64,000 bases of DNA. Source: Auanema rhodensis. Its lineage: Eukaryota > Animalia > Nematoda. Both the position numbers and the translations under genes were made by a program. The stretch spans positions 8,866,001-8,930,000 of the forward strand of contig OZ059894.1 in NCBI GenBank assembly GCA_964057225.1, read 5' to 3'. Of the stretch, positions 1 to 64,000 are shown piece by piece; position 1 is the first letter of the stretch, and every line of letters begins with the position of its first letter. The notes under the pieces are model-generated. The model was not told the DNA's origin. It saw only the letters and a list, made by a program, of their open reading frames with translations, and searched no databases.

Positions 1-1306
1 CGTTTATGATTCATGTCTCGTTTGTACTAACTTTTCATCAGCAGTTTTGGTACCAAACATTTGATAAATGTTTGAAAGACACTTTCTAAAACAAAAAATA
101 TTGAAATATCTTCAAGATAAGAGAAAGTTACAACCTTTGAACAATCTATTTCTCAATTAAAAAAGAAAGCATTTTAATAAAATCAAACGATAGTTGTCAT
201 TGTGAAACTGTGTGCCAATCGGCAAACGAGACGGTTTTTATGTTTTTAGAAAGGGTCTATGTTTTATTATTTACCGATGAATAAATTTAGATTGGGTCGA
301 CAATGAAGTTAAGCCTTTCCTTCATGCTATACAAAATTACCGAGTAATTAGTCTTAATTCAATGAAGTGATATGAGAATATTTTTAGTTGGTTCCTGAAC
401 TTCAGCTCTCTCATTGTGTAATCACCAAATCATTGTCAACAATACTTTTGAATGTCATATGTTATATATATGATACTGAAGGATTTTTGGGTAATGGTTT
501 AGATTTTAATGATGGATTTTGGGATGAGAAGTACTTTTGAAAATTTTTTTCTGACTTTAGAAATTTAATTATAGACTTTGTAATGGGCGAAACAGAGTTA
601 AAACTTATGAAGATTTAAAAAAGAATATGCCATTTGGAAACAATAATCTTGTTGTTCTACGAGAACCTTTAAGTAGATTTATAAGTGGTTTCTTGGACAA
701 ATGTACAAGGTAACAACTAGACTTAATAATATGTTTACTTATTATTCTTCTAGAGAATATAAATGTTTTGACTGTGAATTAAGCGATGTGTTTTGTGTTT
801 TACAAAACCTAAAATCGAGTTTAATTGATATTCAACTTGTAGTTTCAAAACTATATCCATGGCAGTTTGAATTAGCACACTTAGCTCCACAAACCTGGTT
901 AGTTCTATTGATTATATAATTACAATCAAACCCTGTTTCAGGTACTGTAATATGTCACACACTTATGAAAATGGGGTTTTTATTAAATATGGACACGGAG
1001 ATGAGCATGAAAGAATGATAAAAGATTTGTCAGCAGCACTTATACAGCTTGACGTTCCACGCGAAAAGGTTGATTTCATTCAGCGAGAACTTTTAAGTAC
1101 GTCGATTTAGTATTTGAAACTCTTTCATTTATAATTTCTATTTTTCAGAAGATAATCGTTCACCTCATACAACAGAGGATTGGGACCTAAGACCAAAGAC
1201 ATATCAAAAAATTCTCACGAATCAAACTATATTTGATTTATTTATGAATATATTTAAGTTGGATTATGAAGCGTTTGGTTTTGAGTTACCGAAACTTATA
1301 GTGTAG
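1..1306 (+). CDS. Sulfotransfer_2-family (carbohydrate sulfotransferase-like) gene, 5' end probably outside the window
   Basis: Stitched exons give CVITKSLST (5'-PSB-like), VLREPLSRFISGFLDKC (3'-PB), HLAPQTWYC and C-terminal DYEAFGFELP. Stop TAG at 1304-1306. Confidence 0.85.
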
Positions 1307-1499
1307 AAATTCGCAAATATTTAGTATTGTTTTTGAAATTGAATAATTAAATTAAATATAGTTATGAATAAATATATATTAATGCAAGTTTAAAAAAGTA
1401 ATTATTCATTAAAAACGTTTAACGCAATATTTCACGTGGTACGTGAAGTGATCTCAAACAACAGTTTATGCTAATTTTTTTCAAATTAGTGAATTTCTG

Positions 1500-1559
1500 A
1501 AGAATCTCATACAATAATAATAATAATTATTATTATTATTATTATTATATGAGATTCTT
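1500..1559. repeat. AT-rich near-perfect palindrome
   Basis: AAGAATCTCATA-C-(AAT)5 followed by (TAT)n-TATGAGATTCTT; the outer 12-bp arms are exact reverse complements. Confidence 0.85.
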
Positions 1560-2067
1560 TAAAACAAATTTAAAAAATATTTATACGCTTTGTTCATTTT
1601 ATCTCGCGATTTATCTAATGTAGATAACTATTATTAATTTGAGTAATTAATATATAATACATTGAATCCCTATGGAAAATAGAAAATCACCTCAATAGGT
1701 CAGCTCTATTCATTTTAAAGATCGTTGTTCGCCAACCTAGACACAATCTTCGACTTTTCAACAGGATGAACAAAACTAGAGAGATCCTTTAAAGATACGA
1801 AATGGACCTGTTCATTATTGTTACAATTTCATTAATGAATTTTTTATGTTTTCGTAACACCAAATAAAACATAAACTAGAGGTTTTTTATATCAAGAATT
1901 TTTAGTTTTCTTATGTTAGGAATGTGTTTAGCATTATCCACTTCCATTCATGATCATGCAGATGTAACAAAAATTTGAAATTAGGAACAAATTAATTCAT
2001 TAGAAATATTTTAAAATGATTCGAAGCACAAAGCTCAATTAATAACAAAGTTTTTAATAACAAAGCA

Positions 2068-2331
2068 TATCGTTTCGCCTACTCCCCCCATCAGATTATC
2101 ATTAGAGCGCATGCGTTTTTTACTCGAAAATACAGTCTCATCTCTGCGAGTTTATTACTTTTGATTTTTGTTGAAACTCTTTCCATCTGGGGGGTGATAC
2201 CTCCCAGACCCCCCGGATCTCGGATAGAGCACTCCACCTAGTTTATGCGAAGCTGGTGCGTGCCCAAAATGTTATACGCGCGCTCTAATGTTAACTCTCT
2301 GATTATTAGGACAGGAGTGGGCGAAACGATA
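2068..2331. mobile_element. MITE-like non-autonomous DNA element (~264 bp)
   Basis: Left end TATCGTTTCGCCTACTCC matches the reverse complement of right end GGAGTGGGCGAAACGATA at 17/18. An inner inverted block CATTAGAGCGC/GCGCTCTAATG and TA at both termini support it. No ORF. Confidence 0.7.
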
Positions 2332-2819
2332 CCAGCGCCAGCATAGCTTCAAACAAGTAAGCTTCAGCATCTTAATCGTACTGAATATCTACGAAGAGAA
2401 CTTGGTTGACGTACATCCAAATTCTCCCATTCAAATAAAAAATAGACCTTTGGTGTACACCAAACATATCATCAAAAAACTACACCTGAAGTCTTGATGA
2501 AACTTCTGAAATTCAAGAAAGAAGACTTCAAGCAGTTTATGAAATTTTCGGAGACTTCAGAAAATGCTTTCAAACATGATTAATTGATTAATGTTTTCTT
2601 AGCTCATTATCGTTATTTAAGACTAAATATATATATTTTTTCTAAATTTTTGTACTTTATGTGAGAAGATGTTAGGGTTTCTAGTTAGCGTCTGACTTTT
2701 ATCGCGTATATAAAAATTCTTATTTAATCTGAACGCACTTGGAAACAATTTTTAAAACTATAATACAACGATCGCATTGGCGTATAGGTAAAACAACAAT
2801 AATTATATTATTTAAGTTA

Positions 2820-4076
2820 TTAATTTGGTAAAGTGAAACCGAAAACATGATAATCATACTTATATATATCTAAAAATATTTTCATAAGTGTTGGATTTGC
2901 CCTAATTCGATCAATGACATCTTGTTGTGCTCGGAAGAATTGCTTATTTTCTGTTTGTAATAACGTAGATTAATATAAAAATATATTCTTACCCATAAGT
3001 TGCTGATTAATAACATCTATATCTGATGGGTCCATATCAAATTTTTCGAGTGTTTCGATATATTTTTTGATAGACATGTCCCATGTATCTTCTTCGTCAA
3101 ATTTGATGAAATAAGCCGCATTGTAAATCTTGTCCAATCGACAATTCCTGAATTTTTTCATGACAATGTACTATATATTTTCCTCTTCTCACCATGTTTG
3201 CGGAACAAATTTAGATATTTCAGTTATAATCCTCAGTCTTTGTGGTACTTTCATCTTGTAAGGTTCTTGTATAATCGCTCGTCTAGCAGATTCTAAAACA
3301 CATGCGATGTCGTCTGATGCACAACCAAAGCATGTACGACCTCTGAATTTAATACATTAATTCGTCTAATACAGTATTCAGAATATACCAACCTACGACA
3401 TTCTGTGTTAAAAATAATTGAAAATCTTGCTAAAGGATTCCTAAGTGTAACAATGGATCTGTAGCCGAAAGGCAACAATCGTATTAAGTGTTCATATCCA
3501 GGAGCCTCGTTTTTATTATCACAAAGACTGAATAGAATTTAATAAAATATTTGGAAAAAAATGATACTTAGTTCGTATTGCGATGGTTTGATTCTGTTCC
3601 AAAAATAAATCTGGATCATACATATAACAGGCGGCATTTCTCATAATATTGTACATATTTCCATATATTAAGCATTGACTGAATTTCTTAATGTGAACAA
3701 GCTAAATAAAATAATTGTTTTCTTTACTAAAACAATATTAATGAACTTACAGCAAAATCGCTTCTCGCAATCTTAAACGGAGGAATAGGATCGCTGACAT
3801 CTTGAAAAATGTTTATTTAATGTTATTACTTGTAATCATACCTGTTTTTAGAAATAGTAAAATATTCCGTTTGACTTGAGAAGTATACGAATTTGAATAG
3901 ATCAAATCAGATATGGTATCATTAGAGTTATCTATTGTTTTCTCTAATTTCACTTTAGAATTCTGATTAATATGCTGGACAATTATAAAACTTAATGGGA
4001 ATGATATAAGAAAACTAAGTATAACAGTTAAAATTATACTTAAAGTATTCCTATCATTGTACAAATAAATCTTCAT
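2820..4076 (-). CDS. Sulfotransfer_2-family protein, type II membrane anchor, degenerate PAPS motifs
   Basis: N-terminal TM (LSIILTVILSFLISFPLSFIIV); QCLIYGNMYNIMRNAACYMYD; LRNPLARFSIIFNTEC; FVPQTW; DYHVFGFTLPN-stop. Confidence 0.8.
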
Positions 4077-5292
4077 AATTCTAAGCACAGACACGTTGGA
4101 AGAATAAGAGGATAGTGTCTTCCTTATATATGAAAAGATAGATGGATACCCTTTCACGATAAGAGTCTTCAAGATTTGAGAAGATATCTTTGTACATCCG
4201 AGATGTATGATCAAAACGTGAGCTTGAACAAGTTTTCTTTATGTCTTCTTTTCTTTAAAATGTGTTTACCATGTGAATTCAGTCTACTTGTGTTCCTGTG
4301 TCATAGATTAAGATCAGTAGATATCCCGACATAATGGCCTATTGAATGTGAATTGAATTTGATATGTTGTAGTGATTTTTCATTCAACGACTGGAAATTA
4401 AAAAGAAAGTAAAATACTTTTTATATTTAAGGATAGAGAAAACTGTACTTATTACATGGTTGATTATTTAAATATTATCTGATTTAATTAGCTATAGAGA
4501 TATTATAAAGTGAAAAACAAGATCAAGATTGTAGATATTCTTCAGTTAATATCTCTAAAAGTTAGCTTAAGTATTTTAAAATCAGAATCAAATCTGATCG
4601 GTTTTAGTTTTAGTTGTTAATTTGATGTTGATTAAGATGATAAGTAGTTAATCTAACACTTAAATATCTTTTTCATAGTAAATAACTAATCGATGCTATA
4701 AAGAAAGAGTTCATCCTACACGTTATGATGAGTAAGCGTATTATTGAAGTTAATTTACTCCCAGATGAATTGTGGTTTTCGTACTATTACCTACAGAGTT
4801 GAGAAAACAAGAAATCTTCTAGTTTTAAATTTAATCTCTCTATCTAACAGATCTCCGGAAATCTCCATATCGATCAAATCGCTATGGTCCAGCCAGTTCT
4901 CCACAAAGAAGAGAAGCGTTTTTTCTGACACGGTCGAATCATACCGTTAGAATAAAGATGTTTAATTTAATACTTTCAAAGATATTTAAATGTTCTCTGG
5001 TTCACCGTTGACAGAACTTTTTAAATTTCAAATTTCTAGAATTATGATCATAAACGTAAGACACATACATATGTGTGTATATGAGTTTCGTGTTATTATA
5101 CGTCACGAGCTACACTAGCTCCTAAGAATTACTTCATGCCCATACAGTTTTCTAAAATAGCCGAAGCCTTCTTTACTGCTCAGTTCAACAAACAAAGAAG
5201 CTTGATATCAAAGTTATGAAAACTTCCTCTTGCTTCAAAACATTCAAACAATTATATTTTTATGTTTTAATCATCTACTTTTAGGTACAGAG

Positions 5293-6575
5293 TTAAATAT
5301 GTTGACTTGATGAAATGGAAAAACCAAATGCCATATAGTCATATTGGAATATATCCCAAAATATGCTCATAAGTTTTTCACTCTTCCTTATTCTTTGAAT
5401 AGTTAACGTACGTAATGAAGAATGTTCGGTCGCATGGATCGTTCGACTTGTTTCTGGAGCAAAGTTGTAATTCAAACTAACTTTTTAAAAGCATACTAGA
5501 CAATTCTTGACGAACATAGTCAATTTTAAATTTTGCGACGCCTACAACTTCTAAGGCCTTAGTCAAATCATTAACCATTCGATCATGATCCGGTCCACTG
5601 CCATATTTAACAAAATGAGATTCTTGAAAAATTTTTGCCATGCTGCAGTACCTATTTGAAAAAAAAATCATGACAAATATGATGTTGCAGTTTACCACGT
5701 CTGCGGGGCCAAATGAAGTATTTCGTACTGGTATTGCCTTTGAGGTGGAAGTACTTCAGTAGCATTAAATAGGCTTTCTTTTAATTTCTTCATTATACAT
5801 AGAAGATTATCTTTATGACAGTTGAAACATTTACGATTTCTGTATATTTGGAATATTATATTACTTTTGATATCTTACCGTCTACATTTATCCAAATAGC
5901 CACTAACAAAGCGTGATAAAGGTTCTCGCACGATAGTCAAAGTATTGAAGTTATAAGGAAGTCTTCTCAATAACTCGTCGTGACCATTAACTTCATTTCT
6001 TCGTAAACATAATCTGAATATAAGAAAAACTTAAGCAATCGGATAACATTTATACCTGTTATCCCAAAATCCAGTTGAAATACTTTCGTTTCTTTCGATG
6101 AATAATTCTGTATCGAACAAATAACACATAACATTCATCATGACTGTGGACATTGTTTTGGTTATAGGGCATTGGTTAAGCTTTAGTTCAGGTACAATCT
6201 TAATCAGAATTCGCAGCATGATGCAATCTCTTATTACTAACCTGGAACCTGTCTTTGGCAAATTGAAATGGAGGAACAACCGTATCATTACTTTCATCTG
6301 TGAAAACAATTCAAATATATATATTCAAAAGATTAAACTCTACCAATGGTATCTAGTATATCTCTCAAATTATTTCTGACGAGTAAGGTATAGTCAGATG
6401 GTTCATGGACTTCAGGACATTTTGGATGATTATCGCGCAAAATACTACGGTAAGTTTTGATAAAAATTGATGATGTGATTAGAATTATAGAGGTGAAAAA
6501 TAAAAAATGAATCACGTTAGACTTAAAATGAGACTTTGAAGTGTTCTTTTTCTCAATAGATGGAGCACCTATCAT
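5293..6575 (-). CDS. Sulfotransfer_2-family protein with intact motifs
   Basis: N-terminal TM; QCPITKTMSTVMMNVMCYLFD; VREPLSRFVSGYLDKC; HLAPQTWYC; DYMAFGF. Confidence 0.88.
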
Positions 6576-7067
6576 GACAAGTCTGTAAAAAAATTAAGAA
6601 ACTTCAATGAAATGTATACAACAGTAAATGTTCAATTTTTGGAAAAACTGACTTTTAGTAGTAATGACTCTATTTATAACATCTTATTTTTTCCATCTTC
6701 TTAATTAAATCTTAGTTATTATACAGTTTTGCGTTCATGAGTTAACATAACCTCATAATTTAGGTGGTCTATATAGTTGAAGATCAAATAAGACTAATTA
6801 TAAAAGTAGGTAAAGAATCGCTAAACTATTACTTGAATTTGGTGTAGAAAGGAGACAACCGTTCATTAATTAATTTTTCATTTAAAATAAAGTTATGGCA
6901 TTGTTTTCACGTTATTTTCCACGTAATTTCCATTTGTTAATCAGTTTTTTATGTTGAAAATAACGGAAAATTTTTGTAAAGTTGTGAATATTTATAACTA
7001 AGTGATAAAATAAATGAATTTATATATTATATATTATATATTATATATTAGGTTTCTAAAAAGAAAT

Positions 7068-8492
7068 TCAATTTCTTTCTGTTGGATTTTTAGGCAATCG
7101 AAAATCAAAGCCTTTAAAATCATTCACATATAAATACATGAAATCAGCATACAGGCTTTCATCATTTAAAATGCTATCCATAACATTTTTCTCCGTTTCA
7201 GTTGGCTTATTTGGAGTATACTCTGAAAATTATAATTTTACATTTGAGCTATATAAGTTATAAAGATATATTACTTATAAGTTCATTATGAATAAATTGC
7301 TGTTCTTCTTTAGAAAATCCAAATGATTTTAATGTTTCAACTAAATCAACGACCGTCTGTTGCCATTTATCGCCTTCGTTTATCTTCACGAAATGAGCAA
7401 GTTTTAAGAAATGTCTCATATTACAATTCCTGAAGAGTATACTGTAAATATCATAGACAATTGAACAAGAAAACCATGATTGTGGAGCAAAAGCTGTTAC
7501 GTCAGCATTGATGTGATCCTCGTGTTCTGGGATGATTGAAAGCAAATATTTTATTTGTGATAGTACACACTTCAAATCCGTTCCTTCACAGTTTAGACAT
7601 TTAACTACAATATTGTTATTTGTTTTCATTCTGTCATTAAATTGTGTTACCTGAAGCATTTTTCGTTGTAAATTCTTCCGAATCTTCTTCATTCCTAAAG
7701 TATTGTTATTTGCTTTTCGTTAATTATAAATTGTGTTACCTCAAGCATTTTTCTTTGTAAACCGTTGCAAATCTGCTTAATGGATCACGAACAAAAGCAA
7801 GCATATTGAAGCCATACGGCAATCGTTTAATTAGATTTTTAGCGTTTAAAGCCATGTGCCAACCTATTGGTTTCCTAATAAAAAATACTTAAAAACTTCA
7901 CTTTGATTAGTTATTATACTTAAATTTTGATTTGGTGAGGTTAACATTCTTCTGGAAGTATCTCTCACTGTCGTACAAATAAAATCCGAGATTTTGTTCA
8001 ATAATTGGTATGACTCCACTAATTGAACACTGACTGTACTTTTTCCCAGCAACAATCTAGGATAGTTAAATAACCTTCAATCATAAATTAGATAATTTAT
8101 ACATGATAGCGATTACCAGCAGATTTGAGTGGCAGAAGCAGCGTACGATCAGAGCGATCTTAAAAGGAAAAATAAATGTTTTTGATTTTTAAAAAGCAAG
8201 AAAACATACACCATTCTACATTCAAATTGTGCAGCAACCAACGAACGCGTTCAGTATAGTGTGATTTTTCAACATATGGTCCATCCAATATAGTTGTGTT
8301 ACCTTCACTACACATATAGGGAACATACTTTTGATATCTTGGAACGGGATTTTTGTGCTTCATAGTAACTACAGCATGAGTTAAATATAATACACAAACA
8401 AGGGATATAACTCCATATAATATAGGTTTGAGGTTAAGAGGAGAAACTTTTACCTCATATGGTAAAATAGTGTCTAAATTTATTTTCTCCAT
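7068..8492 (-). CDS. Sulfotransfer_2-family protein, degenerate PAPS motifs
   Basis: N-terminal TM (ILYGVISLVCVLYL); QCSISGVIPIIEQNLGFYLYD; FVRDPLSRFATVYKEKC; CLNCEGTDLKCVL; AFAPQSWNC; DFKGFDFRLP. Confidence 0.8.
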
Positions 8493-9530
8493 ACGAGCAG
8501 AGGAATATATAATAGAAGTGAATAGCCGTCGGGGATATCTTTTGAATATTTATATATATATATGTATCATGAACTGAAAAGGTATTCATTAAAGAACACA
8601 AACCAGATTATCTTCAAAGAGTGCAAGACGTGAAAGAAAAATCGAGTTTGATCAGATCTCAATCAGCTTTCTCATTTGAATTATTCTATGCCTCAGATCC
8701 ATATCAGATACCCACAGAGATTACCCATTTAACAGCATACTATACACAAATTAAACCAATATTGAACTTGTTGATTTTTAGTATTTAATTTTTTCATAAT
8801 GTACCCAATTATTTAATTCTAAATACGAGTTTGGGATTTATAAAAAGTTGATATTGCCATTGCCAAGCTGGACCAGCGTCGGGTCTGGAACATCCACGGA
8901 TTTCAGGATTGGTTTAGAAAAGCATATATAAAAAATATTAAGAAGAAAAAAAGGATTTTATAAAACAAAGTGGAGATATTCTCTCGTAGTTTTGAAGATT
9001 GATGAAGCCATCTTCAGATTATAATGGAAAAATCTACAACGGTATCAAATTTTTTATTTGGAAGAAAGGCTTCTTTAAAGGTTTTTAATTTTTTTTCAAT
9101 AAAATATTTGAAGATCCAGATAAGCTAGCATAACTGTGTAAGTCTTGAATTTTGATACTTGAATCATTGTTTCATTATCTGATTCTTTAAACCTTGAAGA
9201 TTTCTCACCAATGATCTTTAAAATGAAATGCGTTGATGGGACTGGTCATTGTTTAAAAATATAAGACCAAGAACGATTAAGATTGACCAAATATCGTTCA
9301 ATCTCCGATATTACCGAAACATTTTTAATCTTTTTATTTATATATGTATAAATGTGTATTTTCTCATGGGTGTGTAACAATTTTTAAACATATAAATCTT
9401 ACAGGTTTTATAAGTTGCGGTAAAACTTAAGCCATTTATTGGAACAGCTGGAAAAATGACAAAGCGGGCACGTTATTTACAATAAATTAGATTAAATTAA
9501 CAAATAAATAAATAAATAATTATTTCAATG

Positions 9531-11162
9531 CTAGTAGCAATATTTCTCATCTGAGCCATCGGCGCAATCTGGCACTCCGTTGCACCATTGAGGCTTTTTC
9601 ACAGATTGCTTCTGATTCTCACACAACAAATACTTTGCTTCACCTCCTTGTCCTAAATTAACTTATAGAAAATGAATAAGATATCTAAATTTCTGTAAAA
9701 TGAATATAACACTAACTGCAGTTCTTTTCGTCTTCTCCATTATAGCAATCTTTATTTCCATCACAATGATTTGACCACTCCACGCAACTTAAGCCCACTT
9801 TAGAATCACTACACATGAATTTACCAACACAAGCTATTAAGATATTATAAAATTAAACATTCAGAATAAGTTCTTACTGGAATTTTTACTGCAACCGAGC
9901 TCATCCATGTTACTGCCATCCCCACAATCATCAGGATTACCATCACAACGATATTCGGCTGGTATGCATTTACCGCTGTGAACACATGCATATTCGTCTC
10001 GCGCACAAGATGCTACAATTTTAATTTTTGAGTGCTTAAGAAGATTTCGCATATGGAAGCGTGCTCTGCTTCTGATTTCTTATGAACGTACGACAATTAT
10101 TCTCATCATCTCCGTCCGAACAGTCTGCATGTCCATCACAACGTTTACTTAACGGAAGACATTGCTGAGGGAGTGAGCAACATGCAAATTCCAAACTCTG
10201 ACAAGTTTCTTTGATTGCTTAAAAGAAGAGAAGTGACCATTTTACAGAATTACTGTTGTTTCTTATGAATTAGAAAATCGATAACTTACAGCAATGGGTT
10301 ACATGATCATACTCTGGACAAATTTTAACCGAATTTCTAAAGTTACAGTTTGTAGTAGCTTTATCAAAAGCTTGATCTTCTGATGTGCATTGAAGAAGAA
10401 ATGTGTGGCCAATAGCACACTTAAAAATATAAGTTTGTATTTGAAAAAAAAACTGAAATGACACCTGGAAGAAGATGTGAGAACATGTTGTGTTCCATAT
10501 GAAGTAGTCAAGCCTTTCTAATCCATATGTGGCTAAAACATCATCTGGGAACTCTCTCTGCAATGACTTGCGTGTTTCCTATTCTCAAATTTTTAATTAT
10601 ACCTTATCACAATAGTTTATTTCATAAGCATTCTTTGGCTTCTCTGGAACTGGTGTTGTGGCAGGGCTGGGAAAAACTCCGGGTCCAGATTCAACTACGG
10701 GTTGGTTCCAGTCAGAATCTTCTTCCTTCAAAATAAAGTTTTATTGACTCTTCTTAGCGACATATTAACATAATCTTCCTCGGGTGCTTCTCCTCCGTTC
10801 TCAATATTTGTAGGCTGTCCAACTTGAAAAGGTGGAATAACAGCAGGTAATACCGGTTGAATATTAGAAGCTTCTTCTTGAGCCAGCTTAAATTGTCAAT
10901 AAGACTGTCGAAATGCTTAACGAATAACTCACTCTTTCTCCAAATCTGTGAAAACTATCTTGAATAGCTTGTCTTGCGGTACCTGATGAAGCTGAAGGAG
11001 ACATCGAGCGCATATGTTCCTTCAAATAACATTTAAATAGAGTCAGGTTTTCTGTGAATTGAAAAATCTTACTTGAGAGTTAATATTCAATGAAGGAGGA
11101 AGAGGAACGTTAAAGCGTTGAGTTACAACAATACTCACACAAGAAAAGAAAATAATCCACAT
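9531..11162 (-). CDS. lrx-1: Secreted protein with a chitin-binding-like Cys domain and four LDL-receptor class A repeats (LRX-1)
   Basis: Signal peptide; REFPDDVLATYGLERLDYF...CSHIFFQC; LDLa repeats (CDGHADCSDGDDENNC etc.); ends CNGVPDCADGSDEKYCY-stop, closely matching recalled C. elegans LRX-1. Confidence 0.88.
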
Positions 11163-12634
11163 GACGAAGCCTATAATTTCAAAGAAAATAATGACCTTAC
11201 TATGAGATATTCTTAATATTTTCGAAAAAAAAAATAGAAATAGCAATGAATTATCAGAGAACAGTTGTTGAATTTTTATTTAACGATCTAGCAGCCAATG
11301 AACGAAAGAGAAACTAAAAGGAGTGGGCTCTTCTTGTGAAAAATGATAAACTGGAGTTTGAATTATTGTTGCTTGGGGTGCAAGCTTCTATGGTGTTGAA
11401 AACAATTTCTTTTGAGAACAGTCTAGCTTTTCTATTGACCCAACGGCACTAATATTGACCGAAAAATCTGGTCATTGCGTTCCAATCATCATGGAAAAAC
11501 CTTTCGGCTTGAGAAAAGATGATATCTAAATCATGAAGACAAGCGAACTATAGACAAAAGTTAGGAAAAAAAGAGTTTGAACAAGCGCTCATGTGAAAGC
11601 TCTTTTCACTTTATAGCTTTCACAAACTGGACGCATAGTAGAGATCAAAGTTAATAATTTTATTATTTGAAAACATAGCTTAATTTAGCTTCACCAAAGA
11701 TCGAGCAATTAGATGAATAAGAGGACAGTTATGAAGATGTTCTCGCATGAGTCTAATGGAGAGCAATGTTCTTGGATAGAGGTTTGTACAAGAATGCAGG
11801 TGAAGATCAATTTGAAGAACATGTCAACAACAATGAATATTGCGAGTGACCGTTGAAAAGCAAGCAATATGATTGCGACTGTAGAAAAAACTCAGAGGAA
11901 GTCCTATGTTAAAACCATACTGTTTAGGGATTTTATTTATTCAACTCTCGGTTCAACGTGACATGAAATACCGAAGGTGATGTTCACTATGAATGAATTG
12001 TTTCTGATCGGTAACTGAGTAAACAATACATATATGGAACAGCTAAATGTGAAATAAATAGGAATTTAGCTCAGAAAGAATAAAAAAGCTTGAAGTAGAC
12101 GCCTTGAATGATTTTTTCACGAATCTTTCACAAATGTCCACTATGTGTCTTGTTTTGTTCACTTTGCTCAACATTCCATTTCAAGCCTTTATTTCTATCG
12201 AACTCACATTGAAATTTACCTGTTCTCGACACTAAGTACACAATTTGAGCTTAAATGGTGAAGCTCAACGCCCCCACATAAGCAGTTTCGGAAGGAAACG
12301 AAAAATTCGTTCATCTTGGGTTTCACTTTTGCTTCTCTTCGCATTTCTAATACAGTAAAGAAATCTCCTTAAAGTGATGTCTCGTAATATTTGAATAAAT
12401 CTGCAAAACTAAAAACAAAAATATATTTATTCCACATTTGAAAATATAACTGATAATTCCACGTATTTTTTGAATTAGTCAGTCGTTCTGTTAATATTAA
12501 AACTTCTAGGGGAAACAATATAATATATGATATGAATAAGCAGCAAAAGTGTTAGTGAGCAAACCTGAGATATGAGATTAATGAATCTTACATTTCACCA
12601 AAAGCGAATGAATTTCAAAGTTTTTTTCAAGAAA

Positions 12635-15603
12635 TTAATCGTCATTCATAAACCTTCTTCGTTCTTCAAAGTCAGCCGGCTTAAATTCTCTACGCTCCAC
12701 ACGCCGGTATTCACGAGTGGTAGATGTGGTGTTCGGAGAATCATTGTGATAATACATAATAGACGCCTCCTTTGTTTCGTTTTTTTTCTCTGAATAGTTT
12801 TTATTAAAGTAGAAAGGTTAAATTCAAGTAATTGTTTTTACCACACATCCTCCTTGCAAAGAAAATAATCATCAAACAGCAGAAAAATACTACAACTACA
12901 GACAAAATTGAAAGAGCAGCAGTCGCCCAGAGTGGAACATGTTTAACCAAATCCATAACAGACATTTCACAGTCAAAATTTCCTTGAAATACAGTATACT
13001 GAGGCTTAAACGTCTTATCAAACCATCTTCCGTGAAACCGCAGGTTTTAAGTCGTGGCTCCATAATTTCATTTTCGGCTTGAGAGAGTGGTACAAGAGTC
13101 CAACGAGGATCAATGTCTTTCTCCCGTAGCGGATAGTTCAAATACCCACCATGAACAAGGCCATCCCCAAGTCTAAATTTTGGAATGCAACCGATGTGAG
13201 CTCAAGAAAAGTTCAAGGAATCAAAACAAATTTTTAAAAAAATACCGAAATGGAACATTGTTCTCCACATCTTCTGGTGACAAAGACCCAGCAATATAAT
13301 ACGGTATGTTATCAATATCTGCAGTTGCTTTATCAGCAAGCTTCGCAATGTCTAGAGTAGAGTAATCCGCCTGTCTACTGTCAATAACTACCAAATATCG
13401 CCTTCATATCATGTATTATACTAGCTATAATTAAACGTTACAAACCATGTTTCGCTGACTGTTGGGCTTTTAGCACTTGATATGTCAACATCTCTTTGAA
13501 AATCTGGTTTTCCCAAATTTGCTACAGTTGAAGTTGGGGGATTAATTGAGCACACTCTTTCTAATAGATTCCAGGGTCTTAATTTATGAAAAATGAGGTT
13601 TACAACTTTTTTAGAATATAAACCTGCGAATAAGAGGAACCCATTTGTTCCACACACCATCAACTTTCGCACGTACCTTAAAATTAATTTTGTTTTCTTC
13701 TCAGAATATACTAGGTACATCAAACGCAAAATCCCTAGGTCGTCGATGTAGATTAAAAATTAGGGCGCACATCCAATCGCAACCAAATTTCGGACAACTG
13801 GAATGTTTATGATTCGAATGAAAAGAGGTAAGAAACAAACACTAGCTCTTTCTCATAGAAAGGTTGAGTTTCCACAGGCTGTGAGTTATCGGCAGTAGAA
13901 TATCTAATCTGAAAACAAAACCCAAACTTTTAATTTCGATTCAAGAATACGTACCTGATACTGTACATCACCCAGTTGTCTCAGGGGTTGGAAAACAATA
14001 GAGACCGCTGTTTCTGTTTCAACTACAATTCGTGGATCACCAACAGCATACTCCCCTTGAGTTAACGTAGAGAAGACTGCCCATGAAACTTTTCTTTTGG
14101 GCCCACCAACCCATTTCACCCCCTTTTTGGACGTCTTGGAAAAGAACTTACAATAAGACTGGAAGAAAAAATACCTCCATATCAGACGTGGAGATGGATA
14201 CATTATAAGTTGAACCAGGGTGTAGGTTGCGAAGAGCTAATTCATTGGATCGACCAAGATCTCCAACGCCATCCATCGTTAACTCTTTATGAACATTATC
14301 TGGTGAATGAATAGTTCTGGCCCTCAACTGAAACACACAACAATGTAGTATCTACGATTACAATCACGAACAGTAAATTTCGATGTTGCTGATGGCAGCC
14401 AGTTTTGAGGCCATGTTAACGTAAGTGAATTTGGAGTTCTCTGCGTTAATTTGAGGACAATATCGTCCTGAGCAGTAGAAAGAGTTGAGAAAGTTGACCA
14501 CACCATATTCCCGTAACCATAACTTGTTCCTGCCTAAAATATCTTAGTTGATACCTAGATGAACAAACTGAGATGTGTATTGATAATAGAGAACCGGTGC
14601 GTATTTGTTTACAGTTGTGGAAATAAAGAGCAATGGAACAAAGAGATTCAGTTTTTGTTCAAAGTCAAAACGTAGTTTTTTTAGTTACTATTCAATACTC
14701 ATGATCTTATTTAAAACTTTTACCACGCTTTAGTGTACCTGTATAGTGATATTATACACAGTTCCAGGTTGAAGCTTGCCAATAGATACAGATGTTTTTG
14801 GAATTGGTATATTGAATGATAGTTTTTTTGTAGTTGTTTTAGATACAAGATTGAACTCATAAACATTGAGCTAAAACAAATTGTTTAAGAAAAAATTATC
14901 AGTGTTACACTTACAAGATGTTGATTTATGACAACATTATGTCCAGTTTCCTGTATATTAGGAGCAATCCACCAAACATTAAGAGAAGTGCTTGTTTTTC
15001 CCAATAAAGTTATTTCGGTGGGAGCGGGCATCCAATTCAGAGCTATAAAAGAAAAGCTAGTATTTCTAAAAGTCTTTTTGAGTTACTATTTCTCAAACAC
15101 TAACATGCTAAACTTGTTGTTGCCATTATACTCGCATACCATAAACTTTCCTCATCCTACAAAAATAACAGTAAATGATATTCAAATGTATATAAATCAA
15201 CCAAAAATGCTTCCACCGACACCCTATAGGTTGTATTACCCAATAAATTAACAAATGTATACTGGCGAGTAGATGATGGAACTTTGATAGAGATTGATGG
15301 CTTTGACGTCGGAAGGGAGCCTAATAAGCAAAATAGGACAGAGCTATTCTACAATCTTACTTCGAACTACAATAATCATCAAGCGCTGCCATGTTGTTTC
15401 ATTTGCAATCTGAGTAGGCAAGATCCATGATGCTGTGATCACATCGTTTCGAATATCCTGTATCACCACTGGATTATCCCATACATCGTCATCATAAAAG
15501 CCTAAACGAGCAACAGATTACTTTATTCCAATGAATTTCCCATACCTGAAGTACTACCTATAATTAATAAAAAGAAGGAACAAACTGAGAAGAAGTGTAT
15601 CAT
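12635..15603 (-). CDS. Type I membrane protein with several fibronectin type III repeats and a short cytoplasmic tail
   Basis: Signal peptide [15 protein letters not shown]; FN3 motifs ([27 protein letters not shown]); juxtamembrane [16 protein letters not shown]; [28 protein letters not shown]; ~55-aa tail; TAA at 12635-12637. Confidence 0.8.
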
Positions 15604-17039
15604 GTTGATTTGATGAACGATATTGATTGTGATTGGTTCGATATGATTAAAACACAGACAGGAATGTCCATCATCAACACTATCAGTCAAGCAAGGTCGT
15701 TTTCCTCTATTGCACAGTTTTCAGAATGACATATTACATTACGAAAATTGTCGATTTTGAGCTCATTTGTCATTTTATTTATAAAACAACATTAATTAGA
15801 GAATCAGAAATCTCATTCAATCTTACGATGAACAATAGATGAATGTAGCTCTACTCAACTATATAATAATTAAACTGATGGCACCCAAAATACTGACGAG
15901 GTATGCACAACCGCATTCATCTACAAATTGAAACTAAATAATTTGGAATGTACGTTTTGAATTCTATGCAAATGATAATGGGAGTTAACGTGAATCAAAC
16001 AATTTTTTTTCGATACATAGCTGTTTAAATTCAAATCAAGATGCATAAGGTTTTCTCGTTTTAAAAAATCATATATAAAATAACCTATATATGCGATAAT
16101 ATACAAATTTATAAGTATAGTTGACATCCTAGTTTTTTACTTTCACGTGATGTGGGCTAGAAGCTTCGTACTATTGTGTTCGATCAGTAATAGAAAAACA
16201 TCAATGTGTGACATGGCACTCAAGAAAAATAGAGAATTCTGGTTATGCTTAAAACTAACAAAGCTTCATATCAGTCAGTGGTTTTCCATATTTGTAGAAC
16301 TAATATCATTTTTACTACTTTTCATTATCGCATATGTTTACCTTTTAAATCTATATTATTTTCTTAATTTAAAAAAAATTCGAACCTGTCCCAATTGTTT
16401 TATATTTCTCACTGTTCTAGAAAAAGCAAAGTAGCTTACGATGATAAGAACAGACCTGATTGAATACGTCAGTCAGTTGACCATGTTTTCATTTTGAACA
16501 TATTTACTAAAATTTAAAACCATATGCAAGCCCAGATATTTCAGTTTACCTGTATTTTTCTTATTATTATTAAATTAATACTAATTTCATATTCATAGTT
16601 ATTTAATACTTATAACTTTCCAAGATTTTATATAAAGAAATTGTGTTCTTAAAGCGCACTTACAGTGCAGTTTGCTAATACGTATCAATTTTAATGTTGA
16701 CGAGATATATCAAAATTTTACTATTTTTTCTCGAGCTTTTTTCAATTTTAAATCCGTGATTTTATTAAATTTTGTTTGTTCAAAATTTTGAGATTACGAT
16801 TGAGCTGCTGAAAATAAAACACTGTCTAAGCTGATTTCCATTATTTATTTTCTTGAAGTAAATCAGTTATGTCCTCTCCCTGTTCGATGCTTACTGATCA
16901 TATACCCTTCAATATGTAGTGATATGATTCTTTAGGGCATATCTTTTCAATCTATACTTGTGGCATTGCGGAGTGTTCTTTTCTATTGTGAAAGAGATTG
17001 CTTTCGCAATCACCGTTGTCATATCATCATCTTTAAACC

Positions 17040-19896
<2,857 letters not shown>

Positions 19897-21548
19897 AGTT
19901 GGCCCAGTGAATATTGAATATCGAATATTCGGTAATTATACGTGTTTTACCGAATGTGGATAGAATATTTTTGTTATTGTTGTTAATACAGTTGTTAATA
20001 TTTTTAAGTAATTATAAAAATTTCTAGGTTTGAAAATGGTTATGAGATTGACGATAAACCGGAAGAAGGCGAACAAGTGTTCCAAGGGTCATAGGAAGCT
20101 TTAAATGATTTATATGAAACGTTTTCTTCAATAAATTTTAAATAAATTAATTAATATAGTGCATCCTAACCTTTTTTACTATTTTTAGTGGTTTTGACAA
20201 CTACTTTATATATTTTTGTTCGATTGTTTCCAAGTTTTGACAACTCTGACCAATCACACTTTAGCTTTCCTCCTTTTCTACTTATTTTTGTCACCTTTTA
20301 AATAAAGGTCTTCAATTAGAGTATGGAACTATAAGATAATAAAATAAGTTTCATTTTTTGTTTCTAATGGGGATCTATATGTGAAACCAGCAAAAAGCTA
20401 ATGAAACTTAATAAACTATATTTTTTTATTCTTTCCATTGTTTCATACTAGCTACTGTAACATGGCTTACAAGCTTGTTTAATGTATCATTCTTGAAAAA
20501 TTCATGAGATTTCTACTTTTAATTTTTCGACATTGTGAGTTAAGAGAATATTTCGCTAAATACTATTTGTTGGATATAGAGATATTGTAATTATGAATTT
20601 TCTATTTATTCTTAAGTCAGTCGTAAATAAGTTTGAACAATAATAGTACACATGTTCTGCACAAAGAACAATGTGTCAACAACATTAACCAGCATTGCTC
20701 TTTATGGTTTTTCACTCTGTTTAGCTTGTCAGGAAATTTGACTCCTCTTTATTTAGAATTGTAAAAAAGTTTTCAATGTCTTATTCCTTCCAGACTATGA
20801 TAACATATGGAGCTTTGGCGAAAGATATAATGTTACTAGCTTTAAAGCTAGCAACATATGGAATCATATCATAATCAAAGAATGCTAGGGTTAATAGAAC
20901 TATTGAACCAACATGTAAGTGATGGTAAATTAATTGCCGTTATGTTTCTTGTATTTTCAGGATAACAAGATTGATTGATAAATTACTGAGAATAATATAC
21001 GAGAGACTTCACTGAGGGAACAGAATACAAAATTGTACCGTTTTCTGTGTAAAAATAAGACGTGTACGTTCCACATGCCTTCACCAAGTTGCGAGTGACG
21101 CATGATCCTCCTTGAGTTTTCGTTAATATTGATTGCAGCCTGTTGATCTATTCATTATGATTATTTAGCTTTCATATATATTGTAAGTATTAAATTAGGT
21201 AAATTTTTATAAGTTTTTAAATTTTGTAGAATTTAAAGTATTTATGCTACTGGAAAACAAAACAATGGACTACAAGTATTGCAAGGATTGTAGCAAATGT
21301 TAAATAGCTTATTTGAAACTTTTTTTATTTAAATTAAAGTAAATCAATTATTTTACTGTGCACTTTTTTTTACAATAGAGTAGTTTTGACTATTACGAAA
21401 TATATGTTGATTGGGATTTCTGAAGGTTTTGCTTATCGACGAGCGCTCACTGCTTGTAAAAGAGTTTCCGCTATCTCTCGTTATAGAACAAGGAGTTTTG
21501 TTTATAGATCAAGTGCGATAACTTTGTATATAAGTCGTGATAATCTTA

Positions 21549-24500
21549 ATGGCTAGTTTTCGAGGCTCATCTGACTTCAGTATGTTAATTCATCTGTTAT
21601 TTTCTTTAATAATTTTTGTTACGATATGAGAGGAGCAGGAGCAGGAGCAGGAGGAGGTTCGCGTGAACACTGTGGCAGTCAATATGGTCGTGGAGGTAGT
21701 ACAGCAAGTACTCATAGAACAGCGGAGTTTGGCCGTACAGGTGTCAATAACTGGGACCTGAAAAATACACAAGGTTAGATAACAAAAACTGACTTTTTTA
21801 AAATGTTTTCTATTAGATTCGTTCAATCAACGACCAGTCGAAAATTTTTCTAACAACTTTGGTCAGCAACCATCTCGTGGCTCATTTTCTGCAGGTCGTG
21901 GTGAATCACGCTTTCCGCAAAATCGATTTGATCGGAATGAGCCGAAACCTTTCGTTGGAAGCTTTAATAGATCGGGTCCTCTCGAAAATCGATCAACGAA
22001 TTCTTCTAATTTTTTGAACCAGAATGACAGAAGAGATAGAAGAGATTATAATTATTCTGATAATAGTGACAGCCGCAACTTTTCTAGTCGTTTTGAGAGA
22101 ATGCAATTCCCAAACGATCGTAACCAATTCTCCAATCATAATTATGACGATAGTCAAAATTCTGAACATAATCATCAACAACAATTCTACGGAGAACAAT
22201 ATTCTGAATTTTCACGTTCTCGCAATGAAAGCTATAATGGAAGAAGTGATTTTGCACGTGGGAAACCACCATTAAGAATGAATAATGATGGGAGCCGAGG
22301 TTCTAGTTCTGGAGTATGGTCATCCAATGATGGTCACAGACAAGGCTTTGAACAAAGAGAGTCGAGATACGATGATCATAATCAGAATTCTGGACGTGGT
22401 GGACGTGGTGGACGTGGTGGACGTGGTGGACGGTCATTTACGAACAGTTTCAACAACCAAGCCTATGGTTACAATGAACATCACGCTTCCCGTGACCAAG
22501 GCAATGAACAGTTTCGACGTGGTGAAAGTTCATCCTATCCTGATAATTTTGCGGGAAATGGATCTTCTAATGACCAATGGGACCAAAGAAGAAACTTTTC
22601 ACAAAGTGGTAATTATACAAACCGGAGTGAACAAATGCAAGGTTTTTCATACCTTTTCTTCTCTCTTAATTTGAGGTTTTATAGAAAGAGCTCCTATGGG
22701 ATGGACTCCCAACTCAGTTGATGTTGAACAGGAGTTCCAGGATGATAAAAATAAAGCAAGAAACGATGATTATCAAAACAACGAAATTTTTAAAGTCAAC
22801 GGATCGGAAGATGTGCAATTGAGGTGATTAGAGTTGAGTTATCAAGTTATCTAATCATGTTCTAGTACCTGGGAGGAATGTGGCATTGATCCTAAATTAA
22901 TTGATAATATTGTGCTAAAAAGTGGTTTTGTTAATATCCGGCCCATACAAGGAGTTGTCATTCCACAGGTATTCATTATTTAGTGTTTTCTCTTTTTCAA
23001 GCTATTCTTCTGCATCTTATTTATAACTTTAGGTGCTTGCCGGACGCAATTTGATTGGACATTCGCAAACGGGTAGTGGAAAAACACTTGCTTATATTGT
23101 GCCCATTGTTCATAAAGTAATATCATTTTTTCGTTTATTTCCTAATAATAGCTATTTTTAACAGTTATTATCACTATCGCCGGAAACTTTGAAATCTTTA
23201 TTCATGCCTCAAGTCCTGGTTATTGTACCTACCAGAGAGTTGGTTATTCAAATTTGCACTGAGTTTAAAAAAGTTTCGCATGGTAACAAATATGATTTTT
23301 TTATAACTAAACATCATATTTAAGGTACATCACTAGTAGCTGAGCCGGCTTTCGGCCAGTATAGTAGGAGAACAAATTTGCAAAAAATTAGCAATGCGAA
23401 TATAATTGTCGGAACTAGCGGGAGGCTAAACGACTTTGCAAGCAGAGAAGTTAAATTTTTTTCTTTGAACAAGATATATATGGTATTTTTAGCTTAATCT
23501 TAGTGGGCTTCGCTTTTTGGTTATCGACGAGGCCGATAAAATTTTACAGGATAAGAGCCCAGATGTTGATAGTTTGCTCCAAAATCCTAAATTAGCCAAA
23601 TCGGTCAGTTTTATATAGCTAGAGATATTGATATAGTCATATTTTAAGAATAATAATCGGCAAACACTTATGTTCACTGCAACAATTCCGGAAGACTTTG
23701 ATCGTTTAACAAGGACAATTTTTTCGGGACCCTATGTCACTATTACTAATGAGAGAAAGCTACAAGCTAATCCACGCGTTCAACAAATTTACATGAAAGT
23801 TGAAAGTTTGAATGATAAACATATTCATCTTGCCGATGTAATGAAGAATGCCGAACGTACTTTTAATATTTTTTTGTTATAAATAATATAAATATTCCAG
23901 GTCAAAAAATTCTAATTTTTGTTCAAACGAAAACAATGGCTGATATATTAGCTGCTAAGTTTGAACAAGACGGTATAGCTGTTGAAAGCATGCACGGGTA
24001 TTCCTTTTGTAAAGATCAAAAGATTGTAATAAAGCGTTTAGGGGACGTCCACAAGATATTCGATCTAGGATTTTTAACAATTTCAAAAGTGGCGAAACCT
24101 GTGTTGTTATTGGAACTGATGTATGTGGAAGGTGCTCAAAATGTTTCTTCAATTTTTAATATCAATTATATACTTCAGGGGTTGGGATGTTGATGGGCTA
24201 GACATTATTGTCAACTTTGATTTGCCATCTCAAAAAGAAAGCATCGATGCTGTGATGGATGTAGGTGTTTATGGTTAGGAGGTACAGTGTGTAAATAATT
24301 TCAGACTCTGATACATCGTCTTGGTCGAACAGGAAGGCATAAGGATGGCAAAGCATATACTTTCCTTCTCGATGAAGATGAACCTCTAGTACCTAAATTG
24401 GTTGAAGTAAGTGATATGAATTTTTATTCTTAAATTTCTGTTAAGTTATGTCGAGCTTCTAATCAAGAAGTTCCGGAGTTCATGCAGCGAATTGTTGATG

Positions 24501-25320
24501 GTATCTCACATTCTTCATCCACTAGTCAATTCGCAAATGAATTTAATAACACAAACTTTTTCTCTGAGAAGAATGAGCACAGTGCTCAGGAAAATGTTGC
24601 TGAAAATGACCACTGTAATGTTAGCTGGGGTGGTAATGAGAACTGGGAATCTAAGAATGAAGGTATGCTAACAGTTTATTTTATTATAAAAAAGACACGC
24701 TATGATGACTGAAACTAAGTAAATAAGGAAAATACAGTATGTAAGAAAAGGTTTAAACAAAGCAAAGCACTACAGATTATGCAGCGAATGTTCATCCTAT
24801 TCCTACGCGTGGTCGCCGTTTGTCCAGTAATCGTGGCTCTATGACTATGCGAACTAACTACCACTCACCTATTTCCTCTCCTTCTGCTCCTGTTGATCGT
24901 AGTACTCTTTGTTCTTCTGGTAATGAGCCATGCACGCCTTCTACTGAGAAACAGCCTATCAAATTAGAAAACTCGCCTAGTGTTTCTGATGAGTGGGATA
25001 GTAGCGGATTAATTTGGGGCTCAGGTATAGTGTTCCTAATCAAATGTCGCGCTTTTAACACCTTGCTTGATTTTTCTTCTACTTTCATATCTTTCAAAAG
25101 TATCTATAGTTTTTAAATAGTCATTTTCTCTTTAGGATCGACTGAGCAGTTTGGTCAGAAAGGTTTTGAAACATCTGAGCAATTAGGTCAGAAAGGCTTT
25201 GGAACATCAGAAGAGGAATCTGATCATCCAAGTATGTTTGAAACTAAAAAAAAGGAATCATGGAATTGTTTAGAATTACTGAGTGCTGAGGATCCAAGCA
25301 ATGGTGGAGGTGAATATTAA
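21549..25320 (+). CDS. rde-12: Vasa/GLH-like DEAD-box RNA helicase with an RGG/N-rich disordered N-terminus, probable RDE-12 ortholog
   Basis: Q motif GFVNIRPIQ; SQTGSGKT; PTREL; DEAD; FTAT; LIFV; HG..Q..R; RGLD; HRLGRTGR. It lies directly downstream of letm-1, as recalled for C. elegans F58G11.1/F58G11.2. The helicase call is firm; the symbol is inferred from synteny. Confidence 0.75.
22392..22433 (+). repeat. Coding 9-bp tandem repeat (GGACGTGGT)x4 encoding GRGGRGGRGGRGGR
   Basis: Directly visible within the helicase N-terminal exon. Confidence 0.9.
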
Positions 25321-25452
25321 GATTTTTCCCAGAATAGGAAATCGGATTCCATCAAAGTCTTGCCACTTTTAATATTATATGCCTGCCACTTTTATCTTTA
25401 TATAATTCAAATATTATGAGTTTTATTGCATAATTTTCTAAATAAATGAATA

Positions 25453-27383
25453 TCATCTGCTTTTGAAATATTCAATAACACGATCTGCTTCTTTTAAACC
25501 TGATGCATAGGCTCCACTTGTTGTTTGATACAACGAAGGATGAGTGTGTTCACCTGCGAAGCAGACAGCAAGCCTATTTCAGAATTATTCACGCTATTAC
25601 TCGAGAAAAAAAAACTCACTTATCATCATGCTTAAGAGGCTCTGCCATTTGTCGATAGGCATTCTCTCCGTGGTTATAGGAAGATGGGGATAAGTAGGAA
25701 TAGGCTCCTTTTGTATGCGGATCAGTTTTCCATCGATGCCTATAATTGTTGAAATAATTTGAAAAGAAACATGCCAGATATCACATGATTAAGCGGATGG
25801 GCGACGGAATTGTTGAATTTTGTAACATGAGTCGTAAAAATTCAGTTATATTTGACATAATCTCTGTATCTGTCATGTGCGACATAGCCTCAGGTCCAGT
25901 TCCTGATAGCCAAATCTTGATTGTCTAAAAAAATCAAATAAATTTTGAGTTTTTTCTTAGAAACAACTGTCCCACGTTTGGGTAACCTTCCACAATTTCG
26001 AGACGTCTCAACGAATTAGTAAAACTTCTGTTCTCAGTAGCATTATCAAGGGGCAGGGGCACAATTGTAGAAGTATTATTATCCCACCATTGTTCATCAT
26101 ATTCAAGAAAAATTTTCTCAAGTTTTCCGAAACCTGGAAGTTGTTAAGATATTTCGAATCATTTTCCGGAATTTACCTAAATCATTAATTACTTTCGTTT
26201 TCAATTCGTCCATTTGCGGTTGGAAAAGTTCGGTATTTTCCTTTAGCACTCCTAGGGGTACAGTAACAATCACTACATCACAACTTACAATTCTGCCGGA
26301 ATGTAATATTATTCGAATAGGCGATGCTAAATATGAAAGGTTTTTACTTTGCTTATAATGACGTACAAGTCCATTCGATGGTTTTAACAACAGAGTTGAA
26401 ATGAACATTGTTTAAAGATATTCTACTTATTAATTCTTGGAGAATCGCCTAAAATTGATCAATTGAGCATTGTTACAAAGTATAAAACGCCTACTCCAAA
26501 GCCATCACCTTTCAATGTAAAGGAGGCGTCACTATTATTTTCATCATCCCATGTTTGAAAGTTGCCCGAAGCCAACTGAAAAAACAAGATATGTATTGTG
26601 TACTAATCTAAAAAGGGAATGCATTAATTTTACCTCATCAACTGGGGATGACCATTCAGATTCATAATAACTAATATATGTTTTAGCCAATTCGTCATAC
26701 ACCAGCTTCTCCGATTCATGAGTCTTCACAAATAGTGAGTTTAAGCAGATGCATATTCAACTTACTTTTAAGAATTCTTTATATTTGGCTAGAAATAACT
26801 CCCCGATGCTTAATTTTGGATTTTTTTCAGCCACAGCAATAAAGTCATCTTCGAGTGGATCTACAAACTCACGCCAAATTCGTAAATATTCCCTGCAATT
26901 CTGGTTGTATTTAAGAAATAGGTTACGATGAAACGTACGGATCGAATTTTACAGAACCTGAAACAATTGTTGGATTGTTTTCAAAGATACCATAATCAGG
27001 TTCTACTTCAGAAATAATACCTGTAATATTTATAAAATTGTTTGTTAATTAGAAAAACGTTACCAAGTTTTGAGGCAATTTTATACATTTCATTATTTTT
27101 CCCATTTATATATTCGGCACCAAGCTGTAAAGCGTATCCGTCTAAATATATTATAATGATGATTTTATTTATGTGATAATCATCTAACTATGCTTATAAG
27201 GGAAAACTCTTCCTCCTAGCCTATTAGTAGCTTCCAATAGTTCATAACTTATATTATTCTTCTCGAACTGTGCAGCTGCTGATAGCCCTGCAAATCCTCC
27301 TCCAATGATACAAGCATGTTTTTCAGCTTCCTGGAAAAAACAATAACATTATATGAATTAAAAAAGGAGATATTTCGAACCAT
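25453..27383 (-). CDS. Flavin-containing amine oxidase (spermine/polyamine oxidase-like)
   Basis: IIGGGFAGLSAA FAD-binding motif; LLEATNRLGGRV; LGAEYING; VTVPLGVLK; GAYSY; FAGEHTHPSLYQTTSGAYASG. Confidence 0.9.
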
Positions 27384-28407
27384 TTTGTGCTGGGAAGTTA
27401 ATGTCTAAATCTACTCTTATCAATTGATAAGTGACAATCTATTCAATCGAAAATCAAAAGGCCAATATATTTCACATTAGATATAGAAAAAACTGGGTAT
27501 TGAGATGGGTAATAACAAACTTCAGAAGTGGCAAGAGAAACACTAAATAAAGTTTCGGATTCATGTTTATTGTGACAGCCCAAACAAACAGAACAGGCAA
27601 CGAACCGAAGCACATATCCATATGAGCAAATACAAAACAAGTGAACAAGCCATTGATGCACTTGAGAAATTAGTGACACGTTGTTTTTAATATATGAATA
27701 ATCCTGGAACGTCAAGATTCAAAAACAAATTCACTGTTTTATTCATAAAGAATTAAAATTAAAAAAATAATAATCACCTTTTGACTATAACTGGTAAATG
27801 AAACTGTATAGTGAAATTGAGATCTCTATATTCACAAGTGAAGTTCTAAAGTGAATCATTTGACAAGTTCATTTTACACCTATTTTCCCACGGGGACAGT
27901 GGTTTGCGAAAGTTCAAGCAAAAGTATTGGATTACAACAGTTAACAAGCGATGAACTACCGCAATCAGAACAAATAGTTCAGGGTTTAATTAGACTTCCA
28001 CAACGTTTTTTTAAATTCGACAATGGAACCTTTAATCGTAATTACTCTTTACTTTGTTGTTTATTCGGAAAAACTTCATGCAGTCGTGTAATCTTCAGAA
28101 ATTTCAGTTTTCTTTCCGTAAGAAAACTGAAAGTTGTATAAAAAAAGACAAATGCATTATCGTGCACTTTATATTTTTAAATAGACAGTGAAAACAGTTT
28201 TCATTTTCTTAATCTAGAAACTTTTGTATCAATTGTATGACTGAGATGTCCATGATGAGTGATAATAGACAAAGGATATCAAGATAAAGGGGTAAGGCTG
28301 GTGTTGACCCGCCCTTAATCTTGTTTCAGCTGCGCATCTTCTTCATCTGTTTCTTCTTTAATAGGAATAATCATCCAACAATCACTTTCTCTTCCTTATT
28401 ATATGAA

Positions 28408-29523
28408 ATGAAGTTCCTAGCTCTTCTCCTTATTTCTGTTCCAACAATTTCAAATGCATTCTTTATGTTAGGTTTGTATTAATTTTGCACTTTATAATAG
28501 AATTAAACTGAAACTACTTTTGCAGGAACAGGCGGGTGTGGCTGCTCTGCTCCTCCATCATGTCCACCTCCTCCACCACCTCCAGTTTGCGCTCCAGCAC
28601 CAAGTTGTGGCTGTCATGCTGTTGCTCATGGAGCTAGAACAGTGCCAGCATATGCAGCTTTGAAAACTGATGAACTAGACATGGTGAATTTACGTTTTAA
28701 ACATTACATTTATAATATAATGACGGGATAGATTTTTCGTCATCCCGTTACCTTACCTGTACATGAAATCGAGAAAAGCAACTTTGAAATATTTAATTAT
28801 TATGGGAGTCATTTATGTTTATTTAAGCGTGCTACTGCTTTTGGAATTCCTATCCAATCTGATGGTACTAATATCAGAAACATAGAACAGCTCGAGAGAT
28901 TAGGAGAACAGTATGCCCACAATGTAGACGCCTCTTCCATTCCAATCGAAAAAGTTGAACTTTCACATAGACACTTTTGTAATTTGCACTCTAGATTGAA
29001 GATGCTGATCTTTTCGCTGCTTTGAAGAAGAGTACAGATATTCGAAGAGCGCCTGTTGTTTCGGTTACTAAGCAGGTTTAGTTTTTCTCAAGCTTTAGAT
29101 TATTTCAACATTTTATGTGAGCCAAAACTAATTTTAAAAAGAACTTTCACATAAAATATTTAATGTTCTGAAGTTCCAGGATGAGATTACTACAACCACA
29201 GTAGCTACTGAAACAAATAAAGTAAAGGGTGAGGAATCTAAACCAGCCAATGATAAGTGCAACAGTGAAGTTCTCCACAAGCTCATGCTTGAGGTATTTC
29301 TTTTTTTCCGGTAATACTAAATCTCACACTATATTTATAGCATATATCCGACAATTCTTCGGAATCTAAAAGAAAAATCAACGTTGCTGCTGAAGCTAAG
29401 TTCAGTGGAAACGTTGACGTAGTCTGTTCCCGCGGACATTTCTCATACGTCTTTTCTTCAAATTTATACTGCGAAGCCACCAAAGGACTTACAACCTGCA
29501 TAGCTTATCGTCAAGCAGCATGA
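28408..29523 (+). CDS. Hedgehog-related ground-like (grl family) secreted protein
   Basis: Signal peptide; Cys/Pro-rich N-terminus; ground-like domain KCNSEVLHKLM..SKRKI..FSGNVDVVCSRGHFSY..NLYCE..TCIAY. Confidence 0.9.
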
Positions 29524-30734
29524 TCCATCAAACCAATAGAAAAGTGATGATAATAATACTTGATCACATTTAACATAATAAGATTGAATATAATAAATAT
29601 ATATATGTACGTATTTTATATAATCTAACTTTAAAGTTTCATCTAGAAACATTTTCGAAGATAACTTGAATAAGTCTCTTTTTTAAAACCTTGTTTATCC
29701 GTACTTTTTTTATACATTGCATAGAGAATCTTTGGAGATCAATCCTTTAGATTTCGGGACATAAATCAAGTTAAAATCAGCTGTGGTGAAGTTGGTTGTT
29801 CTGGATTTGCGTGATTTATTATTGTATTTTTCTGCACAGTACAGCTTCTCATATTTGGATAATTATTTCAAACTTTTATAATATGAAATATCTTACGATG
29901 CTTTGTGTAAAACATAATAAGTATACAGATGGTTTCTAATTTATATATTCATGTTCAATATTGAACAATTATTTGTGGCAGACGCTTAAAATAGATGATA
30001 AACAAAATTGATTTGTAATAACAGATCGAAATATCCGGAAACAACTGATTGTAGGTGAATTCTATCTTTCTTGTCTAAAGAAAAATAGGTGAATCAATAC
30101 GAACACTTATATGAAAGATTCTAGAAAAAAGTGATGATTCAAATTTCGACACGTATAACTAACAAGCAGCAAATCTTCATAATTGTAGAAAAAAATTATT
30201 TTTCTTTTTGATAGACTATGGGGCATTCATCGAAGTGGCACAATAGAACTTAGAAGTGAGTACATACTTCAATCTAGATGTAATTTGTAAATCAGTTGCA
30301 GCTGAAACATAGTGACAGCTATATCAATACAATATGAGATTTTATATGGTATTTTACATAGTGTTAAATATAAATATGTTAAATAATGTTTTTTTTTAAT
30401 AAATTTTGTTAATTGGCTACAGTCATTGGGGGGGGGGGGCAATTAACAATTAAAGGTCCAATTACAGTGAGCCGGATAATTAGAGCTAAGCCTAATTAAA
30501 GAGTCCTCCGACGAAAAGCTCCGATTGTGAAATGATGCTCTTTATTCAAATCTGAATCAGTTTCTGCTTTTTGAGTAAGCAGTTGTTTTTTTTATCCTAA
30601 AACTATTTAATTGATTTTTTACTTAATTGCTTTAATTGGGTCAATTAAAAATCAATAATTTTATATTTTTTTCTGATTTTTTTAGCAGTTTTGCTCATAT
30701 CTCCTCATCTCTTTTGAAGTCATAGCCAAACTAA

Positions 30735-33700
30735 ATGGGGAAAAAGGTAAAAAGTGTATAAAGTTGCCAATGTAATTCACTTTTTAAAAAATTTAAGAAT
30801 CGACGGCAGAACCAGAATCAATGGGCTGATGATGAACCAGCAGAGCCTGAACAAGTAGCAGAGGTATTCCGAAAAAGAAACAACAAATATAGTCTCATTA
30901 TTAATAGGTATCCTTCAGTCCTAAAACATCGGGAAAAAAGGGCAAAAGGGGGAAAAAAGGAAAGAATCTTACCCATAATGGTTTTTCTACTGGTGCTTTC
31001 GGGGTCTTGGGTGGAGGAGATGAAGATGACAGCATGTGCCAAGTAGATCAAAATTGTTCAGACATGCAAAACTGTGCTCAGGTTTTACTGAATTAGTATA
31101 GTAGTAGCAAGCAGAGTTTTAGGAAAAATTTGAAGAAGATAATTCGTACAAATCTGTTCAGGGGGAGATGCAATATGAGGTCACACCAATCAGCTGGATA
31201 TAACGCAAAGTTTTTTTTAGGCAGCTGGTCAGGATATTGGTTTCACAAACGAGGAATATGAAAACGTGCAAGGAACACAAGATTCCCACGTCGAAAATGG
31301 ATTTGGATCCCAGCATAATGGCTTCGGTGGATCCCAGCATAATGGCTTCGGTGGATCCCAACAGAATGGCTTCGGTGGATCCCGACAGGATGGCTTCGAT
31401 GGATCCCGACAGGATGGTTTTGGTGGATCCCGACAGGATGGTTTTGGTGGATCCCGACAGGATGGTTTTGGTGGATCCCGACAGAATAGTATTAGTGGAT
31501 CCCGACAGAATAGTATTAGTGGATCCCGACAGAATAGTATTAGTGGATCCCGACAGAATGGCTTCGGATCCAATCAAAATGGTTTTGGTGGATCACAACA
31601 GAATGGTTTCGGTGGATCACAACAGAATGGTTCCGGTGGATCCCAGCATAATGGATTTGGTGGATCCCGACAGAATGGATTTGGTGGATCCCGACAGAAT
31701 GACTTTGGTGGATCTCAACAGAATAGTTTTGGTGGATCTCAACAAAATGGTTTTGGTGGATCTCAACAGAATGGTTTTGGTGGATCTCAACAGAATGGTT
31801 TTGGTGGATCTCAACAGAATGGTTTTGGGTCCAATCAAAATTGTCTCGATGGATCACAACAAAATGGCTTTGGATCCAATCAAAATTGTCTCGATGGATC
31901 ACAACAGAATGGTTTCGGTGGATCCCAACATAATGGTTTCGGTGGATCCCAACATAATGGATTTGGTGGATCCCAACATAATGGATTCGGTGGATCCAGA
32001 CAGAATGACTTCGGTGGATCTCAACAGAATGACTTTGGTGGATCTCAACAGAATGGATTTGGTGGATCCCGACAGAATGGCTTTGGATCCAATCAAAATG
32101 GTTTCGATGGATCACAACAGAATGGTTTCGGTGGATCACAACAGAATGACTTTGGATCCCAATGTGATGAATTTGGGTCTCAGCAAAACGGCTTCCAATC
32201 TCGACAAAGTGTTCATGGATCCCAACACAACTGTTTCGAATCTCAGGAAAATGAACTTGATTCCCAGCAGAGAAATGGTTTTGGCTCTCAACAAAGTGGA
32301 GTAAACTCGCACCACAGCGCATTCGGCTCTCAGCACAGCAGACTTAATACTCAGCAAAGTGGTTTTGGATCTTATTCAAATGGTTTTGATGATCAGCAAA
32401 ATGGTATATTTTATATATGTTTTATTTGTGCATTTCTTATTCATCTTATAAACATGCAGGATTTGACTCGCATAGAGAAGATTCGAATTCTCAAATAGAT
32501 AGATTTCCTTCATATCAAAATGGATTGGAAAATCAACATGGTACGAAACCTTCATATTCTTCTGTTTACAGTTTAGTTACAGATGGAGAGCAAAACTATG
32601 AAGATAATTATCAGAGTGAGTTAGGATCTCAATTATCCATAAGAAGTTCTGCATCACGGTGTAACGTAAGGAATTGTGTTCTGAGCAGTATTTATATCAT
32701 TACTGGTTATAGGAGAATGAAAATTACGATCGGCAATCTTATTCGGGCTCTCAAGCTTTGCTAGATGTGATTTTTTTTTCTTCTTCAAACTGTTTTTTAA
32801 TGAATAAAATGTTTAGACTGCTCATCAAGTATCGAGAGGAAACTCGAGAAATCGTTTACCTAGCCACAGTAATTATGATGATCAGTATCTACATCCCGAG
32901 GACAATCGCTCAAGAAGATCATCCATTTCAGTATCCAGTAGAATGTCTGGCGTACGTAGAGAAGTAAGCAGAATACAATAAATCTTTAGAAGATTTTTTT
33001 AAATAGAAACATGATGAAAGATACGGTACATTTGTTACTACCAGAAGTCGACAACCAAGCATTAGTAGCTATCAGGTAATATTCTTTGAATTTGCATATT
33101 TATTGGCACTGTTCAGGGTGAACATTTTGATACTGCCTCAAAATATAGCAGCAACAATGATAGTGCGGAAGCTCCGTCATATCAGCAAAATGTGGATCAA
33201 TTCAATCAAGTTAGGCATGCTGTACATGATTCTCTATTTGATTATGTTTAGATGGTTGGAAATCAACGTAAAAGCAAGTATGGAAGCTGTCAGTTTAATA
33301 CAGGATACGCTTTTTTGCAACCCACTACGAGGAGTCATAGTAAGTCTGTCCACACGTTGAATGCGAACGGAGATTTCAATAAGGTTAATTGTATATTTTA
33401 TCATGAAAGCAAATTGTTATTTTTTCATAGAACTCCGAAAACATGTGTGAAAATAGTTCCCACAACACTTACCGTTCGAACAGTCATATATTTGCCACAG
33501 ATTGTGAGGAAGGTGAAGGAATGGATGGTTTCTCTGAAAACCAGGTAAAATAGGAGAGTGTTTCCATCTCTATAAAAATATTTTAGGTTCCTATACGATC
33601 CATGATGAACGATGAAAAGTGCACAAATCATAGACTAAGCAAGGTACTTACAGAATTCATTTGGTTCTGATACATATTTTTTAAAGCTATCCATAAATAC

Positions 33701-36700
33701 GAATGCTGACGAATTTGTTCTTGTTGGTGGCCAACCTCCTCCAGGCGTGGTAGATGGGCGGTCAAGCTGTCCAGCTGGAAGAAGTCGTCGTTCAAGAAAA
33801 ATGATGAGGTCCACAGACTTTTTGGCTGATCATGAGGAGATGATGGGAGGATCAATCAGATCTACTAGTGCTATGAGTCGTCAGGTTCATTTTCGTCTGT
33901 AATAATTACTTATTTTTTGTACAGTCCTTAAGATCAACTACTGAACATGAGCTTATGAGTATGGGAATTGAAGAAGAAACTCAAGTAAGTTCCCTAGATA
34001 TGATAGTATTAGTGTTATATCACCATTAAGGAAAATTGTAAAGGCAGTCCTGACTATGTTGATACTTTAAGCAACACTGAGCAAGGAGTACGAACTGGTT
34101 CTAATCAGAGTGTTGAGAATTTTGTGGTGAGTTGTCAATGTCTTAATTGATTTTTCGTTTTAAAGACAGCTAATGAGCATTTCGAAAACAACTATTATTC
34201 ATCGGTTACTGGGGTACTTCATGTAAATCTAGGATCAACGGACCTAATATAGCTATCAATTTCAGAAAGCTAATACTGTTAATGGGGAGCAGGAGATTGA
34301 TGTACCATTGAATTCTGATAACAATGAGTTTTTCCAAGATAACACTCAGTTTAATTTGGTTTGTTGTTTTTACTTTATTTTTAGTTATACTCAATATAGG
34401 CTACCTCTGGGAGATCTGCTTCTGTTTCGAGATCTAGTTTGGTATTTATAATCTGTCTTTAAAGCTTTGAAAACTTTTTCTCAGGCATCGAATGCTTCAA
34501 AATCAACAAAATCATTTAACATCAGACAAGATTCTAAAACTAGTCTTGTATGGTTTAAGCTTTACTTCATGAAATAAACAACTTGTTAAGGCTTCCGAAG
34601 CAGCGATGAATGTGAACGATATCAGCAATAATATTGTGAAGTCTCGAACAGCTTCTCGAGCCAGCATGGTATCAAAATTATACCATCGTTGTAAATTGTT
34701 GTTTTCAGTCTGGTATCGATTCTGTTCAGCTCGGATCAGTTGGAAGCGAATTAAAATTACACGTTAGTCTATTTAATAATTAATTTTAGTTCCCGAAATC
34801 GAATTTAGGGTGAGGATGTGCATATACCATTCAATTCTGAGATAAACCATCAGCCAGTTCGGAGTAGATTGAATTCTGAAGTAATTGTTTTCTATAATCA
34901 TATTTTCATTGGGAGTTTTTCAGAGTTCTGAAATTCATATTCCATTCAATTCCGAGTTAAACCAACAATCAGTTCGGAGCAGACTGAATTCTGAAGTAAG
35001 AAGGCTTCTAGAATTATTTTTTTATGGGGACTCTTTCAGAGTTCTGAAATCCATATTCCATACAATTCTGAGATAAACCATCAGCCAGTTCGGAGTAGAT
35101 TGAATTCTGAAGTGAGAATGTTTCGAGATTTTTATTTCATTTACAGTTTTCCAGAGTTCTGAAGTCCATATCCCGTTTAATTCTGAGTTAAACCATCAAT
35201 CAGTTCGGAGCAGACTGAATTCTGAAGTAAGAAGGTTTCTAGTAAGAATGCGGTACTTTTTTTTCAGAATACCGAAGTTCACATTCCTTTGAACTCTGAG
35301 TTATACCAAGAGTCAACTCAAAGCAACTTGAACTGTGATGTTAGTGCATTCATCAATATATTGTTATTAGCGATATTCTAGAACGAAGATGTTTGTATCC
35401 CAGCCAATTATGAATTCAATCAGAAATCCATTCGGAGTAGAACAAATTCCTATGTAAGTTTTCACTTACAATTATTAACTATGTAATTCTATCAAGAGTG
35501 AAAATAATAAAATTCCGTCCCGAACTGAAAGCAGATGTTCAAGTCATCAAAATGTAAATTTTAACATCCTTTCGAATTCAAAGTGTGATTACAATTTGTT
35601 TTTCAGGATCAATTGATTCCTTCAAATGAACCTAACTTTGATATGCGTGGATCTTCACGTCAAAGCTTGGCAAGTTATATATTCAACTTATTGGCTGCAT
35701 AGCTGTGAAATATATACGAATCTTATTGTAATGATCTTTTTTTATAAATGGAATATTTAGACTCGAAATATGTCAGAAAATGAAAAATTATGCGAAAAAG
35801 CTACTTCTCAAGCTAGTCTCGTGAGTTTCTATATTTTCCAGTTTCATATCTTAGTTATCACTTCTAGGTACCGTCAAATATTGGAAGATCGTCACACGAT
35901 GTTCAGGTAGTTGAGTATAGTTTTTGTTCTTTCCTTATTGCTTCTTAGGGTTCACGTTTATCGTTGAGTCAACGCAGTCGTTCCGCATCACAATACAGCA
36001 TGGTTATTGTTCTAGATTTCTTGAAAATAATAAAATATTTTCTAGGGATCACGCATGTCTGAACGGGCGGAACCGTTTAAGGCAGACTCTTCACGTAGCA
36101 TTGTATGATTCAATTCTTTTTAATTGCACTAATTTTATTTCTAGAATTTGGAAAAAGATGCTCTAGAGAATGCTTCAAGTAGTCACATTAATGAAGAGTT
36201 TCGATTACGATCCAATATTGGTTCAACCTCTAGCATTGTAAGGTTTTATATTTTTCACTAAGCAATAGCTTTTTCAGAAATCAAAAATGTCGTCAAGTAT
36301 TGATCACTTTACCCCAAGCAGAGCATCATCTAAGTTAAGTATTGTAAGATTTACTATAATCAGATGTTTGCTACGAAATATTTTCAGAATTCTAAGAATG
36401 GTGATATTGTAAACGAAGATGAATTTGTTCGCAGTCAAGCTCCATCAGCCATAAGCATGGTATATAAATGCTTGTTATCGCTTTTTAAATGAATAATTGC
36501 AGGATGACAGGGAACTGTCTCGATCAAATTATTTACAGAAACAGAACTCTGGTTACAACTTACAATATGTAGGTTATAATAGTAGGCCACATATGATTTG
36601 TTATTTTAAGAGCTCAGTTGATAGAATCGATACTGTTGAACCAAATAATCGAAGCAGATCCGTTTCTGCTTTCAGCCATGTTCCTATACAATGCGTAATG

Positions 36701-39700
36701 AATTTTTTATATTTCTTATTTAGAATTCAAGAGATGATGTTTTTATTCCGAATGAATGTGCTCAGCACCGTAGTCGTTCTTCGTCTGAAACAAGCTTAGA
36801 AAACAGAAAGGAAGACCAGGTACCTCCTGTACCAAGAAGTAGAACAACTTCCTATGCCAGTCTGGTAGTTAGATAAATACTTTTTATTTAGAATGTGTTT
36901 ATAATTTCAGAAATCGGGTATTAGCAGAGAATCGTTGGGTCAGAGAGCAAGATCTCAAGCTAACATGGTTTTAAACTATCAGCTTTGCTAATATATAATT
37001 GTTATCTATTTTCAGCAAGATGAGCATTTCCAACAGTCTTTATCGCATCATAGTAGACCAACTTCTCAAGCCAGTTCGGTATTAACATTTCATCTACGAA
37101 TCTGCATAATTTGTTTATTCAGAAATCATTTTCTCGTGGATCCCAGCAGAGTCGAACACACTCACACGTCAGTCTTGTACGTTTATCTATATGCTTATTT
37201 AGTAATTTGAACTTGTAGGCTCGTGAGAATGATGAATATTATAATTTAGCACCATCTAAAGTTTTATCCCATTCCGATTTGGTATATATTGTATTGTGTT
37301 TTATATATATATATATATATATTCCATTTTTAGAATAGAACAACGAATTCTCAGCAACAGAGGTCTTTCACAGGCGTTTTGGTTAGTTTGGTCACTTTTG
37401 CGATTTTTAATAATAACTTTAAGAAGAATTCTACTTCATCTCATTCAATGCATAGGTCTGGTATATTGAGTAGGGCTTCTTCTAAATGTAGCGTGGTATG
37501 CTAAAAAGTAATAAAAACTATTTTTTTTTTGCCTGTTTAGAGCTTCTCACAGCAGGGTCTACATAAAGAGTATGTAGATGAAAACGGGAATCCAATCAAT
37601 TATAGAAGTCGCTCATCATCTTTTGCTAGCATGGTTCAGTTTTTAGTTATAATTTGTTTCATTAAGTTTTGTATAGAACAAAGAGAATGGCGATGATACT
37701 GAAGAAAATTTATTAATTGCTGACTATAATAGTAAAATGGAAAGTCATTGGGAATTGGTAGACTTCACTATATATTTTGATATATTAATTAAATTTTCCA
37801 GCCAACGAGTCGTTGTGCTTCTTCTTTGATGGTTGGACCTCAATCGAATATACCTGATATTGTAGTAGTGTCTCCGGAAGATGAAATAATCGTCCAGGAT
37901 AAGGTCTGGTTTTCAAAAATGCTTCTACCATCTATATAATTTGTTTCAGGCTCCTCGCTCTCAACAGTTACGTACTCCTCCTGCTCTTCGAAAAGCCAGG
38001 ATGCGTTCCAAGTCATCTGTAGATGTATTTCTTGAAGTTTTTTCTTTTTGCTATATATTTTTATTTAGATTGGTAGTGCAGGGATTTCGAATTATAATGG
38101 CGATGAAATTCCTCGTCCTATTATTTTTACGGATGCTTTAACTGTGAGTCACATTATTTCATTTTTTTTTGAATTATATATATTCTCGTTAATTAGTGTT
38201 GAAACGTTTTATTTTTTTACGATTTATCATATCGATTTCTTTTTTTCTGCTATTGTGAAATTTTTAGCCACAAGCAATTGCTCCTAAATCCAGAATTCAA
38301 AAAGATAAGTCGGAATCAAAGGTGAGATAAACTTAGCTGTTCATTTTTTGATGGAATAATTTTAGCAATGCTCTGAAATTGCAATTCAAACGGGTGAAAC
38401 TATACGTCTTCGACAGATGGCTGACTTTTCAACTTTTGGTACTACGCTGACGTCTTATATATCTTTAAAAAAAACATTCAGAATCTTCTACTGATGAACA
38501 GCCATCAATTGATCAAATCAATCGTGTTTTTTCAAAAAAAACTACCCAGGTTTTACACACACACACACACACATGGTATTTATACTAGTGGATTTTTAGC
38601 ATCCTGTTGCTCAGGTTCTAACGAATTTCCTCCAACAACAAAATAATTTGAACCAAAGTGCTAACAAATCTAATCATCAAGTTACTGTATTGCATGCTGA
38701 TGATAACGTAAGCTTTCGGTTTATTTTCTTACATCGTAATTCTTTCAGGACGAAACTGATGCTAATCATAATAAGTTCATTCGATCCAATAACGTGAAAG
38801 AGACCTCCAATGATAGCAAAAAACCATGGGACTTGGTAGGTGCTGTGGAAGTCGTTCCTAAGGAAGTTGCTGCTGAAATGAGGGATCAGGTACGAGGAGT
38901 AGGTGGGACCTCGCTGCTTGTATTATGTTGCCAATCACTAGGTGCTTGCTGAATCAAAACTTCCTCAAACTCCAACTAGTTGTCGGATTGCAAAAAGCAA
39001 ATTTGATGAATTCGAAAAGTATTCTAGAGAGGTTTCAGCATTTCAAAACCTTGAAAACGTTCCATATTCTATTTTTTAGGAAAGTTCTTATGATAGTCCA
39101 AATAAGAGAAATACTACAAATCAGTCAAACAGTTGAGTACTTGTTTGAATTATTTGAACAATCATACTTTCAGCATCTAATAATAGTGGATCATACCGTT
39201 GGGTTGTAAGTGATCCTAAAAAAGAAAATAAAGTTCCGGATGTTAAATGGTCAGATGGTCGAAAAAGAGAACCCGGTTATACAGTTCGGTAATCTGTTTC
39301 ATTACTAAATACTGTTTCAAATAATCTACTATAGGCAAAATGTTCGTGCTGGAAAGATCAGGGATTTGGCATCTATGTTTAATGACATGCAACATCAAGC
39401 GAGCAAAGAAGAAGCAATGTTGAAGTTGAAGTCTCTCTCAAATGATGAAAATAATAATGAAGAAATGCAATCAATGTATCATAAAAAAATGATATTAGGT
39501 ATGAATTTATATTCTAAAACTGTATCCTGTTATATTGCAGAAGAACCTGATCATTATCATGGAGATTATCATATCGATGATAATAGAAAAACAGTTACAT
39601 CCGAGAGAAAATATTATCCAATTACATCAACTGTTGATAGACATAGGAACTGCTGGTATTACTCGAATGAGTAAGAAATAAGTAAATCTACTTTGATATG

Positions 39701-42508
39701 GTTGTTCTTCAGTCTTGATGATGCGCTACTTGATGTAAATGACGAATCCGAACGAGGAAGTGTCATTGATCGCCACAGAACATCTACACCGTTAAATGAT
39801 TACATGGATCATGGTAAGGGATTTCATTATATTTTTATAATGTGATGTTTTAAGAGAATATGGCACATCAGTTTAGAAGAATACCATCGATCAGAGCTGA
39901 TGAACCTCCGGTTACTATTACTCGGCATATATCTTCCCCTCACAGAGAAACACAAATGTAACCAACTTCTATGTTTTACTAATAATTTATATTCTACTTC
40001 AGTAGAAGCAACTCTTCCAATATTGATAGAAGTACCAATAGTTTCAATTATGTTTCTAGAGGCAACGTGTCAGCACCGCCTTTGCCATCTAATCAATATG
40101 CTCAAATCAAGAAATATCCAAAGAAAACGTTTGTTTTAAGTTATCTCTATATATGAAGCTGTTTTATTTTATAGTGATGACTACGCTGAAATTTATTATC
40201 CATCTGATTCTACCCATGGAAAGTACTCGATAGATGAGAGAAACAAAGTATATACAGTATTATTTTATTCAAACCTTTTTATTTTTTAGTCTCTGGCTGA
40301 TGGTGACAGACATTCTAGTTTGAGAGAATCTGGGCAATTTCCTACTGACCATCAATTACGTCGACGCACTTCTCGTGGTAGTGAACATCCTTCCATTACT
40401 AATTCACAAAAGTCTCGGTTCGATGACATCATAGAGGAAACTGTTAATGATCACATAGATAATTTATTCCAGTTTGTAGACGTATGTTGAGTAATTGTTA
40501 TTATAACTAATGCTTGTAATTAAGGAACAACCTAAAAATAATAATCCTCCCTCATCAAAATCCTCCTTGCACTACTCAGTAAGCAACAACAGTTTATAGA
40601 GTTCTAGCTTTTTCATTGCAGATAAGTGGTTATCGTGCCATGCAAAAGTCTAATAAGGTACCTCAGGATGAGCCGCCTGTTCGGTTTTCCCCCTCGGTTG
40701 CTCCCCATGTTTCAGAGTTATCCGAGTGCTCAATCTCTCGATTGAGGAAAAAAGTTATATCCTTACTTTGAGTATTTTAAGAACCTTTTTTTAGGATTCA
40801 CTTGGATCAAATAATGGCTTCATGAGTCCACACCGATTTGGCGGTCGACCAGCTGATTTAATCGCATCCACCCCGAAATCCAGTCCAACACATAGACCTC
40901 CACCTGCTTTGGAAGAGTCTTATGTAAGCAGCATTTCTGAGGGTAGCCGTCATGAAGAGAGAATGGGGGAATACAAGCGATTGTTTAATGTAAGTTTAAC
41001 ATATGATAGTTAGGTTTTACCAGTATACTTTAAGAAATTGGTTCACCAAATCGAAGTTTGCAAAGAACAAATTGACATGACGCATAAAGTTCTTCTTAAA
41101 GCTCGGAAGGAGAAAAAACCTATGCAGGAAGTAAGAAAGACATTGTTTCTAAGTTTACAAATTTAATATAGCTCACAGCTCAAAGAAGTAATTTGATCAC
41201 TACTCAAAAAATTATGCTACTTCGTCGAGAACTACAGCATGTTCAAGGAATTCTACAGGTTAAATTAAAATATGAATATGTTATGACACATTTTGATTAT
41301 AGTTGAAAAAACAGCCTCCCCAATTGAATCATGATTTACGAGGATCCATGTCCATCTCTAATATCACTCTATTTTTAAATAGAGGCATCTCTCAGCGTAT
41401 TGGTGATAGTATGTTGAATTGAATCGAATTGAAATATTTGTAATTTGGTTTTTTATCAGATTCATCGTTTGCGTTTGTTGTTGTTCTCAAATCAGGATGT
41501 GAGCTAGAGGCAACAGCACCTGTAACTTTGCTATTCAATTATCATAATAGTCTGAAGCTTCATTTCGCTGAAAAGATTAGTTTTTATAATCTTCCAATAG
41601 ATTTCAGCGTTGAACTTGAGGTTTATGTTATGGTAGGTTGAGATCATCTATTCAGATCAAAGTATATTTTAAAGGTGTTGCCCGAGATGAAGAATGATGA
41701 AAATTCTTGCGCAACTACAATTGCGAATAAGTGCAGGAATTTACTAGGACCAGGTAATAAAAAAAATAATTTTATTAAAATGAGGGATATTTCTAGGTCG
41801 CAAAAATCATTCAAACACTGGTTTGCCTGTTGGTGATTTTGTTCGTTGTGGCTATCTTCGTCTTAATAGGTTTTAAATTCAAAGCAACGTAATTAATATT
41901 GAGTTAAGGGACACTACTATTCATGATAAGTTCTATTTGGATGACGCTCAATATCCGTTAGAAGGAACTATTGCTGTTACTTCTTCTTGCACTAGTCTTC
42001 CTCCAGCTATTGAAGTAGACTATAGAGGCTTTTTGGCATGTTCTTTTATATGCTTGAGCAATTTTGATACATGTTTTCAGACAATGTATCAATCAGTAGC
42101 AGGAGGATCTTGGGAGAGATATTGGGCCGCTTTACGCTGTGGATCTATATATTTTTGGAAATATCCTGAAGAAGATACGATGGGAAAAGTGGTCAACTTT
42201 ATTCGTTCTCAATAAATAATTTTCAATTTCAGCCACCCAAAGCTCACTTGCAGCTTCAGTCTTGCACAAAAGATGTGATAGTTCCTTGCACCTTGGATCA
42301 ATGTGCTCGGCCTTACGCGTTTACTATCGAAATTTTGGTTTCTACTGCTCCTTCGGTAATGAACAAGAAGAGGTACGGATATAGACTAACTATAGAGATC
42401 CATTTTTTTTTTTTTTTCAGAATTATATTAGCAGCCGATTCACGTGACCTTATGTGTTCATGGATTGATGCAATTAACGAAATGCTTAGTGTTATTCGCG
42501 AGCATTAA
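30735..42508 (+). CDS. ani-2: Giant anillin (ANI-2-like) with N-terminal FGG repeats and a small-exon-encoded Ser/Arg-rich disordered region, ~80 exons
   Basis: Manual stitching gives one frame from ATG 30735 to TAA 42508 with no internal stop. The C-terminus has a coiled coil, an anillin domain (FYNLPIDFSVELEVY; YPLEGTI) and a PH domain (GSWERYWAALRCGSIYFWKYPEE..IILAADSRDLMCSWIDAINE), most like recalled C. elegans ANI-2. Confidence 0.8.
31296..32200 (+). repeat. Coding 24-bp tandem repeat encoding (Q/R)(Q/H)NGFGGS
   Basis: Unit about CAACAGAATGGTTTTGGTGGATCC/T. About 23 FGG and about 33 FG dipeptides counted across the single exon 31221-32403. Confidence 0.95.
34809..35453 (+). repeat. Six tandemly duplicated 72-nt exons with their introns
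   Basis: Each exon encodes about SSE(I/V)HIPFNSE(I/L)NHQ(P/S)VRSRLNSE and is flanked by AG/GT; copies 5 and 6 are more diverged. Confidence 0.9.
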
Positions 42509-43019
42509 AAACTAATTTAATAATAGTCTCCTCATATTTATGCTCCAACTAACTATCTTTAATTAATATTTTTTGTTGAATTTTCTTTGTTAGTTGTTTT
42601 GATAATAAAACTTTTTGTTAAATGAAAATATTTATAGCTTTTACTTATGTAAGATACAGATTTAAAAATATTTTTTTTTGTAATTTCTTCTTTTTCTACG
42701 TTACTCACAGAACTATTTCATTTCGAGCGCGTGATACAATTTTTCTACATTAGGAACCAGGCAATTATTCAAACGATTAATTCAAAATATTGAATTGATT
42801 AAATAAATAATTGAGGTAAAATTGTTTAAGGAAATCTATTTTAATGAAAACTTTAAATGATTGAACGCCAATGTTGGTGTCGAGTTGCGCTCCACTTGTA
42901 ACGACAATTGGCGTCTAGTCAGCTGATTTTGCGACTGAGCGTGCCTTTATTACCCCAGCTTTTTTTCATGTGATATATATTCACGTTGTATTTTCAGCTT
43001 ATTTTGCATTGGAATATTA

Positions 43020-46000
43020 ATGTGGACTTCTAGAAATAGGAGATCTTATCAAGTTTGTTGTTATAATTATTTTATTTTTTTAATTGATAAAGTATTAGGT
43101 TATCGATGATGGTTATGAAGATTCCATTCCCGAGAACTTCACCGCCGCAGCCGGTCAATCTCTCCACAGTCGTATATTTGGTGGAAGTGAATCTGAACCA
43201 CTGTAATTTGAAATATTTAATTGAGTTTTAAATTTTTTTTAGAATATCTACTAGTCGTGATTCTTATAATTCACCTGGTCATGTGAACCAGCCAACTTTA
43301 GAGCCTCCTCAAATGGGCAGCAGTAGTAGGATTGATGAACGAAGATGGGATCATATTGAAGATTTAGATCAAGTTTGTTGCTCTTTTTTATTCTCAATTT
43401 CTATATAATATTGTAGTTTTTCTCGAGAATTTATGAATATCATCAAGGAGGTGGATTTATGTGCATAACTTTCCGTAAGATTTTGGGTATTCTACAATTT
43501 ATTTTTGTTGTGGTAAGTATTAATTATAAAGCTCTTTTTTAAAACTCTTATAGTTTTTCTCCACTTTCTTCTTGCAATGTGTAAATTATGATGTTATGTT
43601 CGCCAATGTAAATATAACTACTAGTGGTCAAGCTATATCGGGGAAAAGGCATTTCAGTGTAAGTATTAAATTTTTCTTCCTAATGTGTGAAATTGTAATT
43701 ATTTTGTTTTTAGGATGTTGTAATTCCAAATTGCGCAACTCACTTACACCCTTTTGTCGTGCTTTGCTTGTTATTCTCAACTGTATTCTGTATGCTTCGG
43801 ATTGTAAAGTCAATGTATTATATCCTGCAGATGCATGAGGTTTTTGTTTTTTTCCTATAATATTATATATCTCGCTTTAGATAAGCTCTTTCTATGGAAC
43901 TGCTCTTGGAATCACTGATTCCCAACTGGCCAACCTTACCTGGCATTCTGTTGTCAAACAAATTTGCGCCGTACAACCTAGACTGCATTTGACAATTAAT
44001 AAAGATGTACTGGAGCCTGTCGATATCTATAATCGAATTTTACGTTTCAAAAATTATTTTGTTTCCTTTGTTAACCAGGTAATTGTTTTCTAATCTTCCA
44101 GCATTATTCTCTTTATTTCAGCGTATTTTTCCTCCGGTTTTCGACATTCCATTTGTTGGAAAAACTGCCTATCTTCCAAATGGGTTAAAATACAATATAA
44201 AACGTTGTCTATTTCTAAGTTCAACATCTCCTTGGAATGGACCCTGTCTTAAAGAAGATTATAAAGATCCCGAGTTCCTTGATCGTTTAAGCACTCAGAT
44301 GGAGAAGCATGTTAGTTTCTTGCTTTTGTCAGATATAAAGCTTATTATTACAGATTTTGTGGTATGGCATGATTAATTTGGTCTTATTTCCTTTTATTTT
44401 TGTATATCAAATTCTTTATTCATTCTGTGTTATATCAGAAATGATCAAGAAAAATCCAGATTCACTTGGAAGTCGCAGATATTCTAATTTTGGAAGGTAC
44501 ATTCAAGATTGTCTTCCTATATTTTTGCTCATACACATATATTTTCAGATATCGGCTTCGGCACTTCAATGAATTAACACACGAGTTGGATGCCCGTTTG
44601 AACAGATCCCACAATTTTGCCAATGCTTATGTTAATCAATTTTTCTCTCCCCTTTTGAAGGTTTTTCGAGATTCACTGCTTACCCTAAACTAAGAATTGC
44701 TAGGTTATCGCTACCCATATTCGGTTTATGGTAGGAGCTGTTGCTATTGTATTGGGAGCATTAACTATGTGGGACGAGGATGTCATTCAAGTATTTAATA
44801 ACGATTAGAGTATTTGATTCATTTTTCTTTTTTTGAGATTGAACATGTATTGACGGTTATTGCTGTTTGTGGAGGAATCTTTATTTTCTGCAATAGCTTA
44901 ATTCCCGATGAGAATCTAGTTTGGCAACCAGAAGGCCTACTCAATCGAGTAGCATCTGAAATCCATTACGTTCCTGTGGAATGGAAGAATAATGTACTTA
45001 TCTTTCTCTTATTTTAATAATCGAAGTGCTCATATTTAGGCACATACTGAACAAGTTCGGCATGAATTTATGGAACTTTTCCAATTGAAGTGGATGTTTT
45101 TGGTGCATGAATTGTTTAGTCCTATATTCACACCTTTCATTCTTATTTTCTGGTAAACAGTATCAAGATGAAAGTTGTCTAGACACATGTTTCAGGCTCC
45201 GTCCTCGCTGCAGGGAAATTGTTCGTTTTTTCAATGAAAACACAGTTACTGTGCAAGGCTTGGGAGACGTATGTTCCTTTGCTCTACTGGATGTATCGCG
45301 TCATGGTGATCCAACTTGGAGTGGAGTACAAACTTCGCAACGTAATGGTATATTAAGTATTAATAATGAATATCATAATGTTTATTTACAGATGTACGTG
45401 CATTAGATGGAAAAACGGAAATGTCCGTTTTACATTTCATGTCAACTAACCCAGAATGGGTTCCTCCTCCTTCCACAGAACAGTTTATTAAGACTTTCAA
45501 GGATAGAGTAAGAATATCAATGAGCTTATTCTGATTTTATAATTTGAATTTTAGCTTTCTCGTGAAGTAAATGAAATGAACGAAAGTAGAACAAATTTAT
45601 TACGAGAATCTGTTAATTCTCTTCTTCCGACCGGAACAACTGCAGCTACTCCCTTATTAGGTAAATCGTTTATAAGTATTGATTTGAAAGTTATGTTCCA
45701 GGTAACGGTTTACCCAAAATTGATGGACCAGCTCCTCTGTTATGGGATTCTCTGAACAAGAATAATGGTTCATTGGTTGACAGTCTAAGAAGACCAGGTA
45801 TGTGAAGATTAAAAAGCTCTGTTGTATAATTAACATTTGAGAAGCTGACGGTAGTGTCAGTAGTGACCTCCGAGTTCAAACTATGTTTTTACGTGGTATG
45901 CATGATGAAATCAAGCAAAGTATGGCACCTTCAATGTATGGAACAAATGTATATAGTGTAAATAATCCGAGCCGTAGTCTTTTCGAAGTTCCACAATTAC

Positions 46001-46189
46001 GGGATGACAACGAAGGTTGGTTTGCTTCAAAGGATTCTTATATTCGGCTTTGTAGATTCACAAGTGGACACCGAAACAAGAAGTCGACTTGTCCAGAGAG
46101 GCGCTCCTCCAGTCACCTACGATGAACGAGAGGAAGATGAAGCCGACCACAACGATGATCAGCCACCCACTTCTTTTATGGGTGTTTGA
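43020..46189 (+). CDS. atg-9: Autophagy protein ATG-9
   Basis: RWDHIEDLDQFFSRIYEYHQGGGF; FLQCVNYD; NRILRFKNYF; RHFNELTHELDARLNRS; GLGDVCSFA; DGKTEMSVLHF. Confidence 0.95.
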
Positions 46190-46466
46190 AGTTTTAAACT
46201 TGTAAAAATTGTATTTAATTTCATTAACAAAACCTGTTTCTCACTTTGGCTTTCTGTACATATAGGTTCTTAAAATTTTCATTCAGTAGTAAGATCAGGT
46301 ATTTCAAAGCGTGTGCTTAGGTGTCTCTCATTTTATTCATTTCGAGGCAGTATTTTGATTCTTATTTTGAACCTGTGAAACACACTGGGTTAGCCTAGTC
46401 TCCAGTTTGCTCAATTAACATTGCACTTTCTTTAACATCTTATCATTTTTTATCAATTTTGGTAGC

Positions 46467-46564
46467 AATAAAAATTGCCTTTCTTTGTAGTGGTTAAACA
46501 TTATTGTTTCATCGAGAAATACCTTCTTTTCATGAATTTTTCTCTCAAGTTTTTAACGTTTTAG
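46467..46564 (+). promoter_or_regulatory. Operon intercistronic region: poly(A) signal, Ur element and trans-splice acceptor
   Basis: AATAAA at 46467-46472; stem-loop TTTC-ATCGA-GAAA followed by TACCTT (UAYYUU) at 46507-46525; TTTTAG immediately before ATG 46565. Confidence 0.7.
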
Positions 46565-47931
46565 ATGAAACCTAAATCTGTTCAAAAAATACCTTCAAAA
46601 AGGAAGCAGGTAATCACGCTTTCTTCTCGAGAGACTGATGATTAATTGCAGGAAGTGGATTGTGAAGATGACGAACAAATTAGCCAAATCAAGCAAAAAA
46701 AGATAACCAAAACCAAGAAAATTAAAAAGGTGAAGAAGGTTGTTGAGGAGGAAGTTACAGAAGAAGTTGCGGACGAAATTGCGGATGAAGTTACGGAAGA
46801 GAAGGATGTTAATGATGATCCTTCCGGTTCCGAGGACGAAGAGGATATATCAGAAAAGTTCAGACAAAGTTTGCGAATACCGTTACTGCTCTTTCACAGT
46901 TTCTCTTGTTTTCAGATATGGCTAACCTCCCTCTTAGTAAAGTACGAGAATTAAAAGATAAATTAGGTATTAAACTTTTCAACAAAGCTTATTTTGGTAT
47001 ATCCGATGAGAAAAGCACTAGTGAATCCCAAAAAAAAGAATCAAGTTCTTTCACAGCCAAGGTTTTTTAACTTGAAAATAAGTGTCATTTTCTGATGTTT
47101 CTCTTTTTAGCCTAAGGCCCAGCATCGACCAAAAGAAATTTCATCAAGAAAGAAAGTCTCCGTCTTTAGAAATATTTATCCTGAAGCTCAAGACAAAAGG
47201 TGAGTTTTTTAAAATTGTTATAATTTACTTCTGTCTATTCATCAGAAAGAGAGATCCACGGTTCGACGAACGAGGAGGAACATTCAAAGAATGGTGCTTT
47301 GAAGACAACTATCAATTCTTAAATGATATTAGGAAAGAAGAAAAAGATGTAAGTTCATTACTTATTAGTATCAAATAGGTCAGGTAATACGGTATTTTAT
47401 TTTTTAATTGCATTGTCGGCATAAACGGTTGAGCTTTTTAATGTGAAACAATTTTATAACTCAATGTAATTATTTTTTCAGGAGCTCAAGAGACAATTAA
47501 AGCATGCTGTTGAAAACGATGATGTTGAAACAACTGGAAAGATTTCTGAGGTTTGGCTACAACTTTGTTTTTTCCTTTACATCTGTTTTAGGCTATTCGT
47601 CGACTGGATGATCAGGAAAGAGCTCGAAAGGAGAAACAATTAAAGAAGGATGCTATGAAAGAAATTCGTGAAGAAAATATAGGAAGAATGATGGCCGGAG
47701 AAAGGCCAGTCTTCAAAACTAGAGGTAAATTTGTTGTAATACAGAGCCTTTTCATCAAATTCCTTGTTTGCAGCTGAAGTACGCATGAAGGTGATTGAGA
47801 AGAAATATGATCAGCTAAAGGGAGAGAACAAATTGGGCAAGTATTTAAAGAAGAGCGCTCAGAAGAAAGCCCAAAAAGAGAAAAGACAAAAACCACCCAT
47901 AGGTTTCGAACAAAAGTATGGTTACCAATAA
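46565..47931 (+). CDS. RRP36: rRNA processing protein RRP36 (DUF947)
   Basis: Acidic/basic N-terminus; HRPKEISSRKKVSVFR; KRDPRFDERGG; NYQFLNDIRKEE; GERPVFK; KYDQLKGENKLGKYL. Confidence 0.88.
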
Positions 47932-48011
47932 TTTGTTGTTGTTTTTGTTTTCAATTGTTATGTTGTTGATAAAATTATTTTATTGATATCAATATATGTT
48001 ATATGTACAAT

Positions 48012-49673
48012 TTATTCCTGCTTTACATCAGAAGAACACTGAACTTTTACAGGGAACCATGTTGATCCTGGGTTAGTGAAACGAATAATATATTCTCCTG
48101 GAGCAACCATTACAGAACCTGATTCAGGCAACTGAAATTTAATGATTTATAAGAATGAGAGATGGAGACCTTACTTTAAGAGATGCGATAGTTATTTTTG
48201 GCCAAACGTGCTTTTCTTTTCCACTTTCCCTCTTCAAAATTTCAAACTGGACATCTCCGCTGGTCGTGAAACTCCATATTAATTGGCCAGATGACGAAGT
48301 TTTTCTAAAGACAAAAGGTTAAAATGAGAGAACGAGATTGTACTTCATACTTGATAATTTCATGACTGTGAAGGCTTTTAATGCTCATGCTTTTAGCGGC
48401 TGGAGGTTGAACAAATCCATTTTCGGTCCAGATGAAATCAGACTGTAAAAATAATAATGATGAAACTTCCCATATCACTTATATACTTGTTTGATATGAG
48501 AAGGAAGAACAGCAAGAGGTTCTCGACAACACCCTTCGGGTGGATTTGAATAGCCGCTGTTATCAACCCATGTTCCACCATATTGTTTAGGAATAACCTT
48601 AAACATTTTTCTCATATTATATGTCATTTCCACTATATATTACTTGTGGCTCTAAGTAAAACTTCAAATCTTCTGGTGAGTTAAGGAATGATATTCTGGA
48701 CAATGTTCGGGGATCCATGATCAATTTAGTAATTTTCCACATTAAAGAGACAATTCCTGGAGGATTTATAATCAATATTTTACACATCTGAAGTAATAAA
48801 ATTCAATTAGTATATTATTAGAAAAATTTTTGTTTTTACATTTTCACTGAAATAGTCTGCCCAAACTTTTACTACGGTTTTGGCTAGTTTAACTTGTGGA
48901 GATAATGGATTGATAAACTCAGAAATGTTCAATCCAGCAAGGTCCAAAACACAAACAACGGAAGATGGTTTCCCTAAAAACATCTGATATTAGTATATTA
49001 TTCAATAAGTGTCATTTTATCTGAGGGAAAATTAACAAACCAGTTTTTTTTTCAGTATTCGCTACTACGCGTCCGAATACATCTTGGAGCAAGAAATAGG
49101 AATGAACAACATGAGAAAGAGGAAGAATTTTCATAATCTAGATAGAATCTTTAAAAATCAAAATTCAAAATTTACTCACTTGGGTCAAATCTGTTCCTTC
49201 TAATTTTTGAACAAACACATGAACATTATTTGAAACAAGATTCTGTTCAACAAGAGAAATATTGAAGCGCTTAAATGTTATTTATAAATAATAATCTTTT
49301 CTATGTGATCAGTTACTTCGAATGTCTCTTTTCCGATTGGAATTTCATTGAAAATACCCAGTTGGTTATATTCTCCGTATCGCAGACAGCTACGATGTGT
49401 AAGATATTCTGAGAGTCGTTCTCTGGCTGGAAAACGAAACATAGCAAACAAATCTTCAAATGAATAACTTGCATACCTAATTGAACATCTCCATTGTTGG
49501 CATTTAAGAATCGAGCAATAAAGAAGGGTGAATCAAGAGCAGCTGGAATATCGAAGACTTTTCTAAACAGAAGGTACATTACATGTCTGTAGATATATAC
49601 AAATATACCTGAGTTCGGCAGCTTTGTCTAATATTTCAGATGAAAATGGCTGAGGAGTAATCGATTCCACCAT
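48012..49673 (-). CDS. SEC14-like CRAL-TRIO plus GOLD domain protein
   Basis: FIARFLNANNGD; VVCVLDLAGL; ILIINPP; IPKQYGG; GOLD-like WSFTTSGDVQF..PGEYIIRFTN. Confidence 0.85.
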
Positions 49674-52600
49674 TTTTGAGTCGGTAAGTAGAAATGGACT
49701 GGAAAATGACTTCGTTAGTCTTATATTCTTACGGCTTCCTCAAAACTTCAACTTGTAAGAAATATATCAAAAAATATAATTCAGGTGGTCACCAAATAAC
49801 AATAGAAGAAGAATGAAAACACTAAGGAGTGCGAGAATCCTTAGAGGAAGAAATGATGAAGAATGACATGTAAGACCTGTTTTCCATAAACGGCTTGTAT
49901 AGGAAGAGAGGTGATGTATAGATTGGTTGGAGAGGGGGGGGGGTTAGTTAAGGTTATGCTAACCAAGACAAAGAATAGAAGTGATAATCATAAGATTCTT
50001 TTAGTTTATACCTTTCTGAGAGTACAGAATGCGTTATGTGATAGCCAAACTACTAGTTCGTCTAGAAAGTTAAGTAAATGAATTGACGCACAACAGATGC
50101 AACAGTATGTTTGTGTATCTTTGATATGACCGACATTAGTTTGAAGCTTGTGATTTACTTGAAAGAATAATAGGCATAGTTAAGGTTAGAACAATATATA
50201 ATTAGTTATGTATGATTGATTAGTTATTGAATTCAAGCAATGAGTACGTACTGCAAAAATGAATGTATGAACATCTTCAACAATAGTATAAAAGCTTATT
50301 GTGGTAATAACCGAAAGTGAAAAAGACATTCGACAATTTCATGGAGAATAGCACATAACAAATGGAAACTGACGTCAGAAAGTTCGAGGTCAGTCCGGAA
50401 AACGACAAGTTTTGATCCAATAACTTTACAATTTCATGCGACAATCAATGGTATTCAATTTCCCAAACAATTTTGAAGACAGAGAGATCAGGAGATAGAA
50501 AAAGTTATAATGTTATGTTAAACTAATCTTTCGATGAAATGTTGTTATAATATGTTCAGATGGTCTGAAAGAAGCAGGATATGCTAAGGGTAAATATATA
50601 TATAATATTTGGTATATATGTACAAAAGAGAGAGAGTAGCCTTTGTTTCCGAGTAACTACTATCACTTTTACCAACAAAAACGTTTACATTTGTGAGAAG
50701 AATGGTATTATTGTTTACTGTGGCACGAAGAAGTCAGTCGTTCGAATCGGGGTCTTCGGAGGTCGGTTTTAGAGCTCAATTACAGTCCGGTCAAATTGCA
50801 AAAAGGCTGATGAATACGTATAATTGGGAGGAATCTATTCCATTTTTTTTTATTTCAGAAACATTGACTTACTTATGAAATGGAGGATTTTGCTGAAAAG
50901 AAGAAAACACAAATTCAAATAAATCTTTTTGCAATAGAAATAACTACAACAAGATAAACAGATCAAAGAAGAAGATCAAATATCTAGTCAAGTTCATATT
51001 TTTGTAATGTTCTTACTAATAAAATGTAGCGTATATAGTACATAGTGACAAAAGAATAATATCTTTCGTTTAAATATTTTCTTTAGATATACAAATAATG
51101 AAAATGCAACCAGATGCACAAAAAAAGTTAATTAAAATGAATATTCACGTTCACGTTCACGTGAAATTCTCACGTAAAAAGCAAAATAGCTTATGTTCAA
51201 AAGTGTCAACAGCAGATTATTTTTCTTTAATGAACTTTACTAATCATGTGGTAGGAAAGAGTTGTTCGATTATTATCATTATAATGAAATTGATGGAGAA
51301 GTTACCCCAACACGTGCAAGAAATGAAAGGAGAGAATAACGAAAGGCCACTGATGATCACAAGAGTCTTCAAATGATTAAAACGACGGCGAAATAAGAAG
51401 TTTTCGACATGCTCTTTCGCGGGATCGAAATCCTTTATGTGTGAGTTTATCACGTTATCCTGATTTTTCGAAATTTCTTGATAAAATGATAGAGTGATTA
51501 ACGATATATGCTAGTTCTTGACCGTTGTGATGCTACATATGACACAATGATCTTGTTTCTGTTTCAAGCGATTGAAATCAAGTTTTAAGCCTAATCCTGC
51601 AAAGCTATTTAACTAATTTCAATAACGAAATGAATCTAAACTACATATACATGTATGTATACTGATAGAAAAATCCTATATTCAATAAATATAGTTATAA
51701 GATATTTATAAATCGACTTCAGATAATAATAGAAGTGCTTTTAAACTTTATTTCCTTTGAAGTAATCTGGTTTCTACCAAGGAGTTTCTCAAGATAGATC
51801 GTCATAGTATACAGTCCTTAAAGAAAGTAATGCGGAAGAATATCCTGATGGCATTAATGAAAACGAATTAAAACTAAAATTGGTAACCGCGCATGAAAAT
51901 GACCTTGTTAGCTATGCTAGTTATGCGATATCAGCCGTCTGTTATATTCGCGAAAAATAGGTATATACACGTTATTAGATACATATAGCATGTATATACA
52001 ACTAAATGAAGATGAAGTAACTTTAGAATTATGAATGTATACGTTGTTACCGTATTCTTCATATACAAGAGAAATGATGGATTTTCAATGAGTTAAGCAT
52101 CACGCTCAATGCACACAATTTGCAACTTTAACTGTTTTTTAAAGAAGAGCTATGAAAATGAGATGTAGTTATACGATATATAACTCGTTTATATAATTCA
52201 GCGATAATAGAGCAATCCGATAACAGGCTAAGGAAAACAGATTTACTATGTGAACCAAATAGATCAGCTGATGGTGATAAGAGAAACCTGTGTCGTACTG
52301 GCCATATCATTCGTGGTAATTTGAAATTACAAAAGTTACAACGTCATACAACATCATTCAAATCGCTTCTCTCTGCCTCTAGCGCATATGATCTATGTGT
52401 CTTTCGGACAGCAGCTGTCGGAACGTGTACAAGGGCTAATTTTGAAAAAACATTTATTTTTCACATCAATGACCTCAAACAACATACTATATATGAAGAG
52501 AAGAACATCTAAGATGTTTGTGTTTTCTTCATATTATAAGTAATTACATACACGTTGAATCATCAGACATCAATGTATGCCAAAAAAATATATTATACTA

Positions 52601-53799
52601 AATATTATTAATGATTACTTATATAGATAATTATATTATTTGAAAAAAAAAAAGAAGGAAAAAAATAAATTTAAATGTTGTTAGGTATATTAAATTTTCG
52701 AAAAAATAGTTATGGTTTAGTGTTTCATAAATGTGAAGCTCTTAACTATATGAAAGATAATATATAATGATAAGAAAAATAATATAATATTATATCATAT
52801 AAACTTTTATTATAATTATCTAATGTTCCAATTTTGTCTGATTTTTTATGATAAAACTAATTATAAAACCCCTTATTATAACAAAAAAATATATATAAAT
52901 CAAGACATTTTTAAAGCTAATTATATGAAATTGAAAGAAGTATTCGAATACTTTATCTAGAACATACAACCGTTTTGTTATATTTTGAATGCAACCGCTC
53001 TCTTTTGTGAATAAAATAAAAATGAAATTGACTTTTGATCGTATAACACGTTAATCTGATGCAATATGCAAATTATTTGTGATATTGTTTTGTATCAGAT
53101 ATGATAAATAAAAATAAAAATGTTAATTATAATTGCCAATTATAACATTGATTTACATTTCATCAATTTAACTATAATTCGGGATGATCTGAAATTTAAT
53201 CTAAACTTCAGGAAGTATTATATTGAATTTGTATGATATAATCATATAAATTAAATTCATAACTATCACTATATTCGTCTCAATTTCACCATTTCAAATA
53301 CAAACATTTTTATTTATTCTTATTTATTTTTAATTATTTAATATTTTCAGTTTGAAATATAAAGCCCATTGGCTATTTGTTGCTTAATGTTGAGCTTGTT
53401 CATAATTTTAATTTGTTGTTACCGTTATGTTATGGATGTTAGCACCGGAAATGATAAAACGTAAGCCGAAATAAATAATAATCTGAACATCAATTTCAAA
53501 TATATATACGTATGTATATGGTAGATAATTATAATAAATAAGTTATTGAACTGTTCATTTTCATGCTTTTTCGGTTATAAAAGAAGACAACTTGATGAGC
53601 ATAACGTGAACATGTGTCATGAGCTGTCAAGTATACGATAGATATGCCAATGGCTTTTCAGCAAAAACTATATAAGAAGCCAGATTAAACAGTCAAATAT
53701 GAGTTAAAACACTATAAGCTTTATTCACTCATCATATTATGTGTATCATATTGTGTTTTCTTTCTTCGAATACAATACTGTTTCAATTTTTAGAGCAGC

Positions 53800-54581
53800 A
53801 TGGACGGAAGCAGCCCCTTCTTTTCACATAATACTCAACATCACCAACATGCGCATCTTCAACGGCATAGCTCTATATTATATATGGTATTTCTTTATAA
53901 AAATATGTCTCTGACACATAAATATATATTTACAGAGCCCACAAACACCTAATAGTCGTCATTCATTTAATAATTATCAAGTTTTTAATCACTCAATTGC
54001 CTCACCATGTAAGTCTTTCCAATATTACGTTTTACTATTTGAAATCAAATATGTTAATGATCTTTACAAAACTGTTCATTTCAGATACTCCATCAACACT
54101 TTCCTTGTCTAAACCACCACTCATGACACATCTGGGCTTATTAACTCCATTTCCTTCACCCCAATATCAATTATTCTATAATATCCCAACAACACCAGTT
54201 CAGGAACAGGTAGCTTATACGAACTTATTGTTTAAATAAATTTCTAATTCTGGTGTTAGGTATTTCCATTATCACCATGTTACACTCCACCTACCACTTC
54301 TTCCACACCATCTTCTACATGCAAGCCCCAAGAAACACGGTAAGCTTTCTTGAACTTAATGAATCGCATAATAGTGGGTTAACAATTATAATAATTTTTT
54401 CTTATTCAGAAGAATAGAAACTCCACCTCCTGTGCTTACTGCTGAATTACCTATAAATTATGATGACTATGTATGTGATGATGTTAATGATGATGGCCCA
54501 CCATCTCTTCTTGCCGGCTCTGCTATCCCTCCGCTCTCACAAAAAAGCTTAGATTTTTCAATTCAAAGGCTTCTTTGTTAG
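53800..54581 (+). CDS. Small Ser/Pro/Thr-rich orphan protein (~178 aa) ending in an eh1-like motif FSIQRLL
   Basis: Five exons (53800-53886, 53936-54008, 54085-54209, 54260-54339, 54410-54581) join with consistent phases into 179 codons. TTTTTAG acceptor lies just upstream of the ATG. Confidence 0.65.
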
Positions 54582-54987
54582 CAATCTATTTATATATTTA
54601 ATTATGCTATTTATAGTTTTATCATGTGTATTATAATAATTACTATGTGTTTTATATATTAAACATTGATCTATGTACGATGGATGAACTATCGTGAAAT
54701 ATAATAAAAATTTAATTCATTAAATTGATCTTTGGAATCTTTTTTTTTTAATTTTAAAGAAAGTATTTTAATATTAGTGACTTAGTTTCATCATTTGATT
54801 CAATTTTAATATAATAACATCGGTTTTTAGGTAATGCATTTATGTATATTCCCTCCATACGCGTCAATTTCACATATACTTAGTGATATTAATGAATTAA
54901 AGTATTGAGCTAGTAGGATCAAAGTACAAAAATGGACTGAAGTTCTGATGTTTTAGCATGGAGAGGCATACAAAGTCGGGAAAGGAA

Positions 54988-54989
<2 letters not shown>

Positions 54990-55019
<30 letters not shown>
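54990..55019. repeat. (AG)15 microsatellite
   Basis: Directly visible. Confidence 0.95.
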
Positions 55020-55024
<5 letters not shown>

Positions 55025-55340
55025 TGAAAAAGAGAGAGAGGAAGAGAGAGAAATACTGGCGTCAAGGTAGACAACAAAGAAGGATATTCAAGAGAACAGC
55101 AAAGTAGAGAACTTGAGTTGTAATTGAGCAAAAAATGAATGATATGTCTTGAATAAGATGAAGAAAAAGAAGGACAAATTCTTGAATAAACTAATGTTGT
55201 AGGGAAACTAGGATTTATGAACAAAAACGTTGGAGAAAGAAGAAGAATGAGAAAAATGTGACGTGAGACAGAGAAAAGGAAAGACCCGTTAACACTGGCT
55301 ACTTGTTCTCAAGCTGTTAAAAACAGATGAAGCTTGTCAA

Positions 55341-56133
55341 TAGTATACAAATGGTTGACGCTGGACGGTTTTTTCCGAGGTGTCTTTATGAGGGACAGCA
55401 ACCGAAGCCGAAAGAAAATGAACAAAATGAAGGAATTTCGACGTTAACAAGCTGACCGTGTCAACCGCCTTGGTATGTTTTCTTAAAATATTTATTTTGT
55501 TTTGGTCTATTAATAGTTTTTTGTTAATTTTGATTTTTTTCAGACTGATTTAGGAGCTACCCGTATCAGCGATACTGTCTTCAAGTTTGATCATTGGGAA
55601 ACGATGCATGCTGCTAAGAGGCATATGTGGATCAATATGAGATGGTGTTTCTATCATCTACATCTTCCTATGGCTCAACAAAACAACATTAGTCAACAGC
55701 GGACGATTACAACCACAGCGATTACTTGGTTTCCGGACACGACAGGCAAATTGATTATCATGCCATATAAATTCTTTGAATTGTAAACTTTTTGTGTCTT
55801 AAAAGTGGTAATTGGAATTAAATTATTATTTATTCATTTATTTTACTAATTCACCGTTCTTCAAGATTCAAATGTTATTAAACTTGGTAAGGTTTTATCG
55901 AATCTTAGATTCTCAGGCACTCCTGAAGGAGCTTGCGACGCAGAACCTCCGTATTTGTCTAGCTTCGCCATTTATTGAACATTATTTTTATAAAGTGACG
56001 TTTTTCAAAAATGACTGATTTTCGATGAGCTTAGACACTTTTTTTTGATGAAAATAAGCGTTTAAATAGTCAAAAAGTGCAAAAAACGTCATTTGGGCAA
56101 AATGACCGTCCAGCGTCAACCATTTGTATACTA
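55341..56133. mobile_element. Non-autonomous TIR DNA element (~793 bp)
   Basis: Perfect 29-bp inverted repeats: TAGTATACAAATGGTTGACGCTGGACGGT (55341-55369) and its reverse complement (56105-56133). No transposase-length ORF. Confidence 0.75.
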
Positions 56134-56181
56134 CTCTTGTCCAAGTATTCAGATTCAAGTTGTACACGTAGGTGTAAAGCT

Positions 56182-59100
56182 TTAAAGAAACCGACAACCG
56201 TGAATCATTGGGTCTATTGATGTGGAACCGGCTTCAGGTAACAAGTGCATATGGTTCAGATTCCATAAATCTGTTATACGATGTGAATGATGCTCTCGGA
56301 GTGCCTATAAAGAAACAGAATAAATCTTCATGGCTAAGAATGAAATTTGCAACCTGTCGTTCGCTTTCAGTTGTTGCTCCTACAACATTAAAATCTAACA
56401 TAAGCCTATATGTCCATTCTACTGTGAAGAACGTAGCAGCATTGGAAGGGAAAGCTCTGAAGTGATGCGTTAAAATCAAATACTTCGCAATGCTTCTTAT
56501 ACCTGAGTAAAGTTGATCCAAGACCTACATAGAAACTACGTATGCCTTTCTCTTGATACGTTCGTTTTATGCAATCCATATAACTCTTATATGATTCATC
56601 AGCTTGAAACCTTGTCTTGATAACGTCAGCAGGGTAATTTAAAAGCCATGAAAACATTCCAGCCACACCTGAAAACAAAGGTTTATTGGTTTAGCTTAAA
56701 TCCGAGTAATCTTACCACCAGCTAATAATAGTTGAGGAGCTGTTAGATTTTCCATTTTTCCATCTTTACTCATGCTCTTTGTCATCCATTCATATGATGT
56801 GAAGTAAATTCCGAATGCAGGAGCATCTCTTATTAATGTCATTAAGAAACCTCTAAAAATAAAAAATAAGAAATAACTTTTTTATTTTTTAATTAATCAA
56901 GAAAGAAAGCAAAAATTGACCTGTTGATTGCTCGGAATCCATGTTGTTTTATTAAACTTTTAGCGGCATCAACTGGTGATCGGAATGCACCATGAGAGGA
57001 GTCAGACTGTAGCTGCATCAACAGCTTGAAACGCTCAGATGGAGCAGCTGAAATGAATGACAGTTAGTTATTTAATAATAGATAAAGAAGAGAGATAAAG
57101 AGAAGTTGATATAATAAAACGTACCAATAGCCGTCTGAGCAAGTCCAGCAGCACATCCGGCTAAGAAATGAGCTTTCAAGCTATCTTTATCCTCAAACTC
57201 CCGCGATACACTACCATGAACTCCAAATACAATAGCATTGATAGCTGTGAGAGAAGCTAATGGAGAACTTAAACCTGAAATTAGGAACAGTTATTTTGGG
57301 TAATGCCAACATTTCAATTATTTATGATTTGTCGTAAAGACACTATTTAAAAAAAAAATTTTGCAAAGCATTTTCACTTTCCATATCAAGAGAAACCTGA
57401 TGCAACTGTTTTTTTTTCATATTCTGTTGACCATGAATGACAACTCTTTGTTTAACATACTAAAAGAATTGCAAAAACTGTGAAGACACATGAAGAGATA
57501 CATGAAAAGTGAGATTATTAGTTCAACTTATACAAATTGAAACAATTGATTTCATGAGATGTTATAGTTATAAGATCGTTTTTAAAGATGATTCTAAGGT
57601 AAAAAAATCATATTTTAGACTATCCTTCACCGTCTCATACAGCCTGATTGCCAAATGTTGTGTGCTTCAACCAATATGTCACATGCGATTGATGAAGACA
57701 TTTGTTATCTATCTCTATCATAGAAATACGCAGTTGATGATAATAAAATAGTCGATCGTCAGGACTGTAGAATCGTTTGTTGGAATCCATAAGCTGCATG
57801 ATCTGTTTTTACTAATTTTTTTTCTGACATCATCCAAAGTTGACATATGATTTCAAAAATTTCAAACATCTTGACGTGATAGTAATCAAGTTTTGAAATG
57901 GTTTGAAAGCTTGCGGTCAAAAAAACGTGATGAACATGATTTACAGGAAAGCTCAAAAGCAACAGAAGAGATTGAATAATCTCTTTGTCTCTCTCCATAT
58001 TCCATTTATGAAGAGATTTTTTGTAAATTTAAAACTATAATTTATATTCTGTGAAATTATATATTCAAACACACAAGTGCTGATTATGTTCTTATATTTT
58101 TATAATTTGTTTTATCAATAGTTTGAAAAGAATCAAAACTTTTGCATGGCTGAACTGAGAGGGCCAAGTATGCAGAAGAGGGGGGGTGTTAGATATTGAG
58201 TTTTCAGAGGATTCACGAAGTTTGTCCAAGACATCAAGGTGGTCATCGTATATGAACACGGCCCCCACCATAAATCATTTATCCCTACCTGACATATCCA
58301 TTTCTGTCTATTGTCACCCCTTTCTACTTCTAATTATTATATGTAAATATAGAATGTTGAGGTAATATGTTAACAAATAAAAAATTGAAAAAAATAAAGT
58401 TTTTTTGAAGATTTACAATGAAAAGAATAGCTTACCTTTGAAAAGGCCATGGAAACCTTCTTTCTGAATTATAGTTCGAAGGCAATGCCATGTTCCTCGA
58501 TAAATTGCCCCACTCCCCTAAAAATAATTCTGTTCGGACGTTTTAATGAAATTAAATAAAAAAGAATTTGATAACTGTTAACCGAATTTGTCTAATGATT
58601 ACAACTCTATATTAAAGGGGTAATATAGATAGAACTTAATCGATGTCCTTCTAAATTGGGAGACAGTGATTAAGATCGATTTTCGTGCAAAATTGAGAAA
58701 AAATGGGATTGGGGTAATATCTTGAAAAAACTTGTCTTATTAAACTTTGAATTTCTGCAAAGCAAACCGTGCATGCTTCCTCTCAGATTTACAATGAAAT
58801 GGAAGTGCGAGGCAAAAAAAAGATATTACCTGTGGTTGAGTTTGAAGCCTGACTTTGATGGTGTCAAGTGGATGTCCGGCTAACACTCCAGCAGCTCCTA
58901 AATACTTCAATTAACTATTTAAAAAATTTCTTTTTGCTTTGATGGCAATATTCGAATCCATTGTGGTGCAATAATCATTGATTCTGTTTTATACATGAAA
59001 GGAATGAACAGAAAAAACGATAGGTTTCACCATAATTTGGGTTGTGATGGCCCTTGTTGTGAGAGATGTAATAACCGAGTCAAATATCAATCATTATATT

Positions 59101-59432
59101 TCCTGATCAGTTAAAAAAGGTTATTTAAAGCGAAAAAAGTTATTAAATGATAAACTCGTGACAGAATTTGATAGACCTGAATACAATTTGAAGAAATATA
59201 TTGTAAATTACACAATCAATTTTCACGTGTTTCTTCATTCTAACATAATATTTGGATTTTATTCATTATAGTAACCAAGAACATTATCTAAAAGTGGAAA
59301 AACTTTCCTCTTTTTATAGATTATGTCATGTTTTTGTAAAAAAATTACAATAACATGGTGCTCAGAGAATTAAAAAGTATGAGAAAGGACTGTACCTCCA
59401 AAGCAACCAGCTACAAAGTCGAGAACGGCCAT
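56182..59432 (-). CDS. slc-25A29: Mitochondrial basic amino acid/acylcarnitine carrier (SLC25A29/45-like)
   Basis: [62 protein letters not shown]. These are the three Px[DE]xx[KR] carrier signatures. Confidence 0.88.
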
Positions 59433-61745
59433 TCTTGGTCCACTTGACTAGGACGAGAAGACAAGATTCTGATTGCTGTATATATCGATAACCGATATGA
59501 TCCTTTGAACTCAAATGTATTGGTGAGGTTAGTAATGTGATGAGCTCAGCTCAGTAGATCGGTAGAGATGGTCAGATAGGCGACCTAGCTATTTGTGGTG
59601 AGTAGGCGGGACGGTATATCCAGCCAATTCAAACGTAGAAGGAGATCTTAATTGGCAAATAAGTATGAATCAGTAATAGTTTGGGTAGAAAAAGCATCAA
59701 TGTATAAAAACGGATGACATGCCTATCAGAAGCTAGGTTAATCTACCGTGCAAATGATTGCCGGTTAGTTGTTCTGAAGTCTTTCGACGTCGCCGTTAGG
59801 GCTGTGGTTGTCGTCGAGACACAGGCGAACAACACTGTCAGATCGCTCATGCGTCGTCATTTCTTTGGAACTCTGTCAATCTCTTTGTCAGTCATGATAT
59901 TTTCTATTGATGTCTCTCGGTCCACAGTCTTCTAAGACCAGGCCCTAGCGTCAAAGTCGTAGCTAGCACGTTCTCCGCCCATGTACAGCATCTATGATTG
60001 ACTTCATTGCTTCTTCATCATCATCCCTATTTTCATGTTTCTTCTTATTATCATTATCATTAGCAGAAGTAGCAGCAGTAGACTGCTGGCCAACCAGCTA
60101 AGATCAATACTGTACTGGAGATGACGACAACGAGACACTATTGGTCCAACACGTTGTAAAACCGGCAGAAGAATAAGTAAACGAAAATGAAAAAGGAAAG
60201 ATACTTCCATGGCTTCAACTCCAACGTCCGAAAAAATAACCTTTATTACAGTTTATAAAACCAAGTTCTTTATAGGGAGGGGCCCACAATCTAAACTCTA
60301 ATATTAGCTTTCCATACCGCAAAGAAATGCCCTTTTTGATAGTTAATCAGTTATACTAGAGTACTATTACAGTATCCAACTACAAATTTCACAATGAAAG
60401 TAAGATTTTTTTGTGTATACAACCATAATTGGGCTATTTTTTTTTGAAAGCTGTGTTGAAAGGAATACAAAAAAACTTTAATGAGCTCATTTATTTTGTA
60501 TAGAAGAATATTACTAATATGTGTTTTTATATATTAGTTGATACATCTATTTATATGTACTGATACAGTATAGAAATATAGAAGATGAGGATATCCGGCA
60601 ACTACTGATCACTGTGATACCGATGGCATTTTGTCAACGACAATACCCTCGATCTCATAGTCATAATCTAGATTTGAGATATAAGGTTGTATATTCACAG
60701 CTTGTTTTGTATTTACGATGCATACACACCTTAACAATTAATTATATTAGAAATATATTTAAGAAATAAGAAAACATCTTTTTTATTTTGTTTTTTTGTA
60801 TTTTATGTATCATATATCATATGTAATTAAATTAGAATAAATTATTTTACGTATATATCAAAGATAACAAAACTACAACATTTCATTTTAAACTGAATTT
60901 TCTAGCTAACCGGTTGCATTTACTTCCGTGAGTAGGCCGATGGTAAGAAAAAGGTTAAAGTTTCTCGTTCATCCGGTAACTTTTCAAAGTTTAAATATTA
61001 TTTTAATATAACATTTTTAGTTTTTTTCACGATTTCATATCAGTGATCAAGCATCATCATACGTGATCTTCGCTAAATCGAAATAATCATCCTCAGTTTC
61101 TATTCTGAACGCCAACGCTACGCCGATACTCACGGTCACGCATATCAACCATATGACTCTCAGAAGGCATTCGTGATTGCGTGACGTAATTCATCCAAAG
61201 GCGCCGCAGATCTTATGATTTCAACTAGACTAGGAATTCCTTAGGACTTTTCAATAAAGTTGGTTCAACAACGCATGATATATATATGATTAACACTTAA
61301 AAAACATAAATTTTTATGAAAATATATACAAGACAACACGTGTAGCTCGCAGGGGATATGATACATACGGTTCCAGTAAAACAGAAGCAAATAGAACCTA
61401 CTAAATCGCACCATTATTAAAGCGCAATAGTATATGATTAAACATAAAGCCACTTTTGACTATATACCCATCTGTGACAGGCAAGATTTCCAAAATATAC
61501 ACAAAATAATTAAAAAAGCGATTTCATAAATATATAAATATATATATATACAAATGTATATATATACAAAATGCAAAGATCAAACGGATTTAAACCTTCA
61601 AAACGCTGTAAGGAAACAAAATGAACTGAAGTATCAAGAAAAAGGCAAAAATTGTGAGTAAGAAATCACAACTAGAAATGCAAAGCATATGGTCATGAAT
61701 ATCATTGAGATTGCTTATGAAGCTTCAAAGTAGAAGTATACCTGA

Positions 61746-64000
61746 TTACAAAGAGAGTACAGTATCGGTGCCCAAGATGCTTGCAGTTCTGCTGGCAACA
61801 GATACTGTATCTATATCGTGAAGAGTCCATTCTCCTCGTCCTAACAACCGTAATTCCATATCATGGAACTGCTTTAGAGAGTATCGATGGCCTATGGATA
61901 CGTAAGTTATGTTTTCCTGAAAATAAAAAACATTTTAAAAATAACTATAAAATGTCAAACTTGTTGAAGCAGTCTGTATAATTGCATTTCTGTTTCGAAC
62001 CCAATAGCACTTGTGGATTCATCCAAGAAAACTATTTTGGGACGTGTATAGAACACTCGTGCCAAAGATAAACGCTGTAACTCTCCAGGAGATAAAGCGT
62101 CAGCCCTAGAATTGAAAATTAGTTCTGCACAAGAATCCTAGAGCACACCAGTCAAAATCCACTGGAGTGTCAAAACCTTTACAACGCTCAAGCAAATGTT
62201 CCATTTTCACCCATTCCAAAATTTGAGTTAACCGTTGAATGTCTAAAATGAAGATCGGTTTCTTTCTTAATTTGATAGATCACCTTTCTCAACAGGAAGT
62301 GCTTTAATAGGGTATACTAACTGCTGTCTGAGTGTCAATGCTCCTGAAGGGAAATAAGGCTTCTGTGGAACAAATAATAAATTCGATGGACGAAGTCTCC
62401 AGTGACGATCAACTTTTCCTAGATAAAAAGAATTAAACCCCCTTGACATGTTCACAGTATTTACCTGATGAAGCGTACCACAATCCAGCGAACATTCTAA
62501 AAATAGACGTTTTTCCTGCTCCACTGTCTCCAGTGATAAGAACATTTTGCCCTTGCAATAATTGTATAGATAGGCCTTAAGTTTTTCATAAAATGACTAC
62601 ATAGAACGGCTAAACGCACAAGAAACGATCATGTTCGAAGAATCATTAGCAGGTGACAAGCAGGCTGAATCAACTGTTATAGCTACACCATCATCAGGGC
62701 AATCTTCCTCACGATCTAATCTTGCACCTGAACAAAACTTTGTTTACACTTTTATGCTATATAACCACAAACCTAGTAAAAACTGAGCTTCTTCCTCATC
62801 ATCGCAATCCCTTTCTAATGATAGTTGTTTCCCATGAAGTTCTTCAATCTAAATCGAATCTTGAAACATGAACCATTTGATATTTGAACTCACAGTACGA
62901 GCCGTATTAGTTTTTTCATCATCATCAGATGCAATTACAACCACACTAGATGGAACTGTGGATGGTGGTCTATCAGTTTCCAAACAATCGGAATGTAAAC
63001 GGCGAAGCTCTTCATACAATTCAACAACTCTGATAAACAGAGAATAATCTATAGTCTGATCAAAAATCTAACCTGTGAGTTAATCCAGCAAAATTTGCAA
63101 TCTTATCAGAAAGGCTCAATAAGTTAGTGAAGCAATATATCAGATAAAGATAGAAAAATGCATTCTAGGAAATAAAGAAGATGAATAACAGAAAAAAATG
63201 TTAAAACATACTCTTGAGACAATTCCGTTCAATTCTGTACCTTCCATATCATCATATGAATGAGTCATAAAAATCGGAATTCCGATAATTAGATAGGACA
63301 AAATACCACCAAAATATTCAAAAGCACCAGTAACAAAAGAGAGCACAAATCTCCATTCAGCAAGCTTCTTCTGTAAAAGCAAACATTTTCTAAATGATTT
63401 TGCTTTTAACCTTACCTGAGCTTTTAAAAGTGTTCGTAGTTTTTGATTAGCCATAACATTTTCTAAAAGTCCTGACTGATAGAAAGCTATAGATTCGACA
63501 TTTGTGCGGACTTCCATATGTCTTTGTCTGAAATGAGACGAATTGGGCTAATGAGCAAAATATGTTAGATAAAGCTAACCTAAAATCTCCTTCACGCTTT
63601 TCCTGATTATTTACTAAGCCAATCATAGGCGATATTAAAAACTTGTTAACAATAGTTACAATAAGGAAATATACATAAATAGTAACAGGGCCCAGCCATC
63701 CAGAACTATAAAAACAATTTAATAAAAAACGATAAAATTCAAAAAATGCTACCTTTGAAAAGTTAAATAAGAATAATAAGCTATTGTAAATGGAGCAATA
63801 ACTACTGGACCTAGAAGGTCCGTGCAAAGAATTTGAGTTGTTTTATCAACATCTTGTGTCATTCGTTGATCTCTGAAAAAATATAAATATTAAAAATAAT
63901 GAGTTTACATTTCTTACGGGTTGTCTAAAGTATCTGAAGTCATTGTCAACTTATAAAATGCATGTCTTTTAAAATATAAACGATGTAAAGTAAAATTGCT
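61746..64000 (-). CDS. pmp-3: ABC transporter subfamily D (ABCD4/PMP-3), 5' part outside the window
   Basis: [14 protein letters not shown]; [21 protein letters not shown]; Walker [10 protein letters not shown]; [11 protein letters not shown]; [13 protein letters not shown]; FLDESTSA; SIGHR. Confidence 0.92.

What the first reader, a model, noticed from the sequence alone, without database searches (positions are those of the whole stretch)
30735..42508. Giant anillin carrying a GLH/nucleoporin-type FGG-repeat domain
Seen: a 1.18-kb exon with about 23 FGG (about 33 FG) repeats of unit QQNGFGGS. It is joined in one open frame, through about 80 exons with no stop or intergenic gap, to an ANI-2-type anillin and PH C-terminus (roughly 2,600-2,700 aa, estimated). 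Known: C. elegans ANI-2 (about 1,000 aa as I recall) keeps germline ring channels open, and FGG repeats typify GLH P-granule helicases and FG nucleoporins, which form selective phases. I know of no FG-repeat anillin. Inference: a Rho/membrane-anchored anillin projecting an FG/QN-rich tail could act as a permeability sieve at germline intercellular bridges, or tether germ granules to the cortex or cleavage furrow.
Basis: partly seen in the sequence, partly recalled or inferred. Interest (0 to 1): 0.9.

Follow-up and report, generated by a model that had tools for sequence, protein, structure and literature searches.

The report
Worm anillin with FG-repeat domain
This roundworm's cell-division scaffold protein anillin really does carry a long run of phenylalanine-glycine repeats as dense as those of nuclear-pore and germ-granule proteins; its sister species has the run too, other worms lack it, and nobody has tested what it does.

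Summary
A 24-bp unit repeated 36 times (31304-32155) sits in one 1,183-bp exon. It encodes SQQNGFGG units, giving 33 FG and 23 FGG in that exon. My gene model joins this exon in frame to an anillin-homology plus PH C-terminus: 80 exons, 2,715 aa, median intron 43 nt and no gap above 124 nt.

The annotated orthologue in Auanema sp. JU1783 (2,175 aa, three isoforms) has the same layout, an even larger FG array and the same neighbouring genes. A conserved N-terminal motif upstream of the FG exon also occurs in long anillins of Caenorhabditis relatives, one of them read from an intronless transcript contig. The array is therefore intragenic.

Repeat units show purifying selection in the coding frame only (pN/pS 0.33-0.44). 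About 60 other nematode anillins have no FG array.

The protein is not ANI-2-type: it branches before the Caenorhabditis ANI-1 / ANI-2+3 split. Giant size is not unusual, since 1.6-2.3 kaa anillins are common.

The proposed function (a sieve, or a germ-granule tether) is untested. The likeliest role is a cohesive low-complexity module that raises self-association of anillin's disordered N-terminal half.

It is a new variant of a known family, restricted to this lineage and not described in the literature I searched. The scan had already noted the middle exon array of this same stretch.

The parts
30735..42508 (+). Whole coding span of the anillin gene: 80 exons, 2,715 aa (2,696 aa without exon 4)
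   Evidence: Gene model. It aligns end to end with Auanema sp. JU1783 protein P0001 at 61% identity over 2,000 aligned columns.
30735..31081 (+). Exons 1-3: conserved N-terminus, MGKK... and the motif THNGFSTGAFGVLGGGDEDDS
   Evidence: Nearly identical in JU1783. The motif is shared with C. auriculariae P0008 and with the transcript-derived P0007.
31123..31179 (+). Exon 4, 57 nt, phase 0; uncertain
   Evidence: Weak donor (2.6 bits) and no counterpart in the JU1783 model. Skipping it keeps the frame.
31221..32403 (+). Exon 5, the FG exon: 1,183 bp, 33 FG and 23 FGG; composition G 26%, Q 18%, S 16%, N 12%, F 10%; charged residues about 10%
   Evidence: Codon log-odds trained on the rest of the gene give +207 bits in this frame, against +49 and -118 in the other two.
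31304..32155 (+). Core minisatellite: 24-bp unit x 36 copies encoding S-(Q/R)-Q-N-G-F-G-G
   Evidence: TRF; pattern search gives 21 matches against 0 expected; pN/pS 0.44 within the array.
32460..34126 (+). Exons 6-17: serine-rich disordered region holding the conserved block NHRLSKLSINTNADEFVLVGGQPPP (exons 14-15, 33587-33884)
   Evidence: Collinear with JU1783 and with C. auriculariae residues 586-664.
34166..37633 (+). Exons 18-48: array of short phase-0 exons encoding S/R-rich modules (E-V-H-I-P-x-N ... R-S-R-x-x-S); almost wholly absent from the JU1783 orthologue
   Evidence: Alignment gap over model residues about 895-1585; exon phases; similar modules occur in Caenorhabditis long anillins.
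34821..35242 (+). Tandem exon-plus-intron cassette: 115-bp period x 3.7 copies (72-nt exon plus 43-nt intron)
   Evidence: TRF; exons 24-28 of the model.
37677..40753 (+). Exons 49-69: conserved central region with motifs FTDALTP, IAIQTGETIRLRQ, RAGKIRDLASMF, IDNLFQFVDE and SGYRAMQ
   Evidence: High identity to JU1783; collinear HSPs to P0007, P0105 and P0008.
40795..42035 (+). Exons 70-77: anillin homology domain (coiled-coil Rho-binding part plus C2-like part)
   Evidence: Pfam PF08174 at 36.4 bits on 41444-41638. 76% identity over 414 columns to P0001, which scores 50.6 bits for Anillin.
42036..42080 (+). 45-nt GC-AG intron between ...YRGFL and TMYQ...
   Evidence: Read directly from the sequence. 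Its removal restores the RGFLTMYQ junction present in P0001 and in other anillins.
42081..42505 (+). Exons 78-80: C-terminal PH domain
   Evidence: Partial PF00169 matches of 18.0 and 13.2 bits on intron-split pieces. The orthologue P0001 scores 48 bits for PH.
42506..42508 (+). Stop codon TAA; a candidate AATAAA signal follows at 42604-42609
   Evidence: Sequence read.

Best explanation
This is the canonical anillin gene of an Auanema-type nematode. It is a pre-duplication co-orthologue of Caenorhabditis ANI-1, ANI-2 and ANI-3, built like the long ANI-1-type proteins. A 24-bp coding minisatellite has grown in place inside its long disordered N-terminal half. It probably arose from an ancestral N-terminal FG-containing motif, either HNGFSTGAFG or SFGGS(Q/R). 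The result is a domain of 365-540 aa with one phenylalanine every eight residues, set in G/S/Q/N spacers with few charges. The C-terminal AHD+PH end anchors the protein to RhoA and the membrane. The FG array most likely acts as a cohesive, multivalent 'sticker and spacer' module. Such a module would raise self-association or condensation of anillin N-termini at the cortex. It might also bind FG-binding partners such as importin-beta-type receptors or GLH/nucleoporin FG networks. Shown: gene structure, orthology, lineage restriction, and selection on the peptide. Inferred: every functional step.
For: One gene:
- The exon chain is open from 30735 to 42508, and the largest non-coding gap is 124 nt.
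- The JU1783 orthologue is annotated as one protein with three isoforms and the same architecture, in a syntenic locus: the same upstream gene, then ATG9, RRP36 and CRAL_TRIO downstream.
- The N-terminal motif upstream of the FG exon and the motifs downstream are collinear with C. auriculariae P0008.
- The N-terminal motif also occurs in P0007, which is encoded without introns on a 7,117-nt Logan contig, i.e. on one mRNA.

The array is coding and under constraint:
- pN/pS is 0.44 (window), 0.33 (JU1783) and 0.34 (between species) in the coding frame, against 0.8-2.8 in the other frames.
- For the GFGG codons alone it is 0.30-0.51.
- Codon usage favours the FG frame.
- The two species use different synonymous codons for the same motif.

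FG density:
- The window protein has 22 FG per 200 aa and JU1783 has 23; every other anillin has 4 or fewer.
- The published working criterion is at least 5 per 200 aa, and the top C. elegans proteins reach 20-21 (PMC8311347).

Mechanistic precedent:
- The disordered N-terminal half of C. elegans ANI-1 is required for and sufficient to form self-associating linear structures. Phase separation was proposed there, and the disordered Mid1p N-terminus forms condensates in vitro (PMC10548094).
- FG repeats of GLH-1 and nucleoporins drive co-clustering of P granules and nuclear pores (PMC12050070; PMC3063144).
Against: I found no transcript or protein data for the window species, so inclusion of exon 5 in the main mRNA is inferred. 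The JU1783 model is itself an annotation whose evidence I could not inspect. A pN/pS of 0.3-0.5 is only moderate constraint, and the units were selected with a protein-level pattern on positions 1-4. Restricting the test to positions 5-8 gave the same result. Array length and unit pattern differ between the two species (36 units of 8 aa, against a roughly 16-aa double unit over about 540 aa). Fast repeat turnover in a tolerant disordered region would also produce that. Nothing shows where the protein localises, that it condenses, or that it binds transport receptors.
Confidence: 0.5

Rival explanations
1. Neutral repeat expansion. The FG array is a slippage-driven minisatellite tolerated in a disordered segment. 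It is translated but has no role of its own, and its FG content is a by-product of the seed motif.
For: Units are 84% alike at the DNA level. Units within the window array are more alike (pS 0.38) than units between species (0.61), which suggests recent growth or homogenisation. The length of the disordered region changes fast in this gene: the window has about 690 aa of S/R modules that JU1783 lacks, and JU1783 has the longer FG array. No other nematode anillin needs such an array.
Against: pN/pS is below 1 only in the coding frame. The same 8-residue motif is kept in two species whose proteins are only 61% identical overall, and it is kept with different synonymous codons. The array persists at several hundred residues in both lineages.
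Confidence: 0.3
2. Specific FG-phase function. The array would form or join a selective FG phase. That could be a sieve in germline intercellular bridges, a tether between cortex or furrow and P granules or nuclear pores, or a platform that recruits importin-beta-type receptors to the ring.
For: FG density equals that of GLH-2 and FG nucleoporins. The low charge and N/Q-rich spacers resemble cohesive FG domains (plus general knowledge of GLFG nucleoporins). In human cells anillin is already regulated by importin binding (PMC7353161, PMC5683762). A tree places this as the pre-duplication anillin, so it presumably also covers the germline-bridge role that ANI-2 has in C. elegans (the role itself is an inference).
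Against: There is no localisation, interaction or expression data. The gene is not ANI-2-type. FG-rich low-complexity segments also occur in proteins with no transport or granule role, such as keratins and filaggrin-2 (PMC8311347).
Confidence: 0.12
3. Gene-model artefact. The FG exon belongs to a separate upstream gene or to a rarely used alternative exon, and the main anillin mRNA lacks it.
For: There is no RNA evidence for this species. A word-based search with the FG exon found no transcript fragments. No annotated protein from this genome turned up. Exons 5-7 together are a multiple of three (1,347 nt), so skipping them would keep the frame.
Against: The N-terminal exons conserved in other long anillins lie upstream of the FG exon. 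There is no stop codon and no gap above 124 nt. Skipping exon 5 alone shifts the frame. All three JU1783 isoforms keep the array. The peptide is under selection.
Confidence: 0.06

Closest known systems
Auanema sp. JU1783 unnamed protein CAI4231292.1 (P0001; isoforms of 2,164, 2,175 and 2,177 aa)
   Same: It is the orthologue. It has the same N-terminus, an FG array of the same 8-residue motif, collinear central motifs, AHD+PH (Pfam 50.6 and 48 bits) and the same flanking genes.
   Different: Its FG array is longer (about 540 aa, 44 FG), alternates SRQSGFGG with SQQNAFGG, and is split by one intron. It lacks about 690 aa of S/R module exons present in the window. Overall identity is 61%.
Long Caenorhabditis anillins, presumed ANI-1 orthologues (C. 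remanei GCK72_009081 1,719 aa; C. bovis 1,993 aa; C. auriculariae 2,322 aa; C. sp. 36 1,796 aa)
   Same: They share the MGKK/MGRKKGK start and a long serine-rich disordered N-terminal half with phi-x-I-P ... R-x-R-x-x-S modules. The central motifs are collinear and the C-terminus is AHD+PH. C. auriculariae also keeps the HGGFSTGAFG motif and one SFGGSQQ unit.
   Different: None has an FG array (at most 13 FG and at most 2 FGG in total; at most 4 FG per 200 aa in those windowed). They form one of two sister Caenorhabditis clades, and the window gene branches outside both. I did not retrieve C. elegans ANI-1 itself, so 'ANI-1' here rests on exclusion of the named ANI-2 and ANI-3 clades.
C. elegans ANI-2 (Anillin-like protein 2, 1,009 aa, P0092)
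   Same: AHD+PH C-terminus.
   Different: It has a short, unrelated N-terminus (MYRRE...PPQLKSPPP) and 3 FG in total. It lies in a Caenorhabditis-specific ANI-2/ANI-3 clade that excludes the window protein.
GLH-1/-2/-4 Vasa-class helicases and FG nucleoporins
   Same: Dense FG/FGG repeats in a low-charge disordered segment. Density matches GLH-2, at 20 FG per 200 aa (PMC8311347). These repeats mediate FG-FG cohesion at P granules and pores (PMC3063144, PMC12050070).
   Different: There is no DEAD-box helicase, zinc knuckle or nucleoporin anchoring domain; Pfam finds only Anillin and PH in the orthologue. The resemblance is in composition and motif, not in ancestry.

Membership tests
Anillin | Anillin homology domain (Pfam PF08174) near the C-terminus | tested here: met
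   36.4 bits (cut-off 24) on the single exon piece 41444-41638. The orthologue P0001 scores 50.6 bits.
Anillin | C-terminal PH domain directly after the AHD | tested here: met
   The window pieces score 18.0 and 13.2 bits, each below the 25.1 cut-off because introns split the domain. The spliced model is 76% identical over the C-terminal 414 columns to P0001, whose PH scores 48 bits. I could not scan the spliced window protein itself.
Anillin | Long disordered N-terminal half carrying actin- and myosin-binding regions | tested here: inconclusive
   Composition is serine-rich and low in complexity. Motifs such as RAGKIRDLASMF are collinear with Caenorhabditis long anillins. No binding region was mapped.
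   The window and JU1783 proteins branch outside the Caenorhabditis clade (100/99 support) that contains both the long group and the ANI-2/ANI-3 group; their own placement has 82/80 support.
   The window protein starts MGKKNRRQNQ, like the long anillins, and has 2,715 aa.
FG-repeat domain (working definition of PMC8311347) | At least 5 FG dipeptides within 200 residues | tested here: met
   22 FG per 200 aa and 35 FG in total. The criterion was read.
FG nucleoporin | A nucleoporin anchoring or structured domain, and residence at the pore | tested here: not met
   Pfam finds only Anillin and PH in the orthologue. Localisation is not testable here.
FG nucleoporin | Binding of nuclear transport receptors to the FG motifs | not testable with these tools
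   This needs binding assays.
GLH/Vasa germ-granule helicase | DEAD-box helicase core with CCHC zinc knuckles next to the FGG repeats | tested here: not met
   No helicase or zinc-knuckle match in P0001 or in the window pieces. Only the FGG repeat feature is shared.

The most novel reading that the evidence does not exclude
The FG array makes anillin a cortex-anchored member of the cell's FG-cohesive network. From the RhoA/membrane-bound C-terminus it would project a Nup98/GLH-like phase. That phase could gate traffic through germline intercellular bridges, hold P granules or pore-derived material at the furrow, or recruit importin-beta-type receptors to the ring without an NLS. Any of these might be linked to the unusual asymmetric germline divisions of Auanema.
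Probability: 0.1. Interest if true: 0.85.

Novelty: new variant of a known kind. Interest (0 to 1): 0.5.

Why it matters
Anillin's disordered N-terminal half has recently been shown to self-assemble and to be enough for furrowing when actin is scarce (PMC10548094). What drives that self-association is still open. In this lineage, nature has inserted several hundred residues of a textbook cohesive FG sequence into exactly that half and has kept it under selection in two species. That offers a natural gain-of-cohesion allele for comparison with FG-free orthologues. It also extends the list of proteins outside the pore and germ granules that carry pore-grade FG domains. If the array binds transport receptors or GLH/nucleoporin FG domains, it would link the cytokinetic and bridge cortex to the FG network.

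Tried and rejected
- My first dynamic-programming gene model over-split real exons: 101 exons and a start off by one base. I retrained it on its confident introns and codons, then corrected two junctions by hand against the orthologue.
- A word-indexed search with the FG exon found nothing at E <= 1e-5. This is uninformative, because the query is low-complexity and the search has a length window.
- A search with P0001 residues 700-2175 returned only P0001 and one Ascaris protein. No annotated protein from the window's own genome was found.
- An exact look-up of P0001 found no locus. The longest isoform, P0065, did.
- Weak Pfam matches on exon pieces (Gp5_trimer_C on the FG exon, MH2, GM130_C) are all below their cut-offs, and I discarded them as compositional noise.
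- A Pfam scan of the neighbouring-gene pieces failed on a stop codon. I did not repeat it, so the neighbour identities rest on the JU1783 annotation and tblastn.
- I considered and rejected N-myristoylation of the MGKK start: lysine at position 3 does not fit the consensus as I recall it, and I did not test this.
- I considered the 124-nt intron at 38144-38267 as a possible operon boundary. I rejected it because the conserved TDALTP/SALTP motif spans that junction in JU1783 and in transcript-derived Caenorhabditis proteins.


Full report
**What is there**

The window is AT-rich animal DNA, 27-38% G+C. Tandem Repeats Finder reports a 24-bp unit repeated 36 times at 31304-32155, with 84% matches and score 871. 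The consensus unit occurs 21 times at up to 3 mismatches, against none expected, and every match lies inside the array. In the one frame that continues into the flanking exons, the array reads S-(Q/R)-Q-N-G-F-G-G. The exon runs from 31221 to 32403 (1,183 bp) and holds 33 FG and 23 FGG.

At the other end of the region, a single exon piece (41444-41638) scores 36.4 bits for Pfam Anillin, above the cut-off of 24. The last exons give partial PH matches.

**Gene model**

No gene finder was available, so I wrote a dynamic programme over GT/GC-AG introns, open frames and codon log-odds.
- After retraining on its 46 confident introns, it gave 79 exons and 2,714 aa.
- Two junctions were then corrected by hand against the sequence and the orthologue. 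One is a 39-nt intron at 41870-41908; the other moves the donor to 42188.

The final model has 80 exons and 2,715 aa. The ATG is at 30735 and the stop at 42506-42508. Median exon length is 74 nt, median intron 43 nt, and the longest intron 124 nt.

Some parts are less certain:
- Exon 4 (31123-31179) has a weak donor and no counterpart in the orthologue. It may not be real, but it is a multiple of three.
- The 45-nt intron at 42036-42080 begins GC. It is needed to restore the RGFL|TMYQ junction found in other anillins.

**Is it one gene?**

A phmmer search with the exon piece 41877-42212 against 1.84 billion representative proteins found 63 hits. The best was P0001, 2,175 aa, from Auanema sp. 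JU1783. It has two further isoforms of 2,164 and 2,177 aa.

- P0001 aligns with my model from the first residue to the last, at 61% identity over 2,000 aligned columns. It carries an FG array at the same position.
- Its locus (L002) has the same neighbours as the window: a conserved upstream gene, then ATG9, RRP36 and a reverse-strand CRAL_TRIO gene.
- The N-terminal exons upstream of the FG exon encode MGKK... and the motif THNGFSTGAFGVLGGGDEDDS.
- That motif recurs in C. auriculariae P0008 (2,322 aa) and in P0007 (2,214 aa).
- P0007 is encoded without interruption on a 7,117-nt Logan contig, which means a single mRNA.
- BLASTP hits between my model and P0008 are collinear from exon 3 to exon 79.

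The FG exon therefore lies between sequences that share one transcript in relatives. No stop codon and no gap longer than 124 nt separates it from the anillin domain. The 124-nt intron is spanned by the conserved TDALTP/SALTP motif. I found no RNA data for the window species itself, so inclusion of exon 5 in its main mRNA remains an inference.

**Is the array coding and constrained?**

Codon log-odds trained on the rest of the gene give +207 bits for the FG frame, against +49 and -118 for the other two frames.

| Comparison of 8-codon units | pN/pS, coding frame |
|---|---|
| Within the window | 0.44 |
| Within JU1783 | 0.33 |
| Between species | 0.34 |

The two shifted frames give 0.8-2.8. 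I had selected the units with a protein-level pattern on positions 1-4. Repeating the test on the GFGG codons alone gave 0.30-0.51.

The two species favour different synonymous codons for the same motif: TCC against TCT for Ser, and TTT against TTC for Phe. Units within the window are more alike (pS 0.38) than units between species (0.61). This suggests recent growth or homogenisation in this lineage.

**How unusual is it?**

Among roughly 60 nematode anillins of 700 aa or more that I retrieved, only the two Auanema proteins are FG-rich. The set covers Caenorhabditis, Mesorhabditis, strongylids, ascarids and filariae.

| Protein | FG total | FGG total | Max FG per 200 aa |
|---|---|---|---|
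| Window | 35 | 24 | 22 |
| JU1783 | 44 | 32 | 23 |
| All others | at most 13 | at most 2 | at most 4 (the nine windowed) |

A published working definition asks for at least 5 FG per 200 aa. It lists 21 (K01A6.4) and 20 (glh-2) as the top C. elegans values (PMC8311347).

The array is 26% G, 18% Q, 16% S, 12% N and 10% F, with about 10% charged residues. No paper in the library joins anillin with FG repeats in a relevant way, and none mentions anillin in Auanema.

Great length is not unusual: the Caenorhabditis long anillins run from 1,615 to 2,322 aa.

**Which anillin is it?**

A maximum-likelihood tree of the last 430 residues places the window and JU1783 proteins together (100/100). They sit outside a Caenorhabditis clade (100/99) that splits into two groups. 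One is the long group; the other holds the named C. elegans ANI-2 and C. remanei ANI-3. The placement outside that clade has 82/80 support.

So the gene predates the Caenorhabditis duplication and is not ANI-2-type. Its N-terminus and central motifs match the long group, which by exclusion should be ANI-1. I did not retrieve C. elegans ANI-1 itself. No second Auanema anillin appeared among the 63 hits. That is weak evidence for a single gene.

**Origin of the array**

Caenorhabditis long anillins have a single SFGG(S) or SFG unit about 80-100 residues after the N-terminal motif. Examples are ESFGGSQQ in C. auriculariae and NSFGGSRSS in C. bovis. The conserved N-terminal motif itself contains HNGF...FG. 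The Auanema unit (Q/H)-N-G-F-G-G-S resembles both, and the array sits where the single unit does. In-place amplification of an ancestral motif is the simplest reading. This is an inference.

**How it probably works**

The C-terminal AHD and PH domains are the RhoA-, membrane- and septin-binding end of anillins (established knowledge; summarised in PMC10548094). In C. elegans the disordered N-terminal half of ANI-1 is required for self-associating linear structures. When targeted to the membrane, it is also sufficient to form them. The authors of that work suggest phase separation.

An array of evenly spaced phenylalanines in G/S/Q/N spacers with little charge has the composition of cohesive FG domains. 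I therefore favour a role as a multivalent cohesive module that strengthens self-association of anillin at the cortex.

Binding to FG-binding partners is possible. GLH-1 and nucleoporin FG repeats co-cluster P granules and pores (PMC12050070, PMC3063144). Human anillin is regulated by importin binding (PMC7353161, PMC5683762). None of this is shown for this protein.

The main rival is a translated but functionally neutral repeat in a fast-changing disordered region. The two species differ by hundreds of residues both in the FG array and in the S/R module array.

**Verdict**

The single-gene reading is well supported by comparison but lacks direct RNA evidence. The 'ANI-2-type' label and the implied novelty of giant size are not supported, and the proposed function is untested. 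The feature is a lineage-restricted new variant of anillin. It is already present, unnamed, in a public annotation of the sister species, and it is not described in the literature I could search.

According to an earlier scan note, the genome is Auanema rhodensis. My own evidence shows only that its closest relative in the databases is Auanema sp. JU1783.

Noticed in passing
window 43017-46186 (+): An ATG9 gene starts about 500 nt after the anillin stop, on the same strand. The adjacency is kept in Auanema sp. JU1783 (L002). In Ancylostoma and Necator, several proteins in the anillin cluster are named 'Autophagy-related protein 9', which points to fused models. This may be a conserved anillin-atg-9 operon.
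   Followed up: partly
window 34166-37633 (+), with the tandem cassette at 34821-35242: About 31 short phase-0 exons encode S/R-rich modules (E-V-H-I-P-x-N ... R-S-R-x-x-S, a basophilic RxRxxS pattern). Some are recent exon-plus-intron duplicates with a 115-bp period. The JU1783 orthologue lacks nearly all of them, while Caenorhabditis long anillins have related phi-x-I-P modules. Every exon is frame-neutral, so combinatorial skipping is possible, but I have no evidence for it.
   Followed up: partly
window 30735-42508: Introns are extremely short and uniform: median 43 nt, and most are 39-50 nt. At least one is a GC-AG intron supported by homology (42036-42080). A second predicted GC-AG intron (35670-35760, 91 nt) has no support from homology.
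   Followed up: partly
window 30908-31081; P0008 residues 54-77; P0007 residues about 66-77: A short N-terminal motif, (T/S)H(N/G)GFSTG(A/V)FG followed by an acidic run, is conserved between Auanema, C. auriculariae and an unidentified species (Logan run SRR33369742). It is degenerate in other Caenorhabditis. Its function is unknown, and it may be the seed of the FG array.
   Followed up: partly
window 46915-47928 (+) and 48001-48576 (-): RRP36-like and CRAL_TRIO-like genes follow ATG9 in the same order and orientation as in JU1783.
   Followed up: no
window 28822-29520 (+): A gene of unknown identity upstream of the anillin gene is conserved with JU1783 (up to 83% identity in translated pieces). 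About 1.1 kb of non-coding sequence, including a G12 run near 30436-30447, separates it from the anillin ATG.
   Followed up: no

What the first reader, a model, noticed from the sequence alone, without database searches (positions are those of the whole stretch)
32713..38321. 46 consecutive phase-0 symmetric small exons: a micro-exon-gene-like combinatorial cassette
Seen: by my stitching, 46 successive exons (mostly 40-110 nt) are each a multiple of 3 and flanked on both sides by phase-0 introns. The later exons of this gene and the neighbouring genes use mixed phases. Such a run is very unlikely by chance. Inference: the region grew by serial exon+intron duplication, and any subset of exons can be skipped without frameshift. 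This gives a length-tunable linker with huge isoform potential, reminiscent of schistosome micro-exon genes but inside a cytoskeletal scaffold.
Basis: partly seen in the sequence, partly recalled or inferred. Interest (0 to 1): 0.85.

Follow-up and report, generated by a model that had tools for sequence, protein, structure and literature searches.

The report
Phase-0 exon array in nematode anillin
A giant anillin (cell-division scaffold) gene of an Auanema-like nematode carries a real run of about 45 small in-frame exons that arose by repeated exon-plus-intron duplication; available RNA shows them all spliced in together, so this looks like an ordinary, if extreme, repeat expansion and not a combinatorial splicing device.

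Summary
Intron calling that ignored reading frame, followed by curation, reproduces 46 exons at 32713-38321, all multiples of 3 and open in frame 0. Spliced RNA contigs from four runs of one study confirm the structure for 45 of them. The 57-nt "exon 11" (34166-34222) is absent from every contig. Exon 38 is 9 nt longer than first stitched. One intron is GC-AG. The run is bounded by phase-1 introns on both sides.

The gene is an anillin with a C-terminal AH+PH region. Its nearest relative is the Auanema sp. JU1783 protein. The JU1783 ortholog has only 17 phase-0 exons in the same interval. Window exons 13-41 correspond there to a single 39-nt exon.

Exons 17-22 are 72-nt copies that still share intron homology, the youngest event being a two-exon duplication. 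A serine-rich motif (S-x-x-S-hydrophobic) sits in register with exon 3' ends. Angiostrongylus and Nippostrongylus orthologs expanded other repeats at the same place, one repeat per phase-0 exon in Angiostrongylus.

Combinatorial skipping is unsupported. Contigs are unbranched across 26 exons, introns are near-minimal (median 43 nt), and JU1783 isoforms differ elsewhere. The likeness to schistosome micro-exon genes is superficial. This is a new member of a known kind.

The parts
30795..42508 (+). Whole anillin-like gene: N-terminal exons, FGG-repeat exon, phase-0 exon array, central region, C-terminal AH+PH
   Evidence: tblastn of the Auanema sp. JU1783 ortholog P0030 onto the window. Pfam Anillin+PH on the ortholog. 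Match to human anillin structures in PDB.
31266..32300 (+). Large exon of 24-nt tandem repeats encoding GSQQNGFGG-type FG repeats; lies upstream of the array and is not part of it
   Evidence: TRF period 24, 36 copies. ORF. The homologous region in P0001 covers aa 100-640.
32583..32665 (+). Exon just upstream of the run (83 nt, phase 1 in, phase 0 out); marks the 5' limit of the phase-0 run
   Evidence: DP model. Depth bin 32600-32795 fits. The orthologous JU exon 6 has the same phases.
32713..34126 (+). Exons 1-10 of the run, conserved with JU1783 exons 7-17. Coordinates: 32713-32766, 32817-32963, 33007-33075, 33117-33209, 33252-33383, 33431-33544, 33587-33643, 33687-33884, 33925-33984, 34031-34126.
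   Evidence: RNA pieces and depth. Window exon 5 equals JU exons 11+12 with no intron between them.
34166..34222 (+). Probably part of one 139-nt intron (34127-34265).
   Evidence: Depth bin 34168-34363 implies 93 nt covered in all four runs, and contig length fits only without this exon. JU1783 has a single 133-nt intron here. A 19-codon open frame has about a 23% chance of arising randomly.
34266..34358 (+). Exon 12 (93 nt); carries the I-P-L-N-S module, related to the 72-nt repeat exons and to JU exon 18
34400..37633 (+). Exons 13-41 (29 exons, all phase 0): the block specific to this lineage. JU1783 has one 39-nt exon here. Most of these exons end in the R..S..S-hydrophobic motif.
   Evidence: Exon table. 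Orthology map. Fifteen joints shown directly. Depth fit. Motif register.
34809..35496 (+). Six tandem units of a 72-nt exon plus an intron of about 43 nt (exons 17-22). Exon 17 resembles 19 and exon 18 resembles 20, so the last event duplicated a two-exon unit.
   Evidence: TRF period 115 (81%) and 231 (87%). Alignment A1. Exon identity 63-65/72 and intron identity 31/43-44 for the pairs 17/19 and 18/20.
35670..35760 (+). GC-AG intron (91 nt) between exons 24 and 25
   Evidence: Joint 35668/35760 with one ambiguous letter, which equals removal of 35670-35760 (GC..AG), seen in all four runs.
36724..36864 (+). Exon 34 (141 nt): two motif modules in one exon; probably an intron was lost between two units
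   Evidence: The translation carries two R-S-R..S..S-L ends. A contiguous RNA piece covers 36724-36863.
37219..37290 (+). Exon 38, corrected to 72 nt; the following intron 37291-37333 contains a (TA)n run
   Evidence: The contig holds 9 more nt between 36724 and 37802 than the 63-nt model allows. The tool notes reads cut at 37289-37331. The depth bin fits 72 nt.
37677..38321 (+). Exons 42-46, conserved with JU1783 exons 20-23 (window 42+43 equal the single JU exon 20). Coordinates: 37677-37757, 37802-37903, 37950-38024, 38069-38143, 38268-38321.
38366..38438 (+). First exon after the run (73 nt, leaves phase 1); 3' limit of the run
   Evidence: The contig continues from 38438 into sequence that starts at 38482. 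The orthologous JU exon 24 is 70 nt and exits in phase 1.
41303..42505 (+). Anillin-homology (C2-like) and PH domain exons, with mixed intron phases
   Evidence: 62-66% identity to P0030 aa 1881-2177, which carry Pfam Anillin and PH and match PDB 4xh3/2y7b. The exon 41462-41632 query found only anillin-type proteins among those I checked.

Best explanation
The stretch is the central linker of a giant anillin gene in a rhabditid nematode close to Auanema. The linker is serine/arginine-rich and probably disordered.

It is encoded by about 45 constitutively spliced exons (39-198 nt, median 72), each a whole number of codons and separated by near-minimal introns (median 43 nt).

The run exists for a historical reason. 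An ancestral block of about 17 phase-0 exons was already present. Then a phase-0 module of roughly 24 codons, carrying an I-P-x-N-S-E stretch and ending in R-S-R-x-x-S-x-x-S-hydrophobic, was copied many times together with its intron by unequal recombination or replication slippage. Only symmetric exons can be copied in tandem without breaking the frame, so every new unit extended the phase-0 run. Occasional intron loss fused units (exon 34).

The product is a longer linker carrying many copies of a basophilic serine cluster, between the N-terminal FG-repeat part and the C-terminal AH-PH membrane/RhoA module. These clusters may be kinase sites.

Shown: the exon structure, the RNA inclusion, the duplication of exons 17-22, the register between motif and exon ends, and the difference from the sister species. 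Inferred: disorder, phosphorylation, and the direction of change (expansion here rather than loss in JU1783).
For: Structure and RNA support.

Duplication of exon+intron units: TRF periods 115/231, alignment A1 with the 17~19 and 18~20 pattern and shared intron starts, and intron identity of about 70% against 88-90% for exons.

Motif locked to exon 3' ends: S at position -2 in 23/46 exons, S at -5 in 20/46, last residue L/M/I/V in 20/46. Of 23 S..S[LMIV] motifs, 14 end exactly at an exon end; 0 of 100000 permutations reach this.

Sister species: the JU1783 locus L001 was mapped exactly to 50 exons, with 17 phase-0 exons in the interval and no room for hidden exons, since the introns there are 133 and 104 nt. 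The outgroup transcript P0025 is also short there.

Recurrence: Angiostrongylus cantonensis has at least 24 consecutive exons of about 123-126 nt in whole codons, one repeat each, ending in ..S-Q-Y-S-I. Nippostrongylus has about 30 near-identical 44-aa repeats at the same place.

The general principle is published: disordered proteins tend to be built from symmetric exons that arise by internal tandem duplication (PMC3632108).
Against: DNA-level homology survives only among exons 17-22 and weakly exon 12. For the other roughly 23 lineage-specific exons, common descent rests on a short motif and its register with exon ends.

The direction of change rests on two short relatives, and one of them is known only as a transcript. 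Loss in JU1783 is therefore not excluded.

Constitutive splicing rests on assembled contigs from one study, which drop rare isoforms.

An extra contig in runs X3/X4 touches exon 36 and exon 7 and carries flanks that are not in the window. It is unexplained.
Confidence: 0.8

Rival explanations
1. One reading: the array is a regulated cassette system. Subsets of the phase-0 exons would be skipped in different sexes, stages or tissues, giving many anillin isoforms with linkers of different length.
For: All exons are symmetric in phase 0, so any skip keeps the frame. Short exons favour skipping in general (PMC6142364). One GC-AG intron is present, and GC donors are enriched in alternatively spliced genes, including in nematodes (PMC2490688). 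One predicted exon (34166-34222) is absent from RNA. An unexplained extra contig touches exon 36 in two of four runs.
Against: Unbranched contigs of 3492 nt and about 1860 nt span the array in all four runs, with breaks only at the repeated 72-nt exons where k-mers repeat. All 15 listed joints link neighbouring exons. Introns are 40-53 nt apart from three, leaving little room for regulatory elements, and skipping goes with longer flanking introns (PMC6142364). JU1783 annotated isoforms differ only at exons 4/5 and 5/6. Exon 11 is missing in all runs and has no counterpart in JU1783, so it is more likely a false exon.
Confidence: 0.1
2. Intron gain rather than exon+intron duplication. An ancestral long exon of tandem peptide repeats acquired introns independently at the same proto-splice site in each repeat, so phase and register are the same everywhere.
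For: The introns of the older units share no detectable homology. Intron presence differs between the two species at two conserved positions: window exon 5 equals JU exons 11+12, and JU exon 20 equals window exons 42+43. Intron turnover therefore does occur here.
Against: In the youngest units the introns are clearly homologous and belong to the repeat period. The Angiostrongylus array likewise repeats exon plus an intron of about 72 nt as a unit. The huge upstream FG-repeat exon has stayed intron-free. About 29 parallel intron gains are far less parsimonious.
Confidence: 0.07
3. Artefact: the run comes from stitching open frames across AG/GT pairs in AT-rich sequence, and the true gene model is different.
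For: One of the 46 stitched exons (34166-34222) is indeed not in RNA, and one boundary needed a 9-nt correction.
Against: Spliced contigs from four runs reproduce the other 45 exons to within 3 nt per 196-nt bin, and 15 joints are shown exactly. The ortholog's annotated model has the same exon boundaries in the conserved parts.
Confidence: 0.01

Closest known systems
Titin PEVK region (vertebrates)
   Same: Both are long runs of small exons, each encoding one module of a disordered linker in a cytoskeletal scaffold. Both arrays expand and contract between species by exon duplication and loss (PMC6469411). From my own knowledge, frame-preserving exon phases are a further shared feature.
   Different: PEVK exons are differentially spliced to tune spring length (PMC6469411, PMC3575840), and no such splicing is seen here. 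The PEVK array has long introns and LINE-mediated duplications. The motif, protein family and phylum all differ.
Disordered human proteins assembled from symmetric exons by internal tandem duplication (Schad, Kalmar, Tompa 2013, PMC3632108)
   Same: The general rule is the same: symmetric exons, predicted disorder, and origin by internal tandem duplication, with short linear motifs carried on each exon.
   Different: This is a nematode gene with minimal introns. The run length (45-46) is extreme. The phase is 0-0; my own recollection is that 1-1 is more usual for shuffled metazoan modules.
Schistosome micro-exon genes (MEGs)
   Same: Symmetric exons, so skipping keeps the frame. Many small exons in a row.
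   Different: MEG exons are 3-81 bp with long introns up to 5 kb, and they encode secreted proteins (10.1101/2023.06.21.545858). Here exons are 39-198 nt (none at or below 36 nt), introns are about 43 nt, the protein is an intracellular anillin, the array is internal to a gene of about 3000 codons (my estimate), and no splice variation is seen.
Fibrillar collagen 54-bp exon arrays (own knowledge, not tested here)
   Same: Long series of exons in whole codons, derived from a duplicated primordial exon and spliced constitutively.
   Different: Collagen exons encode a structural Gly-X-Y helix, not a Ser/Arg-rich linker.
Orthologous anillins of Angiostrongylus cantonensis (KAE9417828.1) and Nippostrongylus brasiliensis (Q1695_004652)
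   Same: The repeat expansion sits at the same position in the protein, just after the conserved N-x-D-E-F..V-G-G stretch. In Angiostrongylus there is one repeat per phase-0 exon, ending in S-x-x-S-I.
   Different: The repeat units differ (about 42 and 44 aa) and are far more uniform, so these were independent expansions.

Membership tests
Anillin (Pfam PF08174 Anillin homology + C-terminal PH) | Anillin-homology (C2-like) domain | tested here: met
   Window exon 41462-41632 is 75% identical to Auanema P0001 aa 1915-1971. That stretch lies inside the PF08174 hit on P0001, aa 1891-1999, E=3.5e-13. tblastn shows 63% identity over P0030 aa 1881-2005. PDB 4xh3 anillin matches at E=7e-26. Single window exons alone did not reach Pfam thresholds.
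Anillin (Pfam PF08174 Anillin homology + C-terminal PH) | C-terminal PH domain | tested here: met
   Window 41799-42505 is 62-66% identical to P0030 aa 2001-2177, which carry PF00169 and match the 2y7b anillin PH domain. There is also a weak direct hit of exon 42081-42191 to PH, E=0.03.
Anillin (Pfam PF08174 Anillin homology + C-terminal PH) | N-terminal myosin- and actin-binding regions | not tested
   No profile for these regions was available. The N-terminal part here is dominated by FG-type repeats.
Schistosome micro-exon genes (MEG) | Coding region mostly made of micro-exons (3-81 bp per 10.1101/2023.06.21.545858; 36 bp or less in the original definition, from my own knowledge) | tested here: not met
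   Exons are 39-198 nt with a median of 72. None is 36 nt or shorter, and 34 of 45 are 81 nt or shorter. The array is about a third of a much larger gene that also has ordinary exons.
Schistosome micro-exon genes (MEG) | Symmetric exons (multiples of 3) | tested here: met
   All 45 RNA-supported exons are multiples of 3 in phase 0.
Schistosome micro-exon genes (MEG) | Long introns between micro-exons | tested here: not met
   Introns are 40-139 nt with a median of 43.
Schistosome micro-exon genes (MEG) | Small secreted product | tested here: not met
   The product is an anillin of well over 2000 residues (my estimate from the ortholog plus the array). The array is internal, flanked by FG repeats and AH+PH. 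The signal peptide was not formally tested.
Schistosome micro-exon genes (MEG) | Protein variation by exon skipping | tested here: inconclusive
   Only full-inclusion contigs were seen in four runs. Contigs cannot show rare forms.
Tandem exon-duplication arrays of symmetric exons encoding disordered repeats (PEVK-like; PMC3632108, PMC6469411) | Consecutive exons of one symmetric phase class | tested here: met
   46 consecutive phase-0 introns bound 45 RNA-supported exons.
Tandem exon-duplication arrays of symmetric exons encoding disordered repeats (PEVK-like; PMC3632108, PMC6469411) | One peptide module per exon (repeat in register with exon boundaries) | tested here: met
   Of 23 S..S[LMIV] motifs, 14 end at an exon end; 0 of 100000 permutations reach this.
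Tandem exon-duplication arrays of symmetric exons encoding disordered repeats (PEVK-like; PMC3632108, PMC6469411) | Detectable homology of exon+intron units | tested here: inconclusive
   Clear for exons 17-22 and weak for exon 12. Not detectable at the DNA or HMM level for the remaining exons.
Tandem exon-duplication arrays of symmetric exons encoding disordered repeats (PEVK-like; PMC3632108, PMC6469411) | Exon number varies between related species | tested here: met
   17 exons in Auanema sp. JU1783 against 45-46 in the window. Independent arrays exist in Angiostrongylus and Nippostrongylus.
Tandem exon-duplication arrays of symmetric exons encoding disordered repeats (PEVK-like; PMC3632108, PMC6469411) | Intrinsic disorder of the encoded region | not tested
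   Only composition is available: S 18.7%, N 8.9%, R 7.8%, W 0.1%. No disorder predictor or structure model was run.

The most novel reading that the evidence does not exclude
The array could be an adaptive, fast-evolving length and valency dial for anillin. On this reading, exon copy number would be polymorphic between strains. A minority of transcripts would skip exons in a sex-, germline- or stage-specific way; candidates are the 34166-34222 cassette, the neighbourhood of the GC-AG intron, and the unexplained X3/X4 contig. The recurrent independent expansions at the same site in Auanema-like, Angiostrongylus and Nippostrongylus anillins would then reflect selection on linker length or on the number of basophilic phospho-sites in the cytokinetic or germline ring scaffold.
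Probability: 0.12. Interest if true: 0.65.

Novelty: new member of a known kind. Interest (0 to 1): 0.38.

Why it matters
This is an unusually clean example of how a disordered linker grows. About 29 extra in-frame exons were added in one lineage relative to a sister species. The youngest copies still show exon+intron co-duplication, and the oldest are reduced to a motif locked to exon ends.

It also shows that the central linker of one nematode anillin is a recurrent site of repeat expansion, with three independent cases. This bears on how anillin's reach or its regulation by phosphorylation evolves.

For annotation, the locus is a warning. Gene predictors and eye-stitching can add a false in-frame exon here or skip repeated exons, as the Angiostrongylus model does.

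Tried and rejected
- The first DP gene model produced several wrong small exons. I replaced it with frame-agnostic intron calls plus curation.
- Pfam on single window exons gave nothing useful. Family assignment went through the ortholog instead.
- An HMM built from the six 72-nt exons recovered only exon 12 at a 1% decoy rate. Family membership of the other exons could not be shown that way.
- All-against-all DNA comparison of exons and introns found only exons 17-22 and 12 above the shuffled maximum.
- Orthologous introns of the window and JU1783 are not conserved. This includes the long 124/128-nt intron before exon 46 (z at most 1.6). The long JU introns hold no remnant of the window's extra exons.
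- The two loose-end sequences of the extra X3/X4 contig are not in the window on either strand, not even as 12-mers for the exon-36 one.
- The look-up of encoding contigs failed for P0001 and P0047 but worked for P0030, P0025 and P0022.
- A protein search for the window's own annotated product or isoforms (P0030 region 860-1180) found only JU1783 and Nippostrongylus. The species of the window was therefore not identified.
- Rfam found nothing in 30-44 kb, and there is no notable ORF on the opposite strand.
- A paper search for Auanema plus anillin found nothing.

Full report
**What is there.**

The window is AT-rich eukaryotic DNA (about 34% GC). Its introns are very short and look nematode-like.

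I called introns from splice-site scores, length and AT content alone, ignoring reading frame. The exons left between them were mostly multiples of 3 and open in frame 0. The few exceptions were false introns inside longer exons.

Curation gave 46 exons between 32713 and 38321. All are multiples of 3 with no stop over about 1170 codons.

**RNA test.**

Four runs of one 2019 study hold 36% of the sampled 31-mers. By my arithmetic that is about what spliced RNA should hold, given exons of about 72 nt.

The laid contigs are spliced and show 45 joints. The 15 listed joints are exactly my introns after exons 21 to 35. Joint 35668/35760 has one ambiguous letter and corresponds to a GC..AG intron at 35670-35760.

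The listed pieces place exons 2, 4, 5, 6, 8, 10, 34 and 43 at contig positions that fit the summed exon lengths.

Each contig has one depth value, so bin depth divided by contig depth gives the number of bases covered. In the 23 bins that can be decomposed, this equals the model within 3 nt in all four runs.

This check also produced two corrections:
- The 57-nt 'exon 11' (34166-34222) is absent from all contigs. Its bin shows 93 nt covered where the model expects 148. Contig 1 then ends at nt 53 of exon 17, exactly where repeated 31-mers begin.
- Exon 38 is 37219-37290 (72 nt), not 63 nt.

RNA therefore supports 45 exons bounded by 46 phase-0 introns.

Their coordinates are: 32713-32766, 32817-32963, 33007-33075, 33117-33209, 33252-33383, 33431-33544, 33587-33643, 33687-33884, 33925-33984, 34031-34126, 34266-34358, 34400-34441, 34485-34547, 34591-34668, 34709-34762, 34809-34880, 34924-34995, 35040-35111, 35155-35226, 35268-35339, 35382-35453, 35497-35553, 35607-35669, 35761-35820, 35868-35906, 35949-36002, 36046-36102, 36145-36237, 36278-36343, 36388-36459, 36503-36568, 36611-36679, 36724-36864, 36911-36967, 37016-37078, 37123-37176, 37219-37290, 37334-37381, 37424-37495, 37541-37633, 37677-37757, 37802-37903, 37950-38024, 38069-38143, 38268-38321.

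The exact joints among exons 17-20 cannot be read, because the assemblies break in those repeats.

The run begins after an 83-nt exon that enters in phase 1. It ends at a 73-nt exon, and the RNA continues at 38482.

Exons are 39-198 nt (median 72). Introns are 40-139 nt (median 43).

With a phase-0 share of 0.45-0.55, the chance of 46 consecutive phase-0 introns is 1e-16 to 1e-12. In the rest of the ortholog, 17 of 31 introns are phase 0. The introns are not independent events, and that is the real explanation of the run.

**The gene.**

The 57-aa exon 41462-41632 finds an Auanema sp. JU1783 protein of 2175 aa as best hit (75% identity). Further hits that were named or scanned include anillin-type proteins of Necator, Ancylostoma, Caenorhabditis, Mesorhabditis and Angiostrongylus.

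The five hits scanned against Pfam carry the Anillin domain, and four of them also carry PH. The C-terminal 400 residues of the Auanema protein match human anillin structures 4xh3 and 2y7b.

tblastn of the Auanema protein covers 30795-42508 of the window. Identity is 62-66% in the AH and PH parts and 91% in exon 8.

The gene is therefore an anillin with three parts: an N-terminal FG-type repeat exon (24-nt repeats), the exon array, and the usual C-terminal module. The window's species was not identified. It is a fairly divergent relative of Auanema sp. JU1783.

**Origin of the array.**

Exons 17-22 are six 72-nt exons, each followed by an intron of about 43 nt. TRF finds periods of 115 nt (81% matches) and 231 nt (87%).

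In the alignment, exon 17 pairs with 19 and exon 18 with 20. The introns after 18 and 20 share their first 18 or so bases.

Exon identity is 63-65 of 72. Intron identity is 31 of 43-44. Unrelated short introns scored roughly 35-60% under a similar alignment scheme. The last event therefore copied two exons with their introns.

The other exons have lost DNA similarity but share a peptide module whose end coincides with the exon end:
- Serine at position -2 in 23 of 46 exons.
- Serine at position -5 in 20 of 46 exons.
- L, M, I or V as last residue in 20 of 46 exons.
- Of 23 S..S[LMIV] motifs, 14 end exactly at an exon end; none of 100000 permutations reaches this.

Exon 34 contains two such modules and looks like two units fused by intron loss.

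**Comparison with relatives.**

I fetched the JU1783 locus (L001) and mapped the annotated protein onto it exactly, giving 50 exons. Its phase-0 run has only 17 exons (JU exons 7-23).

The correspondence with the window is:
- Window exons 1-10 match JU exons 7-17.
- Window exon 12 matches JU exon 18.
- Window exons 42-46 match JU exons 20-23.
- Window exons 13-41 (29 exons, about 700 codons) face a single 39-nt JU exon.

The JU introns flanking that exon are 133 and 104 nt and hold no remnants.

A transcript-derived outgroup protein (P0025, 2214 aa, from a Logan contig) is also short in this interval. Expansion in the window's lineage is therefore more likely than loss in JU1783, though this is not proven.

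Intron presence also differs at two conserved positions. Window exon 5 equals JU exons 11+12. JU exon 20 equals window exons 42+43.

Strongylid orthologs expanded other units at the same place:
- Angiostrongylus cantonensis has at least 24 consecutive exons of about 123-126 nt in whole codons, separated by introns of about 72 nt. Each encodes one repeat ending in S-Q-Y-S-I or similar.
- Nippostrongylus brasiliensis (3423 aa) has about 30 nearly identical 44-aa repeats.

**Alternative splicing.**

Nothing found here supports it.
- Contigs of 3492 nt (from the end of exon 20 to well beyond exon 46) and about 1860 nt (from upstream into exon 17) are unbranched in all four runs.
- All listed joints link neighbouring exons.
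- The three annotated JU1783 isoforms differ by 2 and 11 residues at exons 4/5 and 5/6, outside the array.

Three points keep the idea alive at low probability:
- The GC donor; GC donors are enriched in alternatively spliced genes (PMC2490688).
- The unused candidate exon 34166-34222.
- One extra contig in X3/X4. It places about 61 nt of exon 36 behind at least 255 in-frame letters that are not in the window. It also places about 62 nt ending at 33691 in front of 78 AT-rich foreign letters.

Contigs cannot show rare isoforms, and the read tool's single call was used.

**Placement and novelty.**

Symmetric exons that encode disordered segments and arise by internal tandem duplication are a described regularity (PMC3632108). 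Titin's PEVK region is the classic scaffold example, with exon gain and loss between species (PMC6469411).

Schistosome micro-exon genes share only the symmetry. They have exons of 3-81 bp, long introns and secreted products (10.1101/2023.06.21.545858).

The locus is therefore a new, extreme member of a known kind. First-reader notes elsewhere in this genome report other symmetric-exon repeat genes; I did not check them. Two further notes cover this same gene.

Noticed in passing
window 34127-34265: A 57-nt open segment flanked by AG and GT (34166-34222) sits inside what RNA shows to be one 139-nt intron. It is a trap for gene models, or possibly a rare cassette. JU1783 has a 133-nt intron at the same place.
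   Followed up: yes
window 33587-33691 and 37016-37078 (runs X3, X4 only): An extra contig, absent from X1/X2, carries about 61 nt of exon 36 preceded by at least 255 in-frame letters not found in the window. It also carries about 62 nt ending at 33691 followed by 78 AT-rich letters not in the window. Depth times length is equal in both bins. It could be a paralogue, a chimeric contig or an unusual transcript.
   Followed up: partly
window 35670-35760: A GC-AG intron (91 nt), confirmed by RNA in all four runs. It is the only non-GT donor in the array and one of only three introns there longer than 53 nt.
   Followed up: partly
window 31266-32300: A single large exon of about 36 copies of a 24-nt repeat encodes GSQQNGFGG-type FG repeats at the N-terminal side of the anillin. 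It is conserved as a domain in Auanema sp. JU1783 (aa 100-640). It stays intron-free, unlike the array next to it.
   Followed up: partly
window 33252-33383 and 37677-37903; L001 5789-5966 and 7129-7305: The two species differ reciprocally in intron presence at conserved phase-0 positions. Window exon 5 equals JU exons 11+12. JU exon 20 equals window exons 42+43.
   Followed up: partly
L003 21366-27466 (Angiostrongylus cantonensis MQTX01000107.1): The ortholog has its own array of exons of about 123-126 nt in phase 0, separated by introns of about 72 nt. The annotated model jumps from mid-exon at 24004 to mid-exon at 24693, so it apparently skips several genomic repeat exons.
   Followed up: partly
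P0047 aa 520-1850 (Nippostrongylus brasiliensis Q1695_004652): About 30 nearly identical 44-aa repeats lie at the homologous linker position. This looks like a very recent expansion. The genomic exon structure could not be fetched.
   Followed up: partly
window about 42600-46000 (+) and L001 12390-14892: The gene downstream of anillin looks like ATG9 in both species. Pfam ATG9 is recorded on the JU1783 neighbour. In hookworm annotations anillin and ATG9 are merged into one model, so the synteny seems conserved across clade V nematodes.
   Followed up: no
window exons 2, 3, 17-22, 27, 33, 34, 41: The repeated core R-S-R-x-x-S fits basophilic kinase consensus sites (R-x-R-x-x-S). This rests on my own knowledge and was not tested. 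The same core occurs in the outgroup transcript P0025.
   Followed up: no
window 56234-56678 (-) and 62267-63827 (-): ORF fragments resemble a mitochondrial carrier protein and a peroxisomal ABCD-type transporter. I judged this by eye only.
   Followed up: no
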